Assembly (NCBI RefSeq): GCF_000758165.1 | Contig: NZ_JNUP01000067.1 | Span: 77,646-141,645, forward strand | Reading direction: 5' to 3' | From: Spirochaeta lutea | GTDB lineage: Bacteria > Spirochaetota > Spirochaetia > DSM-27196 > Salinispiraceae | Length of the DNA: 64,000 bases | Shown: piece after piece, positions 1 through 64,000 of the stretch | Layout: each line of letters starts with the position of its first letter | Numbering within the stretch: position 1 is the first letter of the stretch | The notes under the pieces: generated by a model | The model's database searches: none | What the model saw: only the letters and a program-made list of their open reading frames with translations | What the model was told of the DNA's origin: nothing | Translations under genes and position numbers: made by a program

Positions 1-357
1 CCTGAGACATCCCCCAACTACCAGTACATTATCGACAAGCTGCCCAACCTCGGTGATGCAACCTGGGTAGAAGATATGGGCATCACTCTCGTACACGCAA
101 GCTCTGCTTCCGAAGTGTATGCCCATGCAATAACCCTGGAAGGGGCAAGCGCAGTGGTCAATATGGGGTATCGATCTGTAAATCTGCAGTTTTACACCGA
201 TTTTCCACAAACCTATGAAGGCGACTGGGATGAGGCATACTATCGAACCCTGGGGGTTCATGCCGAGGAGTATACGGTATTCGGCGGGTATCCCTATCCC
301 GTTGCGGATGACTTGGATGACTACCTAAGAACCGATGCCTACGGCTTTGAGGAATAG
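1..357 (+). CDS. Partial CDS (3' end) of a hypothetical protein. The reading frame is open from position 1 with no upstream stop.
   Basis: The frame of the 76..357 ORF stays open back to base 1 (PETSPNYQYIIDKLPNLGDATWVEDMG...). It ends at the TAG at 355-357 and is followed by a strong terminator. No recognisable family. Confidence 0.45.
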   Translation, partial: PETSPNYQYIIDKLPNLGDATWVEDMGITLVHASSASEVYAHAITLEGASAVVNMGYRSVNLQFYTDFPQTYEGDWDEAYYRTLGVHAEEYTVFGGYPYPVADDLDDYLRTDAYGFEE

Positions 358-390
358 GCAGATAGTGCTGATATAACGTCAGTAATTCTA

Positions 391-421
391 AGCCCGGGGT
401 TTTGGCCCCGGGCTTTTTTTA
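391..421. terminator. Rho-independent terminator between convergent genes, probably bidirectional.
   Basis: Stem AGCCCGGGG / CCCCGGGCT with loop TTTTGG, followed by a T-run of 7 nt. It lies between the + ORF ending at 357 and the - gene ending at 427. Confidence 0.65.
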
Positions 422-426
422 GCGCA

Positions 427-1581
427 TCACGGGGTAAAGATGGTTTTTTGCAGGTAGTCCTGGAGGATTCGGGCGATGGCGTGGGAGGCGTTTTTGAACT
501 CCATGGCCTCCAGGCGGGTTTTAGCATCGTCCAGGATGTGGGGGTTTTTTAGGATCTTTTTGAGGTGACGGACAAAACCCCGGGGTGAGGGGGTGAACCA
601 GCCTACCTTCTGGCGCTGAACAAAGCGGATGTTCTCCCATTCGTGGCCGGCTACGAAGTCAAAGAGAAAGACGGGTTTTTTAAGAAAGACCGCTTCAAAC
701 ACACTGGCCGGTCCTGCCTTGGCAGCCACCACATCCGAGACTGCTATTAGCTCGTTCATATTGGATACGAATCCCAGGGGTATGAGGTTCAGGGTTCGAC
801 AGGACGGCTGCCAGGTGTGCAACTCGGCCTTCAGCTCCTCATTTTTCGCACAGATTACCAGGGCGTTCAGGGGAAGGTCTGCCTTAACCAGGGCTTTGGC
901 AAAGGCCCGGAGCTTGCCCTGCCCTTCTGCACCGGAGCTGATGATCAGGGTCGGTTTGGTATCCTGGATGCCCAGATCCTTCTTAAGAGCAGTCAAATCA
1001 CCGGGAATATCAAAAAAACTGGGGCGGACCGGATAGCCGGCCAGAATCACCTGATCAGCGCTCATACCCCGATGTACGGCGCGGTCCCGGACACGTTCGG
1101 AACCTACCACCATGAGATCAACCTCGGGCCAGAACCCGGTGGAGGTCAGGTGGAAGGGTTCGACAAAAAAATGCACGATGGGGAAGGTCAGATCGGGATT
1201 CCGGCGTTTGGCCTCGATCGCCACGGCTGCATTCAGAAAATGGGTGGCCACGAACATATCCACGGGGTTCTCCAGGAACCACTTCTCCGCAGCATCCACG
1301 AACTGCTCGGCCCATTTCAGGACGCCGAAGCGCATGATGGCTCCGAAAAAATCCTGAAGGGCGTAGCCGACCCGGGTAAGCAGGGGTTTACGAAGCATGT
1401 TCTGCCACATCTTTTTATGTTCGGCATCAAAATGCAGAGCACCCACCGCCCGGGCGAAATCCAGTACCTGTATATCGTAAGTATCTTGACTCTGAAGCTG
1501 TAAGCTCTCAGCAATTGCCAGGGCGGTACTCTTATGGCCGCCGCCCGCCTCGATCATCGCGAAAATGATCTTTTTTTTCAT
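427..1581 (-). CDS. GT28-family glycosyltransferase, monogalactosyl/glucosyl-diacylglycerol synthase-like (MGDG synthase / UgtP-like).
   Basis: N-terminus MKKKIIFAMIEAGGGHKSTALAIAESL matches the MurG/MGDG-synthase GGGH motif. Length 384 aa. GAGGA RBS 5 nt upstream of the ATG. Confidence 0.7.
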   Translation of the reverse strand: MKKKIIFAMIEAGGGHKSTALAIAESLQLQSQDTYDIQVLDFARAVGALHFDAEHKKMWQNMLRKPLLTRVGYALQDFFGAIMRFGVLKWAEQFVDAAEKWFLENPVDMFVATHFLNAAVAIEAKRRNPDLTFPIVHFFVEPFHLTSTGFWPEVDLMVVGSERVRDRAVHRGMSADQVILAGYPVRPSFFDIPGDLTALKKDLGIQDTKPTLIISSGAEGQGKLRAFAKALVKADLPLNALVICAKNEELKAELHTWQPSCRTLNLIPLGFVSNMNELIAVSDVVAAKAGPASVFEAVFLKKPVFLFDFVAGHEWENIRFVQRQKVGWFTPSPRGFVRHLKKILKNPHILDDAKTRLEAMEFKNASHAIARILQDYLQKTIFTP

Positions 1582-1983
1582 GGTATCCTCGAGACCCTAT
1601 TCCCCGAAGGGAATTCTGGTTGGTATTGCAGATCACCGGGTGTACGGGAATGTACCATCCCGATCATCTCAATGGACAAAAGATAGTACCAATGCAAGAT
1701 CGGGGTCAAATAGAATTATCCCGATCCCATGGAACTGGGTTCCCCGGATTGTTGCTTGTAACAATACGCCGGGACCGGGATGTTACCCCGATTCTCTATT
1801 GGTATACCAGTGTTCGGTTAAAATCTGATGATTTCAAAAAAAACAGCGGCTTTTTCCGATTTTCGGGGGTAATAGGGCAACCGGCGGGAATTTGCACCGA
1901 TTAGTGCAATAGGCAGGCACCCCAGCTCGGGAACCCGGGATTTCCACCGGGACGGGTTTTTGGCTTCGGGCACCGGATTATGA

Positions 1984-3462
1984 TTATAACACCAATGCAA
2001 TATCCAGCCGGGCTGTGAAAAACCGGGAATAGTATGCCAGGGGATGGGCGTCATGGGCAAAGATGAAGGGAATGGAGAGAAGCACCTCGAGCCCTTCTGG
2101 GCCGGTGTAGCCGATCTGGGCTAGGGCTGCGGCTCCCTGTACCTCGGGGTAGCGGGTAAGATCATACAAGCTGCCGGCCCGCATGATGAATCCCCGGGGA
2201 GAGGTGTAGTCCGCGGCAATCATGAGGGTACGGGAGAAATCAGGTATATCAACCTGCTCGGGGTCGCCGAAATAGTGGAATAGCCCTAGTTCCCCGGTAA
2301 TCCAGAATCCGGGCCAGGGGGTGTTCCAAAGGAATCCGCCCGCATGGGTTAACTGGGCTGCTTGCACAACCTCGGTTTCCAAGCGAAGGAGGGTTTCATC
2401 AAGTACCGGCTCGGATACCCGTAAGGCATTGGGGCTCATGGATCCCTCCCAGTACACCTGGAGCGCGCCATGGGTAAGACGGAATCCGGTGTCGATAAAA
2501 TCAGCGCGGTGAAGGTATTGGGTCAGGTTCACCTTGGGCTGGTTTGGGTTTGAGATATCCAGAGCCGGACGGTACTGAAAACGGTTGTTCCAGCCGGAAT
2601 ACCACCTGAGGAACCATTCCAGATCCCGGTACCGGGTGGACAGGTCCAGTCCGAAGGAAAGATCATCGGAATGAATCCGGGGATCGCTGTAGGAGTATTC
2701 CTGGTCATGGAACTCAGGTTCGGGTTGGTACACGACTAATAGATTCGGTGCATCGAATTCCTCCCGATACCTATCAAACTGGTCGGCAGGGTACCAGGGC
2801 GAATCGATGGAAGGCCGGAAAGCCGGGGGGCGCAGGGGATCCACCCAGAGCCTGACGGTCAGGGGGCCATGGTACAGATCGGTACCGATACGGAGCCGGG
2901 GGAAAAGTGTCTCGGCGTTCCCGGACAGTAGGGCATCCATGCCCTGGCGGGTGATGTCGGTGTACTTATTATGAACAGCCGGTTGGGTACCGGAGCTATA
3001 AAACCCCGAATCCTGACCGTATTCGAGCCAGAAGGCAGTAAAATCACCTAGAAAAAGGGTTCCAAGGGTTCGGGACAGGCTAAGCTGGGGCATGGTTGAG
3101 CCTTGGTAGGTAACCTTGTTATTTACCGGATTGTACTGAAGAATGGGAACTTGCGCGGTAAGCCTGGCTTCGAAGCTGGCGAAATCCGAGTAGCCGAGCA
3201 GATCGACGTCGAGTCCCGCCCGGGGATAGAGCACCGTGGGATCGGTTTCGGCTTGATCCTCGACGGGAATTTTCGGATTAGGCACCGGGGAAAAGAGCTC
3301 ACCGGAAGCCCACAGGCGGGGGCTCAGACTGGTTTGACCGGGGAGGTGATGGGCTGCCATGAGCCCTATGAGAAGTAATACCACCAGGGGTGGTACGCGG
3401 AAACCGGTGATCAAGGAACGGAGGAGTTCGCTAAAAAAAGGGGGCAGTCCCGGGGTTTTCAT
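1984..3462 (-). CDS. Hypothetical secreted or envelope protein. Start uncertain: the ORF is open to 3588, and the in-frame ATG at 3462 gives MKTPGL... followed by a hydrophobic stretch.
   Basis: Long ORF with a hydrophobic N-terminal segment PLVVLLLIGLMAA. No recognisable catalytic motifs. Confidence 0.4.
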   Translation of the reverse strand: MKTPGLPPFFSELLRSLITGFRVPPLVVLLLIGLMAAHHLPGQTSLSPRLWASGELFSPVPNPKIPVEDQAETDPTVLYPRAGLDVDLLGYSDFASFEARLTAQVPILQYNPVNNKVTYQGSTMPQLSLSRTLGTLFLGDFTAFWLEYGQDSGFYSSGTQPAVHNKYTDITRQGMDALLSGNAETLFPRLRIGTDLYHGPLTVRLWVDPLRPPAFRPSIDSPWYPADQFDRYREEFDAPNLLVVYQPEPEFHDQEYSYSDPRIHSDDLSFGLDLSTRYRDLEWFLRWYSGWNNRFQYRPALDISNPNQPKVNLTQYLHRADFIDTGFRLTHGALQVYWEGSMSPNALRVSEPVLDETLLRLETEVVQAAQLTHAGGFLWNTPWPGFWITGELGLFHYFGDPEQVDIPDFSRTLMIAADYTSPRGFIMRAGSLYDLTRYPEVQGAAALAQIGYTGPEGLEVLLSIPFIFAHDAHPLAYYSRFFTARLDIALVL

Positions 3463-3520
3463 GGCTGTGATTGTATCAGCCTTGATCCGGAACTGCCATT
3501 CTTTTTCTTTTTGGCGGGAT

Positions 3521-5533
3521 TTACGCGCCAGGGATTTTCTCCTGGGGAAGGACGATGGTTTGGTACACCCGGGAGGCTGCCAGGGCACAGATGCCGAAAA
3601 GCACTACATACCCCAGTGAAAGGCCGATAAAGGCTCCCCAGACCGAGAGGCCCAGAACAGACTCTAACACCCGAAGAGCGAAGGCGGTATGAACACCCCC
3701 TACCAGGAGGGGCAGGTAGAATCCCGGTATTATTTCCGCCCTAACAATAGCCCGTATCTGGGATACAGAAACGCCGATTTTCTGCATGAGAATGAAGCGA
3801 TGTCGGGCGGTGTAGGCATCGGTTATGCTCCGGAAGAACACTAACCCTGCATTTCCTGCAAACACCACCAGGGCCATAAACAGTATGATAAAAAAATACA
3901 GGCCCACATACCGGTAGAACTCATCCATCCCAAGACTCAGGGAGAAGTACTCCCCATCAATCCACTCCTGGGAGAACCGTTGCTCCATGACCCGGTCCAC
4001 CTTCCGCAGAGCCTTGATTCCCTCGGGGTCTTCTCCCGTCTGTACTGCCGCGGCACCTGCTGGAACGGCCTGGATTGTAGCAACATACTTGTTTGTTCGA
4101 AAAAACCCGTTCTCCGTCAGAACCTGGTAATCGGCATCTGACATAACCGCCAGGGTAGACCCGAGAATCCATTGAGGTAAGAGTTGTTTGGTTATAACCA
4201 TGGAGGGGTCTAGGGGAAGCGCATCCTGCCATGCCAGGGTTTCAATGAACCTTTGAACCCGTCCCAGGACCTCGGGCGGCAGGGTTCCCGGGGAGGCAGG
4301 CTGATCGGATGGGGGCCGTGTATAGAACAACAGGGTGCCTCGAGGGATGGGAGGAAGCGTGCCGCCTTGAACCGAGAGAAGGTTTTCAATCTGACTGCGG
4401 GAAACGATCCAGGCAGCGGATTCCGGGCTGTCTGGGAATTGGCTTGCGGGAGAGGAGAATTCCAGGATTTGAGTGGATAGGTTCGGCTGCATGGCAGTCT
4501 CGGGAATTTCCTGAGGCCCGGGAACATCGGAATCCCCAGAAATCTCAAAGGCTATGTCAACCTGAGAGAGCCTTGTCATCTGTTCCCGCACCGAGGTAGC
4601 ATCGCTGTAGAAGACCAGCAGCACCCCGATACCGGTAATAGCGATGGCATTCATGACTGCGACGGTAGCCAACACCAGACCGTAATTTTTACGGCGAAAC
4701 ATGAGGTTTCCCCCAGCGCTTATCAGCACGGGATCCCCTAGAGTATTCCCCCTGCGGCGGTACCAGGAAGCCAGGGCGACATGGATACCCTGAAAGACGA
4801 GAAAGGTTCCCACTATAGTTATACCGACCACGGGAAGGAAAAGCTGTAAGATGGTGTCCATGGTAACTCGGGTACTGAGGACATATCCAATGGTTACCAA
4901 CCCAACGCCGAGGACCGAGAGGAATTTCGGGGGACGGGGGCGGCCTTGCATGCTCCGCTGGCTATGAAAGAGGGTTCTTACCGGCGTCAAGAGGGCAGTG
5001 ATGAATGATAGAATACCGGCTATAAGAAAAAATGGGAGGAAGACGGCTGTTACCTCAAAGAATCCGGTGAGGCTATGTCCAATGGTAATGACTCCCGGGA
5101 TTCCGGTAAGGGATTGAAAGATCACGAGGAAGAACCGGCTGAGCAACACGCCTCCACCCAGACCGATCGCCGAAGCGAGAAGTCCCACAGCAACCTGCTC
5201 GCCTAAAATGATCCCGAATAGGACCGGTCTGGACATCCCGTGGAGGCGGTACAAGGCGAACTCCCGCTTCCGCTGGCCGGTAAAAATAATGGTGCCGTAC
5301 CAGAGAAAAACCGCACTAAACACGGCAACTATAACGGCGGATCCCCGGAAGAGCCCCTCTAACCGGAGATTTTCGTCAATCTGCGAGGTAACCTCCGGGC
5401 TGGAAAAAACAATTGCGAATATGTAATACACCATGATTGCTATGGCTGCGCTGAAGGCGTAGGTACTGTACTGTCCGATGCGGCGTCTAAAGGAAGCCCA
5501 GGTTAGGGCAGCTATACTGGCATTTCTGGGCAT
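3521..5533 (-). CDS. BceB-like ABC transporter permease (FtsX family; large single-polypeptide permease with extracytoplasmic domains).
   Basis: 670 aa with multiple TM segments at both ends and large central loops. Start codon overlaps the stop of the upstream ATPase (TAATG). It lies in a RR-HK-ATPase-permease order. Confidence 0.7.
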   Translation of the reverse strand: MPRNASIAALTWASFRRRIGQYSTYAFSAAIAIMVYYIFAIVFSSPEVTSQIDENLRLEGLFRGSAVIVAVFSAVFLWYGTIIFTGQRKREFALYRLHGMSRPVLFGIILGEQVAVGLLASAIGLGGGVLLSRFFLVIFQSLTGIPGVITIGHSLTGFFEVTAVFLPFFLIAGILSFITALLTPVRTLFHSQRSMQGRPRPPKFLSVLGVGLVTIGYVLSTRVTMDTILQLFLPVVGITIVGTFLVFQGIHVALASWYRRRGNTLGDPVLISAGGNLMFRRKNYGLVLATVAVMNAIAITGIGVLLVFYSDATSVREQMTRLSQVDIAFEISGDSDVPGPQEIPETAMQPNLSTQILEFSSPASQFPDSPESAAWIVSRSQIENLLSVQGGTLPPIPRGTLLFYTRPPSDQPASPGTLPPEVLGRVQRFIETLAWQDALPLDPSMVITKQLLPQWILGSTLAVMSDADYQVLTENGFFRTNKYVATIQAVPAGAAAVQTGEDPEGIKALRKVDRVMEQRFSQEWIDGEYFSLSLGMDEFYRYVGLYFFIILFMALVVFAGNAGLVFFRSITDAYTARHRFILMQKIGVSVSQIRAIVRAEIIPGFYLPLLVGGVHTAFALRVLESVLGLSVWGAFIGLSLGYVVLFGICALAASRVYQTIVLPQEKIPGA

Positions 5534-6330
5534 TAGACTACCCCCTGTTCCAAGGTGGTCAACATGGCGATAATCCGGTTAAAAAATACCTGGCGTAGAT
5601 CCTCGCTGCCCTGGGAGAGGGTTTCCCTCGGCTGGCTTGACCGGGTTACCTCGCTGAAGAGTCGTCCGTCCTTTATGCAGATAACACGATCGCCGAAGCT
5701 GGCCACTAGGGGATCATGGGTTACCAGGAGAATGGTTGAGTGATACCGATCTTTGAGAATCTGTATTCGGTTTAGGAGATCCCGGGCGTTTTTTGAATCC
5801 AAGGCTCCGGTGGGCTCATCTGCCAGAATCAGGGCCGGGTTTCCTACCAATGCTCTGGCCACCGCAGCCCGTTGGGCCTGCCCTCCAGACACCTCCACTG
5901 GATACCTGTCCAGGATATCAGCGATACCCAGATCCTCAGCGATCTGCCGGACCCGGTCGCGGCGGGTTTTTTTGTCCAGGGAAGATTGCAGGGTCAGGGG
6001 CAACATGATGTTCTCGGCCACGCTGAGGGTCTCCAGCAAACTGCTTTCCTGGAATATAAAACCAAGTTCTGTAGTACGGAACGCCGACAACTCACTACCC
6101 CGAAGGTCATGAACCTGCCGATTCCTGATCCGAATTTCTCCGGAGTCAGCCCGGTCGATGGTAGCCAGGCAGTTTAACAGGGTGGATTTCCCTGCCCCGG
6201 AGGGTCCCATAAGGGCGGTAAAGCTTCCCTTTTCCAGTTCAAGACTGACTCCCTGAAGAGCCGGGGTACTTACCCCGCTTTGTTTTGCCCGGTACGTTTT
6301 TACGAGATCTCGAATTTCTACTAGTGCCAT
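5533..6330 (-). CDS. ABC transporter ATP-binding protein (BceA/MacB-type).
   Basis: Walker A GPSGAGKST, ABC signature LSGGQAQR, Walker B ILLADEPTGALD. Start MALVEIRDL at 6330 with a GGAGG RBS. Confidence 0.85.
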   Translation of the reverse strand: MALVEIRDLVKTYRAKQSGVSTPALQGVSLELEKGSFTALMGPSGAGKSTLLNCLATIDRADSGEIRIRNRQVHDLRGSELSAFRTTELGFIFQESSLLETLSVAENIMLPLTLQSSLDKKTRRDRVRQIAEDLGIADILDRYPVEVSGGQAQRAAVARALVGNPALILADEPTGALDSKNARDLLNRIQILKDRYHSTILLVTHDPLVASFGDRVICIKDGRLFSEVTRSSQPRETLSQGSEDLRQVFFNRIIAMLTTLEQGVV

Positions 6331-6422
6331 AGGTGCTCCTTCCTCTCGGAAATCTACCACCCCGGACGCTTGAACATCCCCACTCCATCCTTACAAACCC
6401 GGGGAATAATCTTACAATTGTG

Positions 6423-7577
6423 TCACCTGGATGTCGGAGCAGGCCCATGGACACCGTAGAATCCTCCGTCTAAGGGTAGCTCCAGGGTTAATCGGAAGAT
6501 TTGGGGGGATTCCAATGTCATGGTAACGCCGATATTCATTGCCTTTGCCATACGTTTCAAGAGGTACAAGCCGATCCCGCTGGATTGGGGTACACCGGCG
6601 TCATGGTGATCCATTTCCTGTTTGGCTCCCTCGGACAGCCGTTCAGAGGTGGTGCGGTCCGCCCAGCCGGTGTATCCCCAGCGACCCAGGCGCGGAAGAT
6701 CTGATGTAGTGAGATTTGGTGCAGTATTCCTCACGGTGATGCCGGCAGTATCGGCATTGCGGGAGTACCGTATTTCCACCCCAATGGGCTGACCCGGGGG
6801 GCTGTACTTTACGGCGTTTATGAGAACCTGGTCTACCATAAAGGAGAACCACTTGGCGTCCACCAAACACCCCGGAAGCTGGGGGCTGTTCAGCTCTTCA
6901 GTTTCAGCGAAATCAAGTCCATCCAGGAATTGCGAAAAAGTCACCCGGATGGACTTAGGAATGCATTCCTTTACCCGGCGCCGGATTGCCGCCCGCACCA
7001 GATGTTCCGGGTTCACCGGCCGAATGAGAAAGTCCTCATGCAAACTCCGGCTTCGCAGAGCAAAAAGGGCTTGATCGCTTTTTTGAATTGCCCGGATGAG
7101 CTCCTGCTCCAGGGGCTGCTTGAATTCCGGGGGCAGATTGCTGAGCCCCAGAGATAAGGTGGAGAGGGGCTGCTTCAAATCATGGATTAACCGCGCTTGG
7201 ACGGCGGTGTACTCCTGGTGAGCCAAGACCTGATGGTTCATTCGGGCATTGAAATCATCCTGGAGTCTTTCTAATCCCCGGATGGCCAAGCTCTCCGGAG
7301 GGGTACACACAAGGTCTAGGATTCCCGGGCTGCTGGTCTTTCCCGAAGCCGCATCTGCCCGGGAGAGATTGAATCGCTGGAGGATCTGAAGGTTTATCCG
7401 GTAGCGTAAGATAAGGGCCAGAACTATACCGAAGAGTGAAACGCCGCCGCTCAGGAGCGGGGCATACAGCAATACCGGATGTAGTTCGACGGTTTCTGCA
7501 AGCAGCAGGAGGTAAAGAGCACCAAGTCCATGCCCAAACAGAACGGCCAGGGCAACCACAAAAAACCAGGGTTTCAT
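6423..7577 (-). CDS. Sensor histidine kinase, intramembrane-sensing type (two N-terminal TM helices with a very short loop).
   Basis: H-box LIHDLKQPLSTL. G-box GIGLYLLKRMAKAM. N-terminus has two hydrophobic helices with almost no extracellular loop. ATGA overlap with the response regulator gene. Confidence 0.8.
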   Translation of the reverse strand: MKPWFFVVALAVLFGHGLGALYLLLLAETVELHPVLLYAPLLSGGVSLFGIVLALILRYRINLQILQRFNLSRADAASGKTSSPGILDLVCTPPESLAIRGLERLQDDFNARMNHQVLAHQEYTAVQARLIHDLKQPLSTLSLGLSNLPPEFKQPLEQELIRAIQKSDQALFALRSRSLHEDFLIRPVNPEHLVRAAIRRRVKECIPKSIRVTFSQFLDGLDFAETEELNSPQLPGCLVDAKWFSFMVDQVLINAVKYSPPGQPIGVEIRYSRNADTAGITVRNTAPNLTTSDLPRLGRWGYTGWADRTTSERLSEGAKQEMDHHDAGVPQSSGIGLYLLKRMAKAMNIGVTMTLESPQIFRLTLELPLDGGFYGVHGPAPTSR

Positions 7578-8263
7578 ACCAACCGGTACCCTTCGCCCTT
7601 ACAGGTTTCCACCCGAGATCCTCGGTATCCCAGATGTTCTAACCGCCGCCGGAGCCGGGCAACGTTCACTGTCAGGGTATTATCATCCACATACGCATCC
7701 CGCTTCCAGAGTGCCTCAATGAGGGCATCCCGGGATACTACCCCGCCCTGAGCCTCCATCAGGGCTTGTAGTATCCGAGCCTCGTTTCTGCTGAGTTGGA
7801 CGGGTGTGTCCAGATGGGAATCGTGATAAAGGTAGTCACCCGCAAGGTTTAACCTGAGGTCCGCCCAGGATAAGATTCCCGGTGCCGTCTCCGCCAACTC
7901 GTAGCTTCGCCGGAGCAATGCCTGAACCTTGGCGAGAAGTACCGGGAATTCGAAGGGCTTGGGAATATAGTCATCGCCTCCCACCGAAAGCCCATGTACC
8001 ACATCCATGGAGGAATCCCGGGAGCTAAGAAACAGGACAGGGGCGGTGGTTTGCCCCCGAATTTGATTACATGCCCAGTATCCATCCGGTCCAGGAAGGT
8101 TCACATCCAGAAGAAACAAATGGAACTGGCGATGTGTACATTGGGCAACCAGATCCTTTGCCTGAGAAAAGCACTCTACCTGGTACCCGTATTCCGAGAA
8201 AAGGCTCCGGAGGTGTTCAGCTAGGGCACCATCATCCTCCAGAATCGCTAGACGGTACTTCAT
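7574..8263 (-). CDS. OmpR-family response regulator.
   Basis: MKYRLAILEDD...LLDVNLPGPDG receiver domain, with C-terminal winged helix ...RVETCKGEGYRLV. The ORF extends to 8431, but the receiver domain starts at the M at 8263. Confidence 0.8.
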   Translation of the reverse strand: MKYRLAILEDDGALAEHLRSLFSEYGYQVECFSQAKDLVAQCTHRQFHLFLLDVNLPGPDGYWACNQIRGQTTAPVLFLSSRDSSMDVVHGLSVGGDDYIPKPFEFPVLLAKVQALLRRSYELAETAPGILSWADLRLNLAGDYLYHDSHLDTPVQLSRNEARILQALMEAQGGVVSRDALIEALWKRDAYVDDNTLTVNVARLRRRLEHLGYRGSRVETCKGEGYRLV

Positions 8264-9039
8264 TGCACCCCACCCAAGGCCATCCGGGCGAGTTCCAGGG
8301 CGCGTTGAGGGTGTTGGGCGTGGAGATCGTGAAGTCCTCCGGGCTCGATAATACTCCTGCCCCGGGGAAGGGCCCGGAGCACGGGTTCCAGATATTCGGG
8401 AGAAAAATACACGTCCCGATCGCCCTGCCAAAGGGTTACCGGAACCTTGAGCCCGGCAATCTCATTAAGCAGGCTATACCGGGGATTCATGATGTAGCTG
8501 GCGGTATGGCTGCGGATACTGTGCCAGAGAATGGATGCTCGCTCCGGGCCGTGCATGGCGGTAAAATAGTCCTGGTAGGCAGCCGGCAATTCCTGAAAGT
8601 CGCAGAGCAGCCAGGTTGCCTTGGATGCCAGGGCCCGGTCCGAGTAGAGGCCGGGAGCCTCTGCGAATATCCCCCCCACCCTGCCGGGATTCCGGGCAGC
8701 GTAGCCCAGAGCAATGGCGCCTCCCAGGCAATGCCCCCAGAGCAGGACCTGCTCCCCGGGAGCCGCATGGGTCTGTACGATCTCTGCCAGCTCCTCAATT
8801 CCGTCTTCCACGGTGTCCTGGGGAATGGACTGGGCTACCGCCCGGGGGTCCCCGGGATCCACCGGGGGATGGAGACTTACGACCCAGTCCTGTTCGGGTT
8901 TAGCCAGGGGAATACCCGGATCGTAGCCCCTCCGGTGGAAGGCCAGGGGACGGAAATCCCGGGCAAGCTCGGGAAGCAGGGGCAGCCAGGTCCGGGCATT
9001 TTCGAATCCGTTATGGAGCAAAATGAGTAAGGGGGTCAT
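8260..9039 (-). CDS. Alpha/beta-fold hydrolase.
   Basis: LLWGHCLGGAIALGYAARNP matches the nucleophile elbow GxCxG/GxSxG context. HG oxyanion motif LLHNGF. Stop overlaps the response regulator start. Confidence 0.7.
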   Translation of the reverse strand: MTPLLILLHNGFENARTWLPLLPELARDFRPLAFHRRGYDPGIPLAKPEQDWVVSLHPPVDPGDPRAVAQSIPQDTVEDGIEELAEIVQTHAAPGEQVLLWGHCLGGAIALGYAARNPGRVGGIFAEAPGLYSDRALASKATWLLCDFQELPAAYQDYFTAMHGPERASILWHSIRSHTASYIMNPRYSLLNEIAGLKVPVTLWQGDRDVYFSPEYLEPVLRALPRGRSIIEPGGLHDLHAQHPQRALELARMALGGVQ

Positions 9040-9190
9040 GGGTTTTCATAGTATACCCCGCTCCGGGGCTTGTAAACGGAATCGAGGATGGACAGGCTTT
9101 GTGGGGTGAAAAAGGTTGCAAACTACACCTATGCAGCGGAACAAACCGGAAAGCGATCCAGGGATAGGGTCGCCGGGGCAAAGGGGTACT

Positions 9191-9296
9191 TAGTGCGCAA
9201 AAGCTTGTAACTTTCCCAGTTCACTACGCTACCTCTGGAGCCTGAATCCGGGCAACCCCGCTATATCCGGTGTAGTTTACAACCTTTTGCGCACTA
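9191..9296. repeat. 106-bp intergenic element bounded by 21-bp inverted repeats TAGTGCGCAAAAGCTTGTAAC / GTTTACAACCTTTTGCGCACTA (copy A). An additional outer arm at 9110-9129 pairs with the same right arm.
   Basis: Direct reading. The arms are near-perfect reverse complements. The internal segment contains GGGGCAAAGGGG. The same architecture and length recur at 20083-20188. Confidence 0.65.
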
Positions 9297-9409
9297 TCAA
9301 AGGGGTACCGGCCATTGCGCTCTCTCGGAACGCCTGCCCCTCGTTATGCCGCCAGCGCTACCCCAAGGCCGGATACCCGGTTATTTCGCCCCGGTTATTT
9401 TGCCTCGGG

Positions 9410-11392
9410 TTATTTTGCCCTCTCTGCCAGCCAGTCCGCCAGGGCCTGGGGCGTAAAACCGATCTTTTCGGCCACAACCTCACCGGGAGCAGAGGCACAG
9501 TAGCTATCAATCCCGTAGGTGTTTCCGGGAATAATGTAAGCATGCCAGCTCATGCCGCGGCTGGCTTCCACGGCGACCCGCCGGTCCAAGGGTCCGAAAA
9601 GAGCCTGCTGCTCCTGGGAAGACCATGATCCGACAAGCTCAAGGCTGAGGATGGACACCACTCGTATGTTTAGCCCCAGGAGTTTGGCCGACTCCAAGGA
9701 TAGAGACACCTCGCTCCCCGTGGCCAACACGGTAAGATCCGGGCTGCCGGAACCTGTCTGGTGCACCTGGTATGCGCCCCGGCGGGCCAGTTCCAACCAG
9801 CCCTCGGGTTTGGGATAGACCTCCAGGTTCTGGCGGGTCATGAGCAGGGATACCGGCTTATCCCGGATCTCCAGGGCGATCTGCCAGGCTGCAATACATT
9901 CCTGGGCGTCCCCGGGGCGGATCAACACATGGTCTATAATCGCCCGGAGAGAACAGATGTGTTCGATGGGCTGGTGGGTGGGGCCGTCTTCACCGACGTA
10001 GAAGGAATCGTGGGTGAAGACGTAAATCGGTGCGATTTTTGAAAGAGCGGCCAGGCGGATGGAGGGCCGGAGATAGTCGGAAAAGGTTAAAAAGGTTGAG
10101 CCGAAGGGGCGCAGCCGACCCGAGGCGGCCAGACCGTTCATGATCCCGGCCATGGCGTGCTCCCGGACGCCGAAATGCAGATTCCGGCCCTGGGGGTTCT
10201 GGGGGGAAAAGTCCTCGTATTCCGTCAGGGTTGTATTGGTGGAGGGGCTTAGGTCGGCGCTGCCGCCCAAAAGACCGGGATAGGCCTGGGCTACAGCCTG
10301 CATTACCGCCCCGTTGGCCTTCCGGGTGGCGATGCTCTTTCCTGGTTCAAAATCCGGCCAGGCTACCTCTGCCTGGGGGATTTGGCTATCAAGACTCCGG
10401 TATTCCCTGGCAAGTTCAGGGTAGGCCTCTGCCCAGGCGGTTAACCGGGCATTCCAATCATCCCAACTGGCTTTCCAGCCCCCCTGAAGAGACTGAATGT
10501 GGGAACTCACCTTTGCAGAAACCTGAAACTCACCTGCGGGATCAAAGCCCAGCTTGGTTTTCATTTTTGCAACAGCCTCGGCACCCAGGGGAGCACCATG
10601 AACCTTATGGCTGCCCTCCAGGCCCTCCGCACCCTTGCCGATGATGGAGGGTAGCACGATAAGGCTCGGCCGGGTCGTAACCGCCTTAGCCTGGTCAACC
10701 GCCCGCAGGATGGAGGTGGAATCGTAAGGATCAGCCTCCAGGACCTGCCAGCCGTAGGCACGGAAGCGGTCCGCCACGGACTCGCTGAAGGCAAGCTCCG
10801 TAGAACCCTCGATGGTAATTGCATTGGAATCGTAGAAGCAGATGAGCCTACCGAGACCAAGGTGGCCTGCCAGGGATGCAGCCTCGCTGGTAATGCCCTC
10901 CATCATACAACCGTCCCCGACCAAGACGTAGGTATGGTAGGAGAAGATCTCGTGACCGGGCCGGTTGTACCGGGCAGCCAGATGCTCCTGCTCCATGGCC
11001 ATGCCCACGGCGTTGCTCAGCCCCTGTCCAAGGGGGCCCGTGGTGGTTTCAACCCCGGGGGTAACCCCGAATTCCGGATGCCCCGGGGTCTTGGAGCCGT
11101 ACTGCCGGAACTGGGTCAGCTCCTCCATGGAAAGCTCATAGCCGCAGAGATGCAGAATGGAGTACAGAAGCATGGAACCGTGCCCTGCGCTCAAGACAAA
11201 CCGGTCCCGTCCTGCCCACTGGGGGTCACCGGGGTAGTGGTGCAGCACCCGGGTATACAGGGTAGCAGCCAGCTCCGCCATCCCCAGGGGCAAGCCGGGG
11301 TGTCCGGAATTCGCCCTCTGAACCGCATCCGCCGACAGTACGCGGATATTTGCCGCCAGCCGTCCGATCTCTTCTATCTGAATCTCTCCCAT
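9410..11392 (-). CDS. tkt: Transketolase.
   Basis: N-terminus ...[33 protein letters not shown] is the canonical TPP-binding transketolase N-terminal. 660 aa. Confidence 0.9.
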
Positions 11393-11530
11393 GGTCGTTC
11401 CCCTTCTATGTTTGCGTGATCCGTAACGTCTATACCTTTGTAGGTCCTATCTTATCCGCCTTACTTCCGGAACCAATACACACAACTGGCGATGCATATA
11501 CCATATTGACGTTTCAGGTACATATTTAAG

Positions 11531-12145
11531 GTGATTCCCATGCCCGACATCCCGAAATACCTCGGGCTACCCGGAAGGAGAATATCCTGTACCAAATCCC
11601 CGGGATGGTGCTACACTTTTACCATGACTATCCAGCGTGGCTTTTCAGAGGCAATCAAACCGGGAATAACCGAGGTATTCTGGCTCACCGCCCAGCGGTC
11701 AGATTTTGAATCCGACCGGGATCGGGAGATCTACTACAACCGCTGGGCCGGAGGATACCTTGAGCATTACCCCCAGTGGGTATATACCGCTCAGGAAGAC
11801 GGCGTGGTGTTGGGATATCTCCTCGGCTGCCCGGACAGCACCCAAGCCCTGTCCGTCCTGGACTTTCCGGGCCTAGACCTGTTCACCTCATTTTTCGCCG
11901 ACTACCCTGCCCACCTGCACATCAACGTGCATCCCCAGGGCCAGGGTAAGGGCATCGGCCGGAAACTCATTGAGGCCTACTGCCGGGATTTGAAGCATGA
12001 GGGAGTCCCCGGGGTGCATCTGATTACCACCGCCGAGGCGAAAAACCCCGGCTTCTACCGGGCTGTGGGATTTACCTTCGAACACCCCAAGCCCGGCAAG
12101 GGGTACACCCTGCTGTTCATGGGAAGATCCCTGGCTGAGGTGTAG
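11531..12145 (+). CDS. GNAT-family N-acetyltransferase. Start uncertain (GTG at 11531 or ATG at 11540).
   Basis: HINVHPQGQGKGIGRKLIE matches the acetyl-CoA-binding Q/RxxGxG motif. About 200 aa. Confidence 0.6.
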   Translation: MIPMPDIPKYLGLPGRRISCTKSPGWCYTFTMTIQRGFSEAIKPGITEVFWLTAQRSDFESDRDREIYYNRWAGGYLEHYPQWVYTAQEDGVVLGYLLGCPDSTQALSVLDFPGLDLFTSFFADYPAHLHINVHPQGQGKGIGRKLIEAYCRDLKHEGVPGVHLITTAEAKNPGFYRAVGFTFEHPKPGKGYTLLFMGRSLAEV

Positions 12146-12350
12146 CCTACCCAGGCCGATGATCCAAAAAAACCCCGGGCAGAAAACCCGGAGTGGGAAT
12201 TCCACCGGACAGCAGTGCAGCTTCCCGGTGGTGTTCGGTTAGGTTGGTGTCCCCCGGGGTAATCCGACTGGTGCCTGCCGAGCCCCGAAACTCGGGAACG
12301 TCGGAGCCCGGAACCTCAGAGCATGGTGGTATCGGAACCCCGGCACTCGG

Positions 12351-13553
12351 TCAAGGATTCCCCCCGGCTGCCTCGACAACCGCATAATACGCCGGCTTGG
12401 GACTATGATCCTCGGCAAAGAGCAGGGGCCAGTTTTTCCTACCGCTGACCGGGAAATTATCCAGCCAGGTTTTATCATCCGCTACCCCCCAGAAGGTCAC
12501 GTTGCTGACGTACTGGGAATTGTTGACCAGGGTTTGGAATATCTCCCTGTACCGGTCGGCTTGCAGCTCCAGGATCTCCGGGGTGGGTTCCTTGAGGCGG
12601 GTAGCCCGGTCCTCATGCCGGTAGACCGAGACGTCTAATTCGGTAATCTGTACATCCAGTCCCAGGGCTGCAAAGCGCTGGATTCCCCGTTCCAGGGTCC
12701 GGGAGTCGGGGAAGTAGATGTTCCAGTGACCCTGGAATCCGATACCGTCGATGGGAACCCCCTTTTCCAGAAGCCCGGAGAGCAGGGTGTAGATCTTATC
12801 CTGTTTAGCCGGATCCAGTACGCTGTAGTCGTTGTAGTAGAGTTTTGCATCGGGCATGATCCGTTTCGCTAATCGGAAGGCCTCTTCGATGTAATCCTCC
12901 CCGAGAATCTCCAGGTAGGGGGACGGCCGAAGGAACTCCCCGGGAGCATCAGAAATGGCCTCGTTCACCACATCCCAGGCATAGACCACATCGCCGTACC
13001 GGTCTTGCATCCGGGTGAAATGATCCTCCAGGCGCTCCAGGAGTACCTCGGGGCTGGCCTGGGCCCCCATGCTGGAAAAGAACCAGCCCGGGGTCTGTTG
13101 ATGCCATACCAGGGTGTGGCCTCGCATGCCCATACCGTGTTCCCGGGCAAGGTTGGCGATCTCATCGGCGCCGTAGGGTATCCACGAGCCCATTCTCGGG
13201 TGGATGACCATGGGCTTCATTTCATTTTCTGCCGTAAGGCTTCCGAAGTGTTTCACAATTAGTTCCCGAGACCCGAGAACTGTAGAGGAATTAACCGCGC
13301 CGCCGATGGTAAAATGTTCGGAAAACACCCCATTCAGACCGCCGGAACCGGCCTGGGACGCCGATGGGGAGGCTTCCTGGGTTGCACAGCCCATCATGGA
13401 TGAGGCCAGGAGCAAAATCACCCCAAACACCACCCACACCTGGGCTACCGGACAGGGGGCGACACCCCGGGGTTTCCTGCACGCTCGTAACCAGGTTCCG
13501 TGCTCCCGGTTGGTCTTGGGGCGAGATCCGCCCCGAGGGGTTTGGTTAGTCAT
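12351..13553 (-). CDS. Endo-1,4-beta-xylanase, GH10 family, probably a lipoprotein.
   Basis: GH10 signatures HTLVWHQQTPGWF, WDVVNEA (acid/base Glu) and ITELDV (nucleophile Glu). Lipobox-like LLLASSMMGC. Confidence 0.8.
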   Translation of the reverse strand: MTNQTPRGGSRPKTNREHGTWLRACRKPRGVAPCPVAQVWVVFGVILLLASSMMGCATQEASPSASQAGSGGLNGVFSEHFTIGGAVNSSTVLGSRELIVKHFGSLTAENEMKPMVIHPRMGSWIPYGADEIANLAREHGMGMRGHTLVWHQQTPGWFFSSMGAQASPEVLLERLEDHFTRMQDRYGDVVYAWDVVNEAISDAPGEFLRPSPYLEILGEDYIEEAFRLAKRIMPDAKLYYNDYSVLDPAKQDKIYTLLSGLLEKGVPIDGIGFQGHWNIYFPDSRTLERGIQRFAALGLDVQITELDVSVYRHEDRATRLKEPTPEILELQADRYREIFQTLVNNSQYVSNVTFWGVADDKTWLDNFPVSGRKNWPLLFAEDHSPKPAYYAVVEAAGGNP

Positions 13554-15252
13554 GGTCTTCCTCCTGGTAGGTTAGGTAGTCAAAGTCGGCGGTAAAGGAA
13601 CGGCCGCTGAGGTCGAAACATCCCAGGCCGAGGAAGGTCCCCGTAAAGCCCATGGGATGGGCGTACTCGTCGGATAGTTTTGAGGCATCCAATTCGGGGC
13701 CGATGGTCTGCCAGGCTGAACCGTCCTGACTCCATTCGAATTGCAGGGTTCGGTAATCCATTCGGACCGCTAGCCATAGTTGGGATCCGTCGACCGGTAC
13801 CTCCTGTTCCGCCAAGGGCAGGTTGATACGCTGTTGATCGAAGACAATGATTCCCAGGCTCTGACCGCCCTGTCCATCGCCCTGTATGCGGAGAATGTAC
13901 TGGGTGGCTTCATCGTAACGGACCACTAAACCGGCGAATTGCTGAAAATCCTCGGGTACTGCACTGAGTTTGGTTTCTCCCCGCCAGCGGAAGCTCTGGG
14001 CCCGCCGGGCCAGGAGACTCTGGCGGAACCGGCTGGTGGGGCTTTCGGCGCCGGTTAACCGAAGCCAACCGGGTCTGGAACGGATGTCGTAGCGATCATC
14101 TGCGGGAATGCGCAGGGTTTGCAGCTCTTTGGACCAGCCCGGGGCGTTGAAATCCTCCTGCCATATCCGGGGGTGAATCTGAACCCCGTCGGGTTGGTAG
14201 ATTCCGGGTTGCCTGGTGCTTTTTTTGGCTGTGTTGGCGAGGCCGGGGCGCTGGGAAAACTCTACGGTTGTCCGGGAGCCAGGTTCGTCCGGCCAGGGCC
14301 AGGCGTCCTCGCGCCAGGTTAGACGCTGAAGAGCGGTTTCCCGACCCAGGGGACAATGCTGAGTGCCCGGCAGGGGCCGTCCGCAGAGATGCGCCAGGAT
14401 CCATTCATCGCCCTGCCAGGGAACCATACTGCCGTGGCCTGCCTTTTGAAGCCCCGGGAACAGAAAGGGGGTTTCATCCCTGGCTTCTTTTCTTGCTTCC
14501 CTGAAGCCCTGGCGGTCCCGTACTGAGCTGAGCAAGGGGGTCTGGGGGTGGAGTTCGTAGGGGCCGGTCAGGCTTTTACTCCGGGCGAGGGTGACGGCGT
14601 GGGCGTACTCGGTGCCGCCTTCGGCGGTCATGAGGTAATAATAATCGCCCCGCTTATAGAGATGGGGCGCTTCGGTAACCCCGATGGACGTACCGCTGAA
14701 AATATTGGATCGCGGGCCCACCAGACGCCGGCGGCGGTGGTCGTATTCCTGAAGAACGATGCCTGCAAAGCTGTTATGACCCGGCCGGTAATCCCATACC
14801 TGGTTTAGCAGGTATTTTTTCCCGTCCTCATCGTGGAAGAGACTCGGGTCAAAACCGCTGGAGTTCAGGTATATGGGCTCGCTCCAGGGGCCCTGGATGT
14901 CCGGAGCGGTAACCAGATAGTTATGGGTGTCCTTGAATCCGTTTCCGTGGTCCGGGGGGGAACCAGCCCAGTTCTTCACATCCGTGTAGATGAGCCAGAA
15001 CTGTCCCTCGGCATGGGTTAGACAGGGTGCCCAGATCCCCCCGGAGGACGGATTTCCCGCCATATCCAGCTGACTCCTGCGCTGGAGGGGCCTGGACGCC
15101 AAGGTCCAGGTCTCCAGGTTCCGGCTATGGTAGACCAACACCCCGGGGAACCACTGGAAGGTGCTTACGGCGATGTAGAAATCCTCCCCTACCCTGCAAA
15201 TGGAAGGATCAGGGTTGAATCCCCGGAGGATTGGATTATGTATGGTCGGCAT
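13546..15252 (-). CDS. GH43 beta-xylosidase/alpha-L-arabinofuranosidase.
   Basis: N-terminus MPTIHNPILRGFNPDPSICRVGEDFYIAVSTF is the canonical GH43 XynB-like start, with a C-terminal beta-sandwich domain. Confidence 0.85.
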   Translation of the reverse strand: MPTIHNPILRGFNPDPSICRVGEDFYIAVSTFQWFPGVLVYHSRNLETWTLASRPLQRRSQLDMAGNPSSGGIWAPCLTHAEGQFWLIYTDVKNWAGSPPDHGNGFKDTHNYLVTAPDIQGPWSEPIYLNSSGFDPSLFHDEDGKKYLLNQVWDYRPGHNSFAGIVLQEYDHRRRRLVGPRSNIFSGTSIGVTEAPHLYKRGDYYYLMTAEGGTEYAHAVTLARSKSLTGPYELHPQTPLLSSVRDRQGFREARKEARDETPFLFPGLQKAGHGSMVPWQGDEWILAHLCGRPLPGTQHCPLGRETALQRLTWREDAWPWPDEPGSRTTVEFSQRPGLANTAKKSTRQPGIYQPDGVQIHPRIWQEDFNAPGWSKELQTLRIPADDRYDIRSRPGWLRLTGAESPTSRFRQSLLARRAQSFRWRGETKLSAVPEDFQQFAGLVVRYDEATQYILRIQGDGQGGQSLGIIVFDQQRINLPLAEQEVPVDGSQLWLAVRMDYRTLQFEWSQDGSAWQTIGPELDASKLSDEYAHPMGFTGTFLGLGCFDLSGRSFTADFDYLTYQEEDHD

Positions 15253-15256
15253 GTTG

Positions 15257-16090
15257 TTACCCCTTTACGGCGCCAATGGTTAGTCCCCTGATGATCGCCT
15301 TGGAAAAGAACACCACCACCAGGATGATGGGGATGATCGATATGGTCACTCCCAGGTAGATCGCTCCGTAGTTCGCCTCATAGAGTCCCCGAATATTAGA
15401 AATAACCAGGGGCATGGGGAACTTTTCTGCGGAGTGGAGAAGAATCATGGGGGTTATGAGATCGTTCCATTTGTTAATGAATGTGAAGATCGACATGGTG
15501 GCCACCGCGGGCATAGCCAGGGGAAAGACGATCCGGTTGAAGATGTAAAACTCCCCGGCCCCGTCGATGATGGCAGCTTCAATGAGGCTGTCACTGACAC
15601 TCTGCTCGATGTAGGCCCGGACGAAAAACACCATTCCCGCATTGGCGATCATGGGAAGAATCAGGGGAGCATAGGTGTCTATGAGACCCAACCCCACCAC
15701 CAGATCATAGTATCCGATGAGTCCGAGCTGCTGGGGTATCATCATGGTGCCTAGGACTACCCAGAACAGTATGTTCCGGCCCTTGAAGCGGAACTTCGCA
15801 AACCCGTAGGCCGTTAGCGCACTAAAGAAGGCTGAGAGCACCACTGAAGGAACGGTAATGATGAAGCTGGATAGAAAACCTCGCCAAATATTCACCTTCC
15901 CCTGGATGATTTCATAGTTCTCCTCCAGATCCTGGCCGGGGGTTACCCAGACATTCTGAGAGATCTCCACATTGCTCCGGGTGGAGTTAATCACCATCAT
16001 ATAAAACGGCAGTACACAGATGAAGGCCAAAACGACCAGGAAGGTGTACAGTCCGATTTTTCCTGCTAGGCTCTGTTTTTCGATAATCAT
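15257..16090 (-). CDS. Carbohydrate ABC transporter permease (MalG-like).
   Basis: 6-TM permease carrying the EAA-loop motif ...IEAAIIDGAGEFYIFNRIVFP. Confidence 0.8.
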   Translation of the reverse strand: MIIEKQSLAGKIGLYTFLVVLAFICVLPFYMMVINSTRSNVEISQNVWVTPGQDLEENYEIIQGKVNIWRGFLSSFIITVPSVVLSAFFSALTAYGFAKFRFKGRNILFWVVLGTMMIPQQLGLIGYYDLVVGLGLIDTYAPLILPMIANAGMVFFVRAYIEQSVSDSLIEAAIIDGAGEFYIFNRIVFPLAMPAVATMSIFTFINKWNDLITPMILLHSAEKFPMPLVISNIRGLYEANYGAIYLGVTISIIPIILVVVFFSKAIIRGLTIGAVKG

Positions 16091-17052
16091 CGGCTACCCC
16101 CTCGTTTGGGTTTCCCATCGTAGTGCAGCATTCGGTAGGATAGGACGGATAGAATCAGAATCATGATGAAGAGTACGTAGGCCAGGGCCGCAGCGTAACC
16201 CACGTTGTAGTTCCTGAAGGCTTGGTTGTAGAGGTACAAGACCATGGTTGTCAGGGCGTTATCCGGTGCTCCGCGTCCGTTGGTGAGAACCCGGGGAATG
16301 TCGAAGATCTGCAGTCCCCCTATCAGGGAGGTAACCATGATGTACGCCAGGGTGGGCCGCAGGAGGGGCAGGGTTATACGGTAGAAGACCTGTCCCCGAC
16401 CGGCCCCGTCAATGTAGGCAGCCTCATACAACTCGGTATCCATGGCACTGAGTCCGGCCATGACGATGATGGTGGTGTATCCGAACCACTGCCACCATTG
16501 GATGAAGGAAACCGTGGCCTGGGTTACCCCCGGGATGGTCAGGTAGTTGATGGGTTCGGATATGATCCCGATCCGCATGAGCATCATGTTCAGGGTTCCA
16601 AAGCGCCAATCCATAAGCACTGCAAAAAGAACCCCGATGGAGGCAGCGGTGACCAGGTTAGGAAGAAAGAAAAAGGTGCGGAATGTCTCTTTTCCTTTGA
16701 TATTATAGTCCGTCAGGACAACCCCCAGATACAGGGCAAAGCCCACCTGGGGAATAAAATTCATGAGCCAGATTTTCCAGGTATTCCCGATGGATTGGTA
16801 GAATAACTCAGTGGTAAACAGCCGCTGATAGTTGCCCAGTCCAATGAACTCGTTTTCGTACATGTTTATGGGAGTCTGGAGACTCAATACGAAGGTTGAG
16901 ATAATGGGATACAATTGAAAGGTTAAAAAGGCAAGAAAGAACGGGGCGATAAATAGATACCCCTTGTTTCCCCGTTTTGAAAAAAAGCCCAGACGAGGTG
17001 GACGGTCGAATCGTGCAGCCGCTGGCGGGCCGGCAGGGACCCGTTGACTCAT
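16087..17052 (-). CDS. Carbohydrate ABC transporter permease (MalF-like).
   Basis: EAA loop EAAYIDGAGRGQVFYRITLPLLRP. Stop overlaps the start of the downstream permease. Confidence 0.8.
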   Translation of the reverse strand: MSQRVPAGPPAAARFDRPPRLGFFSKRGNKGYLFIAPFFLAFLTFQLYPIISTFVLSLQTPINMYENEFIGLGNYQRLFTTELFYQSIGNTWKIWLMNFIPQVGFALYLGVVLTDYNIKGKETFRTFFFLPNLVTAASIGVLFAVLMDWRFGTLNMMLMRIGIISEPINYLTIPGVTQATVSFIQWWQWFGYTTIIVMAGLSAMDTELYEAAYIDGAGRGQVFYRITLPLLRPTLAYIMVTSLIGGLQIFDIPRVLTNGRGAPDNALTTMVLYLYNQAFRNYNVGYAAALAYVLFIMILILSVLSYRMLHYDGKPKRGGSR

Positions 17053-17118
17053 AGGTGCCTCCTTTTGAAATTAAAAGGCGGACCGGCCGAAGCCAGTCCG
17101 CCGAAGGTACGCCTTAGC

Positions 17119-18447
17119 TTAGCGTTCTACTACAACCTCGGTAATATTCGGAATAATATCCATTACCGCAGTCTTAAAGGATTCAATGGCCTCATCCAGG
17201 GTTTTCTGGCCGTTGGCATAGAGTTCCACCTCATCGCCCCAGGCATTCTGGATCTGGAAGTCCCACGGTCCGATGAAAGAAACATCGATCTTCTCAACCT
17301 CTTCTGCGAAGTAGGCATAGTGGTTTTGACCGCCCAGGAAGGGCTCGGAGAAATCACCCTTGATCTTTTCGATTACATCCATATTAGCTACGAAGTCACC
17401 GGTTTCCTTGGCCCAGAATTCCTGGAACTCGGGATTGCTTCCGATGAACTTCACAAGCTTCCATGCAAGCTCTTTGTTTTTGCTGTTCCGGTTGATTCCG
17501 ATCCAGGTACCACCCCAGCTGTAAGAGGCAGGGGGAGTCGCAAGGCCCCAGTCTCCGCTGAACTCAGCTTCGCCGGCATTGGCTTCGGGTTCGGCGTTGG
17601 GTTTTAGGACGTAGTGCAGACCCCAGGTGGGAAGAATGAAGGCAAATACGCTTCCATCGGCCATGGAGCTGAACCAGGGAGGTGACCATGTTCCGGCGCC
17701 TGCTTCGATCCGGTTCTCACGCATTTCCTTGGCAACTTCCATGTACTCAACAAGGGTCGCCGGAATTACGACCTTATCACCCTGGAGATAGGGTTCGGTT
17801 CTCCGGTTATAAATGAATTCAGACATGTCGGTGTATCCTGAGAGCAGGAATTTTTCACCGCTGTAGTGTTCTTTGATCATTTCGCCCAGCTCATAGAACT
17901 TGTCCAGACTACTGGTCCACTCGCTAACCACCTCGGGGTCATCGGTGCCCAATACATCCCGGGCGATGCTCCTGCGGTAGAAGAGTCCACCGGGGGTTGC
18001 CTGCCATGACAGCGCGGTAATCCGACCCTGTCCGTCCCGAGAAAGATCCGGTACATACTCTACCAGGTTGTCCATGAGTTCTTCGGCATTGTAGGGTGCG
18101 CCGGAAAGGGGCTCCCAGTAGCCTGACTCGATCATTTGGCGGAACCATGCCCGCTCACCGGTAAATACATCGGGCAGCTCACTCCGGGAACGCATGGTAT
18201 TGTTAATCCGGTTGAGATACACCTCGTCCTCGTTTGGAAATACAGTGAACTCAATTTCAATGTCAGGATAGTATTCCTGAAACTTATCCAACATTCCCCC
18301 AAGTTCATCGGTGAATGACCAGACAACCAACTTCCCGCTGTCGGCATCACCAGTGGATGAAGCCTGTTCACCCTGACCGCCCGCAAAACCTATCCCTGCC
18401 AGAGCGAGGCTAAGCAGTACAGCAGTTAATACCCGAACCATTTTCAT
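17119..18447 (-). CDS. Extracellular solute-binding protein of a sugar ABC transporter, probably for xylo-oligosaccharides.
   Basis: Signal peptide MKMVRVLTAVLLSLALAGIGFAGG, 442 aa. Position is upstream of the two permeases and the xylanase/xylosidase. Confidence 0.8.
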   Translation of the reverse strand: MKMVRVLTAVLLSLALAGIGFAGGQGEQASSTGDADSGKLVVWSFTDELGGMLDKFQEYYPDIEIEFTVFPNEDEVYLNRINNTMRSRSELPDVFTGERAWFRQMIESGYWEPLSGAPYNAEELMDNLVEYVPDLSRDGQGRITALSWQATPGGLFYRRSIARDVLGTDDPEVVSEWTSSLDKFYELGEMIKEHYSGEKFLLSGYTDMSEFIYNRRTEPYLQGDKVVIPATLVEYMEVAKEMRENRIEAGAGTWSPPWFSSMADGSVFAFILPTWGLHYVLKPNAEPEANAGEAEFSGDWGLATPPASYSWGGTWIGINRNSKNKELAWKLVKFIGSNPEFQEFWAKETGDFVANMDVIEKIKGDFSEPFLGGQNHYAYFAEEVEKIDVSFIGPWDFQIQNAWGDEVELYANGQKTLDEAIESFKTAVMDIIPNITEVVVER

Positions 18448-18468
18448 GGTTACCTCCTTTGGTATATT

Positions 18469-18488
18469 GTATCATACAACAATGATAC
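18469..18488. promoter_or_regulatory. Candidate operator palindrome GTATCAT-ACAACA-ATGATAC just upstream of the solute-binding-protein gene start.
   Basis: Perfect 7-bp inverted repeat with a 6-bp spacer, located 22 bp upstream of the SBP start codon in the divergent intergenic region shared with the AraR-like regulator gene. Confidence 0.35.
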
Positions 18489-18730
18489 ATTTACTGATTT
18501 GTTTCATCGTAACACCGGACAACTGTCCCGTAAAGATTTTTTTTCCGTTTTCCGACCGTGAAATGCCTCGCCAACTCAACCTTCCGGGATTATTCGGGCT
18601 GGCAGGCCGGTTATCCCCCCTACATTGGGGCTCAGAAAGGCCGCTTAGCGGGCAGGCCTCCCCGATTCCCCCGAATCGGGGAAAAATCCCCGGTTCTTCT
18701 TCCCCAAAAACAGAATAACTTGTATGATAT

Positions 18731-19876
18731 TTGTATAGGATAAACCATACAATGAAGAACCAACGACTTAAGTATATTGCAGTTCGGGATCAGCTTGCCA
18801 ATACCTTCGACCGGGAACAATACCAGGCGGGTCAACAGCTCCCCACAGAAAATGAGTTATCCCGATCTCTGGGGGTCAGCAGGACTACGGTGCGACAAGC
18901 CCTGGAGCTGTTAACAAACCAGGGGATTATTGTGAAGCGCCAGGGCAGCGGCACCTATTACCAGGGCATTGCCGAGGTTCCCGAGCAGGCGAATCACCCT
19001 AAAACCAAAAAAGGATTCATCGGGCTGGTCAATTTTAACTTCATGGGATACATCTACCCGGAAATCATCCAGGGGATGGAAGAAACCCTGGCGAAGGAAG
19101 GATACTCCCTGGCCATTGCCCCATGCAACCAGAACCACGCGAAAGAAACCGAGTCTGTAGAGCGCCTGGTGGAACAGGGGGTTAAGGGGCTCATCATCGA
19201 ACCCTCCCAGAACCTGCAGATCAACGAATCCCACCCCCTGAGCAGGATCATCCGCCGCCTGACTATTCCCGTGGTTACCACCCATTGGGGCATTACGAAT
19301 CAAATGGTTTCAACGGTTTCCATGGATGATGTAATGGTGGGATTTCAAGCCACAAAGTACCTCCTGGACAGGGGCCACCGCCGGATCGGCTACATCATGA
19401 AATCCGATGTCCAGGCGGGTCACGACCGCTTTACGGGTTATAAAAAAGCCCTGACAGAGGCCGGCATCGCCTTCGATCCCGCCCGGGTTTCCCAATACAC
19501 CCTGGAGGATGAAGAACCGGGCATTTTGGTTGCCTACAATTCGACCATGGAGCTGCTCAATCATCCGGGTTCCCGGCCCTCGGCTATCTTTTATTTTAAT
19601 GACCAGACCGCCCAACAGGGGTACCGGGCCATCCAGGATTCGGGCCTTAGGATTCCCGAGGATATCTCGGTAATCAGCGTGGATAACTACCGCCCCTCGG
19701 CCCTCATGTATCCGCCCCTGACCACCTTCGAGCACCCGAAATATGAACTTGGTCGGTGGGCGGCAAAAATTCTGCTCTCGGAGATGGAGCCTCGAAGTCC
19801 GAAGCTGCATATGAAGATGGTCTTTGAGCCGGTACTGGTAGAACGGAAGAGCGTCGGTCTGTACAAGGGCGACTGA
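18731..19876 (+). CDS. Transcriptional regulator with GntR-type winged HTH N-terminus and LacI/periplasmic-binding-protein-type sugar-binding C-terminus (AraR-like).
   Basis: N-terminus IAVRDQLANTFDREQYQAGQQLPTENELSRSLGVSRTTVRQALELL is a GntR HTH. The remainder is a PBP type I fold. Divergent from the xylan operon. Confidence 0.75.
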   Translation: MYRINHTMKNQRLKYIAVRDQLANTFDREQYQAGQQLPTENELSRSLGVSRTTVRQALELLTNQGIIVKRQGSGTYYQGIAEVPEQANHPKTKKGFIGLVNFNFMGYIYPEIIQGMEETLAKEGYSLAIAPCNQNHAKETESVERLVEQGVKGLIIEPSQNLQINESHPLSRIIRRLTIPVVTTHWGITNQMVSTVSMDDVMVGFQATKYLLDRGHRRIGYIMKSDVQAGHDRFTGYKKALTEAGIAFDPARVSQYTLEDEEPGILVAYNSTMELLNHPGSRPSAIFYFNDQTAQQGYRAIQDSGLRIPEDISVISVDNYRPSALMYPPLTTFEHPKYELGRWAAKILLSEMEPRSPKLHMKMVFEPVLVERKSVGLYKGD

Positions 19877-20082
19877 ACCGGAGCAGAAATTGGCTGTTCC
19901 CGGTGCGGACTACTCGCTGCAAGCGTACGCTCCCGGTAGAGGAGATTACGATTGGCCGTCGCCGGTGCTGGTTGCACATCAATTGCAGCCCGGGGATGAG
20001 CTTTCCCGGCCGCGGCTGATCCGGGAACATAGCAGCGTACCCACCCGATCGCCTTCCGGCCCGGAACGCTACCAGGAATATG

Positions 20083-20188
20083 TAGTGCGCAAAAGGTTGT
20101 AAACTACGCCATATTCTAGTGGCGCAGTTCGGGAACCAACCCAGGGATGGTGTCACCAGGGCAAAAAGTTACAACCTTTTGCGCACTA
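20083..20188. repeat. 106-bp element bounded by inverted repeats TAGTGCGCAAAAGGTTGTAAAC / GTTACAACCTTTTGCGCACTA (copy B of the 9191-9296 family).
   Basis: Direct reading. Same length and terminal repeats as copy A, with an internal GGGCAAAAAG segment. It sits between convergent genes. Confidence 0.65.
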
Positions 20189-20275
20189 TACAAGGAACAA
20201 AAAAGGGATCCGACACCCTACCAGAGGCATCGGATCCCAAAGCATGGGGGTTCTACCGCCCATACCCAGACAACG

Positions 20276-22408
20276 TCAGGGCACGAGCCAGCATACCTGA
20301 TAGGGCTGAAGAAGAATAGTATCCTCGGTGAGGGCCATTCGCTCCTCTGCCAACAGGTCAAGGGGATTCGGGTAAAGACCGTTCAGCCTCAACAGGTTTA
20401 CCCGGACCTGCTGAGGATTTTCGCTGAAATTTGCCAGAACAAGGAGCTGCCGGGCATCACCGCTCCGAAGGAATGCCAGCACATGCTGGTTTCCCGAGGA
20501 TAGCACCTGGGTTTCGCCCTGGCCGAGCACCGTCAGAGACTTGCGCAGCTCAATCATCCGCTTGAGACTTCGAAAAACGGATTCACTTGCCTTGTGGAAC
20601 ACCGGAGAGTCCTCCAGGGGATTGGCGCTGGTGTATTCTGACCCGGAACCAGCATTGGCGCCGGTGTGCTGCTCGGCTGGCCCGCCGGCTTGGATCGCTG
20701 TCCCTTGGTTCTGGTTCTTTGCCCCGCCGGGCTGACCAGCCGCCCCGTCGGTTTGACCAGCCGCCCCGTCCCCGGGGACGGGCAGTCCAAGGCTCGACAG
20801 GGTTCTGCCAGCCAAATCCCAGTCAAAGGCCGGGCGATGCACCCACCGGCTGTCCTTGCTCTTCCCTGCTTCCGAGGTGTAGCCGTACCAATTCAACCGG
20901 GCTAACTCATCTCCCAGGTATAAAACGGGGATCCCCCCGATGGCCATGATAATACTGTGAATCAACAGCATGCGCTGCTCAGCATACCCGGCCTCGGTGG
21001 AGGCACTATCGGGATCGCTGTGGCGGACGGCCATTTCTAACCCGGTCAGGCTCCCGGCAGTCCCGCTGATCCGGCAATCTCCCGTCAAGGGGTTATATTG
21101 AAAGGGAACCCCCCGGGCAAAGCTGCCCTCGAAGGTTCCGGTGTAGAAATCATTAAGAAACCGGCGGTGGTCATACCCGTTTATACCCAGCTCCGCCGCA
21201 TCCTCATCGGCAAAGGTCCAGCCGATATCATCATGGCTACGGACGTAGTTGACCCAGGCACAATCCCCGGGAATACCGAAGCGGCGTTGTAAACTATGTT
21301 CCAACAGATTCACCCGCCGGGTCGCCAGACTCTCCCACAACAGCGCCATCAACAAGGGATTGTAACTGACCTCGCACTCCGTGGAGGAGATGTACTTCAC
21401 CACCTCAGAAGGGTGCACAATGGCCTCGCTCTTAAACACCATAGCCGGCGCGGCAATCTTGGCCGCCAGACGGAAGCATTGAATCAGGGTATGGGCCTTG
21501 GGAAGGTTCTCACAGCCCGTCCCCTTCTCCTTCCAGGTGAAGGCCAGGGCATCCAGGCGCAGCACCTCGGCGCCGTGGTTTGCAATAAATAACATCTCCT
21601 CTACCATGGCGGTAAAGGTTTTCGGATTCTGATAATTCAAATCCCATTGATAACTATTAAAGGTCGTCCAAACCCAAGCCTCCATCTCAGGCTCATAGGT
21701 GAAACTACCCTTCCGGACGTCCGGGAAGATATCACGCAGGGTCCGGTTGTACTCCTGAACCTCACCCTCGTCCTCCAATACAAAGTAGTAGTCCCGATAC
21801 TCCGGATCTCCCTCCTTCGCCTTTCGGGCCCAGATATGCTCATGGGAGGTGTGGTTAAACACAAAATCTAGTACCAAGCTTATCCCGTCCCTCCGCAGGT
21901 CTCGAGCGAGTTCCTGGAGCTGCTTCATGGTTCCCAGCTCTGGCATAACCTCCCGGTAGCTGGAAATAGCATAGCCGCCGTCGTTCTCGGACTCAGGCGC
22001 CTTAAACAGGGGCATCAGGTGGATGTAGGTGATTCCAATGTCTTTGAGGTAGTCTATCCGCTGCCTCAACCCCTCCAGGGTTTTGGCATAGAGATCAACA
22101 TAGAGCATTGCCCCCACCATGGTTTGAGACCTAAACCAGTACGGATCTTCTTCCCGCCGGTAATCCAGCTTTTTAAGATCCGCCTCCCGGTTCCGCCAGC
22201 CCTCCGCCAGACGGCGGATCAGGGTTTCTAAATGAAAATAAAAATCCCAACGGTGCCCGTAGAGTTCAAACAATCGAGGAAATAACTGAGGAAAGTACCG
22301 GTGCATCCTCTGGGAAAAGGCCTGCCGGTGTTTTACCGGCAGGTTTCCCAAGGCTTCCTGGATGACCGGCTCCAGCAGCCCGAGGGCTGCATGGGCATCT
22401 CGTTCCAT
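20276..22408 (-). CDS. Amylosucrase (GH13_4 sucrose glucosyltransferase) with a ~65-aa low-complexity insertion near the C-terminus.
   Basis: Extensive colinear similarity to Neisseria amylosucrase blocks: LMPLFKAPESENDGGYAISSYREV, DFVFNHTSHEHIWA, WVWTTFNSYQWDLNY, RLDALAFTWKEKGTGCENLP, VNYVRSHDDIGWTFADEDAAELGINGYDHRRFL, QPYQVCWL. Confidence 0.85.
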   Translation of the reverse strand: MERDAHAALGLLEPVIQEALGNLPVKHRQAFSQRMHRYFPQLFPRLFELYGHRWDFYFHLETLIRRLAEGWRNREADLKKLDYRREEDPYWFRSQTMVGAMLYVDLYAKTLEGLRQRIDYLKDIGITYIHLMPLFKAPESENDGGYAISSYREVMPELGTMKQLQELARDLRRDGISLVLDFVFNHTSHEHIWARKAKEGDPEYRDYYFVLEDEGEVQEYNRTLRDIFPDVRKGSFTYEPEMEAWVWTTFNSYQWDLNYQNPKTFTAMVEEMLFIANHGAEVLRLDALAFTWKEKGTGCENLPKAHTLIQCFRLAAKIAAPAMVFKSEAIVHPSEVVKYISSTECEVSYNPLLMALLWESLATRRVNLLEHSLQRRFGIPGDCAWVNYVRSHDDIGWTFADEDAAELGINGYDHRRFLNDFYTGTFEGSFARGVPFQYNPLTGDCRISGTAGSLTGLEMAVRHSDPDSASTEAGYAEQRMLLIHSIIMAIGGIPVLYLGDELARLNWYGYTSEAGKSKDSRWVHRPAFDWDLAGRTLSSLGLPVPGDGAAGQTDGAAGQPGGAKNQNQGTAIQAGGPAEQHTGANAGSGSEYTSANPLEDSPVFHKASESVFRSLKRMIELRKSLTVLGQGETQVLSSGNQHVLAFLRSGDARQLLVLANFSENPQQVRVNLLRLNGLYPNPLDLLAEERMALTEDTILLQPYQVCWLVP

Positions 22409-22420
22409 GATACTAGCTCC

Positions 22421-23419
22421 TTATCCCTTAACCGATCCGGCCATGAGTCCGCGGACAAAGAACCGTTGAAGGGCGAAAAATACCACCAGAGGCAGAGCCA
22501 TACTGACGAAGGCGCCGGCGGTTAACAGATGCCAGTCCTGCCCCCGGGTTCCGACGATGTTCAAGAGCCGCTGGGTTATTACCTCAACCTGCTCTCCGGC
22601 ACCGCTGAGGAACACCAGGGCTACCAGCAAGTCGTTCCAGACCCAGATGAACTGGAAAATTGCGAAACTCGCCAATGCCGGCACGGAAAGAGGAAGGATC
22701 AGCCGGGTGAAGGTGGTAAAGTGACTTGCCCCGTCCAAAAACGCACTCTCCATGATACTCCTGGGAATGGTGGAGATGTAGTTAAACAGCAGATAGGTGG
22801 CCAGGGCTAGTCCAAATCCCGTATGGGCCAACCAAATTCCCAGGTAACTACCGTTCAGCCCAATTGCCATGTAGTCCCGGAGAATAGGAATCAGGGCAAT
22901 CTGCAGGGGAACAACCAACAATCCGACGATGGTCGCAAAGAGAATCTTCCTTCCGGGGAAATCCAGCCAGGCAAAACCGTAGGCCGCGAATGCCGCAATA
23001 AGTATCGGAATTATTACCGCCGGTACGGTCACCGTGATACTGTTCAAGAAACTATTAAGCATATTGTCGCCCCTGGAGGAGACAACAGTGCCGTCTGCCC
23101 GGGTGTAGGAGTAATCCTGCCCGGCGAGCACCTGCTCGTAGTTTCGCAGTGTAAAGGCCCCGGGATCCGAAAAGCTGGTCCACCAACCGCTGGTTACTAC
23201 CTCATCGCGGTCCCTGAAACTGGTTACCAACACCCCGAGGGTCGGCAGGGTCCAGATTATACAAATAAGTGCAAGGAATCCGTTCACCAGAATTTTCTGA
23301 ACCAGGGTTTTCTGCCTCTGGCTCTTTGGCTTACTCAGTACGATCTTTTTTCCGAGTTGCTCTTCCTTTTCCACGGGAGCGGTGGATTCCACTGACATGA
23401 GTACTTGTAAGCGCTTCAT
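22421..23419 (-). CDS. Carbohydrate ABC transporter permease (MalG-like).
   Basis: EAA-loop ESAFLDGASHFTTFTRLILPL, with multiple TM helices. Confidence 0.8.
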   Translation of the reverse strand: MKRLQVLMSVESTAPVEKEEQLGKKIVLSKPKSQRQKTLVQKILVNGFLALICIIWTLPTLGVLVTSFRDRDEVVTSGWWTSFSDPGAFTLRNYEQVLAGQDYSYTRADGTVVSSRGDNMLNSFLNSITVTVPAVIIPILIAAFAAYGFAWLDFPGRKILFATIVGLLVVPLQIALIPILRDYMAIGLNGSYLGIWLAHTGFGLALATYLLFNYISTIPRSIMESAFLDGASHFTTFTRLILPLSVPALASFAIFQFIWVWNDLLVALVFLSGAGEQVEVITQRLLNIVGTRGQDWHLLTAGAFVSMALPLVVFFALQRFFVRGLMAGSVKG

Positions 23420-24531
23420 TAGAATACCTCCCGTTTTCCGAACTGCTTGAGGTTGTACCAGATCACCGGTGTAACCGCGAGTAGAATGATTATGGCGATG
23501 GCCGAACCGCGTCCGTAGTGAAGAAACTTAAACATCTGCTTATACTGCTGGCTCGCCAACACCTCCGTCCCGTACAATCCGTTGGTCATGGAATACACAA
23601 TGTCGAATATTTTCAACGTAATCAGAAGGATGGTCGTAGACACGGTAACGATGGAACCCTTGATACTGGGAACAATGATGCTGGTGATAATCCGGATTTC
23701 CCCGGCACCGTCGATCCGCCCAGCCTCCAACAACTCATTGGGTACCGTTTTTATGGCTGCGGATAACACCACCATCGCGAAGCCGGTTTGCAGCCAAATC
23801 AGAATGAAGATCAAAAAGATATTATTCCATGGCCGCATGACAATCCAGTTTTGAGGATCACCCCCGAAGGAGGTCACAATGGCATTCAATAAGCCGATCT
23901 GCTCGTATCCCGGGGGCTGATAGGCATAGATAAACTTCCAGATAACCCCTGCACCGACGAAGGAAATAGCCATGGGTGCAAAGATGAAGGCCTTGGCAAC
24001 CTTTTCGAACCCCGAGCGGTCTGCGAGCAGGGCAATAATGAGTCCCAAAAGTACGCTCCCCCCGGTGCCGACTACGAGCCAAAGCAGGTTATTCACAAAG
24101 GCAGTCTGCATGGTGGGGTCGGTAAACACATAGATATAGTTGTCCAGCCCCACAAAGTTCTCGCTCACCCGATCGAAGAAACTCAGGTAGAAGGAACGCA
24201 GGGTGGGCAGCATCAGGTACCAGCCCAGGATAGCAATGGCCGGGCCGACAAACATAAAGGGAGTGAGCCTTTTACGCCAGATGCCGTTGGTACGCTGAAT
24301 AACCCAGTTGGTCACCCAATAGAGTGCAGCAGCCCCGCCGACCCCCCATATGATTGCACTAATGGTAATCACAATCTGCGGCGCATTGCTGTCTCGGAGG
24401 AATAAGAATCCGAAGTATAAAACCACAAAGACAAGAAGGGGCACGGCGAAACTCACCACGAGCCTGGCAACCCAGCTGAGTATACGCTGTACCGGAGAAT
24501 CCGACTTGTCGCTCATATTAAAATCAGTCAT
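23419..24531 (-). CDS. Carbohydrate ABC transporter permease (MalF-like). Start placed at MTDFNM, which has an AGGAG RBS.
   Basis: EAA-loop LEAGRIDGAGEIRIITSIIVPS. Start overlaps the stop of the next permease. Confidence 0.8.
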   Translation of the reverse strand: MTDFNMSDKSDSPVQRILSWVARLVVSFAVPLLVFVVLYFGFLFLRDSNAPQIVITISAIIWGVGGAAALYWVTNWVIQRTNGIWRKRLTPFMFVGPAIAILGWYLMLPTLRSFYLSFFDRVSENFVGLDNYIYVFTDPTMQTAFVNNLLWLVVGTGGSVLLGLIIALLADRSGFEKVAKAFIFAPMAISFVGAGVIWKFIYAYQPPGYEQIGLLNAIVTSFGGDPQNWIVMRPWNNIFLIFILIWLQTGFAMVVLSAAIKTVPNELLEAGRIDGAGEIRIITSIIVPSIKGSIVTVSTTILLITLKIFDIVYSMTNGLYGTEVLASQQYKQMFKFLHYGRGSAIAIIILLAVTPVIWYNLKQFGKREVF

Positions 24532-24684
24532 GATGAAACTCCTAAAAAGAAAGCCCAATCCGGTCACTCGTTTTGCTGGCGATGGAACCGAATTGGGCAG
24601 CTTGGCTGGCTTCGAATAAGCCTGGTAGATCTCATCCCGGTCCGGCCCGATTAGCTCGAACCGGATCAGGAAAGAATCAGATAC

Positions 24685-25986
24685 TTACCGGGGCCAGCTT
24701 CTTTCGATCTGGGTCAGAACGGTAGAGATATCCACACCGCTAACCAGGTCAGCCATTCCAGTCCAGAAGGTTCCGGCACCAACCTCAGCAGGCATCAGGT
24801 CGGATGCATCGAAGCGGAATACTTCAGCATTAACCAATATCCGTGCAAGATCTGCTTCCAGAGAAGAACCGTAGTCATCAAAGTTCTGGTCCTGGTGGGG
24901 GAAGAGTGCTCCACCTGCCTGGGCCCATGACTTGGCAGAATCCCAGGTGGTCAGGAATTCCATTACCTGGACAACCTCAGGACGCTGGCTGAACATTACA
25001 AACTGGTCGCCACCGCCGAGTACAGGTGTTCCCCATTGTTCATCGATGGAGGGAAGTGCGAATACACCGACCTCTTCTTCAAGGTTTGCTTGAACATCCT
25101 CGGGCATGAAACTGGTAATGAAGTTACCCTGGCGATGCAGCATGGCCCGGGGAGGATTTCCCGTAAACAGGGGAGAAATTGCATCCCCGAAGTTGGTGGT
25201 AAGAATGTTGGTGGGTCCACCCAGTACATAGTCAGCATCCATCCACAGCTCGGCCATAATCTCAGCAGCCCGCTGAACAGCAGGATGGTTGAAGGGAATC
25301 TCATGGTTCACCCACTGGTCGTATACATCAGGTCCTGCGGTTCGCAGCATGATGTCTTCCATCCAGTCTGTGGCGACCCAACCGGTGGCTGCACCGGATT
25401 CCATTCCGATGGACCAAGGAACGATACCGTCAGCAGCGATTTCCTGGGTCAGGGCCCGGAGTTCGTCCCAGGTGGTGGGGATTTCATACCCGGCTGCCTC
25501 GAAGGCTTTTTTGGGGTACCAAACAAAGCTCTTGGCGTTTACCCGGTGGAATACACCGTATACATTGCCCTCGTAGGTGCCAAGATCTTTCCACGCGCTG
25601 GTGTAATTTGCATCGATCCGGTTGATCACGCTCTGGGGCAGGGGTTTCAGATACCCACGGCCTGCCAGATTGTACATAAGTCCGGGCTGGGGAAGGGCGG
25701 CAATGTCCGGGGGAGTACCGGCCTCAGCCTGAACCAGAATCTGGGTTTCAAACTCAGGGCTTCCCTCGTAAATTACATTGATACCAGTACGGTCGATAAA
25801 AGGCTTAAGTGCCTCACGGAAGCGTGCAGCCTCTTCCGCCCTGAAAGCGCCGAAAATCCGAACCGTCTTCTGTGCCTCAGCGCTGGGCTGAGCCTGTTGT
25901 TCACCCTGTCCTCCCGCAAAAAGGGCTGCGGGAACCAGAAGTGCAGCGATCATTACCAAAATAATCGCCTTACCTAACCTCTTCAT
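24685..25986 (-). CDS. Extracellular solute-binding protein of a sugar ABC transporter.
   Basis: Signal peptide MKRLGKAIILVMIAALLVPAALFAGG, 433 aa. It heads the permease-permease-amylosucrase operon. Confidence 0.8.
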   Translation of the reverse strand: MKRLGKAIILVMIAALLVPAALFAGGQGEQQAQPSAEAQKTVRIFGAFRAEEAARFREALKPFIDRTGINVIYEGSPEFETQILVQAEAGTPPDIAALPQPGLMYNLAGRGYLKPLPQSVINRIDANYTSAWKDLGTYEGNVYGVFHRVNAKSFVWYPKKAFEAAGYEIPTTWDELRALTQEIAADGIVPWSIGMESGAATGWVATDWMEDIMLRTAGPDVYDQWVNHEIPFNHPAVQRAAEIMAELWMDADYVLGGPTNILTTNFGDAISPLFTGNPPRAMLHRQGNFITSFMPEDVQANLEEEVGVFALPSIDEQWGTPVLGGGDQFVMFSQRPEVVQVMEFLTTWDSAKSWAQAGGALFPHQDQNFDDYGSSLEADLARILVNAEVFRFDASDLMPAEVGAGTFWTGMADLVSGVDISTVLTQIERSWPR

Positions 25987-26028
25987 ACCTACCTCCTCGT
26001 ATGTATAGGTCCTTACTTTTTTCCGGAA

Positions 26029-27027
26029 CTAACAACTGCCCCGGTCTATTACCGATAATTCAAGAAACACCTTCTGAGCCGGGTAATCCGGGGTCTCAAT
26101 GTGTTTCTGCAGCAACTCCGCTGCCAACCGTCCTGAGGCGTCCAGATTCTGACGGACCGTACTCAGGTGCAGGAACTCAGCCATATCAAGATCATCAAAG
26201 CCCAGAACGCCCAGCTCCTGGGGAACCCGGATGCCCTGCTGCGCCGCCTCCTTTAAGATTTTGGCGGCGATAATATCCGAGCTGGCAAATAGGGCCTGGG
26301 GTCGCTCGGGCTGTTCCAGGAGCTCCTTTATCCAGCGCTCCACGGAATGCTCGGCGAACTCCCCGGTACGCACAAAACGCTCATCCAGCTCGATACCCTC
26401 CTCGGAAAGCCGCTGACGGAAACCGTCCAACCGCAGCTCGGTGGCCTTGAGGGTAAACTCCATGGAAGAATACTCCCCCACAAAGCCCAGGGTCCGGTAT
26501 CCCTTATTCCAGAGGAAATCCGCAGCAATCCAGCCCCCCCGGTGATTATCAATATCCACACAGCTGAACTCGTCAAACCCCGTCTCAACAAAGATGGTGG
26601 GCAGGTTCACCTGCTTGATCCGCTTTCTGGTATCCTCGGGGATGCTCAAACTCAAGATGATTAGCCCGTCCAAGCGGTTCGCTGTGGGCAGCATGTCCAG
26701 GTACTCCGCCAGCTGCTCAGGACTCTTTACCGTATAGATAATGAGCTCATACCGGCTGGGCAGCATGGCATCGGAGATGCCCCTGATACGCTGTACGAAG
26801 GACGCCTCGGTAAAAAAGGGGGTCAGAACCCCAACCCGGTTTAGATGCTTCCGTGCCCGGGCAATGGCCTCCGCCTTGGGTACAAACTGCAGATCCTCCA
26901 TGGCGGCCAGAACATCCTTGCGGGTTTTTTCATTGACCAGGTTCGGCGAGTTCAAAACCCTGCTCACCGTACTGATACTAACCCCCGCTGTCTTCGCCAC
27001 ATCATAGATGGTCGCCCGCTTGTTCAT
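26029..27027 (-). CDS. LacI-family transcriptional regulator.
   Basis: N-terminus MNKRATIYDVAKTAGVSISTVSRVLN is the canonical LacI HTH. The C-terminus is the periplasmic-binding-protein fold. Confidence 0.85.
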   Translation of the reverse strand: MNKRATIYDVAKTAGVSISTVSRVLNSPNLVNEKTRKDVLAAMEDLQFVPKAEAIARARKHLNRVGVLTPFFTEASFVQRIRGISDAMLPSRYELIIYTVKSPEQLAEYLDMLPTANRLDGLIILSLSIPEDTRKRIKQVNLPTIFVETGFDEFSCVDIDNHRGGWIAADFLWNKGYRTLGFVGEYSSMEFTLKATELRLDGFRQRLSEEGIELDERFVRTGEFAEHSVERWIKELLEQPERPQALFASSDIIAAKILKEAAQQGIRVPQELGVLGFDDLDMAEFLHLSTVRQNLDASGRLAAELLQKHIETPDYPAQKVFLELSVIDRGSC

Positions 27028-27040
27028 CCCCGTTCCTTCG

Positions 27041-27060
27041 TTATGAAAGTGCTTTCATAA
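27041..27060. promoter_or_regulatory. Perfect 20-bp palindrome TTATGAAAGTGCTTTCATAA: LacI-family (cre-like) operator candidate in the divergent LacI / TreS-like intergenic region.
   Basis: 9-bp perfect inverted repeat around a TG centre. It resembles the TGWAANCGNTNWCA LacI/CcpA-type operator and lies 14 bp upstream of the LacI gene start. Confidence 0.5.
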
Positions 27061-27164
27061 AAGCTATTTTCATGATAAGCTAGATTCACCGGTTGTCAAG
27101 GAGAAATTTCAACCTTTTACAGAATTACCAATAAAACAGGCGTATACACCAAGGAGGAGGCCTT

Positions 27165-28883
27165 ATGAATCACAGCATCGATGAGCTTTGGGAATCAGTA
27201 TATGGGGATTCCAATGGGGCGGCGGAAGAACTGCGCCACCTGAAGACCGAACTCGAGCGGTTCCACCCCAGTGCCAGCCAGTACGATACCGGAGAAATCT
27301 CCGCCGTCCACGAGCACCAACTGAGCTCCGGCCAGGAACCGGCCTGGTACCAGGAAGCCGTGGTATATGCCCTCTATACCCAGCACTTCAATAAGACCTT
27401 CACCGGCCTGAGCGAAAAGCTCGATCATTTGGCGCATCTGGGGGTAACCTGCCTCTGGCTGCTGCCCATCCTGGACAGCCCCATGCGGGATGAGGGCTTC
27501 GATGTTTCGGATTTTTATTCCATCCGGCCGGGGCTGTTTCCCGACAGCATCCCCCGGGATCTGCACCAGGCGGAATTCCGGCGTTTCCTCCAGGCTGCCC
27601 ACGAGAAGGGAATCCGGGTAATCTTCGATATCGCCCTGAATCACATCAGCATCGACCACCCATGGTTCCAGAAGGCCGTCAGCCAGCCCGAAAGCCCGGA
27701 ATTTTCCTACTTTCATTGGTCGGATACCGGAGAGGAGCATGAAAAAGCCCGGATCATCTTTAAGGGAATGCTGGAATCGAACTGGGAATATGAGCCTCGG
27801 GTAGGAAAGTACTACTTTCACCGGTTCTACCCCCATCAACCCGATCTAAACTACGAAAACCCCCGGCTGCTCCGGGAGGTCATCCAAGCCTGCTTATACT
27901 GGATCGACCAGGGAGTAGACGGCTTTCGGGTGGATGCTGCTCCCTACTTCTGGAAGGATGCAGACACCGATTCCGAAAACCATCCCAACACCCACATGAT
28001 TATAAAAATACTGCGAGCCGCGGTGGAGGCTGCCAAACCCGGCACCCTGCTCCTGGCAGAAGCCTGCCAGCCGCCCCGGCAGGTGGTGGACTACTTCGGC
28101 CAAGGGGATGAATGCCAGGGGGCCTACCACTTCCCCCTGATGCCCCGGCTTTTCTTGAGCCTAGCCGAGGGAAACGGGGAGGCAATAAAACGGGTGCTCA
28201 GTCCGGAGGTTACACCTCAAACCCCCCAGGGCACCCAGTGGTTCACCTTCCTGCGCTGCCATGACGAACTTACCCTGGAGATGGTAACCCCCCAGGAGCG
28301 GGAAACTATTTACGACTATTATTGCAAGGATCCGTCCTGGGATTTCCGCCAGGGAGAGGGCATATCCAGCCGACTAATCAATCTTCTGGAGACCCCCCAG
28401 AAGGTCCTGTTGGCCCATGCCCTGCTGCTCGGACTCTCGGGGACACCGGTTATCTACTACGGTGATGAGGTACTAACCCCGAATAACCAGGCCTTCAATC
28501 TGGAATGGCGCCAGCGTACGGGATACACCGACAGCCGGAACCTGGTCCGAGGCCCCCTGGATTGGCCTCACATCGAAGAGGCCTTGAAGGATCCAGCCTC
28601 CCCGGAGCACTGGCATTACAACCATCTATCCCAGCTCATCCATGCCAGGAGGCAGGAGCCAGCCTTTGCCTTGGGAGACCAGACCCTTGAAACCGGCCAC
28701 GCCCCCCTACTGCTCATCGTAAAACAGTACCAAAACACTGTCCTTCATCTCTGGTACAACCTCTCGGAACAGCCCCAGCCCCTCGGATCGACCGGGGACA
28801 GCCGGATTCTGGCGGCATACAACCATGATCCCGCTACCCATACCCTCGGCTCCCTGGGATTCCTCTGGTCGGTACGAAGCTGA
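27165..28883 (+). CDS. GH13 alpha-amylase-family enzyme, trehalose synthase / maltose alpha-D-glucosyltransferase (TreS)-like.
   Basis: Blocks WYQEAVVYALY, LPILDSPMRDEGFDVSDFYSI, DIALNHISIDHPWFQKA, YYFHRFYPHQPDLNYENP, GVDGFRVDAAPYFWK, YHFPLMPRLF, FLRCHDELTLEMVTPQERE, GTPVIYYGDE are colinear with TreS. RBS AAGGAGGAGG. Confidence 0.8.
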   Translation: MNHSIDELWESVYGDSNGAAEELRHLKTELERFHPSASQYDTGEISAVHEHQLSSGQEPAWYQEAVVYALYTQHFNKTFTGLSEKLDHLAHLGVTCLWLLPILDSPMRDEGFDVSDFYSIRPGLFPDSIPRDLHQAEFRRFLQAAHEKGIRVIFDIALNHISIDHPWFQKAVSQPESPEFSYFHWSDTGEEHEKARIIFKGMLESNWEYEPRVGKYYFHRFYPHQPDLNYENPRLLREVIQACLYWIDQGVDGFRVDAAPYFWKDADTDSENHPNTHMIIKILRAAVEAAKPGTLLLAEACQPPRQVVDYFGQGDECQGAYHFPLMPRLFLSLAEGNGEAIKRVLSPEVTPQTPQGTQWFTFLRCHDELTLEMVTPQERETIYDYYCKDPSWDFRQGEGISSRLINLLETPQKVLLAHALLLGLSGTPVIYYGDEVLTPNNQAFNLEWRQRTGYTDSRNLVRGPLDWPHIEEALKDPASPEHWHYNHLSQLIHARRQEPAFALGDQTLETGHAPLLLIVKQYQNTVLHLWYNLSEQPQPLGSTGDSRILAAYNHDPATHTLGSLGFLWSVRS

Positions 28884-28922
28884 TCCGGCCGCAACCCAGG
28901 CGCTGAGCCCAGGACCCAAGCC

Positions 28923-29447
28923 CTAGGGAATCCAGAATTCCCGGTCAAGGGCGGTGAGATCGCTGAAAAACTCATCAATCTCCCGCCCCTTGAGGGGCAC
29001 TCCCTCGATGTACACCCCGCTGCGGATAATCTCCAGCTCGGCATCCCGGGTAGAACGGAACACGAGAAGCTCAATCTCGACGTGGTCGGGATTATTCCGG
29101 ATTCTTCCTTCTATAGTTACCCGGGAATGGGACCGGTCAATGGGGTTACTCTGCCACCGGGCTCCAGGCATCACGGTTTCAATGATTCGGCCAAAGGGGC
29201 GGCCGGGATTCTCAATTGTGGGCGATTTCTGCACCGCGAATACCCAATCATCATGCTGCATACCCGTAATCAGAAGCATTCCCCCCGTCAGGGCGAGGAT
29301 GACAATAGGCAGAACAGGCCATAAACTCGGTTTTACGATGGGCCTGGCCGGGGTGACTGTAGAAAGCTGAGACCCGCAGTGGGGACAGTACTGGGCGTTT
29401 GGGGGCAGGGCCGGTTCTTGACAGATGGGACAGACTCTCGAATTCAT
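28923..29447 (-). CDS. Zinc-ribbon-domain membrane protein (hypothetical).
   Basis: N-terminal CPICQ...YCPHCG zinc ribbon, followed by one TM helix WPVLPIVILALTGGMLLITGM. ATGA overlap with the upstream zinc-ribbon gene. Confidence 0.5.
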   Translation of the reverse strand: MNSRVCPICQEPALPPNAQYCPHCGSQLSTVTPARPIVKPSLWPVLPIVILALTGGMLLITGMQHDDWVFAVQKSPTIENPGRPFGRIIETVMPGARWQSNPIDRSHSRVTIEGRIRNNPDHVEIELLVFRSTRDAELEIIRSGVYIEGVPLKGREIDEFFSDLTALDREFWIP

Positions 29448-30409
29448 ATCTTTACCATGGAAATCTCAGGCTGAGCATGAGCCACCGGCATAGCCGGGGC
29501 GAAGACAGGACGGAGTCCCTGCAAAAAGAACGCACTAAGTACGGTTTGCCGATCAAACACCATCTCCAGCTGGTCAACCCCTGCGAGACTGAAGAACGGA
29601 CGGTAGAGACGGCCGCTGACTGCCGGCTGGAGGGTGAAGGCCTTCGCGTGAAATTGACCGGGAGCAATGGAGGACCGGGGAAAACTCAGCCACCTGCTCA
29701 ACCCCCGGCGCACCGATAGCAGCTGCAAACCCCTCCATACGGCCCTGCGACCCTGGGCGTCCCGCATCTCCAAACCTCCCCGGTACCCCCCCCAGGAGGC
29801 TGTTTGCAGACTATCCAGGTAAATCCATCCGAAAACCTGATCCTGCCCGCCGCTAACCTCTAAACAATATGCGCCCCGATCATCCAATCCGGGCCGGCAC
29901 CGCCACATCAGTTCCCCGGATTCCCGGCCCATGGCCCGGTTCACCGAAAATCCATCCCAGCCCCCCGGCACGCCGTGTCCAGAACCGTGTCCAGAACCGT
30001 GTCCAGAACCGTGTCCAGAACCGTGTCCAGAACCATACCGGGGATCGGAATCGCTCCCTGCCTGGATAACCGCCTGCCCGGAGGCCGAGGCATATCCGGA
30101 ACCAGAACCCGAGCAGCCCCGATCCTGACCCCCAGGCTGCCCGGAGGCCGAGCCGCCATCCCCCGGGCTGAATTCCGTACTGACGATGAAAACGGGTCGC
30201 TCCAACTGATCGGTAACCACCAGAGGCTGGGTTGAAAAAAACCGAAGTTCGAAATTTGCTATTCGTAATCCCAGGGTCAGACTGTCAGAAAGAGTGATAC
30301 CCCCGTATCGCTGGAGGGCTGCTCCACAGGAGTGACAAAAAAAATCGTTGCGATTAACCGGTACACTGCAGAAGGGACATTGATGATTCATACAGTATCC
30401 ATTATCCAT
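29444..30409 (-). CDS. Zinc-ribbon-domain protein with a (GSGH)x5 His/Gly repeat (hypothetical).
   Basis: N-terminal CPFCSV...FCHSCG zinc ribbon. Internal GSGHGSGHGSGHGSGHGSGHG is encoded by a 12-bp x5 tandem DNA repeat. Confidence 0.5.
   Translation of the reverse strand: MDNGYCMNHQCPFCSVPVNRNDFFCHSCGAALQRYGGITLSDSLTLGLRIANFELRFFSTQPLVVTDQLERPVFIVSTEFSPGDGGSASGQPGGQDRGCSGSGSGYASASGQAVIQAGSDSDPRYGSGHGSGHGSGHGSGHGSGHGVPGGWDGFSVNRAMGRESGELMWRCRPGLDDRGAYCLEVSGGQDQVFGWIYLDSLQTASWGGYRGGLEMRDAQGRRAVWRGLQLLSVRRGLSRWLSFPRSSIAPGQFHAKAFTLQPAVSGRLYRPFFSLAGVDQLEMVFDRQTVLSAFFLQGLRPVFAPAMPVAHAQPEISMVKI
29975..30034. repeat. Perfect tandem repeat (GTGTCCAGAACC)x5 inside the zinc-ribbon gene. It encodes the (GSGH)n tract on the minus strand.
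   Basis: Direct reading: five identical 12-bp units. Confidence 0.9.
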
Positions 30410-30515
30410 ACCGGGCCGGATTCCGCATTAAGAAAAATGCCTAGACCCCCGGGATTATGCTCCTGGCATGAAGGGGAACACCGAGTACCGCGAGGTATCT
30501 GCCGTCATCGGCGAG

Positions 30516-30604
30516 GGATGCGCCTAACATGAGAGGGAGCACCGGATGCGGGGGCTTTTCATTCCAGCGACGTTGTGGATGCGCCTAACATGAGAGGGAG
30601 CACC
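30516..30604. repeat. Two copies of a 28-bp direct repeat GGATGCGCCTAACATGAGAGGGAGCACC separated by a 33-bp spacer.
   Basis: Direct reading: identical 28-mers at 30516-30543 and 30577-30604. No cas genes in the window. Confidence 0.6.
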
Positions 30605-30741
30605 CCTTTGGACTGATATTGATTGTAGCGCTCAAAAGGTTGAAAACCACACCAGGTATAGCGGAGCCATCTAAAAGTCCACCCTTGGGTGGTGTCCCCG
30701 GGGTGCCATGGTACAACCTTTTGCACACTCTGAAAAAACCC

Positions 30742-30800
30742 TTGACAACCTTGCCATCAGGGTTTATACCTAAATTGTACTAATCAATTAATACAATAAT
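30742..30800 (+). promoter_or_regulatory. Sigma70-like promoter (TTGACA-N17-TATACC) overlapped by an operator palindrome GTACTAAT-N18-ATTAGTAC, upstream of the YtrA-type regulator gene.
   Basis: -35 at 30742-30747 and -10 at 30765-30770. Perfect 8-bp inverted repeat at 30767-30774 / 30793-30800 in an AT-rich island atypical for this high-GC window. Confidence 0.4.
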
Positions 30801-30955
30801 ACATTAGTACACTGGTACAAAGAGGGTGCAGAACCACGGGTGAGGGTAACTAAAAAAAACCAGCAATACCGTCCCTCGCCAGTCGGATGCAGAACCAGGC
30901 TTCCGGCGGGCTATGCACCCTCAATGAATCCGCCAGGGAGGTTGGCCAGGTGGCT

Positions 30956-31354
30956 ATGGAACGGCAGAAACAGGATATTCCCTTCAGCCTCGATCCCAAA
31001 AGCGGCGTGCCCTACTACAAGCAGATCATTCTGCAGGTGGAAATGGCCATCGCCGATGGACGCTTGTCCACGGGAGATCAGCTGCCCACGGTTCGAAGCC
31101 TGGCGGTAGACCTGCAGATTAATCCAAACACCGCGGCCAGAGCCTACAACGAATTGGAGATCCGGGGCATTGTGACCACCCAGCAGGGCACCGGTACCTT
31201 CATCAGCGACCGGAAGCTGGAGATTAGCCAGGTAGAACGGGAGCAGATGCTGGAGGAGATTACCCGTTCAATGCTCACCAAGGCCCGGGCCTACGGATTT
31301 CAGGTTTCGGAACTGGTGGAGGCCATCCAGCGGATCGAGAACCAGGAGGATTAG
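30956..31354 (+). CDS. GntR-family transcriptional regulator, YtrA subfamily (short C-terminus).
   Basis: SGVPYYKQIILQVEMAIADGRLSTGDQLPTVRSLAVDLQINPNTAARAYNELEIRGIVTTQQGTGTFI is a GntR winged HTH. About 130 aa. It precedes an ABC transporter operon, as is typical for YtrA regulators. Confidence 0.75.
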   Translation: MERQKQDIPFSLDPKSGVPYYKQIILQVEMAIADGRLSTGDQLPTVRSLAVDLQINPNTAARAYNELEIRGIVTTQQGTGTFISDRKLEISQVEREQMLEEITRSMLTKARAYGFQVSELVEAIQRIENQED

Positions 31355-31363
31355 GAGGCCCCT

Positions 31364-32638
31364 ATGGTCATATTCGGACAAAAGCAGTTGTTTTCACGGA
31401 TTAAAAATCCCGCCAAACCGAAGCGGGCAAAGGACTTTGAGTTCAGCATCTTTTCCTTCTTTTGGATGATGGTGATTCTAACGTCCTTCGCCATCCTGCA
31501 AGTCCTGGTGGCGAACATCCCCCCCCAGGGGCTCATTATTAGGGGCGCGTTGGGAGTCGTCATGGCTGCCCTGGTGTACCTGGTCATTCCAACCTGGTCG
31601 GCGATCATCCCCGCCCTGCTCCTGGCGCAGATCAGCCTTTTTACCGCCAGCGGGCCGGAAAGCCTGCCATCGGGCTGGACCGTCCTGAGCTACACCCTGA
31701 GCCCCGGGGACGGTCTGTTCATTCTGGGTGTGCTCGCGGCCTGTTTGACCGGCCCGTCTCTCCAGATTGTGCTCCAGTGGGATAAGGTAGTCATCCTGCG
31801 GATGGGCCGCTTCCGGAAGGTGCACGGTCCTGGACCGGTATTCCTGATTCCTCTGATCGACCGCTGCGCAGCCTTCGTGGATACCCGGATCCGGGTTACA
31901 GATTTCAGCGCGGAGAAAATTCTCACCCGGGATACGGTTCCGGTACATGTGGATGCCCTGGCGTTCTGGATGATCTGGGATGCCCAACGGGCAATCCTGG
32001 AGGTGGAGGACTTCATGGAAGCGGTAACCCTCTCTGCCCAGACGGCCCTGCGGGACAGCATCGGCAAATACAGCCTTACCACCCTGTTGAGCGAACGGGA
32101 GACCCTCTACCGGGAGATTCAAACCATCCTGGATGCTAAAACCAACCCATGGGGCATAACTATTTTGAGTGTGGAGTTCACTGACATCCTCCTGCCCCAG
32201 GAATTGGAAGATGTCATGTCCAAACAAGCCCAGGCGGAACGGGAAAAACAGGCCCGGCACTACCTGGCCCAGGCGGAGAAGGAAATAGCCTCGGAGTTCG
32301 CCGAGGCTGCCGAGGTGTACCGGCACAATCCCGAGGCTCTGAACCTCCGGGCTATGAATATGGTGTACGACGGGATGAAGGCCCGGGGCAGTCTGGTGCT
32401 GCTTCCCTCCGGGGCCCTGGAGCATATGAATCTCGGCTCGGTTATGGGGGTTACCGGTTTAGCGAAACAGACCGGCGCCGGGAAGGATCCGGCTTCCCCG
32501 TCTATTGAGACCGGGGTGTCGGATTCAGATGAGGTATCCCGGACAACCCGGGCCCCGGAGCCTTCCAAGGAACCGCCTGGAGAGGCCTCCGACGGGGAGA
32601 AGGGGGCCGAAGGAGCCGCCGGAAAGGAGCATACCTAA
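31364..32638 (+). CDS. SPFH/band-7 (stomatin/prohibitin-like) membrane protein with an N-terminal polytopic membrane region and an acidic C-terminal tail.
   Basis: KVVILRMGRFRKVHGPGPVFLIPLIDR...DTRIRVTDFSAEKILTRDTVPVHVDALAFW is the canonical SPFH core. Several N-terminal TM helices. GGAGG RBS. Confidence 0.75.
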   Translation: MVIFGQKQLFSRIKNPAKPKRAKDFEFSIFSFFWMMVILTSFAILQVLVANIPPQGLIIRGALGVVMAALVYLVIPTWSAIIPALLLAQISLFTASGPESLPSGWTVLSYTLSPGDGLFILGVLAACLTGPSLQIVLQWDKVVILRMGRFRKVHGPGPVFLIPLIDRCAAFVDTRIRVTDFSAEKILTRDTVPVHVDALAFWMIWDAQRAILEVEDFMEAVTLSAQTALRDSIGKYSLTTLLSERETLYREIQTILDAKTNPWGITILSVEFTDILLPQELEDVMSKQAQAEREKQARHYLAQAEKEIASEFAEAAEVYRHNPEALNLRAMNMVYDGMKARGSLVLLPSGALEHMNLGSVMGVTGLAKQTGAGKDPASPSIETGVSDSDEVSRTTRAPEPSKEPPGEASDGEKGAEGAAGKEHT

Positions 32639-32777
32639 GGACGGGGTTCGCCGGGGAGATTAGGGTACACCCCCGGGCAGCCGACCTGGAAGCATTAAAA
32701 TCACCCTAAGACCAAGAAAAAAAAACGTCCCAGCCTGGGCGGCCACCCGGGACAGGACGATAAACCTGGAGGTTTTT

Positions 32778-33482
32778 ATGATTACTGTAAGAAATCTTAC
32801 AAAAGAATACCACAGCGGCGAAACCGTTGTAAAGGCGCTGCGAGGTGTGGACCTGGACATCGGAGCTGGGGAATTTTTATCCATCGCGGGGCCCTCGGGA
32901 TCCGGAAAATCGACCTTGCTGAACCTTATGGGCTGCATCGACACCCCTGACAGCGGAACCCTGAAGGTGGAAGACCAGGATGTGTCCCGGCTGAACAAGG
33001 ATCAGCTGGCACTGTTCCGCCGGCGACGATTGGGTTTTATTTTCCAGACCTACAATCTCATTCCGGTTTTGACGGGTTTCGAGAATGTAGCTCTGGCACT
33101 GAATCTCCTGGGTCTACCGGATTCAGAGATCCGGGACCGGACCCGGGCCATCCTGGATGAGGTAGGGCTCTTAGGCATGGAGGACCGGGTTCCCAGCAAA
33201 CTCTCTGGGGGGCAGCAGCAGCGCGTCGCCATCGCCCGGGCCTTGGTCAAAGAGCCCAGTATCGTCCTGGCGGATGAGCCCACGGCGAACCTGGACTCCA
33301 AAACAGGGGAAGACATCCTTAAGCTCATGGAGGATATGAATAAGCGCCACGGCACAACCTTCGTATTCAGCACCCACGATCCCATGGTGATGCAGTATGC
33401 CCACCGCCTTATCCAGTTGCATGACGGGCTCATCCAGAGTGATGAGCGCCGGGCCGAGGCCGAAACGGCACGGGTTCATTAG
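32778..33482 (+). CDS. ABC transporter ATP-binding protein, LolD/MacB-type.
   Basis: Walker A GPSGSGKST, signature LSGGQQQRVAIARAL, Walker B IVLADEPTANLD. Confidence 0.85.
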   Translation: MITVRNLTKEYHSGETVVKALRGVDLDIGAGEFLSIAGPSGSGKSTLLNLMGCIDTPDSGTLKVEDQDVSRLNKDQLALFRRRRLGFIFQTYNLIPVLTGFENVALALNLLGLPDSEIRDRTRAILDEVGLLGMEDRVPSKLSGGQQQRVAIARALVKEPSIVLADEPTANLDSKTGEDILKLMEDMNKRHGTTFVFSTHDPMVMQYAHRLIQLHDGLIQSDERRAEAETARVH

Positions 33483-33491
33483 GAGGCAGGT

Positions 33492-34853
33492 ATGAAGACA
33501 TCAGCCAAACAACCCAATACCCATAAGACCCCCCTGGGGTTTATTTTCACCCTTTCATGGAAGAATCTTTCACGGCATAAAAAACGAACCATTATTACCG
33601 CCAGCGCAATCGCCTTCGGGCTGTCCATGTATCTGTTTCTTGATGCCTGGCTGTTGGGTGCGGAGCTGGATTCCGAGCGGAATCTGATCTGGTATGAAAC
33701 CAGCTCAGCCCGGGTGCATAATCCCGAGTACTGGGAAAACCGGGAGCGCTTGGAGCTCAAGCATGTGATTTCCCAGCCCGCACGGGTTATTCAGGAGATT
33801 GAAGAGCTGGGGTATCCTGCAGCCCCCCGGACGGTGTTCCGGGCGGATTTAGCGGTGCGCCAGGACCCCTTCCCCACCGACGGAAGCATGCAGGTCCGGG
33901 TGTACGCCATTGATCCCCAGCGGGATGATCAGGTTTTCCGTCTGTCCCGGACCATTGAGGAGGGTGGTCCTCTGTCCGGACCGGGTCTGGAGGGCCTCGC
34001 CCAGGATGGCAGCCCCGGAGAAACCGGGACGGAAGGGTTGTCCGACGAGCTGCCGGGTGCCCTAATAGGGCGGTGGCTGGCCGAGGATTTGGGCGCAGAA
34101 GTGGGGTATCCCATCACCCTGATTACCCGGACCCGGGAAGGGTTCTACCAGACCATCGATCTGGAGATCCAGGGCATCCTCAATAGTCCCAATCCGATGA
34201 TTAACCGGGGGACGGTGTTCATCTCCCTGGGAACCGCCGACCGGGCGCTCCAGATGCAGGGTGCTGTTACCGAGGTGAACATCCGGATGCCCGACCGGGC
34301 GGATACCTACAGCGCTGCAGCCCAGCTGGAGGAGGATCTATCCGGGGTGAACGGCGGTCTCGGGGTGTATCCCTGGCAGGAAATCGCCAGAGACTACATC
34401 GCCATGTCATCCACGAAGCGCCAGGGCTCGGGGCTTATGCTCTTTCTGGTGTTCATCATCGCTGCAGTGGGAATATCCAACACCATGCTCATGGTTGTCT
34501 TTGAGCGAACCCGGGAGCTGGGTACCCTTCGAGCCATCGGCATGAAGGACGGGGATATCAGACTGAACTTCTTGTTCGAGGCCGGTGGGATCGGCATTCT
34601 CGGCGGGCTGGGCGGCTTGGTGATGGGATCGCTTCTTGTGGCCTTCGTCACCTACATCGGGGTTGATTTTTCCTTCATGCTCCGGGATATAGACATCGGG
34701 TACCGGCTATCAGGGGTAATGTACGGGGCATGGCATCCTGCCGCCATGATCGGGGGGTTTGCGCTCTGCGTGATCATGACCATGGTCGTGGCATACTTCC
34801 CCACCCGACGGGCCTTGGATATGGAGATAACCGACTGTCTCCGGGATGAGTAG
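33492..34853 (+). CDS. FtsX-family ABC permease (LolC/LolE/MacB-like), first of two.
   Basis: N-terminal TM helix, large periplasmic domain, and C-terminal 3-TM FtsX module (MLMVVFERTRELGTLRAIGM). Confidence 0.8.
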   Translation: MKTSAKQPNTHKTPLGFIFTLSWKNLSRHKKRTIITASAIAFGLSMYLFLDAWLLGAELDSERNLIWYETSSARVHNPEYWENRERLELKHVISQPARVIQEIEELGYPAAPRTVFRADLAVRQDPFPTDGSMQVRVYAIDPQRDDQVFRLSRTIEEGGPLSGPGLEGLAQDGSPGETGTEGLSDELPGALIGRWLAEDLGAEVGYPITLITRTREGFYQTIDLEIQGILNSPNPMINRGTVFISLGTADRALQMQGAVTEVNIRMPDRADTYSAAAQLEEDLSGVNGGLGVYPWQEIARDYIAMSSTKRQGSGLMLFLVFIIAAVGISNTMLMVVFERTRELGTLRAIGMKDGDIRLNFLFEAGGIGILGGLGGLVMGSLLVAFVTYIGVDFSFMLRDIDIGYRLSGVMYGAWHPAAMIGGFALCVIMTMVVAYFPTRRALDMEITDCLRDE

Positions 34854-34871
34854 GCGGGTAAGGAGTAGATT

Positions 34872-36146
34872 ATGAACATTCAAACAATGGCATTGCGCAA
34901 TATAAATCGAAACCGTCGCCGGAGCATCCTCTCCGGTACGGCAACGGCTGTGGCAACCATGGCCATCGTATTCCTCTTTGCCCTCATCGGGGGTATGAAG
35001 AAGGATTACAGCGACACCGTCAGCCGGTATGTAAGCGGACATGTACGGATCAGACACAGCGAGTATTCGGATAACGAGCATTTGAATCCCCTACACCTCC
35101 GGGTGACAAACTACCAAGACCTCTTGGAAACCCTGGAATCCCGGTACCCCGAGGCGCAGCTTTCGCCGAGAATCCGGATTCCCGCCAGCCTCTACCGGGA
35201 GGATCAGAACACCGCGGTTCAGGCCCTGGGGGTACGCTTTCCCCAGGAGATTTCTTACATGAATCTCGGGGATTATATAACCCAGGGTGAGGTTCCCCGG
35301 ACCGGCAGCCGGGAGGCGTTGATAGGTCCGGGCTTGGCCGAGGATCTAGGGCTCGGGGTGGGCGATACCATTACGCTCCTAGGTCAGACCATGCGTAGGG
35401 CAAGTAACGCCATGAGTTTTACCGTGTCCGGCATTGTAACCTTCCCCCTGGCCAGTCTGAACAGAACCACCGTCCTCATTCCCTTGGAGGCTGCAGGCGG
35501 CCTAGTAAAAATGGGCGATGCGGTAACCGAGATTCTCTTGCGTATTCCCGACGAGTCCCAAGCCAGGGCCCTCTCCAGGGAAATTCAGAACCTGGTTTCC
35601 CTGGGGGACGATCAGGGTGATGGGGTTGGTCTTGCCTACACTGCTGACCGAGCCGGCCTTGAGATCCTGGATTGGGAGAGTGTGGATATGCTGATTACCT
35701 TTCTGGGGCTCGCCGAATTGATCTACGCGGTCTTCGCCTTCGTATTCTTCATTCTGGCGAGCACCGTTCTGATAAATACCACCATGATGGTGGTGTTCGA
35801 GCGGACCCGGGAGATTGGTACCATCGGTGCCATGGGGATGTTAGGCCGGGAGATTGTGGGGCTGTTCTTTCTGGAGGCCTTCTTTATCGCCGTCATGGGA
35901 GCCCTGGGCGGGCTTACCCTGGGTACGGCGGTAGTAATCCCCCTGCAGAGTATCGGCCTGGACTTCAGCGAGGCAATGAGCGGTACGAGCATAAATATTC
36001 CAGGGATCATCTATCCCCAATACAACCTGGGAACCAGTCTGCTGGTTACCCTGTATTCCATTGTGGTGGCATCCTTAGCTGCCCTGCTTCCCAGCCGCCG
36101 AGCGGCTAGTATTGCACCCGTGGAGGCCCTGCGGTACCAAGGTTGA
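34872..36146 (+). CDS. FtsX-family ABC permease (LolC/LolE/MacB-like), second of two.
   Basis: Same architecture as the first permease (MMVVFERTREIGTIGAMGM). Confidence 0.8.
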   Translation: MNIQTMALRNINRNRRRSILSGTATAVATMAIVFLFALIGGMKKDYSDTVSRYVSGHVRIRHSEYSDNEHLNPLHLRVTNYQDLLETLESRYPEAQLSPRIRIPASLYREDQNTAVQALGVRFPQEISYMNLGDYITQGEVPRTGSREALIGPGLAEDLGLGVGDTITLLGQTMRRASNAMSFTVSGIVTFPLASLNRTTVLIPLEAAGGLVKMGDAVTEILLRIPDESQARALSREIQNLVSLGDDQGDGVGLAYTADRAGLEILDWESVDMLITFLGLAELIYAVFAFVFFILASTVLINTTMMVVFERTREIGTIGAMGMLGREIVGLFFLEAFFIAVMGALGGLTLGTAVVIPLQSIGLDFSEAMSGTSINIPGIIYPQYNLGTSLLVTLYSIVVASLAALLPSRRAASIAPVEALRYQG

Positions 36147-36174
36147 TCCTGGACCGACAGGTGTACGGAAATGA

Positions 36175-36200
36175 TAGTGCACACAAGGTTGTGCACTCTA
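36175..36200. repeat. Short palindromic relative of the dispersed repeat arm (TAGTGCACA-CAAGGT-TGTGCACTCTA), immediately upstream of the LolA-like gene.
   Basis: Direct reading. Shares TAGTGC.CA..AGGTTGT with the 21-bp arms of the 106-bp elements. A further half-copy lies at 30690-30731 (GGTGTCCCCGGGGTGCCATGGTACAACCTTTTGCACACTC). Confidence 0.4.
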
Positions 36201-36214
36201 TAAGGAGAACATAT

Positions 36215-37003
36215 ATGAAACGGCTTTTACTATTGCTAACGATATTCCTTGGCGGCATCCTGGCGGGCACCACCCCCGGGTTTACCCAAACAAGCCCAGG
36301 TTCCCGGGCAGCCGGAACCCCGGCGAATTTGACGGCCGAACAGATAATCCGAAGGACCCAAAATAACGAGGTTCACGAAACCTCCTTTATCCGGGGACGG
36401 ATGACCATCGAGGACCGCTTCGGAAGCAAGGTAAGCACCTTCCGGGCCTGGTCCCAGGGAGAAGAGGATATGCTTCTGGAGTTCACCAGCGTGGAGGAGG
36501 AGGGACAAAAGGTCCTGCGCACCCAGGGGCAGCTCTACCTCTACTACCCCGACGCTGCGGAGATTATCCGCATCCAAGGCAGCGCTCTCCGGGACAGCCT
36601 CTTGGGCTCGGACTTTAGCTACGAGGATATGACCGGCGGCCGGGATCTCCTGGACACCTACCGGTTCACCCTCCTGGGAACCGAGTCCCTGGATGGCCGG
36701 GAGGCGTACAAGATACAAATGGATGCTAAAAACTCCAGCGTGGCGTACCCGAAGCAGATTGTCTGGATAGACACCCGGGATTTTGTAACCCTGCAATCCC
36801 ACCGCTTCAGCCTATCCGGCCGGCTCCTAAAGGAGATGCAGGTTCTGGAAACCATGGAGGTGGATGGAAAGATCTTCCCATCCCGGACTACCATGCGCGA
36901 CACCCTGAAAACCAACAGCTCCACGGAATTCGAGATCCTGGAAATCGAATTGGGCCTCACCCTCCCCCGGGGCATCTTCAGTCTGGAGGAACTCTCATGG
37001 TAG
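36215..37003 (+). CDS. Outer-membrane lipoprotein-sorting / LolA-like carrier family protein (probable).
   Basis: Signal peptide MKRLLLLLTIFLGGILAG. About 260 aa soluble beta-rich protein immediately downstream of the LolD/C/E-like genes. Overall resemblance to the LolA-like DUF family is a judgement, not a motif match. Confidence 0.5.
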   Translation: MKRLLLLLTIFLGGILAGTTPGFTQTSPGSRAAGTPANLTAEQIIRRTQNNEVHETSFIRGRMTIEDRFGSKVSTFRAWSQGEEDMLLEFTSVEEEGQKVLRTQGQLYLYYPDAAEIIRIQGSALRDSLLGSDFSYEDMTGGRDLLDTYRFTLLGTESLDGREAYKIQMDAKNSSVAYPKQIVWIDTRDFVTLQSHRFSLSGRLLKEMQVLETMEVDGKIFPSRTTMRDTLKTNSSTEFEILEIELGLTLPRGIFSLEELSW

Positions 37004-37111
37004 CCCCCCAGGTTCTTCATCCCGGATCACCCGGGGCAGGCTCGACGCGGACACCCCAGCCCCTCCTTGGCATGGTCATGGCGGCCCTGGGATTTCCAGG
37101 GGGGTGCCGGG

Positions 37112-37237
37112 CCGGGACTCTCCATCGGACCGGGACTCTCCGCCGGGCCGGGACTCTCCGCCGGGCCGGGACTCTCCATCGGACCGGGACTCTCCATCGG
37201 ACCGGGACTCTCCACAGAACCGGGACTCTCCACAGAA
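37112..37237. repeat. Tandem array of seven 18-bp units, CCGGGACTCTCC followed by a variable hexamer (ATCGGA, GCCGGG or ACAGAA).
   Basis: Direct reading. The units fall between the LolA-like stop (37003) and the most plausible start of the next gene (37318), or within an N-terminal extension of it. Confidence 0.85.
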
Positions 37238-37317
37238 CCGGGATGGTGGGGCAGGCCGGCCATCAAGGCGACCCCGATGAGCTCCCCAGGATTCCCACCC
37301 GGCATCGGGCCAATTCT

Positions 37318-38577
37318 ATGGAAATCCCCGGGGTCCAGGGCGGGCGTCTCTCACCCTCCCCAGTACGGATTCTAGTACTGTTCTTGATTCCGGTTCTCAT
37401 GGGGATCAGTCCGCGGTTCCTGGGCGCAGAGCAAACCCTTACAGCCAAGGTAACCGCCCTGTCCTCCATCCAGTACGACCAGGCTCTGGCCGACCTCGGC
37501 CCCCAGGCGGCTCCCGGAGGGGGGTCCCTCCTGCCCGCCCCGGGCTGGTCTGCCTACCCCGGCGCCCAGGCCGAGCTCGGCTTCGCTTCCCGGGGAAACC
37601 GGAATGTCCGGGCTGAAATACGGCTCTCGGCGACCCTGGGAACCCTCAGTTTTGTGGATGTATCCCGGCTCTGGGTGAAGTTCCGGGTTTCACCCCTCAC
37701 GGTTACCATCGGTAAAACCCGCCTTGCCTGGGGACAGGGACTCTTTTTTAATGCCGGGGACCTGCTCCACGGCAGCACCGATCTCACAGCCGATCTGCAG
37801 TCCGAAGAGCTCCGGAGCAATGCCGACTGGGTAACCGCCCTCACCTTCAGCCTCGGGACCTTCAGTATTCTGGAAGTAGCGGCGGTACTGCCCGCCCTGA
37901 ATACCCTGGCAGCTCTCTCCAGCCAGCTGTTCGCAGCCACAGGCCAGGCAGTCTCTGGGGGGACCGACCCCACCTCCAACCCGGGGATGCAGCTCTTTCC
38001 TCCCCTATCCCAGGGAAAGGCCGCCCTTCGTCTGGTTCTCCCCCTGGGCCCGGTAAACACCGAAACCGCATATCGCTTTACCTGGCAGCACCATACCTTG
38101 AGCATCTCCGCCCAATGGCATCTCCTCACCAATCTCTTCGCCGGCCTCACCCTGCCCATTCCCGGCCCCGGAGCATCCCAGGCTGACCAGGACGACCCGA
38201 CTGCGGCCCTATCCAGGGACATGCGAATCTCCGCAGGCCTCTACGACATTCTAAAACTCGGCAGAGAATCAAGTATATCCTACCGACTGGAAGCCCTCAT
38301 CTCCCCCGGGGCAGAGCCTGACGAGATCCTATACCTCTATCCCGAACTCACCCTCGCCATGAATCAAACCATGGCTCTATCGGTCCGGGGCCTCGCTGCC
38401 CCCCTGGAAGACCCCTGGGCAAACTGGAACCTGAGTTTCTCCTGGCAAATCTTCCAAGGTACAACCCTCCTGGCCCACCTGGGCGGTAAGGCCGGGGAGC
38501 TCGTCTGGGGAATCATGGAACCCGGCGCGCCCCAGGCGGATCTTCGCTTAACCCTGGGAGTACGCTATGTCTACTAA
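37318..38577 (+). CDS. Putative outer-membrane beta-barrel protein (hypothetical). Start placed at MEIPGVQG, ahead of a signal-peptide-like segment. The ORF is open back to 36997.
   Basis: n-region with Arg residues, h-region ILVLFLIPVLMGI, c-region FLGA/EQ. Alternating amphipathic pattern. C-terminus ...LGVRYVY has aromatic terminal residues typical of OMP barrels. Confidence 0.45.
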   Translation: MEIPGVQGGRLSPSPVRILVLFLIPVLMGISPRFLGAEQTLTAKVTALSSIQYDQALADLGPQAAPGGGSLLPAPGWSAYPGAQAELGFASRGNRNVRAEIRLSATLGTLSFVDVSRLWVKFRVSPLTVTIGKTRLAWGQGLFFNAGDLLHGSTDLTADLQSEELRSNADWVTALTFSLGTFSILEVAAVLPALNTLAALSSQLFAATGQAVSGGTDPTSNPGMQLFPPLSQGKAALRLVLPLGPVNTETAYRFTWQHHTLSISAQWHLLTNLFAGLTLPIPGPGASQADQDDPTAALSRDMRISAGLYDILKLGRESSISYRLEALISPGAEPDEILYLYPELTLAMNQTMALSVRGLAAPLEDPWANWNLSFSWQIFQGTTLLAHLGGKAGELVWGIMEPGAPQADLRLTLGVRYVY

Positions 38578-39226
38578 TACTGACACCATAAAAACCCGCA
38601 AACAACAGCTCCGAAACCGGATCCAGGCCGCCAAGGAGGATTTCTTTACCATTCCCCAGCGCCGGGACTCCGAGGCGGACTTCCTCCTGCCCCAGCTCCT
38701 GCGCCTGCCCCAGTGGCAGGAGGCCCCGGGCATCCTCTGCTACCTCTCCATGGAGGACGAGTTCCCTACGGACCGTATCCTCCAGATCGCCCGGGGTTCG
38801 GGTAAACCCGTGGCCCTTCCCCGGTTGACGGGCCGGGGCCGGATGGATTTTTTTCTCTGGGACGGCGCTACCCAATCCCTGGAACCCCATCCCTACGGGA
38901 TGCTCGAACCTCCCAGCGATCCTCAGCAACTGGTCCAGAACCATTTTTTGGATTTTTTAGGTGATTCCAATGCCGGCACTCCCCATCCCTGGGTCTGCAT
39001 CACCCCCGGACTTGCCTTCGACCGATCATGCCGGCGGCTGGGCCGGGGGGGCGGTTACTACGACCACTACATCTTCCGGATGCGGAAAGACTACCCCGGC
39101 GCCCTCTATTTCCTTGCCATGGGTCTCTCATTCCAACTGCAGCGGGCCGTTCCCGTGGACACCTACGACCAGCTGGTGGATGCTACACTGGTTCCCCAGG
39201 GGTTGTTTACTCGAACACCAGCCTAG
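38567..39226 (+). CDS. 5-formyltetrahydrofolate cyclo-ligase.
   Basis: About 219 aa with the GGGYYD motif (RRLGRGGGYYDHYI) characteristic of MTHFS/YgfA. Confidence 0.8.
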   Translation: MSTNTDTIKTRKQQLRNRIQAAKEDFFTIPQRRDSEADFLLPQLLRLPQWQEAPGILCYLSMEDEFPTDRILQIARGSGKPVALPRLTGRGRMDFFLWDGATQSLEPHPYGMLEPPSDPQQLVQNHFLDFLGDSNAGTPHPWVCITPGLAFDRSCRRLGRGGGYYDHYIFRMRKDYPGALYFLAMGLSFQLQRAVPVDTYDQLVDATLVPQGLFTRTPA

Positions 39227-39327
39227 TCGCCCACCGACGTGCCCGTTGGTCCCGGCTCCACCCAAGCAGTACCGAAAAGCCCGGCGGCGGCTCGGGACCT
39301 GTGACGCCGGGCACGAAGTCCTCAGCA

Positions 39328-40989
39328 TCAGATATCCCGGCTGTCCCGGATCCGCATATCTGCTGTCAGGCACTCCAAGGACATCCCCAATTCCTTGTTC
39401 CCCTCCACAAAGGGAACCCGTTCCCGAAGCCAGTCCACCAGCGCCGGGGCCGATCCCGGTCCTGTGCCGGAATCTGAGCCCAGCCCGGAAACAGCCAGCC
39501 ATGACCCAAACCGCAGTTCCCAGGCCTGACCCGCAACGGCAAGCCCGTGGGCAGCACAGAGGTAGGCCAGGTCCAGGGCCTCTCCAAGCTTCAACGCGGA
39601 AACCGTCCCCATGGAAACCACATCCTGGTTCTGACTCTCGGTAGGACGGGTGAGGACCGAAACCGGTCCGGCGGTATGTTGCGCCTCTGCGGCCAGGGCG
39701 CTGGTCGTAATCCCCAGGGCCTTGAGGCCGAAGCGCGGCCCCTGACGGGTTTGTCCATTCCAGGGATCCTCATCACCCCCTCCGACCCCCTCCTCCCCGG
39801 GAGGAACCAGATTATCGGGCAGGATTCCCCGGCTATCCAGGAGCTGCTGGACCTGACGGTCCATCAGGGTTGTGGTGGTAGGAAGGGCGATGCGCAGGTA
39901 ATCGCAGGCCGCCGAAATATGCCCGCCGAAGAAGTTACCGGTATGGTAGACCCGGCGGTCCAGGGTATCGAAGAGGGGATTATCATTAGCCGAATTCAAT
40001 TCATCTTCTATCCAGGGTTCGATAGCCTGGAGGGTATCCCAGAGCACCCCGTTCATCTGGGGGGCGCAGCGCAGGCTGTATCGGGGCTGTATATTACTGG
40101 ACCGCCGGCGCATACTTTCCCGAAAGCCCGGGTCGCTGGGGGTATCTGCTATCCTGTGGCTAGGCCGGGCCGGGTCGCTGATGGGAGTAGGATCCAGACC
40201 GCCCCGGCGGCGGATGATCTCCCCGGAGGTTCGGGGTCCGGGATGGTGCTTCTGCCGATGCACCCAGTCTTCGAAGGGCTCTCGGGGGGTATTCAAGGCC
40301 GCAGCTCCCAGGGCCGTGCAGGCATCGGCCCAGGCAGCAAGGCTCTCGGTCTGGCACCAGTACACCCCCGCCAGGGCTGTCATTACCGCTGTGCCGTTCA
40401 TCAACGCCAGACCCTCCTTCATCTCCCACTTCCAGGGCTGAATTCCCCGTTCTTCGAAAACCTCCCGGGTATTCTTCACCTCCCCCCGATACCAAACCCG
40501 TCGCCCCCCGGCCAATACCGCCGCCAGGTAACTGAGGGGGGTAAGATCGCCGCTGGCACCCACACTCCCGCGGCTGGGAATTACCGGTGCGATACCGGCA
40601 TTAAAGACCGCCGCCATATGCTCCAGGAGCTCCGGGCGGATTCCGGATACGCCGCGGCAGAGGCTCACTATCCGGGTAAAAAAGACAGCCCGGGACATAT
40701 TCTCATCCAGAACCGGCCCCACCCCCGCACCATGATACTCTATAACCCCTTCCTGGAGGGCTGAACGCCACTGGGGCGGAATATGCAGGTCGCCCTGGGC
40801 CCCGAACCCGGTGGTAACCCCATAAATGGCCTCTCCCCGACGTTCCAGATCCTCAAGGAGAAGCCTGGATTTCCGAGTCTTCTCCAAGACCTCGGCATCC
40901 AGGACCAACTCCGCCCCCCGGGTATACACCCGGTAAAGTTCACGTAATGTGATTTTTTTATCACAAATTGCTATTTTTTCCTTGACCAT
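39328..40989 (-). CDS. Aromatic amino acid ammonia-lyase (HAL/PAL/TAL family), here most likely tyrosine ammonia-lyase for p-coumarate synthesis.
   Basis: MIO-forming Ala-Ser-Gly triad in [16 protein letters not shown]-terminal GVTTGFG, and YSLRCAPQ block. Located divergent to pyp and next to a 4-coumarate-CoA ligase. Confidence 0.85.
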
Positions 40990-41054
40990 TTATCCCCCTA
41001 TACCTATATTTGTACCTATACTTAGGTATAAGACTACCGTATGGAGGAAAAAAT

Positions 41055-41432
41055 ATGGAAGTAATTAACTTTGGATCCCAGGATATGGGAAACGTCATGG
41101 CAAAACTCGGAGACGGAAAGATAGACGACCTGGCCTTTGGAGCAATCAAACTGGACAAAGACGGTACAATCCTCTCCTATAACCAGGCTGAAGGAGCTAT
41201 CACCGGCAGGGATCCCCAAGAGGTAATCGGGAAAAATTTCTTTACCCAGGTCGCACCATGTACCAACCAGCCGGGTTTCTTCGGAAAGTTTCAAGACGGG
41301 GTGGCAAAAAATGAGCTGAACACCATGTTTGAATACGTGTTTGATTATAAAATGCAGCCTACCAAGGTAAAGGTCCACATGATGAAGGCCCAGATCGGGG
41401 AAGGCTACTATATCTTCGTAAAGCGTATCTAG
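41055..41432 (+). CDS. pyp: Photoactive yellow protein (125 aa).
   Basis: Colinear with Halorhodospira PYP, with conserved Tyr42, Glu46, Thr50, Arg52 ([13 protein letters not shown]) and chromophore Cys69 (QVAPCTN). C-terminus [22 protein letters not shown]...IFVKRI. GGAGGA RBS. Confidence 0.9.
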
Positions 41433-41508
41433 TACCTAGACCCCGCACCTGGCGACCCCTGCTCAAAAGGGGTCTGCCATCGCCGAATCACCCCCGGGAG
41501 GACCCCCC

Positions 41509-42744
41509 ATGAAACTGCCCCGAAGCATGATAGAACGCTTTGTTCTCGATTTTGTTACCTACCACCTTGCTGCGCTTCGGGGGCAGGGGGGCGGAAACGA
41601 AACCGGCGGAAACACATCCCCCCAAACCGGACTGAGTATCCCCCAGAAAAACCGGGAACAGCTTTGGACAACATCCTTTCATGCAGACCCCTGGTTCATG
41701 GACAGCCTGGAGCTGGTAACCCTCGCGGGCATGATGGCGGAAAGTTTTCATATTCACCGGGTGGGAATTGAGGATATGCTCCTGGCAAAACCCAGTCTCA
41801 AGGACTGGTCCGAACTCGTTGAAACAAGCCTTCAACACTATGACCGGGAACTCACATTTTTTACCTCCGGCAGCACCGGACTCCCCAAAGCGGTAGCTCA
41901 CCGCACCCGGCTCCTGGAGGAAGAGGTGGATCACCTGGCCGAGACCGTAACAAAAAGCCTTTCCAAGGCCGGCCAGGGCCCTCCCCGAGAAATTCTATCC
42001 ACCGTTGCCAGTAACCACATCTACGGCTTTCTATTCACCATCCTACTTCCCTTGGCCCTAGATATCCCCGTAAGGCCCCTCAGCGGGCTATCTCTAAACC
42101 TAGATGCCGGTCAGATACTAGTAACCATTCCCAACCTCATCCGCAGCTGGCACACCCGATCCCCCTCAGCCCCAAAACAAGGCATGGTACTCACCTCTAC
42201 CGCACCCCTGGACCGGGAACTTGCGCAGTGGCTCGATTCCGGCCCCATCCCCTGGATGGAGGTCTACGGCTCATCAGAGACCTCAGGTATAGCCTACAGG
42301 CAGCGGGCTGAAGACAGCTTCACCCTCCTGCCCTACTGGACTCCATCCCCGGATGGTCAAAGCCTGAGCAGGCAGGGTCTGGAGGAACCGGCGGACCTTC
42401 CCGACCTGGTGGAATGGGACACTCGAACCACCCTGCGGCCCCTCGAACGCAGGGACCAAGCCGTGCAGGTTTCCGGAATCAACGTCTTCCCCCGGGAGAT
42501 CGCCCGGCAGCTGGAAACCAACCCCCTGGTATCAGCAGCCCGGGTGCGGCCCATGGAGACCCCCGGGGGTACCCGGCTGAAGGCCTTCATTGTACCCGCC
42601 GACCCGGCCGCCCCAACCCAAGAAACGGAACAACGCCTCCGGAGTTGGGCGGCATCCCGCCTGCCCGGAACCAGCCGCCCCGCCAAGTACAGCTTCGGCC
42701 CGCGAATACCCGCGAATGCCATGGGCAAGGAGCAGGACTGGTAG
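41509..42744 (+). CDS. p-Coumarate-CoA ligase (adenylate-forming enzyme; PYP chromophore-activating pCL).
   Basis: AMP-binding P-loop FTSGSTGLPKAVAH. About 410 aa short ANL-family ligase. Synteny with pyp and TAL. Confidence 0.75.
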   Translation: MKLPRSMIERFVLDFVTYHLAALRGQGGGNETGGNTSPQTGLSIPQKNREQLWTTSFHADPWFMDSLELVTLAGMMAESFHIHRVGIEDMLLAKPSLKDWSELVETSLQHYDRELTFFTSGSTGLPKAVAHRTRLLEEEVDHLAETVTKSLSKAGQGPPREILSTVASNHIYGFLFTILLPLALDIPVRPLSGLSLNLDAGQILVTIPNLIRSWHTRSPSAPKQGMVLTSTAPLDRELAQWLDSGPIPWMEVYGSSETSGIAYRQRAEDSFTLLPYWTPSPDGQSLSRQGLEEPADLPDLVEWDTRTTLRPLERRDQAVQVSGINVFPREIARQLETNPLVSAARVRPMETPGGTRLKAFIVPADPAAPTQETEQRLRSWAASRLPGTSRPAKYSFGPRIPANAMGKEQDW

Positions 42745-42907
42745 TCATCACCATCCGCCGGAGCTAAACCTGCCTATCCCTGAATGTGCCCCCGGCCCCG
42801 TTCCTTCCCCAGCCCGAATTTACCGAGCCCGTACCCACCCAGGACCGCCCGCCGCCCGAGCAATCGCCGCCCCGAACAGGACCACCGGACCGCCCTCCAG
42901 TCAGGCG

Positions 42908-42960
42908 ACCGGTATCCCTACCAAACCGCCCTCCTGTCACAGAACCGGTATCCCTACCAA
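42908..42960. repeat. 17-bp direct repeat ACCGGTATCCCTACCAA x2 (period 36 bp) in the 360-bp Pro-codon-rich intergenic region downstream of pcl.
   Basis: Direct reading. The spacing of about 3.5 helical turns could represent paired binding sites. Confidence 0.5.
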
Positions 42961-43105
42961 GGCCCCTTACCCACCCCGGGCCCCATTGTTTTCGGTGGGC
43001 GATACGCGGTATTTTTGGTATAGTTAACCAATACAGGAGAATCCTTATCCTATTGCAAGAGACCTTTGCACGAGGCCCCTGTAACCACGTTAAAAGGACA
43101 CCACT

Positions 43106-43693
43106 ATGGCAATGATAAAAAGCGCCCTCGATCTGGCCCTGGAACGAACCAAGGATATCGCCAGCGACAAAGCCTCCCTCAGGGCGAAAGAAACAAAAGA
43201 GCGGGGCATGCGGTTATTTTCCCAAATCTACGATTCCCCGGACTTCGACGCCGCTCAGGAAATCACCAAGGCCCCGAAAGAGGATCAGGAACAGCTGCGA
43301 AGAGGCCTGTTCCAAACCGCCCTGACCCGGCTCCAGCTTCCCCAGACCGAGGCGGCCCTCCATGACCTTCCCGCTGTAACCCGGGCCCTGATCGCCACTG
43401 GAGCGGAAGCCTCGGCGGCAACCCAGATCATGGATCAGCTCCAGAGCCTCTTTGACCGCTACCTCCAGGACCGTGACCAGCTCTACAACGCAGTGGTCCA
43501 GCAGTATACCCCGGTTCTCCGGCAGAAGGAGCAGCAGCTTGCCCAACAGACCGGCCGTAAGGTAACCCTAACCCCGGAACAGGACCCGGAGTTCCAGAAA
43601 TACTTCAAACAAAACCTGGACCAACTGGAAGAACAGTACCAACAAATGGTGGATCAAGCCCGGAGCCAGCTTCAGACCCTCACCGGCCTGTAA
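43106..43693 (+). CDS. Hypothetical helical, Gln/Glu-rich protein.
   Basis: 195-aa ORF with coding-like composition. No motifs recognised. 47 bp upstream of the cyclase gene. Confidence 0.4.
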   Translation: MAMIKSALDLALERTKDIASDKASLRAKETKERGMRLFSQIYDSPDFDAAQEITKAPKEDQEQLRRGLFQTALTRLQLPQTEAALHDLPAVTRALIATGAEASAATQIMDQLQSLFDRYLQDRDQLYNAVVQQYTPVLRQKEQQLAQQTGRKVTLTPEQDPEFQKYFKQNLDQLEEQYQQMVDQARSQLQTLTGL

Positions 43694-43740
43694 GCGCTTC
43701 CCGATACGGGGGCGGAACCTCAGGAGTTAGGGGGATTTGA

Positions 43741-46700
43741 ATGCAGACCCAAAGCAACCATGGGCATCTTAAACAGGGAGACCGGCGGAATGTCACCGTC
43801 CTGTTCACCGATCTGGAGGACTTCACCCGGCTCTCCCAGGACCTGGATCCAGAAGAAACCGAGCAACTCATGGATACGGTATTCTCCAGTTTCGAGCAGA
43901 TCATCCGGCGACACGAAGGAACGGTTGAAAAATATATCGGCGACGCCCTGGTAGCAGTCTTCGGCACCCCCAGAATTCATGAGGACGACCCCGTACGGGC
44001 TGTACATGCAGCCCTGGATTTTTACCAGGTTGTACGCCGGCTGAACCAGGGCTTCACCACCCACAACCAGGGGCTGCGGTTCAGGACCGGAATTCACACC
44101 GGCCTCATCACCACGGGGAAGCGGGGTGATCACACCGTGGTGACCGGCCACACCATGAACATTGCCGCCCGATTACAGAGCGCCGCCGACCCGGGAACCA
44201 TTCTGGTAAGCGAACAAACCCACCAGGAATGCGGCGGGGAGTTCGCCGTATCACCGCCCCAGGAGATCAAGGCCAAGGGCATCAGCGACCTGATCTCAGC
44301 CCGAAAGATTCTCGGGCGCAGCCCCCATTCCCTTAAAGATGAACGGTTCTTCCTCGGCAACACCGACCTGGAATCCGAGATTCTGACCGCATACCTTCGG
44401 TTTGACGGTACATCCCCCGGGGGATTTCTCCTGGAAGGAGAGCCCGGTTCGGGCAAAACGGCCCTGGCCAAACACATCATCAGTAAACTCAGGGCCTTCC
44501 CCGACTTCCAGGCCCCGATCCTCCACGCCCGGGCGCGCAAGTTCCGCAGCCGCCCCTTCGCCGTCATCACCGACAGCATCATCAACACCCTGCACCTCTC
44601 CCCGGACAGCGCCCCCGAAGAGATCACCGCCGCCCTGGAACACCAGTACAGGATCCCCCAATCCTCCGCCCGGGCTTTCCCCGCCACCCTGGAGCTGCAT
44701 TCCAAGGACAAGGCGCCGGGGGACTACCTGCCCATGCTCACGGAAATCTTCCGGGCCATCCTCAGTACCCCGACCCCGGGGCCCTACCAGCCCATCATCT
44801 TCGTCGACAATACCGATTTCATTGATCCCCAAAGCATGGCGTTTTTCCGGTTCTACATCCGTCAAAGTCAGCAGTTTCCCTTCTTCCTCTTCACCGACCG
44901 CCACCCGGGGGAGGATATCTGCTCCCTCTTTCCCGACATCGAGGTCCGGGAGGTTCCGCCTCTGGGGACGGTGGACGCCCAGGCTCTGATTCAGCATCTT
45001 CAGGATCAATACCAGCTTCCTCTCAAACACGAAGATGTTCAGCGAATTCTGACCAGCGCCGGGGGCAATCCCCTGTTCCTCCAGAGCTACATCCGGTACA
45101 TGGCGGAACACCACGAAGAACAGAATCCCGTGGAGGTACCGTCAACGGTACAGAACGTGTATCTGGCAGAGCTGAGCACCTATAACGATGATGTACGGGA
45201 TTTGCTAAAGAAACTATCGGTGTTTAACCATTCCTTCTCCCTGGCTGATGCCCAGTGGATGCAAACCCAGACCCAGGGGGATCCCGGTTTAGTAACCCGG
45301 GCCCTGGAGTTCTTCCTCCAGCAGGATATCATCACCCAGGAAAACGACATCTACTACTTCCGCCACGATGTACAGAAAAAAGCGATATACAACAGTCTCC
45401 TAAACTACAACAAACGTATTCTGCACCGCCTCATCGCTGCCCGCATGAGAATGCAGGATCATCCCCATCCGGTCCGGCTGGTTCACCACCTTGTGAGGAG
45501 TGAAGCCTACCAGGAAGCCTTGGACGTACTAAAGACCGCTCCGGACCGCAGCGTGAACCTGGATTTTCTGCCCTATCTTGAACTCATGGAATCAACCTTC
45601 CAGGGGGATGATCTGGATACCCAGCTGAGCATCCAGTTCAGCCGTTGTGCTATTCTCTTTAATAACGGGCGCACCAAAGAGGCCGACACCATCGTACAAA
45701 AAATCCTCAGCACCGCTATATCCCGCCAGCATCTGCCCTCCGCAGCCCGGGCCTACCACCTGTTAACCGGGTATAATGCGAAAAGTTTCCGGTACAATAA
45801 GGCATCCTACTGCGGCATGAAGGCCTTGGATTTTTACCGCCGCAGCAACCCCGAGCACCCCGCCCAGGGAAACCTGCTTCACATTCTTGTGGGTATGGAA
45901 ACCGCCCGGGGTTCTGTGAACCGGGCCCAGGAGCTCCTTGATGAGCTTGATCAAACCGCCCGGGATGTCCCAGCCATCCGGTTCGCCGCCGACTTCGCCC
46001 GGATAGAATTCCTTGAAATTCAGGGGCTGTACCGGGATGCCCAGGACCGTCTGGCTGCCCTGCCGGATACCTTCCAGGATTCGGATGTTCCCCTCTACAA
46101 GGAGCGGTTTATGGCGAGTCTGGCATGGAACCGTCTTGATCTGGAGCAGTTTCTGTCGGTAGCTCCGGCTATTATCCAATCTCCCAGCCAGGATGCAGCC
46201 ACCCGGGCACGCCTCAGCGCCCGGACTGCCTTCGCCCGGCACTCCCTTCTGGGTTTCGCCCCGGGAGATTACCTCGACCAGGCAGCCTTCTACAGCCTTA
46301 GGACCCAAAACGATTTCGATCTGCTCAGCGCTGAAGCCGGACGGTCCCAGGTTCTGGCTTGTCTGGGAGAATACGAGAAGGCCGAGGCAGTCGCCCGGGA
46401 AACCCTCTCCCTGGCCCTGCGGCACTCGGCCTTCCACCCCGCCTTTACCCTGCTCATGGTGCTTCTGGAAACGGCCGTCATACGGGGAAATCAGAAGGAG
46501 ATTGAGTTTTATCTGATTGAAGCAGAGCATATCCATCGCCAGGGCATGTACTTGGATCCCCTGGACACCATTCAGTACCGCTATTTCAGGGCCATCCACC
46601 TGCCTGCCGGCTGCCAGCCCAGGCCGGAGGAGGAGCTCCAGGAGCTATGGAGCCGTACCCTGGAAAACCTCCAGGGAGAGAGGGGCGTTGAAATCCTCCT

Positions 46701-46758
46701 GGGAATGAGAAATTTTGCAGAAATTCAGAAAAGTCTTGAAAGCCGTACCCGGTCATGA
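43741..46758 (+). CDS. Class III nucleotidyl (adenylyl/guanylyl-type) cyclase domain fused to a STAND/AAA+ P-loop NTPase and a C-terminal TPR-like helical repeat region.
   Basis: Cyclase homology domain: RNVTVLFTDLEDFT (metal Asp), KYIGDALVAVFG (second metal Asp), GIHTGLITTG. Walker A LLEGEPGSGKTALAK about 230 aa in. About 550 aa of helical repeats follow. No HTH seen at the C-terminus. Confidence 0.8.
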   Translation: MQTQSNHGHLKQGDRRNVTVLFTDLEDFTRLSQDLDPEETEQLMDTVFSSFEQIIRRHEGTVEKYIGDALVAVFGTPRIHEDDPVRAVHAALDFYQVVRRLNQGFTTHNQGLRFRTGIHTGLITTGKRGDHTVVTGHTMNIAARLQSAADPGTILVSEQTHQECGGEFAVSPPQEIKAKGISDLISARKILGRSPHSLKDERFFLGNTDLESEILTAYLRFDGTSPGGFLLEGEPGSGKTALAKHIISKLRAFPDFQAPILHARARKFRSRPFAVITDSIINTLHLSPDSAPEEITAALEHQYRIPQSSARAFPATLELHSKDKAPGDYLPMLTEIFRAILSTPTPGPYQPIIFVDNTDFIDPQSMAFFRFYIRQSQQFPFFLFTDRHPGEDICSLFPDIEVREVPPLGTVDAQALIQHLQDQYQLPLKHEDVQRILTSAGGNPLFLQSYIRYMAEHHEEQNPVEVPSTVQNVYLAELSTYNDDVRDLLKKLSVFNHSFSLADAQWMQTQTQGDPGLVTRALEFFLQQDIITQENDIYYFRHDVQKKAIYNSLLNYNKRILHRLIAARMRMQDHPHPVRLVHHLVRSEAYQEALDVLKTAPDRSVNLDFLPYLELMESTFQGDDLDTQLSIQFSRCAILFNNGRTKEADTIVQKILSTAISRQHLPSAARAYHLLTGYNAKSFRYNKASYCGMKALDFYRRSNPEHPAQGNLLHILVGMETARGSVNRAQELLDELDQTARDVPAIRFAADFARIEFLEIQGLYRDAQDRLAALPDTFQDSDVPLYKERFMASLAWNRLDLEQFLSVAPAIIQSPSQDAATRARLSARTAFARHSLLGFAPGDYLDQAAFYSLRTQNDFDLLSAEAGRSQVLACLGEYEKAEAVARETLSLALRHSAFHPAFTLLMVLLETAVIRGNQKEIEFYLIEAEHIHRQGMYLDPLDTIQYRYFRAIHLPAGCQPRPEEELQELWSRTLENLQGERGVEILLGMRNFAEIQKSLESRTRS

Positions 46759-46770
46759 CAGAATACGAGT

Positions 46771-47211
46771 ATGAACGACTTTGAAGTACTCCAGGGAGTA
46801 CCACTTTTTAAGGCTCTGAACCCGAAATACCTCAAGACCATTTACAAGGCCTGTACCCGCCGGGATTTTGCACCCGGAGAGTACCTGGTAGAACAGGGAA
46901 CCCAGGGAGTTGGGCTTTTCATCATCGAGAGCGGTTTGGTGAAGGTCATTAAAACCCGCACAGACGGAACCATCATTGATGTGGCAAAACACGGTCCCGG
47001 AGAGTTTATCGGGGAAATGAGCATTATTGACGGTGCTCCCCGGTCAGCAAGTGTCCAGGCTCTGGAGGCGACTCAATGTCTTGTACTCTCAAGCTGGAGC
47101 TTTCAGTCCATTCTGGAGGCCCATCCCGAGGTGGCCTTGGGAATCCTCCCCATGCTGGCTAAACGCTTTCGGGAGACCAACGAGGCGCTGCTCAAGGCCC
47201 AGGGTGAATAA
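46771..47211 (+). CDS. Stand-alone cyclic-nucleotide-binding (CAP/CRP effector-type) domain protein.
   Basis: Phosphate-binding cassette GEFIGEMSIIDGAPRSASVQA with the conserved Arg. Beta-roll context. 146 aa with no DNA-binding domain. 12-nt gap from the cyclase gene. Confidence 0.8.
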   Translation: MNDFEVLQGVPLFKALNPKYLKTIYKACTRRDFAPGEYLVEQGTQGVGLFIIESGLVKVIKTRTDGTIIDVAKHGPGEFIGEMSIIDGAPRSASVQALEATQCLVLSSWSFQSILEAHPEVALGILPMLAKRFRETNEALLKAQGE

Positions 47212-47228
47212 CCGGTAGGATCGTCGCC

Positions 47229-48275
47229 ATGTTACCAGGAAGAACGGTTCGCATCCTGTCCATTGATGGCGGCGGTATCCGGGGCATTATTCCGGCCCTG
47301 CTTCTCCATCACATCAAACAGAATCTTGAGGCCCGGGGGCAGGAGAAACCCTTTGCCCGGATCTTCGACCTTGTCGCGGGCACCTCCACCGGGGGCTTGA
47401 TCGCCCTGGGGCTCACGGCTCCGGATACCGAAACCCCTCCGGCATCAAACCTGCTCTCCTGGCTGACTCGCCGCCGCCCGGAACCGAAACTGGGCATCAT
47501 GAACCTGGTGGATTTCTACCGGAAACAGGGAGAGTCTATCTTTCCCTCCCGGGGATTCCACCGCTGGAGGAACCTTGCCCAGGCGTTTACCGAAAAATAC
47601 GATACCCAGGCACTAGAAACCATCGCCCGGGACATCCTGGGCGACCTTACCCTGCGTCAAACCCTCTGTCCTGTATTGATTACTGCCTACGACACCACCC
47701 GAATGTCCATGCAGCTTTTCCGGACCACCAAGGCCCGGATCGATAAGAAGGAAAACTTCTACCTCCGGGATGTTCTCCGGGCCACCAGCGCCGCTCCAAC
47801 CTACTTCGAGCCCCACCAGCTCAGTCCGGTAGACCGGCCGGACCTGGAGTATACCATGGTGGACGGTGCGGTGTTTGCCAACAATCCCGCCCTCCTGGCC
47901 TACTACGAGGCGAAGCGGATTTTCCCCCTGGCAAAACGCTTTGTCATTGTATCCCTTGGAACGGGACGGCAGCAGCGCAGCTACGAGTACGACCAGATGC
48001 AGCGCTGGGGCTTCCTAGACTGGATCAACCCCCTGAAGGGCGTCCCCCTGCTCACCATGATGAACTCCGCCCAGAATCAGCTGGCCACCTACCAATTGGA
48101 TCGTGCCAGGGATGTAGACTATATCCGCCTGGACCGCGCCCTGGAGGGCTGCAGCGCCCGGATTGACGATGCCAGCCCCCGAAATATCGAGTGCCTGGAA
48201 GAGTTTGTAGAAAAAATCATCGCCAGCTCCGAACCCGAGCTCACCCGCATAATCAACCTTCTTAAGCGAGCCTAG
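47229..48275 (+). CDS. Patatin-like phospholipase.
   Basis: Oxyanion DGGGIRG, lipase pentapeptide GTSTG, catalytic Asp in MVDGAVFANNP. 17-nt gap from the cNMP-binding gene. Confidence 0.85.
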   Translation: MLPGRTVRILSIDGGGIRGIIPALLLHHIKQNLEARGQEKPFARIFDLVAGTSTGGLIALGLTAPDTETPPASNLLSWLTRRRPEPKLGIMNLVDFYRKQGESIFPSRGFHRWRNLAQAFTEKYDTQALETIARDILGDLTLRQTLCPVLITAYDTTRMSMQLFRTTKARIDKKENFYLRDVLRATSAAPTYFEPHQLSPVDRPDLEYTMVDGAVFANNPALLAYYEAKRIFPLAKRFVIVSLGTGRQQRSYEYDQMQRWGFLDWINPLKGVPLLTMMNSAQNQLATYQLDRARDVDYIRLDRALEGCSARIDDASPRNIECLEEFVEKIIASSEPELTRIINLLKRA

Positions 48276-48342
48276 GCCCATTTCCACCAGCAGCCCAAGG
48301 AGTAGCCCAAGGAGCAGACTCGCCCACCTGCTGGTCCGTAGG

Positions 48343-49842
48343 CTACCTGGATCCGGTGATCATGGTAACCCAATCCTCCGGTAACAGGGAAACGGGATAG
48401 ACGAAGGCAATCCTCCCCTCGGAGGAGCCCCGCACGACCTGGGTCGGCATCCCAACCAGATCTCCCCGGTGGTTCAAGGCTGCCCCTCCGGAGTTTCCCG
48501 CATTAATCTCGCCGTCCGTCTTGATGATGGCCCCAAAATCACCCCGGTTCTCAAAGCCGCTGACCACCCCCCGGCTCAGGGTAATGGTCGTCCGGGTACC
48601 CAGACTGCCCACCCGGGGATAGCCGATGAAGGTCAGCTCCTCCCCCAGGGTTAGGTCATCGGGGTTGCCCAAACTCAGGTAGGGTAGATTCAAGGGATCG
48701 GGCAGGGGTTGTCCGTAGAGCCCCGAGGTTATCCGCAGCAGGGCGATATCCCGGGCGGGATCGACTGCCACTACCCCGGCTTTGAACAGTTCCTGGGGCG
48801 GAAAACGGTGGTCCAGACTGAGGCTGACCAATACCTCCGTCCCCATGAGGTGGGAGGCTTCAACCACGTGGTAGTTGGTAAGAATGAGCCCATCGGGAGA
48901 TACGATGCACCCCGAACCGCCTCCGAACTCGTCTAGTAATTCAACGGTGGCGTAGAGCTGCCGAGTTAGGTCTCCGGGGTTGGCGGTCCCCGGGAACTGA
49001 TCGCCTCGGGGAAGGGCCGGATAGGATAACAACCGGGCCGGCGCCTGATCCCCCAGGCTTGCTTCCAGGGTAAAATCTGCCCCCACATCATCCATGGCCG
49101 CCAAGACCATGATTCCGTAGCGGATGGTCCGGTCCTCCTGGGCGTCTAGTACCAGCCATTCTGTAGAACTGTAGGAGCGGGACTGGTATTCCGCCTCATA
49201 GGGATCCGCCCGCAGCCCCCCGATAAATACGTAGAGGTCTGCGTCGGCCTGGGATCCGTTTAGGTCGATACGGAGGGTCCGGGTTCCCCGGGGCACCGTT
49301 ACCTCGTAGGCAGCCATCATTCCCGATCCGGGTTCCAGTGAACCGTGTACCGGCTGGCCCGGCTGAAGCATCGATCGGGATTCCGGCCGGATGATATCCA
49401 TGGTAAGGGTGTAGGGTATCAGCTGGCGGCTTCTCCCCTCCCAGGCGGGAGGCTTGTTCCACTGGTAACTGACCTCAATCCAGTAGACCCCGGGTTCAAT
49501 CCGGGGCTCGTTTAGCCGGGACAGGTACAGTTCTTCGTTGTAGCGTTCTGTCTCGGAATAGACCACCAGCTCCTCGTTTTCGTTAAAGAGGGCAAGATCC
49601 AGATCCGCCCGGGCGCCGGAGAGGGAAAACCGCACGCCGTAGGCGGTGGACGGGATGGAGATCCGGTACCGCTGGGAGGGCATATCCGTGACGGTATACT
49701 CCAGGCTACCCTGGGCTGGGCTTCCGGGTATTAGGCGCAGATCCCGGGTCTGCCCGGCCAGGGGGGAGAGTCCAAGCATGAGAAACACCCCAAAAAAAAC
49801 AAACCATCTACCGCCGTACCGGCCCCTCGGGTATATAACCAT
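48343..49842 (-). CDS. Secreted trypsin-like (S1 family) serine protease with N-terminal pre-peptidase/beta-sandwich domains.
   Basis: Catalytic triad context TNYHVVEA (His), DIALLRI (Asp), GNSGGAALN (Ser). N-terminal signal peptide. Confidence 0.7.
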   Translation of the reverse strand: MVIYPRGRYGGRWFVFFGVFLMLGLSPLAGQTRDLRLIPGSPAQGSLEYTVTDMPSQRYRISIPSTAYGVRFSLSGARADLDLALFNENEELVVYSETERYNEELYLSRLNEPRIEPGVYWIEVSYQWNKPPAWEGRSRQLIPYTLTMDIIRPESRSMLQPGQPVHGSLEPGSGMMAAYEVTVPRGTRTLRIDLNGSQADADLYVFIGGLRADPYEAEYQSRSYSSTEWLVLDAQEDRTIRYGIMVLAAMDDVGADFTLEASLGDQAPARLLSYPALPRGDQFPGTANPGDLTRQLYATVELLDEFGGGSGCIVSPDGLILTNYHVVEASHLMGTEVLVSLSLDHRFPPQELFKAGVVAVDPARDIALLRITSGLYGQPLPDPLNLPYLSLGNPDDLTLGEELTFIGYPRVGSLGTRTTITLSRGVVSGFENRGDFGAIIKTDGEINAGNSGGAALNHRGDLVGMPTQVVRGSSEGRIAFVYPVSLLPEDWVTMITGSR

Positions 49843-49914
49843 CTTTCCATCCTTTTCCCTGGTATCCTATGCTATAGTAGTAAGAAATATCAATAATTGC
49901 GAAAGGACGGTACT

Positions 49915-50367
49915 ATGTCATATCAACGGACCTTTGCCATGCTTAAACCAGGAGTGCTGCAGCGCAGGATTTCCGGCGATATAATTTCTCGGATTGATCG
50001 CAAAGGGTTGAAGATTCTTGCCCTAAAAATGATGGTGATTGACAAGCCCCTGGCAGAGCGGCATTACGCTGAACACCAGGATAAACCGTTTTTCACGGAG
50101 CTGGTTTCCTACATGACCAGTGGACCGGTGTTGGCGATGGTATTGGCGGGGGAACATGCTGTCCATCAGCTGCGGGTACTCTGCGGTCCTACCAATCCCG
50201 ACCAGGCGCCTCCGGGGACTATCCGGGGGGATTTTTCGGAGATCATGAATAGAAACGTTATCCACGCATCGGACTCTCCCGAGAGTGCCGAGCGGGAAAT
50301 AGGCCTCTTTTTTACAGACCAGGAAATACACGAATACGAGGACGATAATGATAAATGGATCTACTAA
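49915..50367 (+). CDS. ndk: Nucleoside diphosphate kinase.
   Basis: RTFAMLKPGVLQRR...NVIHASDS contains the catalytic His. About 150 aa. Confidence 0.9.
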   Translation: MSYQRTFAMLKPGVLQRRISGDIISRIDRKGLKILALKMMVIDKPLAERHYAEHQDKPFFTELVSYMTSGPVLAMVLAGEHAVHQLRVLCGPTNPDQAPPGTIRGDFSEIMNRNVIHASDSPESAEREIGLFFTDQEIHEYEDDNDKWIY

Positions 50368-52789
50368 GTCTCCGGCTTTTACTGCCGGGGGCAGCGGCGG
50401 ATTAGCCGGGGACGCCGGCGGGCTTGGGGTATCCGGCAGCAGCGGCTTAGTCGCGGGCAGCGGCGGAGTGTCCGGCGGATTAGCCGGGGGCGCCGGCGGG
50501 CTTGGGGTATCCGGCAGCAGCGGCGGAGGGCTCGGATATGCCGCAGGTGGCGGCCCCCGGATGGCTGCGGGTGCTTCTGGGGGAGCTGGTGGAACGGGGG
50601 TCGTCTCTTCCCCCATGGCATCCTCCGGGGGCGCCAGTGCCTCCGGTTCGGGTTCCGGTGCCTCCGGTTCCGGTGCTTCGGGTTCCGCTTCCGGTGCCTC
50701 CGGGGCCGGGTATAGTGCCGGGTCCCCCGGGGGAAACCGAACCCTGAAGAGCCCTCTGGGTGATGTGACCGACCTCGGGGATCCCCAGCTCTGGCAGCTG
50801 GAGTCGGTGTACCCCGGGCTCGACAGCCCTCAGTATAAAGGAGATATCCAAGAGCTCCGGGAGCTCATAGAACGGGCCAGTAAGGTCTTTGCCGAGGAAC
50901 CGGACTCCCAAACCAGGGCTGTAGAGTGGCTCACCCAGTGCCTGGATCTTCAGGCCCGGATCGCCACCCTGGACGAAACCCTGGAAAGCTATCTCTATTG
51001 CCGGTACTCCACCGATACCAGAGACAGTGCCGTCATGGCGGAACTGAACGCCGTGGAAGCCATGGTGGTGCCGGCAAAAACGGCCCAGGTGGTGTTCCGC
51101 AACAGCCTCGCCCGGGCCTGTTCCCGGGGATTTTTCGGCAGGGCGTTGGCGGACCCCCCGGGGTCGAGCCGTGGAGCCTCCCAGGCCCGGGAGGTATCCC
51201 GGGCCATTCGTGAGAGCTTGGCGGATCTTCCCCCCGGACTTGCCGATTTTCGGTTTGTTCTGGAAGAGGCCCTGGAGGAACAGAAGCACCAGATGAGCCC
51301 TGAGCTGGAAGACCTCGCTGCTGATCTAAACCGTTCCGGCGGTGAGGCCTGGGGCCGGCTGCAGCAACAAATTTCTTCCAACCTCTCCATGCCCTGGAAG
51401 AACCCGGGTGAATCGGATAAAACGCCGGGAACGCCCGCCGCCCCAGCCTCTTCCCGGGATTCCGCCGAGGGATCCAGGGCAGAAGACCCTTCAGGTTCTG
51501 TAGAACAACCCGATCAACCCCAGCGAAAAACCGTCATCGAGCTTCGATCCCTGGCCTTCGATCCGGACCGCCGAATTCGAAAACAGGCCTACGAGCTTGA
51601 GCTGGAGGCATGGAAACAGGTGGAAATACCCATGGCGGCAGCCATAAACGGGGTAAAGGGATTTTCTATAAGCATTGATTCGCGCCGGGGCTATGAAGAA
51701 TCCCTGGACCGCTCGGTAGCCCTTAACCGCATAACCCGGAAAACCCTGGATGCCATGATTTCAGCCATGGAACAACACCTGCCCGACTTCCACCGGTACC
51801 TCCAGAAGAAGGCGGAGCTGCTCGGCTTGGAACGCCTCTCCTTTTACGACATCTTCGCTCCCCTGAAGGCCCCGGACTCACCTGAACCCGCCCCACCCCG
51901 GAACAGCGGCCGGGATCAGTCCTTTCCCAGCACCTGGAGCTATGAACAGGCCGGAAATTTCATCATCGAAACCTTCCGGGGCTTCAGCCAGGACCTGGGC
52001 GACTTTGCTGCAAAGGCCTTTGAGTCCCGGTGGATCGACGCGCGGCCCCGCCCGGGAAAGATCGGAGGCGCCTACTGTACCGATCTGCCAAAGCCCGGAG
52101 AAAGCCGTATCTTGGCAAACTTTGACGGCAGTTTTTCCAGTGTTTCCACCCTGGCTCACGAACTCGGCCACGCCTATCACAGCTATGTGCTCCGGGACCA
52201 GCCCCAGCTCCTGCGCAGCTACCCCATGACCCTGGCGGAGACCGCATCCATCTTCTGTGAAACCATTATCTATAACACTGCCATTGAGAATTCAGGGGGA
52301 TTCCAACGTCTGAGCCTCATCGAGGGCATTCTCTCCGAGAGCACCCAGGTGATCGTAGACATTCTCAGCCGCTTTTATTTTGAGCGGAATCTCTTTGGAT
52401 CCCGAAAGAACCGTGAACTGAGCCCCGACGAGCTCTGCCAGGCCATGGTCCAGGCTCAGAAGGACAGCTACGGCCCGGGACTCAACCAGGAAGAACTGCA
52501 TCCCTACATGTGGGCAGTAAAGGGCCATTACTACAGTCCTGAACTGGCTTTTTATAATTTCCCCTACGCTTTCGGACAGCTCTTCGGCCTCGGACTCTAC
52601 GCCCAGTATAAGGAGAACCCCAGAGAGTTCCCGGAAGCCTACCGGACCATCTTGGTAGAAACCGGCCGTGCCAACGCAGTGGATGTCTGTAAGTCGGCAG
52701 GCTTCTCCATAGAAACCCCGGACTTTTGGAATCAGGGACTTTCTGCTATAGTCAATTTTGTGAACATCTTCACCAAGGGATCAACATGA
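50348..52789 (+). CDS. pepF: M3-family oligoendopeptidase F with a ~120-aa Gly/Ser/Ala-rich N-terminal extension. The true start may lie further downstream.
   Basis: Zinc motif HELGHAYHS, with downstream PepF-like blocks. The N-terminal low-complexity region is encoded by a 51-bp direct repeat. Stop overlaps the gpsA start (ATGA). Confidence 0.75.
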   Translation: MINGSTKSPAFTAGGSGGLAGDAGGLGVSGSSGLVAGSGGVSGGLAGGAGGLGVSGSSGGGLGYAAGGGPRMAAGASGGAGGTGVVSSPMASSGGASASGSGSGASGSGASGSASGASGAGYSAGSPGGNRTLKSPLGDVTDLGDPQLWQLESVYPGLDSPQYKGDIQELRELIERASKVFAEEPDSQTRAVEWLTQCLDLQARIATLDETLESYLYCRYSTDTRDSAVMAELNAVEAMVVPAKTAQVVFRNSLARACSRGFFGRALADPPGSSRGASQAREVSRAIRESLADLPPGLADFRFVLEEALEEQKHQMSPELEDLAADLNRSGGEAWGRLQQQISSNLSMPWKNPGESDKTPGTPAAPASSRDSAEGSRAEDPSGSVEQPDQPQRKTVIELRSLAFDPDRRIRKQAYELELEAWKQVEIPMAAAINGVKGFSISIDSRRGYEESLDRSVALNRITRKTLDAMISAMEQHLPDFHRYLQKKAELLGLERLSFYDIFAPLKAPDSPEPAPPRNSGRDQSFPSTWSYEQAGNFIIETFRGFSQDLGDFAAKAFESRWIDARPRPGKIGGAYCTDLPKPGESRILANFDGSFSSVSTLAHELGHAYHSYVLRDQPQLLRSYPMTLAETASIFCETIIYNTAIENSGGFQRLSLIEGILSESTQVIVDILSRFYFERNLFGSRKNRELSPDELCQAMVQAQKDSYGPGLNQEELHPYMWAVKGHYYSPELAFYNFPYAFGQLFGLGLYAQYKENPREFPEAYRTILVETGRANAVDVCKSAGFSIETPDFWNQGLSAIVNFVNIFTKGST
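50396..50525. repeat. Two copies of a 51-bp direct repeat (GGCGGATTAGCCGGGG-R-CGCCGGCGGGCTTGGGGTATCCGGCAGCAGCGGC) at the 5' end of the pepF ORF.
   Basis: Direct reading. Copies at 50396-50446 and 50475-50525 differ at one position. Confidence 0.75.
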
Positions 52790-53868
52790 AATCAATCGGC
52801 ATGATCGGCGGCGGTGCATGGGGCACGGCCATCGGAAAGATACTGGCGGAAAAAGGGCACCAGGTTCAGATATGGGCCTACGAGCAGGAACTGGTGGACT
52901 CCATCAACACCCGGCAGGAAAACAACCTGTACCTGCCCGGGGTAAGTCTGCCGGCCAACCTCACGGCCGATAGGGATATCCGGGCCGTGGCCCAGGATAA
53001 GGATTTTGTCATCTTTTCCACCCCATCCCTTTACCTGCTGCCCGCAGTCCGGCAAATCGTCACGGTACCAAACATTGCCGAGGGGCACACCCCCCTGGGA
53101 GTGCTCACCAAGGGATTCGTCCATACCCAACGCGGACCCCGGCTCATCCTGGAGACCATGGAGGACTACCTGCCTGGATTTTACAAGGGCAACCTCGTGT
53201 ACATCTCCGGTCCGAGTCACGCCGAGGAGGTCGCCCGGGGCAAGCTCACCGGTTTGATCTCCGCCAGCCAGAACCCCAAAAACTCCATCCGGTTCCGGGA
53301 ACTCTTGAACTCCGAAACCCTGATGGTCTTCTCCAGCCTGGATGTAATCGGCGTACAGATCAGCGCCGCAGTAAAAAACGTGGTCGCCATAGCCTTCGGC
53401 ATTATGGATGCTATGAAGGAATTCTCAGGAACCGTGGGAGATAACACCGAAAGCCTCCTCCTTGCAGCGGGTCTAAACGAAATCCAGACCATCGCCCGGG
53501 CCATGGGCAGCACCCATCCCGAAACCTTCACCTCCATCGCAGGAGTTGGCGACCTGGACGTTACCTGCCGCTCCATCCACGGCCGGAACCGCCGCTTCGG
53601 CCGGGAAATCGTCCTGAAGCACATCTTGGAACCCTTTTCCTCCATCGATGATCTGCTCAGCAACCTCCAGGAACTCGGCTACCTTCCCGAAGGCGCCGTG
53701 GCTGTGGCCAACGTCAAGGAACTGGCGGAACGGCTGAACCTGAAACTGCCCATAAGCAGCGGGGTATTCCGCATCCTGAACAAGGAAAATACCCCCATGG
53801 ACGAGGCTCGGGGAATCTTAGCAAGCCTGACCGGCGCCCGGCTGGACTTCCATGTAGATTTTCCCTGA
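52786..53868 (+). CDS. gpsA: NAD(P)H-dependent glycerol-3-phosphate dehydrogenase.
   Basis: N-terminus MKSIGMIGGGAWGTAIGKILAEKGHQVQIWAY is the canonical GpsA Rossmann start. About 360 aa. Confidence 0.9.
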   Translation: MKSIGMIGGGAWGTAIGKILAEKGHQVQIWAYEQELVDSINTRQENNLYLPGVSLPANLTADRDIRAVAQDKDFVIFSTPSLYLLPAVRQIVTVPNIAEGHTPLGVLTKGFVHTQRGPRLILETMEDYLPGFYKGNLVYISGPSHAEEVARGKLTGLISASQNPKNSIRFRELLNSETLMVFSSLDVIGVQISAAVKNVVAIAFGIMDAMKEFSGTVGDNTESLLLAAGLNEIQTIARAMGSTHPETFTSIAGVGDLDVTCRSIHGRNRRFGREIVLKHILEPFSSIDDLLSNLQELGYLPEGAVAVANVKELAERLNLKLPISSGVFRILNKENTPMDEARGILASLTGARLDFHVDFP

Positions 53869-53980
53869 CCAGCCTCCCCCGACCCCCCGCCAGAACCGAA
53901 CCGTTACCCCTCGGTTCACCCGGCCGGTACCCCCGGGGAGGCCAGAAAGAACACAGCCCACGGCTGGAAAAGGAGGCACC

Positions 53981-54565
53981 ATGGCCCGCGCCAAGGATCA
54001 GGAAAAACGGCAACTCATTCTCACCACCGCCAAGGCCCTCTTCGCGCGCCAGGGCTTTCACAACACCAGTGTCAGCCAACTGGTAAACCAGCTCGCCATC
54101 CCCGTAGGCTCCATCTACACGTACTTCCCTTCCAAAGAAGAAATACTCCAAGCCATCATCGAAGAGGGCTGGCAGGACCTTAAAACCGCCCTGGACCAGG
54201 AACTCACCCAAGCAGCCTCCCTGGAAGCCCAACTCGAGATTCTGGTGTCCAGCGTACTCCCCCGGCTCTTTCAGGACACGGATCTCATCTCAATCATCCT
54301 CAGCGAGGGTCTAGAAATCTCCCGATTAGACGAAAAAATCGACAGCCTCATCACCCTGGTTCTCAACCTCCGCAAAGAAGCCGGCCTCATGGAACTCTCC
54401 TCCGCCGACCCGGCCCTAACCAGAATTCGGACGGCAATAATTATCTATTTTCTCGGACTCATGAACGCCGCCAGACTCTGCACCCGAACCCCCCTGGGCA
54501 TCTCCCAGGCGGATCTGCTCAGCTTCATCCGAGACCTCATTCACCGTGAACTCGCTCTTTCCTAG
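53981..54565 (+). CDS. TetR/AcrR-family transcriptional regulator.
   Basis: N-terminal HTH ILTTAKALFARQGFHNTSVSQLVNQLAIPVGSIYTYFPSKEEIL. Confidence 0.8.
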   Translation: MARAKDQEKRQLILTTAKALFARQGFHNTSVSQLVNQLAIPVGSIYTYFPSKEEILQAIIEEGWQDLKTALDQELTQAASLEAQLEILVSSVLPRLFQDTDLISIILSEGLEISRLDEKIDSLITLVLNLRKEAGLMELSSADPALTRIRTAIIIYFLGLMNAARLCTRTPLGISQADLLSFIRDLIHRELALS

Positions 54566-55629
54566 GGTGATTTTACTGCCACCGGCAGGACAAGACCTTT
54601 TTTCTGTCCCCCGCCCTCTCGCCGAACCGGACTAAGATAGGGAGACTTCCTCCACATGGTTCGCAGCAAGGCACCACGGAACAGCCGCACCAAGGGTCGA
54701 ATCCTTCGTGTCCTTTCTCCCACCATGGTGTAATACTCCTCCAGAGTAACGCGCTGGTACCCCAGCAACTCCTGGCCCTCCCGGGTATCCATGAATCCAC
54801 AGTGAAAATCTGCCGTCGAAAACGCATTCTTCTGGAGAACCGCCCCCTCCATTCCGAAATAGGCCAACATCCGGGTAAGGTAGGCTGCGAAACTGGTTCG
54901 GCAATCCCGCCCCCCGGCGATATTAAAAATCTTCCGGCTGCCGGCGGGGTTTTCCACCCCTCGTATGAAGGCCCGGGCAACATCGTCAGCATGGCAAATC
55001 TCAATATCGGTATCCAAGGGCATCTCGAACATCAGGGGATCCCGCTGCAGCTTCTCAGGGCTTACCACATAGGTCAGCCGTAGCACCCGCCAATCCACAT
55101 CCGAACGGCGAACCAGGTCCTCAGCCGCAGCCTTCTGGATCGCATACCCATCCCGGTTCCCCGGAGAAACCGGGTCTCCCACCCGTATTTCCCCCGTTCC
55201 CCGTCGATCACCATAAATCGCTATCGATCCGGCATAGGCCAATACGGGCCGCTGTTTCCGGGGTATCGCCTCCAGCACCTTCAGCAGGGTCCGGGTGCCC
55301 CCCACGTTCACGGCCTCCGCCAAGGCTGGATGACTCTCCGAAGCCGGGGGAATCACGGCAGCCAGGTGAATCACCCCCTGGCAACCTGCTACAGCCTTTT
55401 CCAAAACCCCATAGTCGGTCACCGAGCCCCAAAAAATCTGGAGCAGGCTGTGTTTCGGCAGACTGCGCATGACCTCAAGACGCCGGGCGAACCGCCCCAG
55501 GCGCCTGATACTCCCTCGGGAACGGCGGTTGGCGACCTCTACCGCCCGCACCCGGTAGCCATCCCAGAGAGCCTGACGCACCACCGACCGACCCACCAAT
55601 CCACCCGCTCCGGTTATCACCAGTGTCAT
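54562..55629 (-). CDS. NAD-dependent epimerase/dehydratase (extended SDR family). Start placed at MTLVITGAGG; the ORF is open further upstream.
   Basis: Rossmann TGAGGLVGRSV. Catalytic YxxxK context (DGYAIQKAAAE). Confidence 0.7.
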   Translation of the reverse strand: MTLVITGAGGLVGRSVVRQALWDGYRVRAVEVANRRSRGSIRRLGRFARRLEVMRSLPKHSLLQIFWGSVTDYGVLEKAVAGCQGVIHLAAVIPPASESHPALAEAVNVGGTRTLLKVLEAIPRKQRPVLAYAGSIAIYGDRRGTGEIRVGDPVSPGNRDGYAIQKAAAEDLVRRSDVDWRVLRLTYVVSPEKLQRDPLMFEMPLDTDIEICHADDVARAFIRGVENPAGSRKIFNIAGGRDCRTSFAAYLTRMLAYFGMEGAVLQKNAFSTADFHCGFMDTREGQELLGYQRVTLEEYYTMVGERTRRIRPLVRLFRGALLRTMWRKSPYLSPVRREGGGQKKGLVLPVAVKSP

Positions 55630-55809
55630 ACCGCCCTCCTCTCCAACTTTGAACGAACATTCATTCTTTATTATACATCGGAAGGAACAGAAATTCCAGG
55701 ATAACCCCATCACCCGGCATAGATTAGACGGAACCCCTCCCAGGGTGGAAAAGAGATGTAAGCCCCGGCTTGTCACTACCCCGGGAATTGTGTATATTAT
55801 GCCCACATC

Positions 55810-55881
55810 GGCGCCGTACCCAAGTGGTAAGGGAGAGGTCTGCAAAACCTTCATGCACCGGTTCGAATCCGGTCGGCGCCT
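55810..55881 (+). tRNA. tRNA-Cys (anticodon GCA). CCA is not encoded.
   Basis: Acceptor GGCGCCG/CGGCGCC, D-arm CCC-AAGTGGTAA-GGG, anticodon stem GAGGT/ACCTT with loop CTGCAAA, T-arm ACCGG-TTCGAAT-CCGGT, discriminator T. Confidence 0.8.
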
Positions 55882-55916
55882 CTTTTTTTCCGTTCCTCTC
55901 GGAACGGTTTATATAC

Positions 55917-55947
55917 AGGCCGGCCTTTTTGAGGCTGGCTTTTTTTC
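55917..55947 (+). terminator. Rho-independent terminator downstream of tRNA-Cys, preceded by a second small hairpin at 55890-55907.
   Basis: Stem GCCGGCCT / AGGCTGGC (one mismatch), loop TTTTG, then a T-run of 7 nt. Confidence 0.5.
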
Positions 55948-56087
55948 TATCCAGACCGGAGGGACCCCCAAGCAGCGCGATCTAAAACCCCGGCAGCCAC
56001 CCCTGGTCCTCGTTTCTAGGTGCAAGGCCTGGCATCCTGCAGCTCGGCCTCCCCTGGAGCAGAACCTGGACCTACACCGACTGGAGA

Positions 56088-56537
56088 TTATCGCCTTTTT
56101 TCAGCCTCATGACTTGAGAATTTCTCCACAGCCTCTTGAATCATGGGCGCGGGGCCGGGACGGCCGTTTACCAGGGTGGCGGCGGTAATACGGGCATCAG
56201 CCATAACTACCCCGTCGGAAGAACGTACAATCTGCTGGGTAAACCGGTATCTCAGGCGTCCCCGCGGTTCCACCTTGAGACGGACGGAGAAGCGGTCGCC
56301 GGAACGCAGACTCTGACGGTAATCCACCTCTATATTCACCACCACGGGGTCAATGCCCTGGGTATGAAGCTCGGCGAAATCCAGGCCGATGGTACGCATA
56401 AACATATGGCGTCCGTGCTCAAAATAGTTCAGGTAGGTTGCGTTATTCACTATTGCCTGGGAATCCAGTTCATAATCCCGAACATCCAAGGTAACTTCAA
56501 AGATCCAATCCTTCATGGTATGCTGCATCTCCTTCAT
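56088..56537 (-). CDS. Acyl-CoA thioesterase, hotdog fold (YbgC/4HBT family). Start may be the internal MKDWIF at 56516.
   Basis: YELDSQAIVNNATYLNYFEHGR is the typical 4HBT active-site region. About 140 aa. Confidence 0.75.
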   Translation of the reverse strand: MKEMQHTMKDWIFEVTLDVRDYELDSQAIVNNATYLNYFEHGRHMFMRTIGLDFAELHTQGIDPVVVNIEVDYRQSLRSGDRFSVRLKVEPRGRLRYRFTQQIVRSSDGVVMADARITAATLVNGRPGPAPMIQEAVEKFSSHEAEKRR

Positions 56538-56592
56538 ATAGTACGCAAAACGACAGAACCATCGTTCTTCATTTCCGAACTTAGCATTTCTA

Positions 56593-57201
56593 TCAGAGGG
56601 TCCTCTGCTCCCGGTAGCGTTGATATAAGGATAGAGGAATCATCATCACGCCGTTCACTAAAAAATCGTCCCTTCTGCCTTGGAGGATTTCAATCTCCGG
56701 CACAAGCTCCACGTCCAGCAACTCCAGGGGATCCAGGTTCTGGCCGCCGGGTGTTTCCAGATCCTCGGCAAGGTAACAATGCAGGTGATTTGTCATAAAG
56801 GCTGGATTCGGATTCATCGAGCCCAGGGTAGTCCATTGTTTTGCGGTATACCCGGTTTCCTCCGTCAGCTCCCGGCGCACTGCATCATCGGGAGACTCCC
56901 CGGAATCCACAAGTCCCCCGGGAAACTCCAGGGCAAGCCGCCCCTCGCCGTGCCGGTATTGTCGGACCATGACAAAGCAGCGTCTGCCCCGGGAATCCTG
57001 GGTTATGGCGATGACGTTCACCCAGTCGGGGCTTTCCACCAGGGTAAAATCACCCTCGTCCCCCCGGATATTCCGATGACGGGCCTCCAGGACCGTCAGA
57101 ATCGGGGAGGTGTACACCCTGCGGCGACGAATCTCTGTCCAATGTAAACGGGAGGTATCTTCCATCCGGGCATGGTAGCCCGGGTGATCCAGGTAGAACA
57201 A
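56593..57201 (-). CDS. NUDIX hydrolase (ADP-ribose pyrophosphatase-like).
   Basis: Nudix box GGLVDSGESPDDAVRRELTEETGY. Confidence 0.8.
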   Translation of the reverse strand: MFYLDHPGYHARMEDTSRLHWTEIRRRRVYTSPILTVLEARHRNIRGDEGDFTLVESPDWVNVIAITQDSRGRRCFVMVRQYRHGEGRLALEFPGGLVDSGESPDDAVRRELTEETGYTAKQWTTLGSMNPNPAFMTNHLHCYLAEDLETPGGQNLDPLELLDVELVPEIEILQGRRDDFLVNGVMMIPLSLYQRYREQRTL

Positions 57202-57285
57202 GCAGTGAAATCACCCTGAAAAGAGAAAAACCAGGCCCTGGGGGAAAAATTTGCGGATATCCAGGGAATACATTAGCATTCTAGT

Positions 57286-59271
57286 ATGAGAATCCGCGGA
57301 AAATTCATGACCATGGTCGGTTTACCCCTGGCCGGACTGATTGCAATTTTGGGTGTGGGGCTTTTCAGCTTCATACGGATCCAGGACATCAGCACCGAAC
57401 TCAGTAGGGTTGAAGAGTATTTGGCCGCTCTGATCAATGCCGACCGGGATGCGTACCAGGCCTACCTGAATGAACTGCAGGCCGCCGCGACCATAGATGC
57501 CGCGGAGCTTCAGGCCATCGACCGGGAAAGCACCGAAAATCTGGACCAGGTACTCCAGCGGGTGGACAGCACCAAGGCCGGACACGATCAGGAAATGGCC
57601 CGGGTATACCAAGACTTCCTGGGAGAATACAATATCTGGCGGGCCAATAGCCGGGACATTATCGGCCTCTCAAGTTCTTCCGCCGAGGAGATCCGGGCTG
57701 CCCGAACCGCTGCAAGGAACGCGGCCTCATCATTTGAGGTAACCCGGGCTATCATTGACCAACTCGGCCAGTTGGTGGACACAGCTCTCCAGAATCAGGG
57801 TATCTCCTTACAACGCCGCCTCGCTTTAGAATCCGCCCAGTCCCTGGTGCTGAATGCAGACCGCGATATCTATCAGGCCCTGGTTACCCAGCTGCAGGCA
57901 GTAGACGCCCAAACCCGCGCCGATTTGGAAGCCCTCCACCAGGAGAATACCGAAAATCTGGATCAGACCCGGGATAGAATCGATCAGGCTGCTGCCATTA
58001 TCGGCCAGGGGGGCGCCAGTCTGGTGGCGGAGTTCACCCTGGATTTCGCGAATTACCGCAGGGAAAATAACCGGTTCTTTGAAGAGATGCTTCTGTCCAT
58101 TGATGATATTGCCCGGCGGTCCCAGATTAGCGCCCAGAACACCTCCACCTTTGAAGGTATGCGGGAGGATATTGACGGGTTGGTACAACTCGAAGAGAAC
58201 CGCGCTGTAGAACTGCGGAATAATTTAGCAACCCTGATCCGAGGCAGTGTGGTTACCTACATCATCATAACCCTGGTTATTCTGGGGGTATCGGTGCTCA
58301 CGGCAGTGCTCATTGCCCTGGGGCTCATTCGCACCATCACCGCTGGGAAGAATGCCATGGACGAGCTTGCCCAGGGTAACCTGGACCTGGAGGTTCACAG
58401 TACCCAGCAGGATGAGATCGGCGATTTGGCCCGAGCCATGGATGGGACTGCGGCGCGACTCCGGGATATTGTTTCGGGGATTCAGAATACTGCTGCCCAG
58501 CTCAGCTCAGGGAGCAACCAGATCAGCAGCGCCGCCCAGGGACTTTCCGAGGGTGCCACCGAACAGGCCGCAACCACCGAAGAAATCTCCAGCTCCATGG
58601 AGCAGATGATGGCCAGCATCGATCAAAACAGCCAAAACGCCCAAACCGCCGAGGTCATTACCACCACCGTGGAGAGGAACGCCGAAGAAAGCAATAAATC
58701 GGTCCAACAAACGGTTCAGGCTATGAAGGAAATCTCCGAGCGGGTGGGTATTATCGGTGAAATTGCCCGGCAGACCAACCTCTTGGCCCTCAACGCGGCC
58801 ATTGAAGCCGCCCGGGCGGGTGAATACGGCAAGGGCTTTGCTGTAGTTAGTTCGGAAATACGCAAGCTCGCCGAGCGCAGCGGTAAGGCGGCGGAAGAGA
58901 TCGGCGACCTGACCGGGCAGTCTGTCCGCAGCGCAGAGGATACCGGAGGGAAACTCATTGCCCTGGTGGAGGAAATCCGAAAGAGTGCGGATTTGGTCAG
59001 GGAAATCAGTGCAGCAAGCAGGGAGCAGAGCTCAGGTACCGACCAGATTACTAGAGCGCTCTCCGACCTGGATACCGTCGCCCAGTCGACCTCCAGCTCC
59101 AGCGAGGAGCTGGCCTCGGCTTCCGAGGAACTGGCTGCCCAGGCAATTTCCTTGAGCGAGATGATCTCCTTCTTCCACACCGAAGCCCAGACAGGAAAAA
59201 CTACCCCCGGGCTGCTGGCGGATCACCGGCTGAACTCCGGCGGTTCAGATGATTCCGGAGATTCGGAATAA
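57286..59271 (+). CDS. Methyl-accepting chemotaxis protein.
   Basis: N-terminal TM helix, HAMP after the second TM helix, and the highly conserved signalling domain [37 protein letters not shown]. Confidence 0.85.
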
Positions 59272-59337
59272 CCCGGAAGAATGAAGAATGCATCCCCATG
59301 GGGGGATGAGTTCCAAGGCCGGAGAGTTTAGGCTACA

Positions 59338-60951
59338 ATGGGATTGATGAAGAAAAACCATTGGTACACCCGGCTGAAAAGCCTCATTGAATACAGCCTC
59401 AGAAATCTCTACGAACGCGATCAGACCGTACGGCTCAGTCTGCTGGGGGCTCTGGCAGGGGAATCGGTATTCCTCCTGGGTCCGCCGGGGGTGGGAAAGA
59501 GCCTGATCGCCCGGCGGCTTAAATACTGCATCAGGGACGGCAGGGCCTTTGAATACCTCATGGGACGGTTCTCCACCCCGGATGAACTATTCGGACCCGT
59601 GTCCATCCAGCGGCTGACGAACCAAGACCGCTACGAGCGGCTGGTTTCCGGTTACTTGCCGGATGCGGACATCGTCTTCCTGGATGAGGTATGGAATGCC
59701 AGCCCACCCATTCAAAACGCCCTGCTCACCGCCATGAATGAAAAAAGGTACCGCAACGGCACCGAGGAACTCACCATCCCCATGAAACTCCTCATGGGAG
59801 CATCCAACAGCCTGCATCCCGGGGAGGAAACGGCGGCCTTCTGGGACCGGTTTCTCATCCGCCTCCAGGTACATCCCATAACCGAACAGCAGAGTTTCCT
59901 GGATTTTCTCCAGGATCAGGAAGATCCCTATGCCGACCCGGTGCCCCCGGAGGTTAAAATCACCCGGGAAGAATGGGAAACCTTCCAGGCCCAATCCACC
60001 GAGGTTACCCTGCCTCCTGTCATAACCAACCTGCTCTACCAGGTACGGTCCGCCCTGGCGGCTGACCACCCCAGCTCTGACCGGCGCTGGAAAAAGATCC
60101 TGCGGCTGCTAAAAGCGAGCGCCCTAGCAAACGGACGAGACAGCATCGGACTCTCGGACTGTTTCCTCCTGGAACATTGCCTCTGGGAGACTCCCGACCA
60201 GGCCGAGACCATGGGTGAACTTATCAACCAGGCGGTTTCCCGCAGTCTCCAGGAACTGCAACGACCCCTGATGAGAGAACTGGAGGGCTGCCGGGGAGCG
60301 CTACAGGAGATAGAACAGACCCTGGCTGACCAGGGCACCTACCAAGTGCACGAGCCGCTGATCATCGATGGAGAGTATTACCGGTTTCTGCCCGATTCCG
60401 AGGATTCAGCAGAATCGGCGGAGACCACGACAGACCGGGAATTTCGCATTTGGCGGCCCGACGCCGAACCGATTCTGGAAGAATCACCCCGGGAACAACA
60501 TGCTGAGATTTTCGTCCACCACCAGGGACGGCTGCAGTCCACCCTCCGGGGCCGACTCTGTCCCCGGGGCAGTACCGGGAACAGTCCCGGACTGGTTATC
60601 CGCTTCGATGACGCCAGGGAGATCAGGGGCACCATAGAGGTGCAGCCCCGGATGTTTCGTCCCGAAACGCCGGAGCAATTCGCTACGATCCTGGGTTCCA
60701 TGAACGGGACACCGCAACTGGAATCCTGGAAGGAAACCCTGAAGGAGAACCGCAGCAAGGTGCTTCAAGCCCTAGCGACCATTGATTCCATGGGACGGGA
60801 TTTGTCCCAGGAGATCAGCGAGCATCTCTTCACCCCCCGGGAGGAGCTGCAGACCCTGGATGCCCCCCTGGTCGACCTGGCCCGGGACTTTTCCATCCTC
60901 GGCGAAACCCTGGACCTGTACCTGAATTCCCGTACCGCCTGGAGGGACTAG
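59338..60951 (+). CDS. MoxR-family AAA+ ATPase, RavA-like.
   Basis: Walker A LLGPPGVGKSLIARRL, Walker B DIVFLDEVWNASP. Followed by a VWA-domain partner gene, as in ravA-viaA. Confidence 0.8.
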   Translation: MGLMKKNHWYTRLKSLIEYSLRNLYERDQTVRLSLLGALAGESVFLLGPPGVGKSLIARRLKYCIRDGRAFEYLMGRFSTPDELFGPVSIQRLTNQDRYERLVSGYLPDADIVFLDEVWNASPPIQNALLTAMNEKRYRNGTEELTIPMKLLMGASNSLHPGEETAAFWDRFLIRLQVHPITEQQSFLDFLQDQEDPYADPVPPEVKITREEWETFQAQSTEVTLPPVITNLLYQVRSALAADHPSSDRRWKKILRLLKASALANGRDSIGLSDCFLLEHCLWETPDQAETMGELINQAVSRSLQELQRPLMRELEGCRGALQEIEQTLADQGTYQVHEPLIIDGEYYRFLPDSEDSAESAETTTDREFRIWRPDAEPILEESPREQHAEIFVHHQGRLQSTLRGRLCPRGSTGNSPGLVIRFDDAREIRGTIEVQPRMFRPETPEQFATILGSMNGTPQLESWKETLKENRSKVLQALATIDSMGRDLSQEISEHLFTPREELQTLDAPLVDLARDFSILGETLDLYLNSRTAWRD

Positions 60952-60952
60952 G

Positions 60953-62401
60953 GTGCACCACTGTCCCTTTGCCCATGACGAGCTTCCCCTGCCTGAACCG
61001 GCTCGGATTTTTCTGGAAGACAATCTCATACGCATGTTCTCCCAGGAGCCTCCCGGGGCCTCGGCTTCCGAGGAAGCAGAGTTCTACCAGCCGGTGCTTC
61101 AGGCATTCCAGCCCTGGATCAGCCAGATTCGGGAGGCTCTGGGGCAGAATCCCGACGCGGTCATTCGTACCGCCCATGATACGGTAAGCTACATCGGTGA
61201 AATCCTTAATACCTCGGGTCTGACAGACCACATCCACACCCTGCACCACCAACTGGAGGACGAACAGGCCCTGGTAACCGACCCCCATCTATCCATCAGC
61301 CAACGAGCCCGGAAATCCCTCGCTCTGGACCGGAAAAAAGCGGTCCTCGTGGAGGGTATTCGCAGGGGATTGATACGGGTCTTGTTCCGGAGCCTGCCCC
61401 GGTATTTAGAGGATTTGACTGCTGCCGCCATGCTCTACCGCAAGAGCAGCCAGAGTATGCGCAACGCCTTCGGTATGTCCTCGGGACTCTGGGACCTGGA
61501 ACCCGGGGTTTGGCAGCGCTTCCCCTCCGACACCCTAGAAGATGCAGCAGCTATGCTTTCTCTCCACCCGAGTATTCAAGAGCTCACCGATAGCCTGGGC
61601 CGCCGGGCAGTAGAATCTCTTCCACCCCAAAAGCACCCCCCGGACATCCTCCATGAACCAGAAACCGCCCTGGGCAAGAGCGAACTGGTGGGAATTACCC
61701 AGGGCAGCAGCTTGGAGGATCTCCTGCCCCGGGAGCTCTCCTTTTTGGCGAACCCGGCCACCGGAGGCCTGTTTGTACGGGATTATGCAGAGCAACGCCT
61801 GGTGATGTACGAATATAAGACCAGGATTCCCCCTAAGAATCCCCCCCGGCAGATATTCGGGGTTGATAACCGGGAACAGCGCCTGGGGCCTTTTATTCTC
61901 TGCATAGACACCTCCGGATCCATGGCGGGCCAGCCGGAGCAGGTTGCCAAGGCCCTGAGTCTGGCGGTGCTCCGCCGGGCCATCAACAAGGGACGAAGGG
62001 TCTGCCTGGTTAGTTTTTCGGATGTCGCCACAGCCAGGCTTATCCAGCCCCGGGGAGAGGAGGGAAAGCCCCAGGGATTAGAGGATTATCTGGAGTTCCT
62101 TCAGCACAGCTTTCGGGGCGGAACAGATTTACGCCCCGCCCTGGAGGAGGCGATTTCCACAATCCGTACCAAGGGCTGGCAGGGTGCGGACCTTCTAATC
62201 GTTTCAGATTTCCGGGTACCCAAGATAATGATTAAAAAAAGCGGAAAATTACGGGCTGTTCAAGAGGAATTCGGTACCCGGGTTCATGCCCTGTCCATCG
62301 GTCAGTTTCCCATCGAGGACAGCTATAACCTCTTCGACAGCCGTTGGCTGTTCCGAATTACCCGTCACGGCGCAGCTCAAGGAATCGAAGAGACGAGTTA
62401 G
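60953..62401 (+). CDS. von Willebrand factor A domain protein, ViaA-like partner of the MoxR ATPase. GTG start, uncertain.
   Basis: MIDAS motif ILCIDTSGSMAG in the C-terminal VWA domain, with a helical N-terminal region. 1-nt gap after the ATPase gene. Confidence 0.7.
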   Translation: MHHCPFAHDELPLPEPARIFLEDNLIRMFSQEPPGASASEEAEFYQPVLQAFQPWISQIREALGQNPDAVIRTAHDTVSYIGEILNTSGLTDHIHTLHHQLEDEQALVTDPHLSISQRARKSLALDRKKAVLVEGIRRGLIRVLFRSLPRYLEDLTAAAMLYRKSSQSMRNAFGMSSGLWDLEPGVWQRFPSDTLEDAAAMLSLHPSIQELTDSLGRRAVESLPPQKHPPDILHEPETALGKSELVGITQGSSLEDLLPRELSFLANPATGGLFVRDYAEQRLVMYEYKTRIPPKNPPRQIFGVDNREQRLGPFILCIDTSGSMAGQPEQVAKALSLAVLRRAINKGRRVCLVSFSDVATARLIQPRGEEGKPQGLEDYLEFLQHSFRGGTDLRPALEEAISTIRTKGWQGADLLIVSDFRVPKIMIKKSGKLRAVQEEFGTRVHALSIGQFPIEDSYNLFDSRWLFRITRHGAAQGIEETS

Positions 62402-62461
62402 TTCACCGGAATGAGGTCAAGAACCTTGACATCCCTCCCCAGGGATGCACAGATTATAACC

Positions 62462-63400
62462 ATGAACCAGCAGATTATCGAATTAACCGATGCCTTCCTT
62501 CAAAGCTACCGGGATATCGGGGGAATAAACCACCTGGACGGCCCGAACCTGCCCAGCAGACTCGGCATTCAGACCATCATATCCGATTTGGAGAGCCTCA
62601 TTTTCCCGGGGTTCAAAACAGAGGAGGCCCTGGATCCTCAAAACCTTAAGTTTACTACGGCGGAGAAACTCAACCGGGTTATTCGGAACCTGAGCACAGA
62701 GATAACCCGCAGCCTCTGTTTCGAACGCCGGTTGAACGGCGAGAGCTATTGTATTCACCATAGTCTGAGCAAAGAGGTCAACCAGTGCAGGAAGGAAAGC
62801 GAACAGCTTGCCATGGAGGTACTTACGGAGATTCCCCGGCTTCGGGGGCTGGTTCAGGGGGATGTGGAGGCCGCCTTCGCCGGAGACCCCGCCAGCCGAA
62901 GCAGAGAAGAGGTAATCCTGAGTTATCCCGGGGTGGAGGCGATAATGATCCACCGGGTTGCCCATGAGTTATGGGTCCGCCGGGTTCCCCTCATTCCGCG
63001 GATGATGAGCGAGGTGATTCATGGCAAAACGGGAATTGATATCCATCCCGGGGCGCAGATCGGGGAACGGTTCTTCATAGACCACGCCACGGGGGTTGTC
63101 ATCGGCGAGACCTGCGAAATAGGCAGCCATGTGAAGATCTACCAAGGGGTAACCCTGGGGGCTCTCTCGGTGGCGAAAGAAAAGGCCGGCACCAAACGCC
63201 ATCCCACCATCGAGGATGATGTGACCATCTATGCCGGGGCAACCATCCTGGGCGGAAAAACGGTCATCGGAAAGGGATCAACCATCGGCGGAAACGTGTG
63301 GATTACCAGCTCGGTACCCGCAGGCAGCAAAATTTACAACAAGGCCAGTGATTACATTACCATGAACAGTTTCGATTACATCCCTGACTTCCAGATCTAA
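62462..63400 (+). CDS. cysE: Serine O-acetyltransferase with an extended N-terminal helical domain.
   Basis: Left-handed beta-helix hexapeptide repeats GIDIHPGAQIGERFFIDHATGVVIGETCEIGSHVKIYQGVTLGA. Confidence 0.8.
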   Translation: MNQQIIELTDAFLQSYRDIGGINHLDGPNLPSRLGIQTIISDLESLIFPGFKTEEALDPQNLKFTTAEKLNRVIRNLSTEITRSLCFERRLNGESYCIHHSLSKEVNQCRKESEQLAMEVLTEIPRLRGLVQGDVEAAFAGDPASRSREEVILSYPGVEAIMIHRVAHELWVRRVPLIPRMMSEVIHGKTGIDIHPGAQIGERFFIDHATGVVIGETCEIGSHVKIYQGVTLGALSVAKEKAGTKRHPTIEDDVTIYAGATILGGKTVIGKGSTIGGNVWITSSVPAGSKIYNKASDYITMNSFDYIPDFQI

Positions 63401-63543
63401 GATTCGGCGGCACCCTACACTACGATTCTCCCCGCCGAGGTTGAACTCGGCCTTGTAACATCCCCGAAACTACCATCGTCCCTCCCGGCGCTTCCAAGAA
63501 AAATTCTTGCAACCCCGATACGAAACGGGTACTCTGATTACTA

Positions 63544-64000
63544 TGCCGAGACTAATTGGAAAAACCATCATGCTCCGGGAGTACCGCAAGGACGACCTGA
63601 AACAGATCAATCAATTCACCCTGGATGGGGATGTAACCCGGGGGTTGTCAAACATTTTCATGGGAAACCATACCCTGGAGCGTACGGAATCCTTCCTGCA
63701 GTACGTATTAACCTACGGGGGCAATGATGCGGTTTTCTGGATTATCGCGGAAAAAGAAACCGGTGATTACCTTGGCCAGATTGACGTTTCAGCCATCGAT
63801 TGGACCTCGGGAATTGGCACCCTCGGGATTGTCATTGCCGACTGCAAGAACCACGGCCGAGGAATCGGTACCCAAGCCCTGGCATTGTTGTTGGATTATT
63901 GTTTTAGCCGGATGGGTTTGCGGAAGGTGGAGCTCCTGGTGTTCACCTTCAACCGTCCCGGGGTAGCCTGCTACCGGGCCTGCGGATTTAGGGTGGAAGG
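63544..64000 (+). CDS. GNAT-family N-acetyltransferase (RimJ/RimL-like), 5' partial. The frame runs off the end of the window and is not in the supplied ORF track.
   Basis: Manual translation from the ATG at 63544: MPRLIGKTIMLREYRKDDLKQINQF...GQIDVSAIDWTSGIGTLGIVIADCKNHGRGIGTQALALLLDYCFSRMGLRKVELLVFTFNRPGVACYRACGFRVE, with the GNAT motif A (RGIGT). No stop before 64000. Confidence 0.65.

What the first reader, a model, noticed from the sequence alone, without database searches (positions are those of the whole stretch)
9110..9296. Dispersed family of ~106-bp elements bounded by 21-bp inverted repeats (TAGTGCGCAAAAGGTTGTAAAC), in at least two full and three partial copies
**What the sequence shows**
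- Two full copies have identical length (106 bp) and near-identical terminal inverted repeats, at 9191-9296 and 20083-20188.
- A nested extra arm lies at 9110-9129.
- A right-half copy lies at about 30690-30731.
- A short palindromic relative lies at 36175-36200.
- All are intergenic, and the internal sequences share a GGGCAAARG core.

**Interpretation**
- This looks like a MITE/REP-like mobile or regulatory repeat family specific to this genome.
- Alternatively, the half-sites upstream of genes are binding sites of a regulator.
- The arm TAGTGC-N-GCACTA would also suit a dimeric HTH protein.
Basis: seen in the sequence. Interest (0 to 1): 0.6.

Follow-up and report, generated by a model that had tools for sequence, protein, structure and literature searches.

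The report
Small mobile repeat family in Spirochaeta lutea
The repeats are real: they are copies of a roughly 106-bp non-coding "hitch-hiker" transposon (a MITE) scattered between ordinary genes of Spirochaeta lutea. This is an ordinary kind of genomic parasite; its only unusual feature is a long (11-13 bp) target-site duplication.

Summary
The window (Spirochaeta lutea) carries four full-length copies of a 104-106 bp element with 22-28 bp terminal inverted repeats.

- **Copies:** c1 is at 9191-9296, c2 at 20083-20188 and c3 at 30626-30730.
- **Nested copy:** the "extra arm" near 9110 is the left end of a fourth, older copy, c0 (9102-9189 plus 9309-9324). c1 inserted into c0.
- **Target duplications:** c1 is flanked by an exact 11-bp duplication. 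Two other copies have flanking repeats in the same register (10 contiguous bases; 8/11).
- **Further copies:** four more lie just right of the window, giving eight copies in about 89 kb.
- **What they are not:** they have no coding capacity, no Rfam match and no compensatory changes in the stem. Half the sites lie between convergent genes, and between-strain substitution is at or above background.
- **History:** every copy that could be checked sits at the same site in two to four sequenced strains that are 97.7-99% identical. The family is therefore old and currently quiet.

Best reading: a MITE moved in trans by a DDE transposase, possibly of the IS4 type. No transposase was found and the genome-wide copy number could not be measured. 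This is a new member of a known kind, of low to moderate interest.

The parts
9191..9296 (-). Copy c1: full-length 106-bp element, inverted relative to the others, inserted inside copy c0. Arms TAGTGCGCAAAAGCTTGTAACT (9191-9212) and TAGTGCGCAAAAGGTTGTAAAC (9296-9275, minus strand).
   Evidence: nhmmer E=3.5e-27. Present at the same site in two other samples.
9179..9189 (.). Left copy of the 11-bp target-site duplication CAAAGGGGTAC made by insertion of c1. It is part of c0's interior.
   Evidence: this 11-mer occurs only at 9179 and 9298 in the window; 11/11 match in the register one base outside each TAGTG/CACTA end.
9298..9308 (.). Right copy of the 11-bp target-site duplication CAAAGGGGTAC.
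9102..9189 (+). Copy c0, left part: degenerate left arm (TGGGGTGAAAAAGGTTGCAAACTACACC) plus interior, up to the point where c1 inserted.
   Evidence: D4; E=5.8e-20; an HMM built without c0 still matches it.
9309..9324 (+). Copy c0, right part: the remainder of its degenerate right arm (CGGCCATTGCGCTCTC) after c1 and the duplicated target.
   Evidence: with c1 and one duplication copy removed, c0 aligns end to end with the other copies; the match extends from HMM positions 7-89 to 7-104 and gains 5-6 bits only after this excision.
20083..20188 (+). Copy c2: full-length 106-bp element with the best arms (the two arms are identical over the first 20 nt). It lies between the convergent ends of a GntR/sugar-binding regulator gene (stop 19876) and an alpha-amylase-family gene (stop 20276). 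Flanks ACCAGGAATAT (20071-20081) and ACAAGGAACAA (20190-20200) match 8/11 in the same register as c1's duplication.
   Evidence: (E=2.2e-30).
30626..30730 (+). Copy c3: full-length 105-bp element with more degenerate arms, in the divergent intergenic region between ORF 29444-30409 (-) and a short GntR-family gene at 30887 (+). No recognisable target duplication.
   Evidence: I1, D16; E=7.5e-29. In two other strains its right arm carries the consensus GCGCACTA.
36175..36200 (.). Doubtful relative: TAGTGCACACAAGGTTGTGCACTCTA, an 8-bp inverted repeat with a 6-nt spacer, 15 nt upstream of the ribosome-binding site of the LolA-like gene. It could be a relic made of fused element ends (22/26 to left arm 1-18 plus right end 8), or it could be unrelated.
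   Evidence: profile E about 1-4, not significant; unchanged in another strain. The fused-ends reading is my inference.

Best explanation
[quoted passage not shown] Each is a non-coding element of 104-106 bp whose 22-28 bp ends (consensus TAGTGCGCAAAAGGTTGTAAACTACACC) are the recognition sites of a transposase encoded elsewhere.

**Shown here**
- The terminal inverted repeat architecture.
- The absence of coding capacity.
- A nested insertion (c1 inside c0) with an exact 11-bp target duplication.
- Flanking direct repeats in the same register at two further copies.
- Dispersal of eight copies over about 89 kb, in unrelated intergenic contexts.
- No sign of selection on the element as RNA or as an operator.

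**Inferred**
- A DDE-type transposase binds the two ends, excises or copies the element, and inserts it through cuts staggered by 11-13 bp, about one helical turn. Repair of the cuts produces the duplication.
- That duplication length is characteristic of the IS4 family (IS4 subgroup 10-13 bp, IS231 10-12 bp), so an IS4-like partner is the best guess. I give this sub-claim about 0.35.
- c1 and c2 have almost identical arms (43/44) but divergent interiors (39/62). This fits propagation from several diverged source copies, with only the transposase-binding ends constrained.
- The family now appears quiescent. Every copy checked is fixed at the same site in strains 1-2% apart, and some copies are truncated (c4, c5) or decayed (c0, c3, c6).

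**Side effects on the host are incidental**
- The element can form strong hairpins (-39 to -53 kcal/mol in c1 and c2).
- c4 supplies the last codons and the stop codon of an ASCH-domain gene.
- c0, c3 and c7 sit 63-157 nt upstream of gene starts.
For: **Repeat family is real.** The arm matches 5 times against 0 in shuffles. Four profile hits have E between 1e-20 and 1e-30.

**Nested insertion.** The exact 11-bp repeat CAAAGGGGTAC flanks c1 and occurs nowhere else in the window. After removing c1 and one repeat copy, c0 aligns end to end with the other copies. An HMM built without c0 then extends from positions 7-89 to 7-104.

**Same register elsewhere.**
- c6 has an exact 10-bp repeat, GAGGTAAGAA.
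- c2 matches 8/11 (9/13).
- By my binomial estimate, chance gives about 1e-3 for 8/11 and 2e-7 for 11/11 in a fixed register.

**Dispersal.** Further copies c4, c5, c6 and c7 lie right of the window. Contexts include convergent, divergent and tandem gene pairs.

**Not an RNA.** There is no Rfam hit at gathering thresholds, and only generic hairpin hits far below threshold in E-value mode. RNAalifold's covariation term is +1.8, and most arm changes break pairs.

**No purifying selection.** Elements differ between strains at 13 of about 424 positions (about 3%), against a 1.2-2.3% background.

**Arm and interior conservation, indels.** Arms are conserved far more than interiors. Indels are almost absent.

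**IS4-type duplication length.** PMC2266710 Table 1.

**MITEs are common in Spirochaetes.** PMC11602168.
Against: - No transposase, and no longer element bounded by the same ends, was found. Pfam scans of about 40 ORFs in the window were negative, as were the genes called on the flanking contigs.
- No presence/absence polymorphism was seen among the strains available, so mobility is inferred from target duplications only.
- c3 has no recognisable duplication (3/11).
One search missed copy c4, which matches the search pattern.
- Strong arm conservation and a near-constant 104-106 bp length would also fit a host-selected function or inter-copy gene conversion. A cluster of 5 differences within 27 nt at c3's right end looks like a conversion tract.
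- The termini match the published IS4-subgroup end signature only loosely.
Confidence: 0.8

Rival explanations
1. Host-selected protein-binding element. The arms would be operators (paired half-sites about 84 bp apart) for a dimeric HTH regulator or a nucleoid-associated protein, and the repeats would be kept because they regulate neighbouring genes.
For: - Arms are much better conserved than interiors (43/44 against 39/62 for c1 and c2).
- Length is nearly constant, with almost no indels.
- c0, c3 and c7 lie 63-157 nt upstream of gene starts.
- GntR-family genes neighbour c2 and c3.
Against: - c2, c4 and c5 lie between convergent gene ends, where there is no promoter to regulate.
- c4 and c5 keep a single arm.
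- c1 sits inside another copy with a target duplication, which an operator would not produce.
- The elements change between strains at least as fast as their surroundings, including in the arms of c3.
- The GntR gene beside c3 has its own distinct palindrome, GTACTAAT...ATTAGTAC.
- Neighbouring genes share no common function.
Confidence: 0.07
2. Structured RNA element: a small RNA gene, or an extragenic hairpin that terminates transcription or stabilises mRNA, as REP and ERIC elements do. It would be selected for its long terminal stem.
For: - c1 and c2 fold far better than shuffled sequence (z = -5 to -8; -39 to -53 kcal/mol).
- Half of the sites are at 3' gene ends.
Against: - The stem is simply the inverted repeat.
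- c3 folds no better than shuffles on one strand (z = -1.6).
- RNAalifold's covariation term is unfavourable (+1.8), and arm substitutions break pairs rather than compensate.
- There is no Rfam family.
- No promoter-like site lies inside the copies, and c2 lies beyond a canonical terminator of the amylase gene.
- Single-arm copies persist.
Confidence: 0.05
3. REP/BIME-type repeats spread by a RAYT (IS200/IS605-like tyrosine transposase) rather than by a DDE transposase.
For: - The repeats are short, extragenic, hairpin-capable and often lie between convergent genes.
- Two left arms are preceded by G, giving GTAG.
Against: - Each arm is not itself a palindrome, unlike REP units.
- A GTAG head is present at only 2 of 6 arm ends.
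- Target-site duplications of 10-11 bp flank c1 and c6. By established knowledge of IS200/IS605 and RAYT elements, their single-strand transposition does not make such duplications.
- No Y1 transposase was found in the ORFs scanned.
Confidence: 0.03

Closest known systems
Bacterial MITEs in general (for example Correia/CREE of Neisseria, RUP of Streptococcus pneumoniae, MITEs reported in Leptospira, Treponema and Sediminispirochaeta)
   Same: - Around 100-bp size, non-coding, with 20-28 bp terminal inverted repeats.
- Intergenic and dispersed, hairpin-capable, with target-site duplications and occasional nesting.
- Spirochaetes are reported to be MITE-rich (PMC11602168).
- Size class and TIR length resemble the short Correia form (from my own knowledge).
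   Different: - No sequence similarity to any searched collection or paper.
- The target duplication is 11-13 bp. Correia and IS630-type MITEs duplicate TA (from my own knowledge), and PMC11602168 gives 2-10 bp as the usual range.
- Copies are old and divergent (59-73% identical) rather than a recent burst.
IS4-family insertion sequences and their MITE derivatives (IS4 subgroup, IS231 and its MIC231 derivatives)
   Same: - The target duplication of about one helical turn (10-13 bp for the IS4 subgroup, 10-12 bp for IS231; PMC2266710 Table 1) matches the 11-13 bp seen here.
- TIR length is within the family range of 10-40 bp.
- The terminal TAGTG loosely resembles the IS4-subgroup end signature -AATR.
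   Different: - No transposase was seen.
- The termini fit the signature only partly: the third base is G, not A, and the WTW block matches 2 of 3 positions.
- IS231 and ISH8 ends begin with CAT, which is not the case here.
- Membership is therefore a lead, not a finding.
REP/BIME elements with RAYT transposases
   Same: Short extragenic repeats that can form hairpins, often at 3' gene ends.
   Different: The arms are not self-palindromic, there is no consistent GTAG or CGTC head, target duplications are present, and the unit is about 106 bp with long-range inverted repeats.

Membership tests
MITE (non-autonomous TIR transposon) | Small size (under about 800 bp) with no coding capacity | tested here: met
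   Copies are 104-106 bp. Every reading frame of c1 and c2 is interrupted by stops or is at most 35 codons long.
MITE (non-autonomous TIR transposon) | Terminal inverted repeats of at least 10-15 bp | tested here: met
   Arms are 22-28 bp. In c2 the two arms are identical over the first 20 nt.
MITE (non-autonomous TIR transposon) | Target-site duplication flanking the element | tested here: met
   c1 11/11 exact; c6 10 contiguous bases; c2 8/11, all in the same register. c3 has none.
MITE (non-autonomous TIR transposon) | Multiple dispersed copies in one genome | tested here: met
   Eight copies in about 89 kb of S. lutea sequence. The genome-wide count was not obtainable.
MITE (non-autonomous TIR transposon) | An autonomous partner element with the same TIRs that encodes the transposase | not testable with these tools
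   None was found in the window or flanking contigs.
MITE (non-autonomous TIR transposon) | Insertion polymorphism (occupied against empty sites) between strains | tested here: not met
   c0/c1, c3, c4 and c5 are at identical sites in samples 97.7-99% identical. This argues against recent activity, not against past transposition.
IS4-family-derived element | Target duplication of about one helical turn (IS4 subgroup 10-13 bp; IS231 10-12 bp) | tested here: met
   11-13 bp, compared with PMC2266710 Table 1.
IS4-family-derived element | Subgroup-specific terminal signature (IS4 subgroup: -AATR--------WTW----) | tested here: inconclusive
   TAGTGCGCAAAAGGTTGTAA has A at position 2, T at 4 and G (R) at 5, but G instead of A at position 3. 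Positions 14-16 are GTT against WTW. This is my comparison with the table read.
IS4-family-derived element | Cognate DDE transposase with a YREK motif | not testable with these tools
   No transposase sequence was available.
REP/BIME (RAYT-associated) | Unit is a 20-40 bp imperfect palindrome with a GTAG or CGTC head | tested here: not met
   The arms are not self-complementary. GTAG precedes only 2 of 6 arm ends.
REP/BIME (RAYT-associated) | No target-site duplication | tested here: not met
   Duplications of 10-11 bp flank c1 and c6.
Known RNA family (Rfam 15) | Score at or above a family's gathering threshold | tested here: not met
   The only hit in the window is a tRNA at 55810. In E-value mode the best hits are 22 bits against a 73-bit threshold.

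The most novel reading that the evidence does not exclude
The family may be more than decaying junk. Near-perfect arm conservation, a fixed 104-106 bp length with almost no indels, and a possible conversion tract at c3 could mean one of two things. The elements may be maintained by the host, for example as binding sites of a DNA-structuring protein or as hairpin signals at gene ends. Alternatively they may be an orphan MITE family, like Correia elements, moved by a transposase of an undescribed type that makes 11-13 bp duplications.
Probability: 0.1. Interest if true: 0.5.

Novelty: new member of a known kind. Interest (0 to 1): 0.27.

Why it matters
- The finding gives a name and boundaries to an unannotated repeat family in S. 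lutea.
- It probably contributes to the fragmentation of short-read assemblies of this species. Contigs from independent datasets end at the well-preserved copies c1 and c7 (three and two datasets), and in the isolate's run at c2.
- Its 11-13 bp target duplication lies outside the 2-10 bp range usually assumed for MITEs (PMC11602168). Automated MITE censuses may therefore miss families like this one.
- It points to past activity of an IS4-like transposase in a free-living spirochaete.
- Nothing here challenges current understanding of transposable elements.

Tried and rejected
**Scans of public collections**
- A degenerate 20-mer arm pattern against genome contigs gave only 9 unrelated single hits, about the number expected by chance. 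This says nothing about copy number, because the scan also missed copy c4, which matches the pattern. The source genome is evidently not searchable there.
- A two-core gap pattern against metagenome contigs gave 82 hits. None resembles the arms outside the fixed cores.
- Arm patterns against viral contigs gave 0 hits.
- Plasmids, blastn: no match.
- A literature search for the arm string found 0 papers.

**RNA and regulatory readings**
- Rfam, in gathering and E-value modes, gave nothing meaningful.
- The RNA-structure reading was rejected on lack of covariation.
- Promoter and terminator scans found no promoter inside the copies.
- The integron attC and Correia-like (TA duplication) ideas were dropped: the R'/R'' cores are absent and the duplication is 11-13 bp.

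**Comparisons between species and strains**
- Empty-site comparison between species was impossible, because the nearest transketolase relative is only 54% identical.
- Comparison between strains showed no polymorphism.

**Look-ups and sampling that failed**
- Two look-ups of the window's edge genes failed: no gene with exactly that product is on record.
- A search with the chemotaxis receptor (MCP) to find S. lutea paralogues for wider genome sampling returned none.

**Unresolved**
- I tried to explain the exact contig break coordinates by k=31 repeat logic and could not.

Full report

Yes. The 22-nt arm (up to 3 mismatches) occurs five times in the window and never in 100 dinucleotide-preserving shuffles. 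Repeat finding and alignment show full-length units at three places:
- c1 at 9191-9296, inverted relative to the others;
- c2 at 20083-20188;
- c3 at 30626-30730.

An nhmmer profile finds these three copies plus 9100-9189, with E values from 1e-20 to 1e-30. Nothing else in the 64 kb is significant.

The palindrome at 36175-36200 matches 18/22 of an arm, but the profile does not find it significant (E about 1-4). It could be a relic of fused element ends (22/26 by my comparison), or it could be unrelated. It is unchanged in another strain.

**2. The 'extra arm' is a fourth copy split by a nested insertion.**

The sequence to the left of c1 (9102-9189) has a left arm and an interior that align with c2. 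The sequence immediately to the right of c1 continues with a degenerate right arm (9309-9324).

c1 is flanked by an exact 11-bp direct repeat, CAAAGGGGTAC, at 9179-9189 and 9298-9308. These are the only two occurrences in the window.
- With c1 and one repeat copy removed, the reconstructed c0 aligns end to end with the other copies at 56-67% identity. That is the same range as c1-c3 among themselves.
- An HMM built only from c1-c3 extends its match from model positions 7-89 to 7-104 and gains 5-6 bits only after this excision.

This is the signature of one element transposing into another and duplicating its target.

**3. Source organism and wider sampling.**

The transketolase next to c1 is 100% identical to that of Spirochaeta lutea. 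The next best hit is only 54% identical, so no close species is available for empty-site comparison.

The source genome could not be scanned directly. The genome-collection scan returned only chance hits, and it missed a copy, found later, that matches the search pattern. I therefore walked outward on Logan contigs of the isolate's sequencing run and of related samples. This revealed four more copies to the right of the window:
- c4, about 65.1 kb in window-equivalent coordinates. It is 5'-truncated with a perfect right arm, and it supplies the last codons and the stop codon of an ASCH-domain gene.
- c5, about 69.8 kb. Only the right half remains, and it is degenerate.
- c6, about 83.1 kb. It is full length with decayed arms.
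- c7, about 87.6 kb. Only a right arm is visible, at a contig end.

That makes eight copies in about 89 kb. The contexts are:
- between convergent genes (c2, c4, c5);
- between divergent genes (c3);
- between tandem genes (c0/c1, c6);
- directly upstream of a gene (c7).

The neighbouring genes are unrelated housekeeping and carbohydrate-use genes, and no transposase is among them.

**4. Target-site duplications.**

I compared the 13-mers that directly abut the TAGTG...CACTA core on each side of the four intact full copies:

| Copy | Left flank | Right flank | Match |
|---|---|---|---|
| c1 | GCAAAGGGGTACT | TCAAAGGGGTACC | 11 contiguous |
| c6 | ACCGAGGTAAGAA | TTTGAGGTAAGAA | 10 contiguous |
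| c2 | TACCAGGAATATG | TACAAGGAACAAA | 9/13 (8/11 in the inner register) |
| c3 | - | - | none |

Three of the four intact full copies thus carry flanking repeats in the same register. This implies a fixed cut geometry with a stagger of 11-13 bp. All three targets have AGG at the same position, which hints weakly at a target preference.

**5. What the element is not.**

- *Not a known RNA.* Rfam gives only a tRNA elsewhere in the window, and generic hairpin hits far below threshold in E-value mode.
- *Not an RNA stem under selection.* The strong predicted hairpins of c1 and c2 (z = -5 to -8) are just the inverted repeats. RNAalifold's covariation term is unfavourable (+1.8), and arm substitutions mostly break pairs.
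- *Not an operator.* Half the sites have no promoter to control, two copies keep one arm only, and no promoter-like site lies within the copies.
- *Not REP/BIME.* The arms are not palindromic and the copies have target duplications.

**6. Evolutionary state.**

Related samples that are 97.7-99.1% identical carry the copies at identical sites: c0/c1 in two other samples, c3 in two, and c4 and c5 in one. A fourth sample shows c0's left part only. No insertion polymorphism was seen.

Within the elements, 13 of about 424 comparable positions differ between strains (about 3%). The background is 1.2-2.3%, so there is no purifying selection.

Copies are 59-73% identical overall. Yet c1 and c2 have arms that match at 43/44 positions and interiors that match at only 39/62. 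This pattern is expected if only the transposase-binding ends were constrained in the lineages of active source copies.

Two observations leave room for something more:
- Length is almost invariant despite the divergence.
- Five of the six between-strain differences in c3 cluster within 27 nt at its right end. There the other strains carry the consensus arm, which looks like gene conversion.

**7. Likely mechanism and closest relatives.**

The anatomy is that of a bacterial MITE moved in trans. A duplication of about one helical turn is typical of the IS4 family: 10-13 bp for the IS4 subgroup and 10-12 bp for IS231 (PMC2266710 Table 1). The terminal TAGTG only loosely resembles the IS4-subgroup end signature -AATR. 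An IS4-like partner is therefore a reasoned guess (about 0.35), not a finding.

MITEs are reported to be abundant in Spirochaetes (PMC11602168). That paper gives 2-10 bp as the usual duplication range, so this family lies just outside it. No similar sequence was found in genome, metagenome, viral or plasmid collections, or in the literature.

**8. Unexplained.**

Logan contigs end at the well-preserved copies:
- c1, at window 9271 and 9277, in three independent datasets;
- c2, at 20103 and 20132, seen directly only in the isolate's run (identical 10,833-bp contigs in other samples suggest the same break there);
- c7, in two datasets.

They do not end at the decayed or single-arm copies. The exact repeats visible in the sampled region are at most 25 nt long. 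By my understanding that Logan assemblies use k=31, that is too short to branch the assembly graph. Either longer identical copies exist elsewhere in the genome, or hairpins depress read coverage.

**9. Verdict.**

This is a genuine, previously undescribed MITE family of S. lutea. It is old, fixed and partly decayed, with an unusually long target duplication. It is a new member of a known kind, of low to moderate interest.

Noticed in passing
window 30455-30604: Three 28-nt direct repeats (GGATGCGCCTAACATGAGAGGGAGCACC; the first copy is 71% identical) recur at a 61-bp period with unrelated 33-nt spacers. This is a CRISPR-like mini-array immediately to the left of copy c3, and no cas genes were seen in the window. 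In two other strains both good repeats carry the same two substitutions (A to G and G to C), which is a concerted change.
   Followed up: partly
window 43741-48275: A gene trio resembling a Pycsar/CBASS-like cyclic-nucleotide signalling or defence cluster with a split sensor and effector. It comprises a 1005-aa nucleotide cyclase with AAA/STAND and TPR domains (PADLOC PycC, 58 bits), a stand-alone 146-aa cNMP-binding protein (it matches the cNMP-binding part of PycTIR, 60 bits), and a patatin-like phospholipase (PADLOC phospholipase effector, 218 bits).
   Followed up: partly
window 30770-30820: An AT-rich palindrome, GTACTAAT-N19-ATTAGTAC, lies just downstream of a TTGACA hexamer and upstream of the short (155 aa) GntR-family gene at 30887. 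That gene heads a slipin plus ABC/FtsX (MacB-like) plus LolA-like gene row. The palindrome is probably the regulator's own operator and is distinct from the MITE arms.
   Followed up: no
window 37090-37261 (in ORF 36997-38577): There are at least seven tandem 18-bp repeats inside a 526-aa ORF with no Pfam match. The orthologue in another strain is 497 aa, which suggests variation in repeat number.
   Followed up: no
window 29973-30046 and 50395-50524: A 12-bp tandem repeat (five copies) lies inside ORF 29444-30409. A 52-nt direct repeat (98% identical, 78 bp apart) lies at the start of the M3 peptidase ORF. Short-read contigs break at both places, at 30002/30005 and at 50495.
   Followed up: no
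window 59338-62401: An adjacent bpMoxR-type AAA ATPase and a VWA-domain protein, the pairing described for MoxR-vWA ternary systems.
   Followed up: no
L102:1847-2932 compared with L103:6636-7158 (outside the window, about 80 kb): An MscS-type mechanosensitive channel gene that is intact in the isolate carries two internal deletions (about 217 and 386 nt) in the strain from sample ERR14788035.
   Followed up: no
L093:14599-14616 (outside the window, about 65.1 kb): The last six codons and the TAG stop of an ASCH-domain gene are encoded by the truncated MITE copy c4, so the element has been recruited into a coding sequence.
   Followed up: partly

Follow-up and report, generated by a model that had tools for sequence, protein, structure and literature searches.

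A predicted chromophore-autonomous photoactive yellow protein cluster with a Tyr-His type lyase in Spirochaeta lutea

The pyp cluster and its prior record

Three neighbouring genes of the marine spirochaete Spirochaeta lutea, encoding an aromatic amino acid ammonia-lyase, a photoactive yellow protein (PYP) and a short p-coumarate-CoA ligase (pCL), very probably form a chromophore-autonomous PYP cluster, as judged from their sequences (Table 1). The cluster lies in a window of 64,000 nucleotides, the whole stretch of DNA analysed here. The presence of the genes, their intact motifs, the PYP family membership and the conservation of the linkage are direct observations, and the occurrence of the trio with its set of motifs far exceeds chance. 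The initial annotation of this DNA had proposed a self-sufficient tal, pyp and pcl set. This proposal is supported by a PYP that passes the equivalog model, by a pcl gene placed directly 3′ of pyp, with a homologue in the same place in 78 of 80 related loci, and by the recurrence of the divergent lyase layout in other genomes.

The S. lutea trio is already known. The PYP of the window is 100% identical to S. lutea WP_037548978.1, a protein already named PYP in RefSeq, and the neighbouring DUF6657 protein is likewise 100% identical to an S. lutea protein; the spirochete-like source suggested at the outset is thus correct. The PYP and its neighbours have been tabulated in two published PYP surveys: Xing et al. 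2022 assigned it to clade A and gave precisely these neighbours, and it reappears in the list of Dohmen et al. 2025. The initial annotation also held that a PYP in a spirochete context is unusual. That argument fails, since Spirochaetota PYPs are well documented, with 29 genomes (PMC9664959) and 5.9% of known PYP homologues (PMC12826048), and the locus itself is on record. The literature record of the S. lutea PYP consists of supplementary tables; a main-text search for PYP together with Spirochaeta gave no match.

Table 1. Features of the S. lutea pyp cluster (positions in the window)
Feature	Positions	Strand	Description
Lyase	39328-40989	(-)	553 aa; MIO-dependent aromatic amino acid ammonia-lyase, inferred TAL, BagA-like Tyr-His type
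Sigma-70-like promoter match	40982-41010	(+)	TTGACC-17-TATATT; consensus match only
Divergent intergenic region	40990-41054		65 bp, AT-rich, 34% GC
Open frame of pyp from TTG	41010-41432	(+)	
Palindrome	41013-41028		TACCTA-TACT-TAGGTA
pyp	41055-41432	(+)	125 aa; clade A PYP, Cys69 and full chromophore pocket
pyp-pcl spacer	41433-41508	(+)	76 bp, 68% GC
Hairpin	41454-41474		GACCCCT-GCTCAAA-AGGGGTC
pcl	41509-42744	(+)	411 aa; short adenylate-forming p-coumarate-CoA ligase, PYP-associated type

PYP, the ligase and the noncoding DNA

The pyp frame is open from an upstream TTG; translation from the ATG at 41055, with a GGAGG Shine-Dalgarno sequence 7 nt 5′ of it, yields a protein of exactly 125 aa. 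Residues 1-125 align without a gap to residues 1-125 of Halorhodospira halophila PYP (PDB 1kou), with 82 of 125 residues identical (65.6%; E=3e-54), so that the product is indeed colinear with canonical PYP, as had been claimed. The five chromophore-pocket residues named at that time (Tyr42, Glu46, Thr50, Arg52 and Cys69) are all kept in this alignment; more broadly, 15 of the 15 pocket positions checked are the same as in 1kou (Y42, E46, T50, R52, F62, V66, A67, P68, C69, T70, F75, Y94, F96, Y98 and M100), and the sole changed residue noted is W119, replaced by Y. The protein passes the PYP equivalog model TIGR02373 over its full length (187.2 bits against a cut-off of 143.05; residues 2-125 on model positions 1-124).

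The pcl product, whose 411 aa agree with the short length of PYP-associated ligases (~390-410 aa), has the core motifs of adenylate-forming enzymes along with matches to PF00501 and PF13193. The motif TSGSTGLPK, from which the downstream gene had been recognized as a short adenylate-forming ligase, is located at residue 119 and is followed by YGSSETSG at 253, RRD at 314 and a C-terminal MGK at 405. The only strong family match is to the 4-coumarate-CoA ligase model TIGR02372 (E=1.7e-70), with a score of 237.6 bits, under the cut-off of 334.7. Other pyp-linked ligases score under this cut-off as well, those of Rhodothalassium (316 bits, N-terminus trimmed), Vreelandella (290), Idiomarina (284) and four spirochaetes (203-260); the cut-off, therefore, does not discriminate.

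Since the function of the trio in S. lutea is read from sequence, the substrate specificities of lyase and ligase, the formation of holoprotein and light sensing are given here as predictions. The lyase would deaminate L-tyrosine to trans-p-coumarate by means of its MIO group, with Tyr56 as the base and with Tyr85-His86 in place of the classical His-Leu pair for recognition of the phenol. The short ligase would adenylate p-coumarate and convert it to p-coumaroyl-CoA, which would acylate Cys69 of apo-PYP. The resulting thioester-linked phenolate chromophore, stabilised by Tyr42 and Glu46, would be expected to enter the canonical blue-light photocycle of clade A.

The pyp-pcl-tal operon of H. 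halophila has the same three functions, with a short pCL directly 3′ of pyp and an identical pocket in PYP; its lyase gene is located downstream on the same strand, whereas the S. lutea lyase gene is upstream and divergent. TAL and pCL of Rhodobacter capsulatus have been used for production of holo-PYP in E. coli. The PYP of Leptospira biflexa, another member of Spirochaetota, belongs to clade B and adjoins sensor-less chemoreceptors, while the S. lutea PYP is of clade A (H. halophila-like) and has no adjacent chemoreceptor.

The region between the lyase and pyp genes contains a sigma-70-like promoter match on the plus strand and a palindrome; the palindrome was not kept in 10 other loci, as a conserved operator would be. 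The pyp-pcl spacer contains a hairpin, and GGGAGGA stands immediately 5′ of the pcl ATG. A search for intrinsic terminators found none convincing after pyp, pcl or the lyase gene, and none with a T-tail in the pyp-pcl spacer; pyp and pcl are probably co-transcribed. Structured RNAs were sought in the cluster and its surroundings, with no credible Rfam match.

The lyase, its selectivity switch and its relatives

The lyase matches PF00221 (E=5e-130). The ASG MIO triad that had been reported as intact in this divergent HAL/PAL-family protein is present as A145-S146-G147, together with the catalytic-loop Tyr56, Y304/R307 and, at 454, the motif NQDVVSMG, which is of the PAL/TAL/TAM type as opposed to NQEDHVSM of HAL. 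The selectivity switch is Tyr85-His86, aligned to H89-L90 of RsTAL and S82-H83 of PpHAL (reference positions were confirmed on PDB entries 2o6y and 2o78 (H89F) for RsTAL and 1gk2 for HAL).

The His/Leu switch had been proposed initially as the feature to separate TAL from HAL, and the outcome was unexpected: the classical RsTAL-type His-Leu pair is absent from these columns, yet the TAL assignment stands, because Tyr-His is the motif of BagA and the HAL-specific features are absent. BagA is a Streptomyces bagremycin TAL from the YH/FH lyase group (Weise et al. 2017) with Tyr-His at both selectivity positions; by that paper's own statement (PMC5651878), Tyr-His is among the known motifs of TALs, and BagA is strictly a TAL in its activity. 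The S. lutea lyase has the features of this BagA-like YH type: the ASG triad, the loop Tyr56 and Y85-H86. It passes none of the NCBIfam equivalog cut-offs. The TAL models match it far below theirs, NF041222 (BagA/FevW) with 315 against 1000 bits over residues 21-493 and NF053541 (FlxA) with 288 against 700, and the lyase should thus be seen as a relative, not an orthologue, of the BagA and FlxA TALs. The contexts differ too, a photoreceptor chromophore in S. lutea and an antibiotic in the case of BagA.

Could the lyase be a tyrosine/phenylalanine 2,3-aminomutase or a histidase, with p-coumarate for PYP coming from elsewhere, e.g. by uptake? The closest solved relatives in a PDB search are in fact aminomutases, AdmH (213 bits) and SgTAM (210), ahead of RsTAL (192); HAL and SgTAM (both S-H) likewise have His as the second residue of the switch; the top raw scores among NCBIfam models belong to hutH; and many pyp loci have no lyase at all, both among the loci examined and in PMC12826048. 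However, the scores are far under the respective cut-offs (324 vs 539 bits for hutH, 264 vs 501 for TAM), the Glu414 motif NQED of HAL is absent, hut genes were not found flanking the lyase gene, the literature describes YH as a motif of strict TAL activity, and MIO aminomutases would give coumarate merely as a side product. Moreover, the head-to-head linkage with pyp is kept across lineages in which identity between the lyases is no more than 37-53%, and such conservation points to a role of the lyase in the PYP pathway. We consider a lyase other than TAL very improbable. The histidase family TIGR01225 in particular was rejected on account of Y-H instead of S-H at the switch, NQDVVSMG, the score of 324 vs 539 bits and the neighbours, MTHFS and pyp.

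The layout in which the lyase gene diverges from pyp-pcl was observed in at least 10 other genomes or MAGs of Spirochaetales (loci with a divergent lyase are L002, L003, L005-L008, L010, L012, L085/L086, L088 and those of S. africana and Salinispira). The clusters of Spirochaeta africana and Salinispira pacifica (Xing et al. 2022, Data Set S3) have a lyase, PYP and AMP-binding protein in the same order and orientation; the S. africana PYP is 82% identical to that of S. lutea, and the two lyases are 52-53% identical to the S. lutea lyase and have the Y/F-His motif, the Salinispira one with Phe-His instead of Tyr-His. The switch is Y/F-H in the lyase of the window and in all spirochaete pyp-linked lyases, and H-L in 27 of 27 gammaproteobacterial pyp-linked TALs; the type of pyp-linked lyase thus differs between the two phyla. 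Between the S. lutea lyase and the pyp-linked TALs of proteobacteria, identity reaches only 28-32%, and a neighbour-joining tree, made without bootstrap, puts the HL clade apart from the spirochaete YH and FH clades. These observations are best explained by a conserved pyp-pcl core that is paired in Spirochaetales with a Y/F-His lyase of a lineage distinct from the proteobacterial His-Leu TAL. The pathway to the PYP chromophore is thereby seen to be modular, with the lineage of the lyase varying by phylum around the core. The trio provides a natural, genetically labelled case of a Tyr-His (Phe-His in relatives) MIO lyase acting as a putative TAL, a label that may help in annotation of the large uncharacterised family of YH/FH lyases of Spirochaetota and in mining of enzymes for p-coumarate production.

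The insertion site and the adjacent cyclase block

The trio is flanked by MTHFS on one side and by a block of DUF6657, adenylate cyclase, cNMP-binding and patatin genes on the other. MTHFS and the four genes of the block are contiguous, with no pyp, in locus L091 and in S. africana (L092), whose own pyp cluster resides at another site (Tex/AI-2E). The arrangement in S. lutea is best explained as an insertion of the trio into a conserved spirochaete block between MTHFS and DUF6657. The flanks of the trio were searched for traces of a mobile element or target-site duplication, and no direct or inverted repeats were found there.

The proximity of the cyclase raises the alternative that PYP signals through its DUF6657, STAND adenylate cyclase, cNMP-binding and patatin neighbours, i.e. 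that blue light is converted to cAMP and the seven genes are one functional unit. The trio would then have been captured beside the block and retained in two diverged lineages because PYP passes light information on to the cAMP system, perhaps with control over a phospholipase regulated by cAMP. Indeed, the order of a lyase gene followed by pyp-pcl-DUF6657-cyclase-cNMP-patatin recurs in a second, diverged lineage, L085/L086 (identities to S. lutea: PYP 82%, lyase 43%, pCL 45%, DUF6657 58%, cyclase 52%), and the downstream genes are all on the pyp strand. Neither of the two PYP surveys discusses cAMP, and if this scenario were true, this PYP would be the first with cAMP as its output. We give it, nonetheless, a very small chance. 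As the block is uninterrupted in S. africana, the adjacent cyclase is probably not the PYP partner; a cyclase or DUF6657 gene stands beside pyp in none of 80 genome loci, nor in L087-L090; a spacer of 362 bp separates pcl from DUF6657; and in L093 an unrelated insertion occupies the same MTHFS/DUF6657 junction. With the block found without pyp and, L085/L086 excepted, the other pyp loci found without the block, a cyclase/cAMP partner was rejected as the main reading in favour of insertion of the trio into a pre-existing block. The case calls for caution with guilt by association, as the cyclase next door has the look of a partner and yet is part of that pre-existing block.

The lyase and pcl genes have a host-like GC content; pyp alone is low (46.6%, GC3 0.59), which may reflect its amino-acid composition.

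Genes and earlier records of the pyp cluster

The tyrosine ammonia-lyase (TAL), photoactive yellow protein (PYP) and p-coumarate-CoA ligase (pcl) genes described in the initial annotation lie exactly at the positions claimed there, and the cluster is genuine and intact, with key motifs in all three genes. The mechanical PYP ORF begins at TTG 41010; the start at ATG 41055, 7 nt past GGAGG, yields the canonical 125-residue protein. Colinearity with canonical PYP was borne out by a gapless end-to-end alignment to Halorhodospira halophila PYP (PDB 1kou; E=3e-54; 82/125 residues identical), in which the chromophore-pocket residues Tyr42, Glu46, Thr50, Arg52 and Cys69 are all conserved, as are Phe62, Val66, Ala67, Pro68, Thr70, Phe75, Tyr94, Phe96, Tyr98 and Met100. 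The score of 187.2 bits is above the curated NCBIfam PYP cut-off (143 bits). The short downstream ligase does carry TSGSTGLPK, along with the adenylate-forming motifs YGSSETSG, RRD and a C-terminal GK. Its sole strong family match is TIGR02372 (PYP-type 4-coumarate-CoA ligase, E=2e-70), under the cut-off (237.6 versus 334.7 bits). This cut-off is narrow; pyp-linked ligases of Rhodothalassium, Vreelandella and Idiomarina (284-316 bits) and of four spirochaetes (203-260 bits) miss it too. We infer the functions of lyase, PYP and ligase from their sequences.

Features in and around the pyp cluster (window positions unless a compared locus is named)
Feature	Positions	Strand	Description
526-aa ORF	36997-38577	+	overlaps the ends of a LolA-like gene and MTHFS by a few bases
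MTHFS	38567-39226		other border of the trio
lyase	39328-40989	-	553 aa, upstream of pyp, divergent; PF00221 aromatic amino acid lyase, E=5e-130
palindrome	41013-41028		perfect, 6-4-6
pyp	41055-41432	+	125 aa
pcl	41509-42744	+	411 aa, downstream of pyp
tandem repeat	42884-42955		36-nt unit present twice, the copies 81% identical
DUF6657	43106-43693	+	downstream of pyp
adenylate cyclase-STAND-TPR protein	43741-46758	+	1005 aa; AAA_16 + TPR; downstream of pyp
cNMP-binding protein	46771-47211	+	downstream of pyp
patatin-like lipase	47229-48275	+	downstream of pyp
EAL phosphodiesterase, locus L089	8919-9917		immediately 5' of pyp
hybrid histidine kinase with Hpt, locus L087	10021-11820		~1.5 kb 3' of pcl

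The cluster had been annotated and catalogued before, and its host phylum is well documented for PYP. Both the PYP and the neighbouring DUF6657 protein match Spirochaeta lutea database entries at 100% identity, and NCBI already names the former 'photoactive yellow protein'. In Xing et al. 2022 (PMC9664959) the corresponding entry, WP_037548978.1 of GCF_000758165.1, is assigned to clade A, has Y/E/C intact and is tabulated with the gene neighbourhood seen in the window; Dohmen et al. 2025 (PMC12826048) list the same protein. Functional PYP was counted in 29 Spirochaetota genomes (PMC9664959), Spirochaetota contribute 5.9% of all PYP homologues (PMC12826048), and our homology search found dozens of Spirochaetales PYPs 59-82% identical to that of the window; therefore, the claim of an unusual genomic context fails. 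The new points are modest: a Tyr-His (YH) type lyase in spirochaete pyp clusters and an insertion into the MTHFS/DUF6657 block.

Selectivity and lineage of the lyase

The ASG MIO triad reported for the divergent lyase is intact (Ala145-Ser146-Gly147), and the catalytic-loop tyrosine is also there. The selectivity switch was located by reference to RsTAL (...NLVH-H89-L90-ASGVGP; the H89F mutant structure entry differs at that site only) and to P. putida HAL (...LVL-S82-H83-AAGIG, checked on the solved structure). When the pyp-linked lyases were aligned together, the switch read His-Leu (HL) in all 27 from gammaproteobacteria, and Tyr-His in the window lyase and in every one from spirochaetes apart from locus L002, which has Phe-His (FH). 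The top 120 homologues of the window enzyme are all YH (74) or FH (47), counts whose sum also takes in the window lyase, RsTAL and HAL. Thus the proposed check did not return the His-Leu of classical TALs, while the TAL assignment stands as a YH type. Because YH is a known TAL motif, with FH a possible intermediate (Weise et al. 2017, PMC5651878), a BagA-like TAL of the YH type is the best reading of the enzyme; the match to the BagA/FevW model (315 bits, well under the model's orthologue cut-off) fits this reading. The closest solved structures are the aminomutases AdmH and SgTAM, so aminomutase activity may be present, judging by sequence, but the conserved pairing of the lyase gene with pyp favours a lyase. 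The histidase in a hut context for which the initial annotation had allowed did not come up: the motif NQDVVSMG is that of TAL, PAL and TAM (NQEDHVSM in HAL), scores against the hutH models are far under the cut-offs, and no hut genes were found nearby, so the signature is not that of a histidase.

Of 80 related genome loci, 78 have a pcl homologue after pyp. Gammaproteobacterial loci have the order pyp-pcl-tal on a single strand, whereas the lyase is divergent and head-to-head with pyp in the window and in other Spirochaetales (L002, L003, L005-L008, L010, L012, L085/L086, L088), as also in S. africana and Salinispira pacifica (Xing et al. 2022, PMC9664959). Other spirochaete loci (L013-L015, L075, L087, L089, L090) have the pyp-pcl pair alone. 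In a neighbour-joining tree without bootstrap, the proteobacterial HL enzymes form one clade, and the main group of spirochaete pyp-linked lyases, window included, adjoins a large ~525-aa YH/FH family. Strong divergence among operon-encoded TALs was reported previously (Dohmen et al. 2025, PMC12826048). On the most parsimonious view, the conserved core consists of pyp-pcl, and the lyase lineage that provides p-coumarate differs between phyla.

The ~525-aa family (P0130-P0240; L081, L083, L084) comes from Spirochaetota and Treponema, and some of its clusters contain hundreds of metagenomic members. Near both members examined, pyp, pcl and other obvious phenylpropanoid genes are absent; one lies between a two-component pair (before) and an ArsR-type regulator (after).

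Insertion of the trio and its neighbours

MTHFS, DUF6657, STAND adenylate cyclase, cNMP-binding and patatin genes make a block conserved in Spirochaetales, with junction insertions differing by genome. The cyclase, cNMP-binding protein and lipase look like a cAMP-controlled phospholipase module. A cyclase serving as the PYP partner in a light-to-cAMP pathway is suggested at first sight by L085, a diverged relative (PYP 82%, lyase 43% and cyclase 52% identical) that retains the whole order from lyase to patatin. However, S. africana (L092) and another spirochaete (L091) have MTHFS/DUF6657/cyclase/cNMP-binding (/patatin) without pyp, the S. africana pyp cluster being at another site beside Tex and AI-2E genes (Xing et al. 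2022, PMC9664959); in L093 the insertion at this MTHFS/DUF6657 junction is another gene, a methyltransferase; and no other pyp locus (80 related loci and L087-L090) has a cyclase next to pyp. We therefore consider such a partnership highly improbable. The block without pyp in L091 and L092, together with the S. africana cluster elsewhere, identifies the S. lutea trio as a ~3.9-kb insertion between MTHFS and DUF6657. No repeats marking the insertion were found at its borders, and GC content is below that of neighbours in pyp only.

The 36-nt tandem pair sits in the unusually long 362-bp pcl-DUF6657 spacer, the downstream border of the trio. The divergent lyase-pyp spacer is AT-rich (65 bp) and has one sigma-70-like match, correctly placed for pyp. 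The palindrome, TACCTA-TACT-TAGGTA, is located after the -10-like hexamer and ahead of the pyp ribosome-binding site; it is not conserved in 10 other loci, with only L005 having a similar TATACTTAGATA. No Rfam family was found in or around the cluster, and no clear terminator after pyp, pcl or the lyase.

The Spirochaetales pyp-pcl pair occurs in at least four distinct genomic contexts, and the nearest signalling genes vary between spirochaete pyp loci, as in L087 and L089 (see table). The 526-aa ORF, for which no Pfam match was found, has an N-terminal run of GTLHRT/GTLRRA hexapeptide repeats (about 37100-37250).

Follow-up and report, generated by a model that had tools for sequence, protein, structure and literature searches.

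Three co-directional genes lie on the forward strand of the window, the 64,000-nucleotide stretch of Spirochaeta lutea DNA analyzed here: g1 (WP_037548986.1; 43741..46758), whose 1005-aa product joins a class III adenylate-type cyclase to a STAND (AAA_16) NTPase, a winged-helix arm and a TPR array; g2 (WP_037548989.1; 46771..47211), encoding a 146-aa stand-alone cNMP-binding protein identified by Pfam and structure model; and g3 (WP_037548992.1; 47229..48275), encoding a 348-aa patatin-like phospholipase identified by Pfam, NCBIfam and PADLOC. Spacers of 12 nt (g1–g2) and 17 nt (g2–g3) were read directly from the sequence, and the catalytic and ligand motifs of all three proteins are intact, as the original prediction had claimed; its domain assignments likewise hold in Pfam searches, motifs and structure models. 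The g1 protein is 100% identical to an S. lutea database protein, and its more than 100 full-length homologues (34-52% identity) indicate that the gene is not a chance open reading frame. The tight spacing stands as described, but its weight as evidence does not: neighboring genes of the same chromosomal string in relatives lie within a few nucleotides of each other or overlap, as exemplified by 5-FTHF cyclo-ligase, DUF6657 and g1 in Salinispira pacifica, and short spacers are therefore uninformative. The DUF6657 gene, recognized by Pfam, precedes g1 in the window (43106..43693, forward strand) and also in relatives, adjoining g1 in L005, L006, L009, L010, L085, L088 and L090, running 4 nt into the start of g1 in S. 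pacifica, and standing farther upstream in L011 and L015; it may also belong to the transcription unit. Just ahead of the trio, a photoactive-yellow-protein cassette has been inserted, an adjacency that appears coincidental.

The cyclase homology domain of g1 (residues 12-195; 43774..44325, forward strand) was delimited by a family alignment and by alignment to CyaC (1wc0) and Cya2 (2w01). Pfam Guanylate_cyc matches residues 15-180 (E 2.8e-25, 89 bits), and the domain carries both metal ligands, D24 and D68, together with GIHTG at 117-121, in agreement with the earlier description of an active-looking cyclase fused to a Walker-A NTPase. The alignments place K64 and T132 as the base-specifying pair and N140 and R144 as the transition-state residues. 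D24, D68, K64 and R144 are invariant across the family, position 132 is mostly Asp (Thr in S. lutea), and position 140 is Asn, Ser or Ala; since about half of the family has Ser or Ala in place of the transition-state Asn, cyclase activity may be weak in some members. The Lys64/Thr132 pair, in which most relatives have Asp at the second position, suggests that the substrate is ATP and that the product would be cAMP, and g1 is best read as a predicted STAND-gated adenylate cyclase.

The STAND nucleotide-binding domain (residues 200-460; 44338..45120, forward strand) was defined by Pfam and the family alignment. AAA_16 scores 32.3 bits over residues 213-378, just below the cut-off of 32.6, and precomputed PF13191 annotation is present on all g1 homologues; NCBIfam TIGR03903 covers residues 11-600 at 115 bits. 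The Walker A motif, GEPGSGKT at 232-239, contains four residues invariant in the family (G233, G236, G238 and K239), and the Walker B motif is hhhhD356 followed by Asn. The remainder of the protein, a winged-helix/arm region (461-600) and a TPR-like helical array (601-1005; together 45121..46755, forward strand), was resolved in the AlphaFold model (pLDDT 85.8), which shows all-helical repeats to the C-terminal end; the Pfam match to TPR_12 is weak, and no helix-turn-helix family was found in g1 by Pfam. The top PDB match of the model is 6mfv, a STAND+TPR protein, with class III cyclases ranking next (TM 0.8-0.9) and Apaf-1 also matched. TPR-like repeats had been predicted over about 550 aa; the repeats are present, but the array spans about 400 aa (~600-1005), behind the winged-helix/arm region. 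Mean identity to the window falls from 54% in the cyclase to 48% in the arm and 28% in the TPR part. Taken alone, the NTPase part has matches in many other STAND proteins. The arm and TPR part is confined to about 55 representative clusters, all either full-length (~1000 aa, with ~200 aa before the match) or fragments; the NTPase and TPR parts together are likewise confined to such proteins, and the TPR part was never joined to other effectors among them. One g1 relative, P0228, from a clade without g2, bears a divergent cNMP-binding domain fused at its C-terminus.

The product of g2 consists of a CRP-type sensor domain and a long C-helix and ends at residue 146 (Pfam cNMP_binding, E 5e-23). 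The claim that it is a cNMP-binding domain alone, with an intact PRSA cassette, was confirmed by Pfam and by an alignment of 49 homologues, in which G81, E82, R91 and A93 of the GE...PRSA cassette (canonical form GE...R[ST]A) are invariant and the C-terminal helix KRFRETNEAL is conserved. Among the matches listed, homologues of at least 50% identity form about 110 clusters of ~138-161 aa (mostly 145-152), and all of those that are named come from spirochaetes. The structure model (pLDDT 89.6) is closest to GlxR/CRP folds (TM 0.85); it superposes on the cAMP-binding domain and C-helix of GlxR, M. tuberculosis CRP and T. thermophilus CAP (TM 0.78-0.85, 28-34% identity), aligning only to the N-terminal ~140 residues of these 214-228-aa proteins. 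The GenBank name of g2, a CRP/FNR transcription factor, was rejected, as the protein stops after the C-helix and lacks a helix-turn-helix domain by Pfam, model and alignment to CRPs. Without a DNA-binding domain, g2 must act through protein contacts, and it is best read, on cassette and modeled fold, as a predicted dedicated CRP-like cAMP receptor.

In g3 (Patatin, E 5e-26), all motifs of the complete lipase that had been claimed were found: the GGGIRG oxyanion loop, GTSTG with Ser53, and DGA with Asp212, giving a Ser53/Asp212 dyad. CapV is the cGAMP-activated patatin phospholipase of CBASS, and the likeness of g3 to it varies with the yardstick. The PADLOC CBASS phospholipase effector model scores 218 bits, NCBIfam CBASS_lipase (NF041079) scores 178.4 bits, below its cut-off of 200, and PDB matches to plant patatin (104 bits) and to CapV-like chains (9wn1, 9kh6; 103 bits) are equal. 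Identity to proteins named CBASS phospholipase is 38-39%. That name is model-driven, because one bearer given it at its source, in L091, has no adjacent gene matching a CD-NTase Pfam family. A cNMP-binding domain is absent from the 120 closest g3 homologues listed.

Comparison of related loci revealed which of these genes belong together. The loci sampled are those returned by the searches, among the matches listed, rather than a census of spirochaete genomes. Adjacent g1 and g2 genes occur in at least 16 of them (the window, L001, L005-L010, L012, L013, L015, L021, L085, L086, L088/089 and L090), with carriers including Spirochaeta lutea, S. africana, Salinispira pacifica and many MAGs. The string in which they sit runs 5-FTHF cyclo-ligase, DUF6657, g1, g2, (g3), (trypsin-like protease, −), NDK, PepM3 oligopeptidase, GpsA, TetR, epimerase (−). 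With the window as reference, at least one flanking string gene was detected in 13 of the 16 g1–g2 loci and none in L008 or L021, on contigs of 6 kb and 8 kb; in S. pacifica (CP006939) the gene order of the window is kept over ~15 kb, the patatin excepted. The patatin is present in 6 of the 16 loci and missing in 10, and in L002/L003 it occupies the same locus without g1 and g2. The conserved core is thus g1 plus g2, and the three-part architecture of the original prediction is not obligatory. In neighbor-joining trees, loci with and without g3 are interleaved; the clade had g3 ancestrally and has lost it repeatedly.

This distribution raises the question of whether the patatin has anything to do with the g1–g2 signaling pair, or is an unrelated housekeeping lipase in a conserved polycistronic string near gpsA, the trio then being gene-order conservation only. 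In L002, where g1 and g2 are missing, the patatin begins within the last 4 nt of the DUF6657 gene, homologues 42-46% identical to g3 occur on their own in metabolic surroundings (L004, L092), and g2 identity does not track the patatin (66% in patatin-less S. pacifica versus 54-56% in patatin-bearing L085 and L086), all of which, like the patatin-less loci and the uninformative spacers, suits an unrelated lipase. We nevertheless judge that reading unlikely: when present with g2, the patatin always follows it directly (2-20 nt) across five divergent lineages, the trio has held together since g1 diverged to ~36% identity, and cNMP-binding/patatin pairing has a precedent in the fusions of the NTE/PNPLA6-7 family (PMC9025805 and PMC7103881). 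The product of g3 is best read as a dispensable, possibly cAMP-controlled output.

The headline proposal for this operon was an undescribed defense system of Pycsar/CBASS/Avs type, in which a phage protein is recognized by the STAND/TPR module, the cyclase raises an alarm in the form of a cyclic nucleotide, and g2, on receiving it, releases a CapV-like patatin that destroys the membrane in abortive infection. PADLOC matches to PycC cyclases (58 bits), PycTIR cNMP domains (60 bits) and CBASS phospholipase effectors, the CBASS_lipase score of g3 and the STAND+TPR fold of g1 are consistent with this scheme; a latent ligand-activated lipase close to the CapV model would suit such a role, and the trio layout was not found among catalogued systems in a literature search. 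A preprint (bioRxiv 10.64898/2026.08.12.744502) further proposes a fast-evolving clade of STAND-fused cNMP cyclases as 'Immune clade 1', although the fusions that it names are to NACHT and AP-ATPase, whereas g1 has AAA_16. The PADLOC domain matches, however, are no stronger than generic ones (Pfam cyclase, 89 bits; plant patatin, 104 bits), and the supposed effector is missing from most loci that keep sensor and receptor. The neighbor-joining trees of the three genes agree with one another, and identity to the window is 33-50% for g1, 54-67% for g2 and 42-51% for g3, against 56-64% for NDK, 45-49% for PepM3 and 64-77% for GpsA; judged by these values, the trio has diverged to the same degree as the housekeeping genes beside it. 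The GC content of the trio (0.574-0.579) shows no anomaly within its neighborhood (0.56-0.62). Pfam scanning of the open reading frames at ~32.8-59.3 kb of the window returned metabolic neighbors, and neither a defense system nor a mobile gene was found near the trio; no plasmid yielded a full-length relative, and phage DNA gave no match. In most related spirochaetes sampled, the homologous genes occupy a fixed housekeeping locus outside any island, the very outcome that the original prediction had set against itself, and we consider an anti-phage role very unlikely.

The constant chromosomal position and vertical inheritance argue instead for an ordinary, lineage-specific cAMP signaling unit: with moderate confidence, we regard the trio as a chromosomal, vertically inherited cAMP signaling module of free-living spirochaetes and not a mobile immune system, in favor of the housekeeping cAMP-lipid module that had been offered as the alternative. 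In the model that we suggest, g1 would bind ATP through its STAND NTPase and would oligomerize once its family-specific TPR array meets a putative cellular ligand or partner. Oligomerization would pair the N-terminal class III cyclase domains, whose dimer forms the active site and, as Lys64/Thr132 suggest, would convert ATP to cAMP. The nucleotide would then be read by g2, with the near-invariant C-terminal helix as the probable contact surface. Most likely g2 would act on g1 itself, through feedback or scaffolding via the TPR array; that it may also gate the patatin, where kept, and so remodel membrane lipids is a more doubtful extension. The cyclic nucleotide that g1 would make, the ligand that g2 would bind and all protein contacts in this model are our inferences.

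Each component resembles parts of known systems. With CRP and GlxR, g2 shares the sensor fold and the Gly-Glu...Arg-Ser-Ala cassette, but it lacks the helix-turn-helix. In Pycsar, a PycC-clade cyclase makes cCMP or cUMP and the effector fuses a cNMP-binding domain with a killing domain of TIR or transmembrane type. Pycsar and Pucsar resemble the trio in that a class III-type cyclase adjoins a cNMP-binding gene, with weak to moderate PADLOC matches. On g1, the best PycC model scores 58 bits and the general cyclase family of Pfam 89 bits. However, g2 has neither a TIR nor a transmembrane domain, and g1 has purine-type determinants (K64/T132; Lys/Thr-Asp) and a STAND fusion; Pycsar is patchy and found in defense islands, whereas the trio locus is fixed and vertically inherited. 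CapV belongs to the same broad patatin clade as g3, but g3 falls below the curated cut-off and is equally like plant patatin, and the signal synthase of CBASS is a CD-NTase (cGAS/DncV-like), for which no Pfam match was found in the neighboring open reading frames scanned (~32.8-59.3 kb of the window), nor was one called in related loci. Avs-type STAND proteins share an NTPase and C-terminal TPR-like sensor with g1; no Avs family model matches g1, whose sole PADLOC matches were to PycC models and, weakly, to mad8, and Avs-type sensors are recombined with varied N-terminal effectors and sporadic in islands, neither of which applies to g1. The NTE/PNPLA6-7 proteins hold cNMP-binding and patatin domains in one chain, whereas here they are encoded separately by g2 and g3, and the g3 patatin is of the plant-patatin/CapV type.

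The Rv0386-type cyclases (M. tuberculosis Rv0386, Rv1358 and Rv2488c) share the order of g1: class III cyclase, STAND NTPase, helical/TPR array; the architecture of Rv0386 has been described (bioRxiv 10.1101/2024.03.06.583649). Like them, g1 has complete catalytic residues (D24, D68, K64, N140 and R144) and an AAA_16/MalT-type P-loop NTPase followed by TPR, and many of the widespread Guanylate_cyc-AAA_16 proteins found in Actinobacteria, Chloroflexi and rhizobia, among the matches listed, align over g1 residues ~15-600 at 24-29% identity. The Rv0386 type ends in a LuxR-type helix-turn-helix that g1 lacks, the TPR half of g1 is specific to its spirochaete family, and, whereas no stand-alone cNMP-binding gene has been described with the mycobacterial enzymes, g1 has g2 directly behind it.

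Three co-directional open reading frames make up the locus: g1, encoding a cyclase-STAND-TPR protein of 1005 aa (43741-46758, + strand; 100% identical to WP_037548986.1), g2, encoding a stand-alone cNMP-binding protein of 146 aa (46771-47211, +), and g3, encoding a patatin lipase of 348 aa (47229-48275, +). The spacers, read directly from the sequence, measure 12 nt between g1 and g2 and 17 nt between g2 and g3, as originally predicted. Pfam searches detected Guanylate_cyc at residues 15-180 of g1 (E 2.8e-25), AAA_16 at residues 213-378 (32.3 bits; cut-off 32.6) and a weak TPR match, while g2 and g3 matched cNMP_binding (E 5e-23) and Patatin (E 5e-26), respectively. The structural model of g1 (pLDDT 85.8) gave the STAND+TPR crystal structure 6mfv as its best match, followed by class III cyclases (TM 0.8-0.9), with Apaf-1 also among the matches. 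The g2 model (pLDDT 89.6) superposes on the cAMP-binding domain and C-helix of GlxR and CRP, with TM up to 0.85, and ends ahead of any DNA-binding domain. Every motif that the original prediction named in the three proteins was found, and the TPR-like array it described in g1 is present, but spans ~400 aa and not ~550. Promoter and terminator scans yielded neither element above shuffled expectation, and an Rfam scan of 38-50.5 kb returned zero hits.

The domains of all three proteins are intact. Alignment of the g1 cyclase domain to CyaC (1wc0), Cya2 (2w01) and 27 family members showed no variation in the metal ligands D24 and D68, in Lys64 or in Arg144. At the second base-specifying position the window has Thr132, like the class IIIb enzyme CyaC; most relatives have Asp there and so the Lys/Asp pair classical for adenine. 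The transition-state residue, Asn140 in the window, is replaced by Ser or Ala in roughly half of the family members. From these residues we infer that g1 probably uses ATP and produces cAMP. Walker A is also invariant across the family, and Walker B (residues 353-357, window 44797-44811) has the form hhhhD; the conserved Asp356 is followed by Asn both here and in a majority of the 28 family members aligned. Since the residue at this position is usually acidic, the Asn suggests a protein that binds nucleotide and hydrolyses it slowly, if at all. In g2, the phosphate-binding cassette (Gly81-Glu82...Arg91-Ser-Ala93) is kept and invariant, and the C-terminal helix (ILPxVVKRFRETNEAL) is conserved to an unusual degree. 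Both residues of the lipase dyad (Ser53 and Asp212) are in place, as is its oxyanion loop.

Relatives of the three genes were collected from genomes and metagenomes, and their six-frame ORFs were compared with the window's own proteins. In 16 sampled loci (Spirochaeta, Salinispira and many MAGs) g2 lies directly after g1, and 13 of these show, wholly or in part, a single housekeeping gene order: 5-FTHF cyclo-ligase, DUF6657, g1, g2, g3 where present, a trypsin-like protease (-) where present, NDK, oligopeptidase F, GpsA, TetR and an epimerase (-). Among the 13 are the loci of S. africana (L085) and, from a complete genome, of Salinispira pacifica (L090); in the latter the order equals that of the window over ~15 kb and the patatin is absent. 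The flanking genes were looked for and not detected on the 6-kb contig of L008 and the 8-kb contig of L021. The g1-g2 pair is thus conserved and g3 dispensable, the patatin following g2 in only 6 of the 16 loci (the window, L001, L007, L008, L085 and L086); in L002/L003 it stands directly after DUF6657, with neither g1 nor g2. Seven remoter g1 homologues (~32-37% identity) are located elsewhere and have no g2. Two of the patatin-bearing loci, L007 and L008, are contigs of one MAG (DATKUC010000152 and DATKUC010000188), each with a near-identical trio, which could reflect strain heterogeneity or duplication.

The module is inherited vertically. The neighbour-joining trees of the three genes agree with one another, and patatin-bearing loci alternate in them with patatin-less sisters, indicating that the trio is ancestral to the clade, with three or more losses of g3. 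Compared with the window, g1 is 33-50% identical, g2 54-67% and g3 42-51%, the same range as for the flanking genes (NDK 56-64%, oligopeptidase F 45-49%, GpsA 64-77%, trypsin-like protease 34-48%). The GC content of g1-g3 is unremarkable and the neighbours are metabolic genes. PADLOC, run on ten neighbours, gave generic domain matches and no defence system; none of 72,556 plasmids searched carries a full-length g1 relative, and 50,697 phage records contained no DNA match. A locus fixed among housekeeping genes and free of any link to phage islands is the pattern that the original prediction, in universal form, had named as refuting it; this pattern prevails among the sampled spirochaetes with adjacent g1 and g2. 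With a fixed locus, vertical inheritance and island signals absent, the proposal of a new defence system is not supported, and its stated alternative, a housekeeping cAMP module, is favoured.

All three proteins do match defence models. In PADLOC, g1 reached at best 58 bits against PycC models, lower than the 89 bits of the generic Pfam cyclase model, g2 scored 60 bits against the cNMP domains of PycTIR, and g3 scored 218 bits against CBASS phospholipase effectors; against NCBIfam CBASS_lipase, g3 reached 178 bits, under the 200-bit cut-off. Avs models gave zero matches to g1. These are domain-level resemblances: g3 matches the plant patatin Pat17 as well as it does CapV (104 versus 103 bits), and other spirochaete g3 homologues are solitary in metabolic surroundings (L004 and L092). 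At L091, where the source record calls a protein 'CBASS phospholipase', no adjoining gene has a CD-NTase Pfam match. The cGAMP-contact residues of CapV are F147, K149, D159, E207 and R279 (PMC12480259); the PDB chains matched to g3 differ from AbCapV in numbering, and these residues vary among CapVs. An exhaustive HMMER search with the NTPase and TPR part of g1 (residues 200-1005) returned no more than 55 representative clusters at E ≤ 1e-30. All are fragments or ~1000-aa proteins whose match begins close to residue 200, with space before it for a cyclase-sized N-terminal domain; beyond these, matches were confined to the NTPase part. The TPR module is therefore specific to this family and never joined to any other effector domain. 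A 2026 preprint proposes a role in immunity for a fast-evolving clade of cNMP cyclases with STAND fusions (NACHT, AP-ATPase; bioRxiv 10.64898/2026.08.12.744502); conservation and synteny argue for placing g1 among the 'physiological' cyclases.

The gene for DUF6657 (195 aa, 43106-43693, +) also precedes g1 in relatives, in most of them as its immediate neighbour (L005, L006, L009, L010, L085, L088 and L090). Its 3' end overlaps the start of g1 by 4 nt in S. pacifica and, in L002 and L003, the start of the patatin gene, also by 4 nt. The protein is highly charged and Gln/Glu/Lys-rich, with a family match only to the DUF, and may be part of the g1-g2-g3 unit. In S. pacifica the 5-FTHF cyclo-ligase, DUF6657 and g1 genes overlap, and neighbours in this gene order are a few nt apart or overlapping in relatives, so that short spacers are weak evidence of specific functional coupling.

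A complete photoactive yellow protein (PYP) cassette lies 2.3 kb upstream on the same strand (39328-42744). It comprises a TAL-like aromatic (tyrosine-ammonia) lyase (39328-40989, -), a 125-aa PYP (41055-41432, +) matching that of Halorhodospira halophila over its full length (E 3e-54, 186 bits), with the chromophore-site residues Tyr42, Glu46, Thr50, Arg52 and Cys69 kept, and a pCL-like (p-coumarate) ligase (41509-42744, +). Photoreceptor input to the cyclase was considered and rejected as coincidental adjacency: within 9 kb of 77 metagenomic PYP loci, g1, g2, g3 and DUF6657 were found in none, the pCL ligase in 69. In S. lutea the cassette is a 3.5-kb insertion between 5-FTHF cyclo-ligase and DUF6657; in every other spirochaete locus found to contain these two genes, they adjoin. 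At the closest PYP locus (L093, 77% identity), a TAL(-)/PYP/pCL cassette of the same make-up stands in different surroundings. A literature search found no paper linking PYP to Spirochaeta. On the other side of the trio, oligopeptidase F (Peptidase_M3, 50348-52789) is 813 aa in the window and 620-661 aa in syntenic relatives; with a longer ORF and the same start position relative to NDK, it apparently contains an additional stretch of ~150 aa. A tRNA-Cys (GCA) at 55810-55882 overlaps the 5' end of the listed epimerase ORF (54562-55854, -), whose real start is probably further in, its Pfam domain beginning only at residue 76-79.

STAND NTPases such as MalT, Apaf-1 and Avs are ATP-dependent oligomerisation switches, and the active sites of class III cyclases form only on dimerisation. 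On this basis, a ligand or partner binding the TPR array of g1 would drive oligomerisation and so switch on cAMP synthesis. As a CRP-like sensor with no output domain, g2 would have to work through protein contacts, for which its near-invariant C-helix is the obvious candidate surface. Strict g1-g2 adjacency, together with a fusion protein, points to g1 as a partner. That protein (P0228, 1157 aa, L087 8001-11474) is a g1 relative of the g2-less clade with a divergent C-terminal cNMP-binding domain. A read-through or merger of g1 and g2 was suspected, the contig having many fragmented genes, and was rejected because the cNMP part is only 24% identical to g2; we keep it as a single, independent fusion. 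Genes 3-8 kb downstream of it encode a transposase HTH, an AcrVA2-like protein and a T4SS coupling protein, so this copy, unlike the syntenic ones, may sit near a mobile element.

Coupling of g2 to g3 is a more doubtful proposal. Where present, the patatin always comes immediately after g2, and cNMP-patatin fusions are known in the NTE/PNPLA6-7 family (PMC9025805 and PMC7103881); however, g2 is conserved independently of the patatin, and each gene persists without the other, which makes coupling unlikely on balance. The fuller reading is an ancient chromosomal cAMP-gated lipase pathway, in which a STAND-gated adenylate cyclase would signal through a trans-acting, HTH-less CRP-like subunit; this subunit would keep a CapV-like patatin inactive until cAMP binds, as the regulatory subunit of PKA does with the catalytic one. 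We consider it improbable; if true, it would represent a housekeeping counterpart or evolutionary source of the cyclic-nucleotide-activated phospholipase effectors of CBASS.

For defence mining, the locus is a caution that PycC, cNMP-effector and CapV domain matches can come from vertically inherited housekeeping genes, and synteny with gene-tree congruence offers a quick means of telling the two apart. To our knowledge, the cAMP signalling of free-living spirochaetes is essentially unstudied, and STAND ATPase control of cyclase output is not understood even in the mycobacterial enzymes; the g1 family, in which the small partner is conserved and the lipase optional, would make a tractable model system.

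Literature searches on spirochaete cAMP modules, on the accessions and on the three-part layout turned up nothing relevant, and no paper found mentions either the accessions or the layout. The trio fails at least one tested defining feature of each of Pycsar, CBASS and Avs, and the g1 TPR module differs from Avs-type sensors in not being recombined with other effectors. The first protein, g1, is of the same known kind as the cyclase-STAND-TPR adenylate cyclases Rv0386, Rv1358 and Rv2488c of Mycobacterium tuberculosis, as many actinobacterial, chloroflexal and rhizobial proteins at 24-29% identity to it, and as TIGR03903-like proteins; it differs from Rv0386-type cyclases in having no LuxR HTH and its own TPR family. 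The second protein is the CRP sensor domain minus the HTH. The name 'Crp/Fnr family transcriptional regulator', which it and its homologues carry in GenBank and JGI, is misleading, since the protein ends after the sensor-domain C-helix, with no DNA-binding domain. The third is a lipase of the plant-patatin/CapV type. The parts are of known kinds, and what is new is a spirochaete-specific STAND-cyclase with a dedicated stand-alone receptor of ~146 aa, probably for cAMP, to which pair the patatin is an optional addition.
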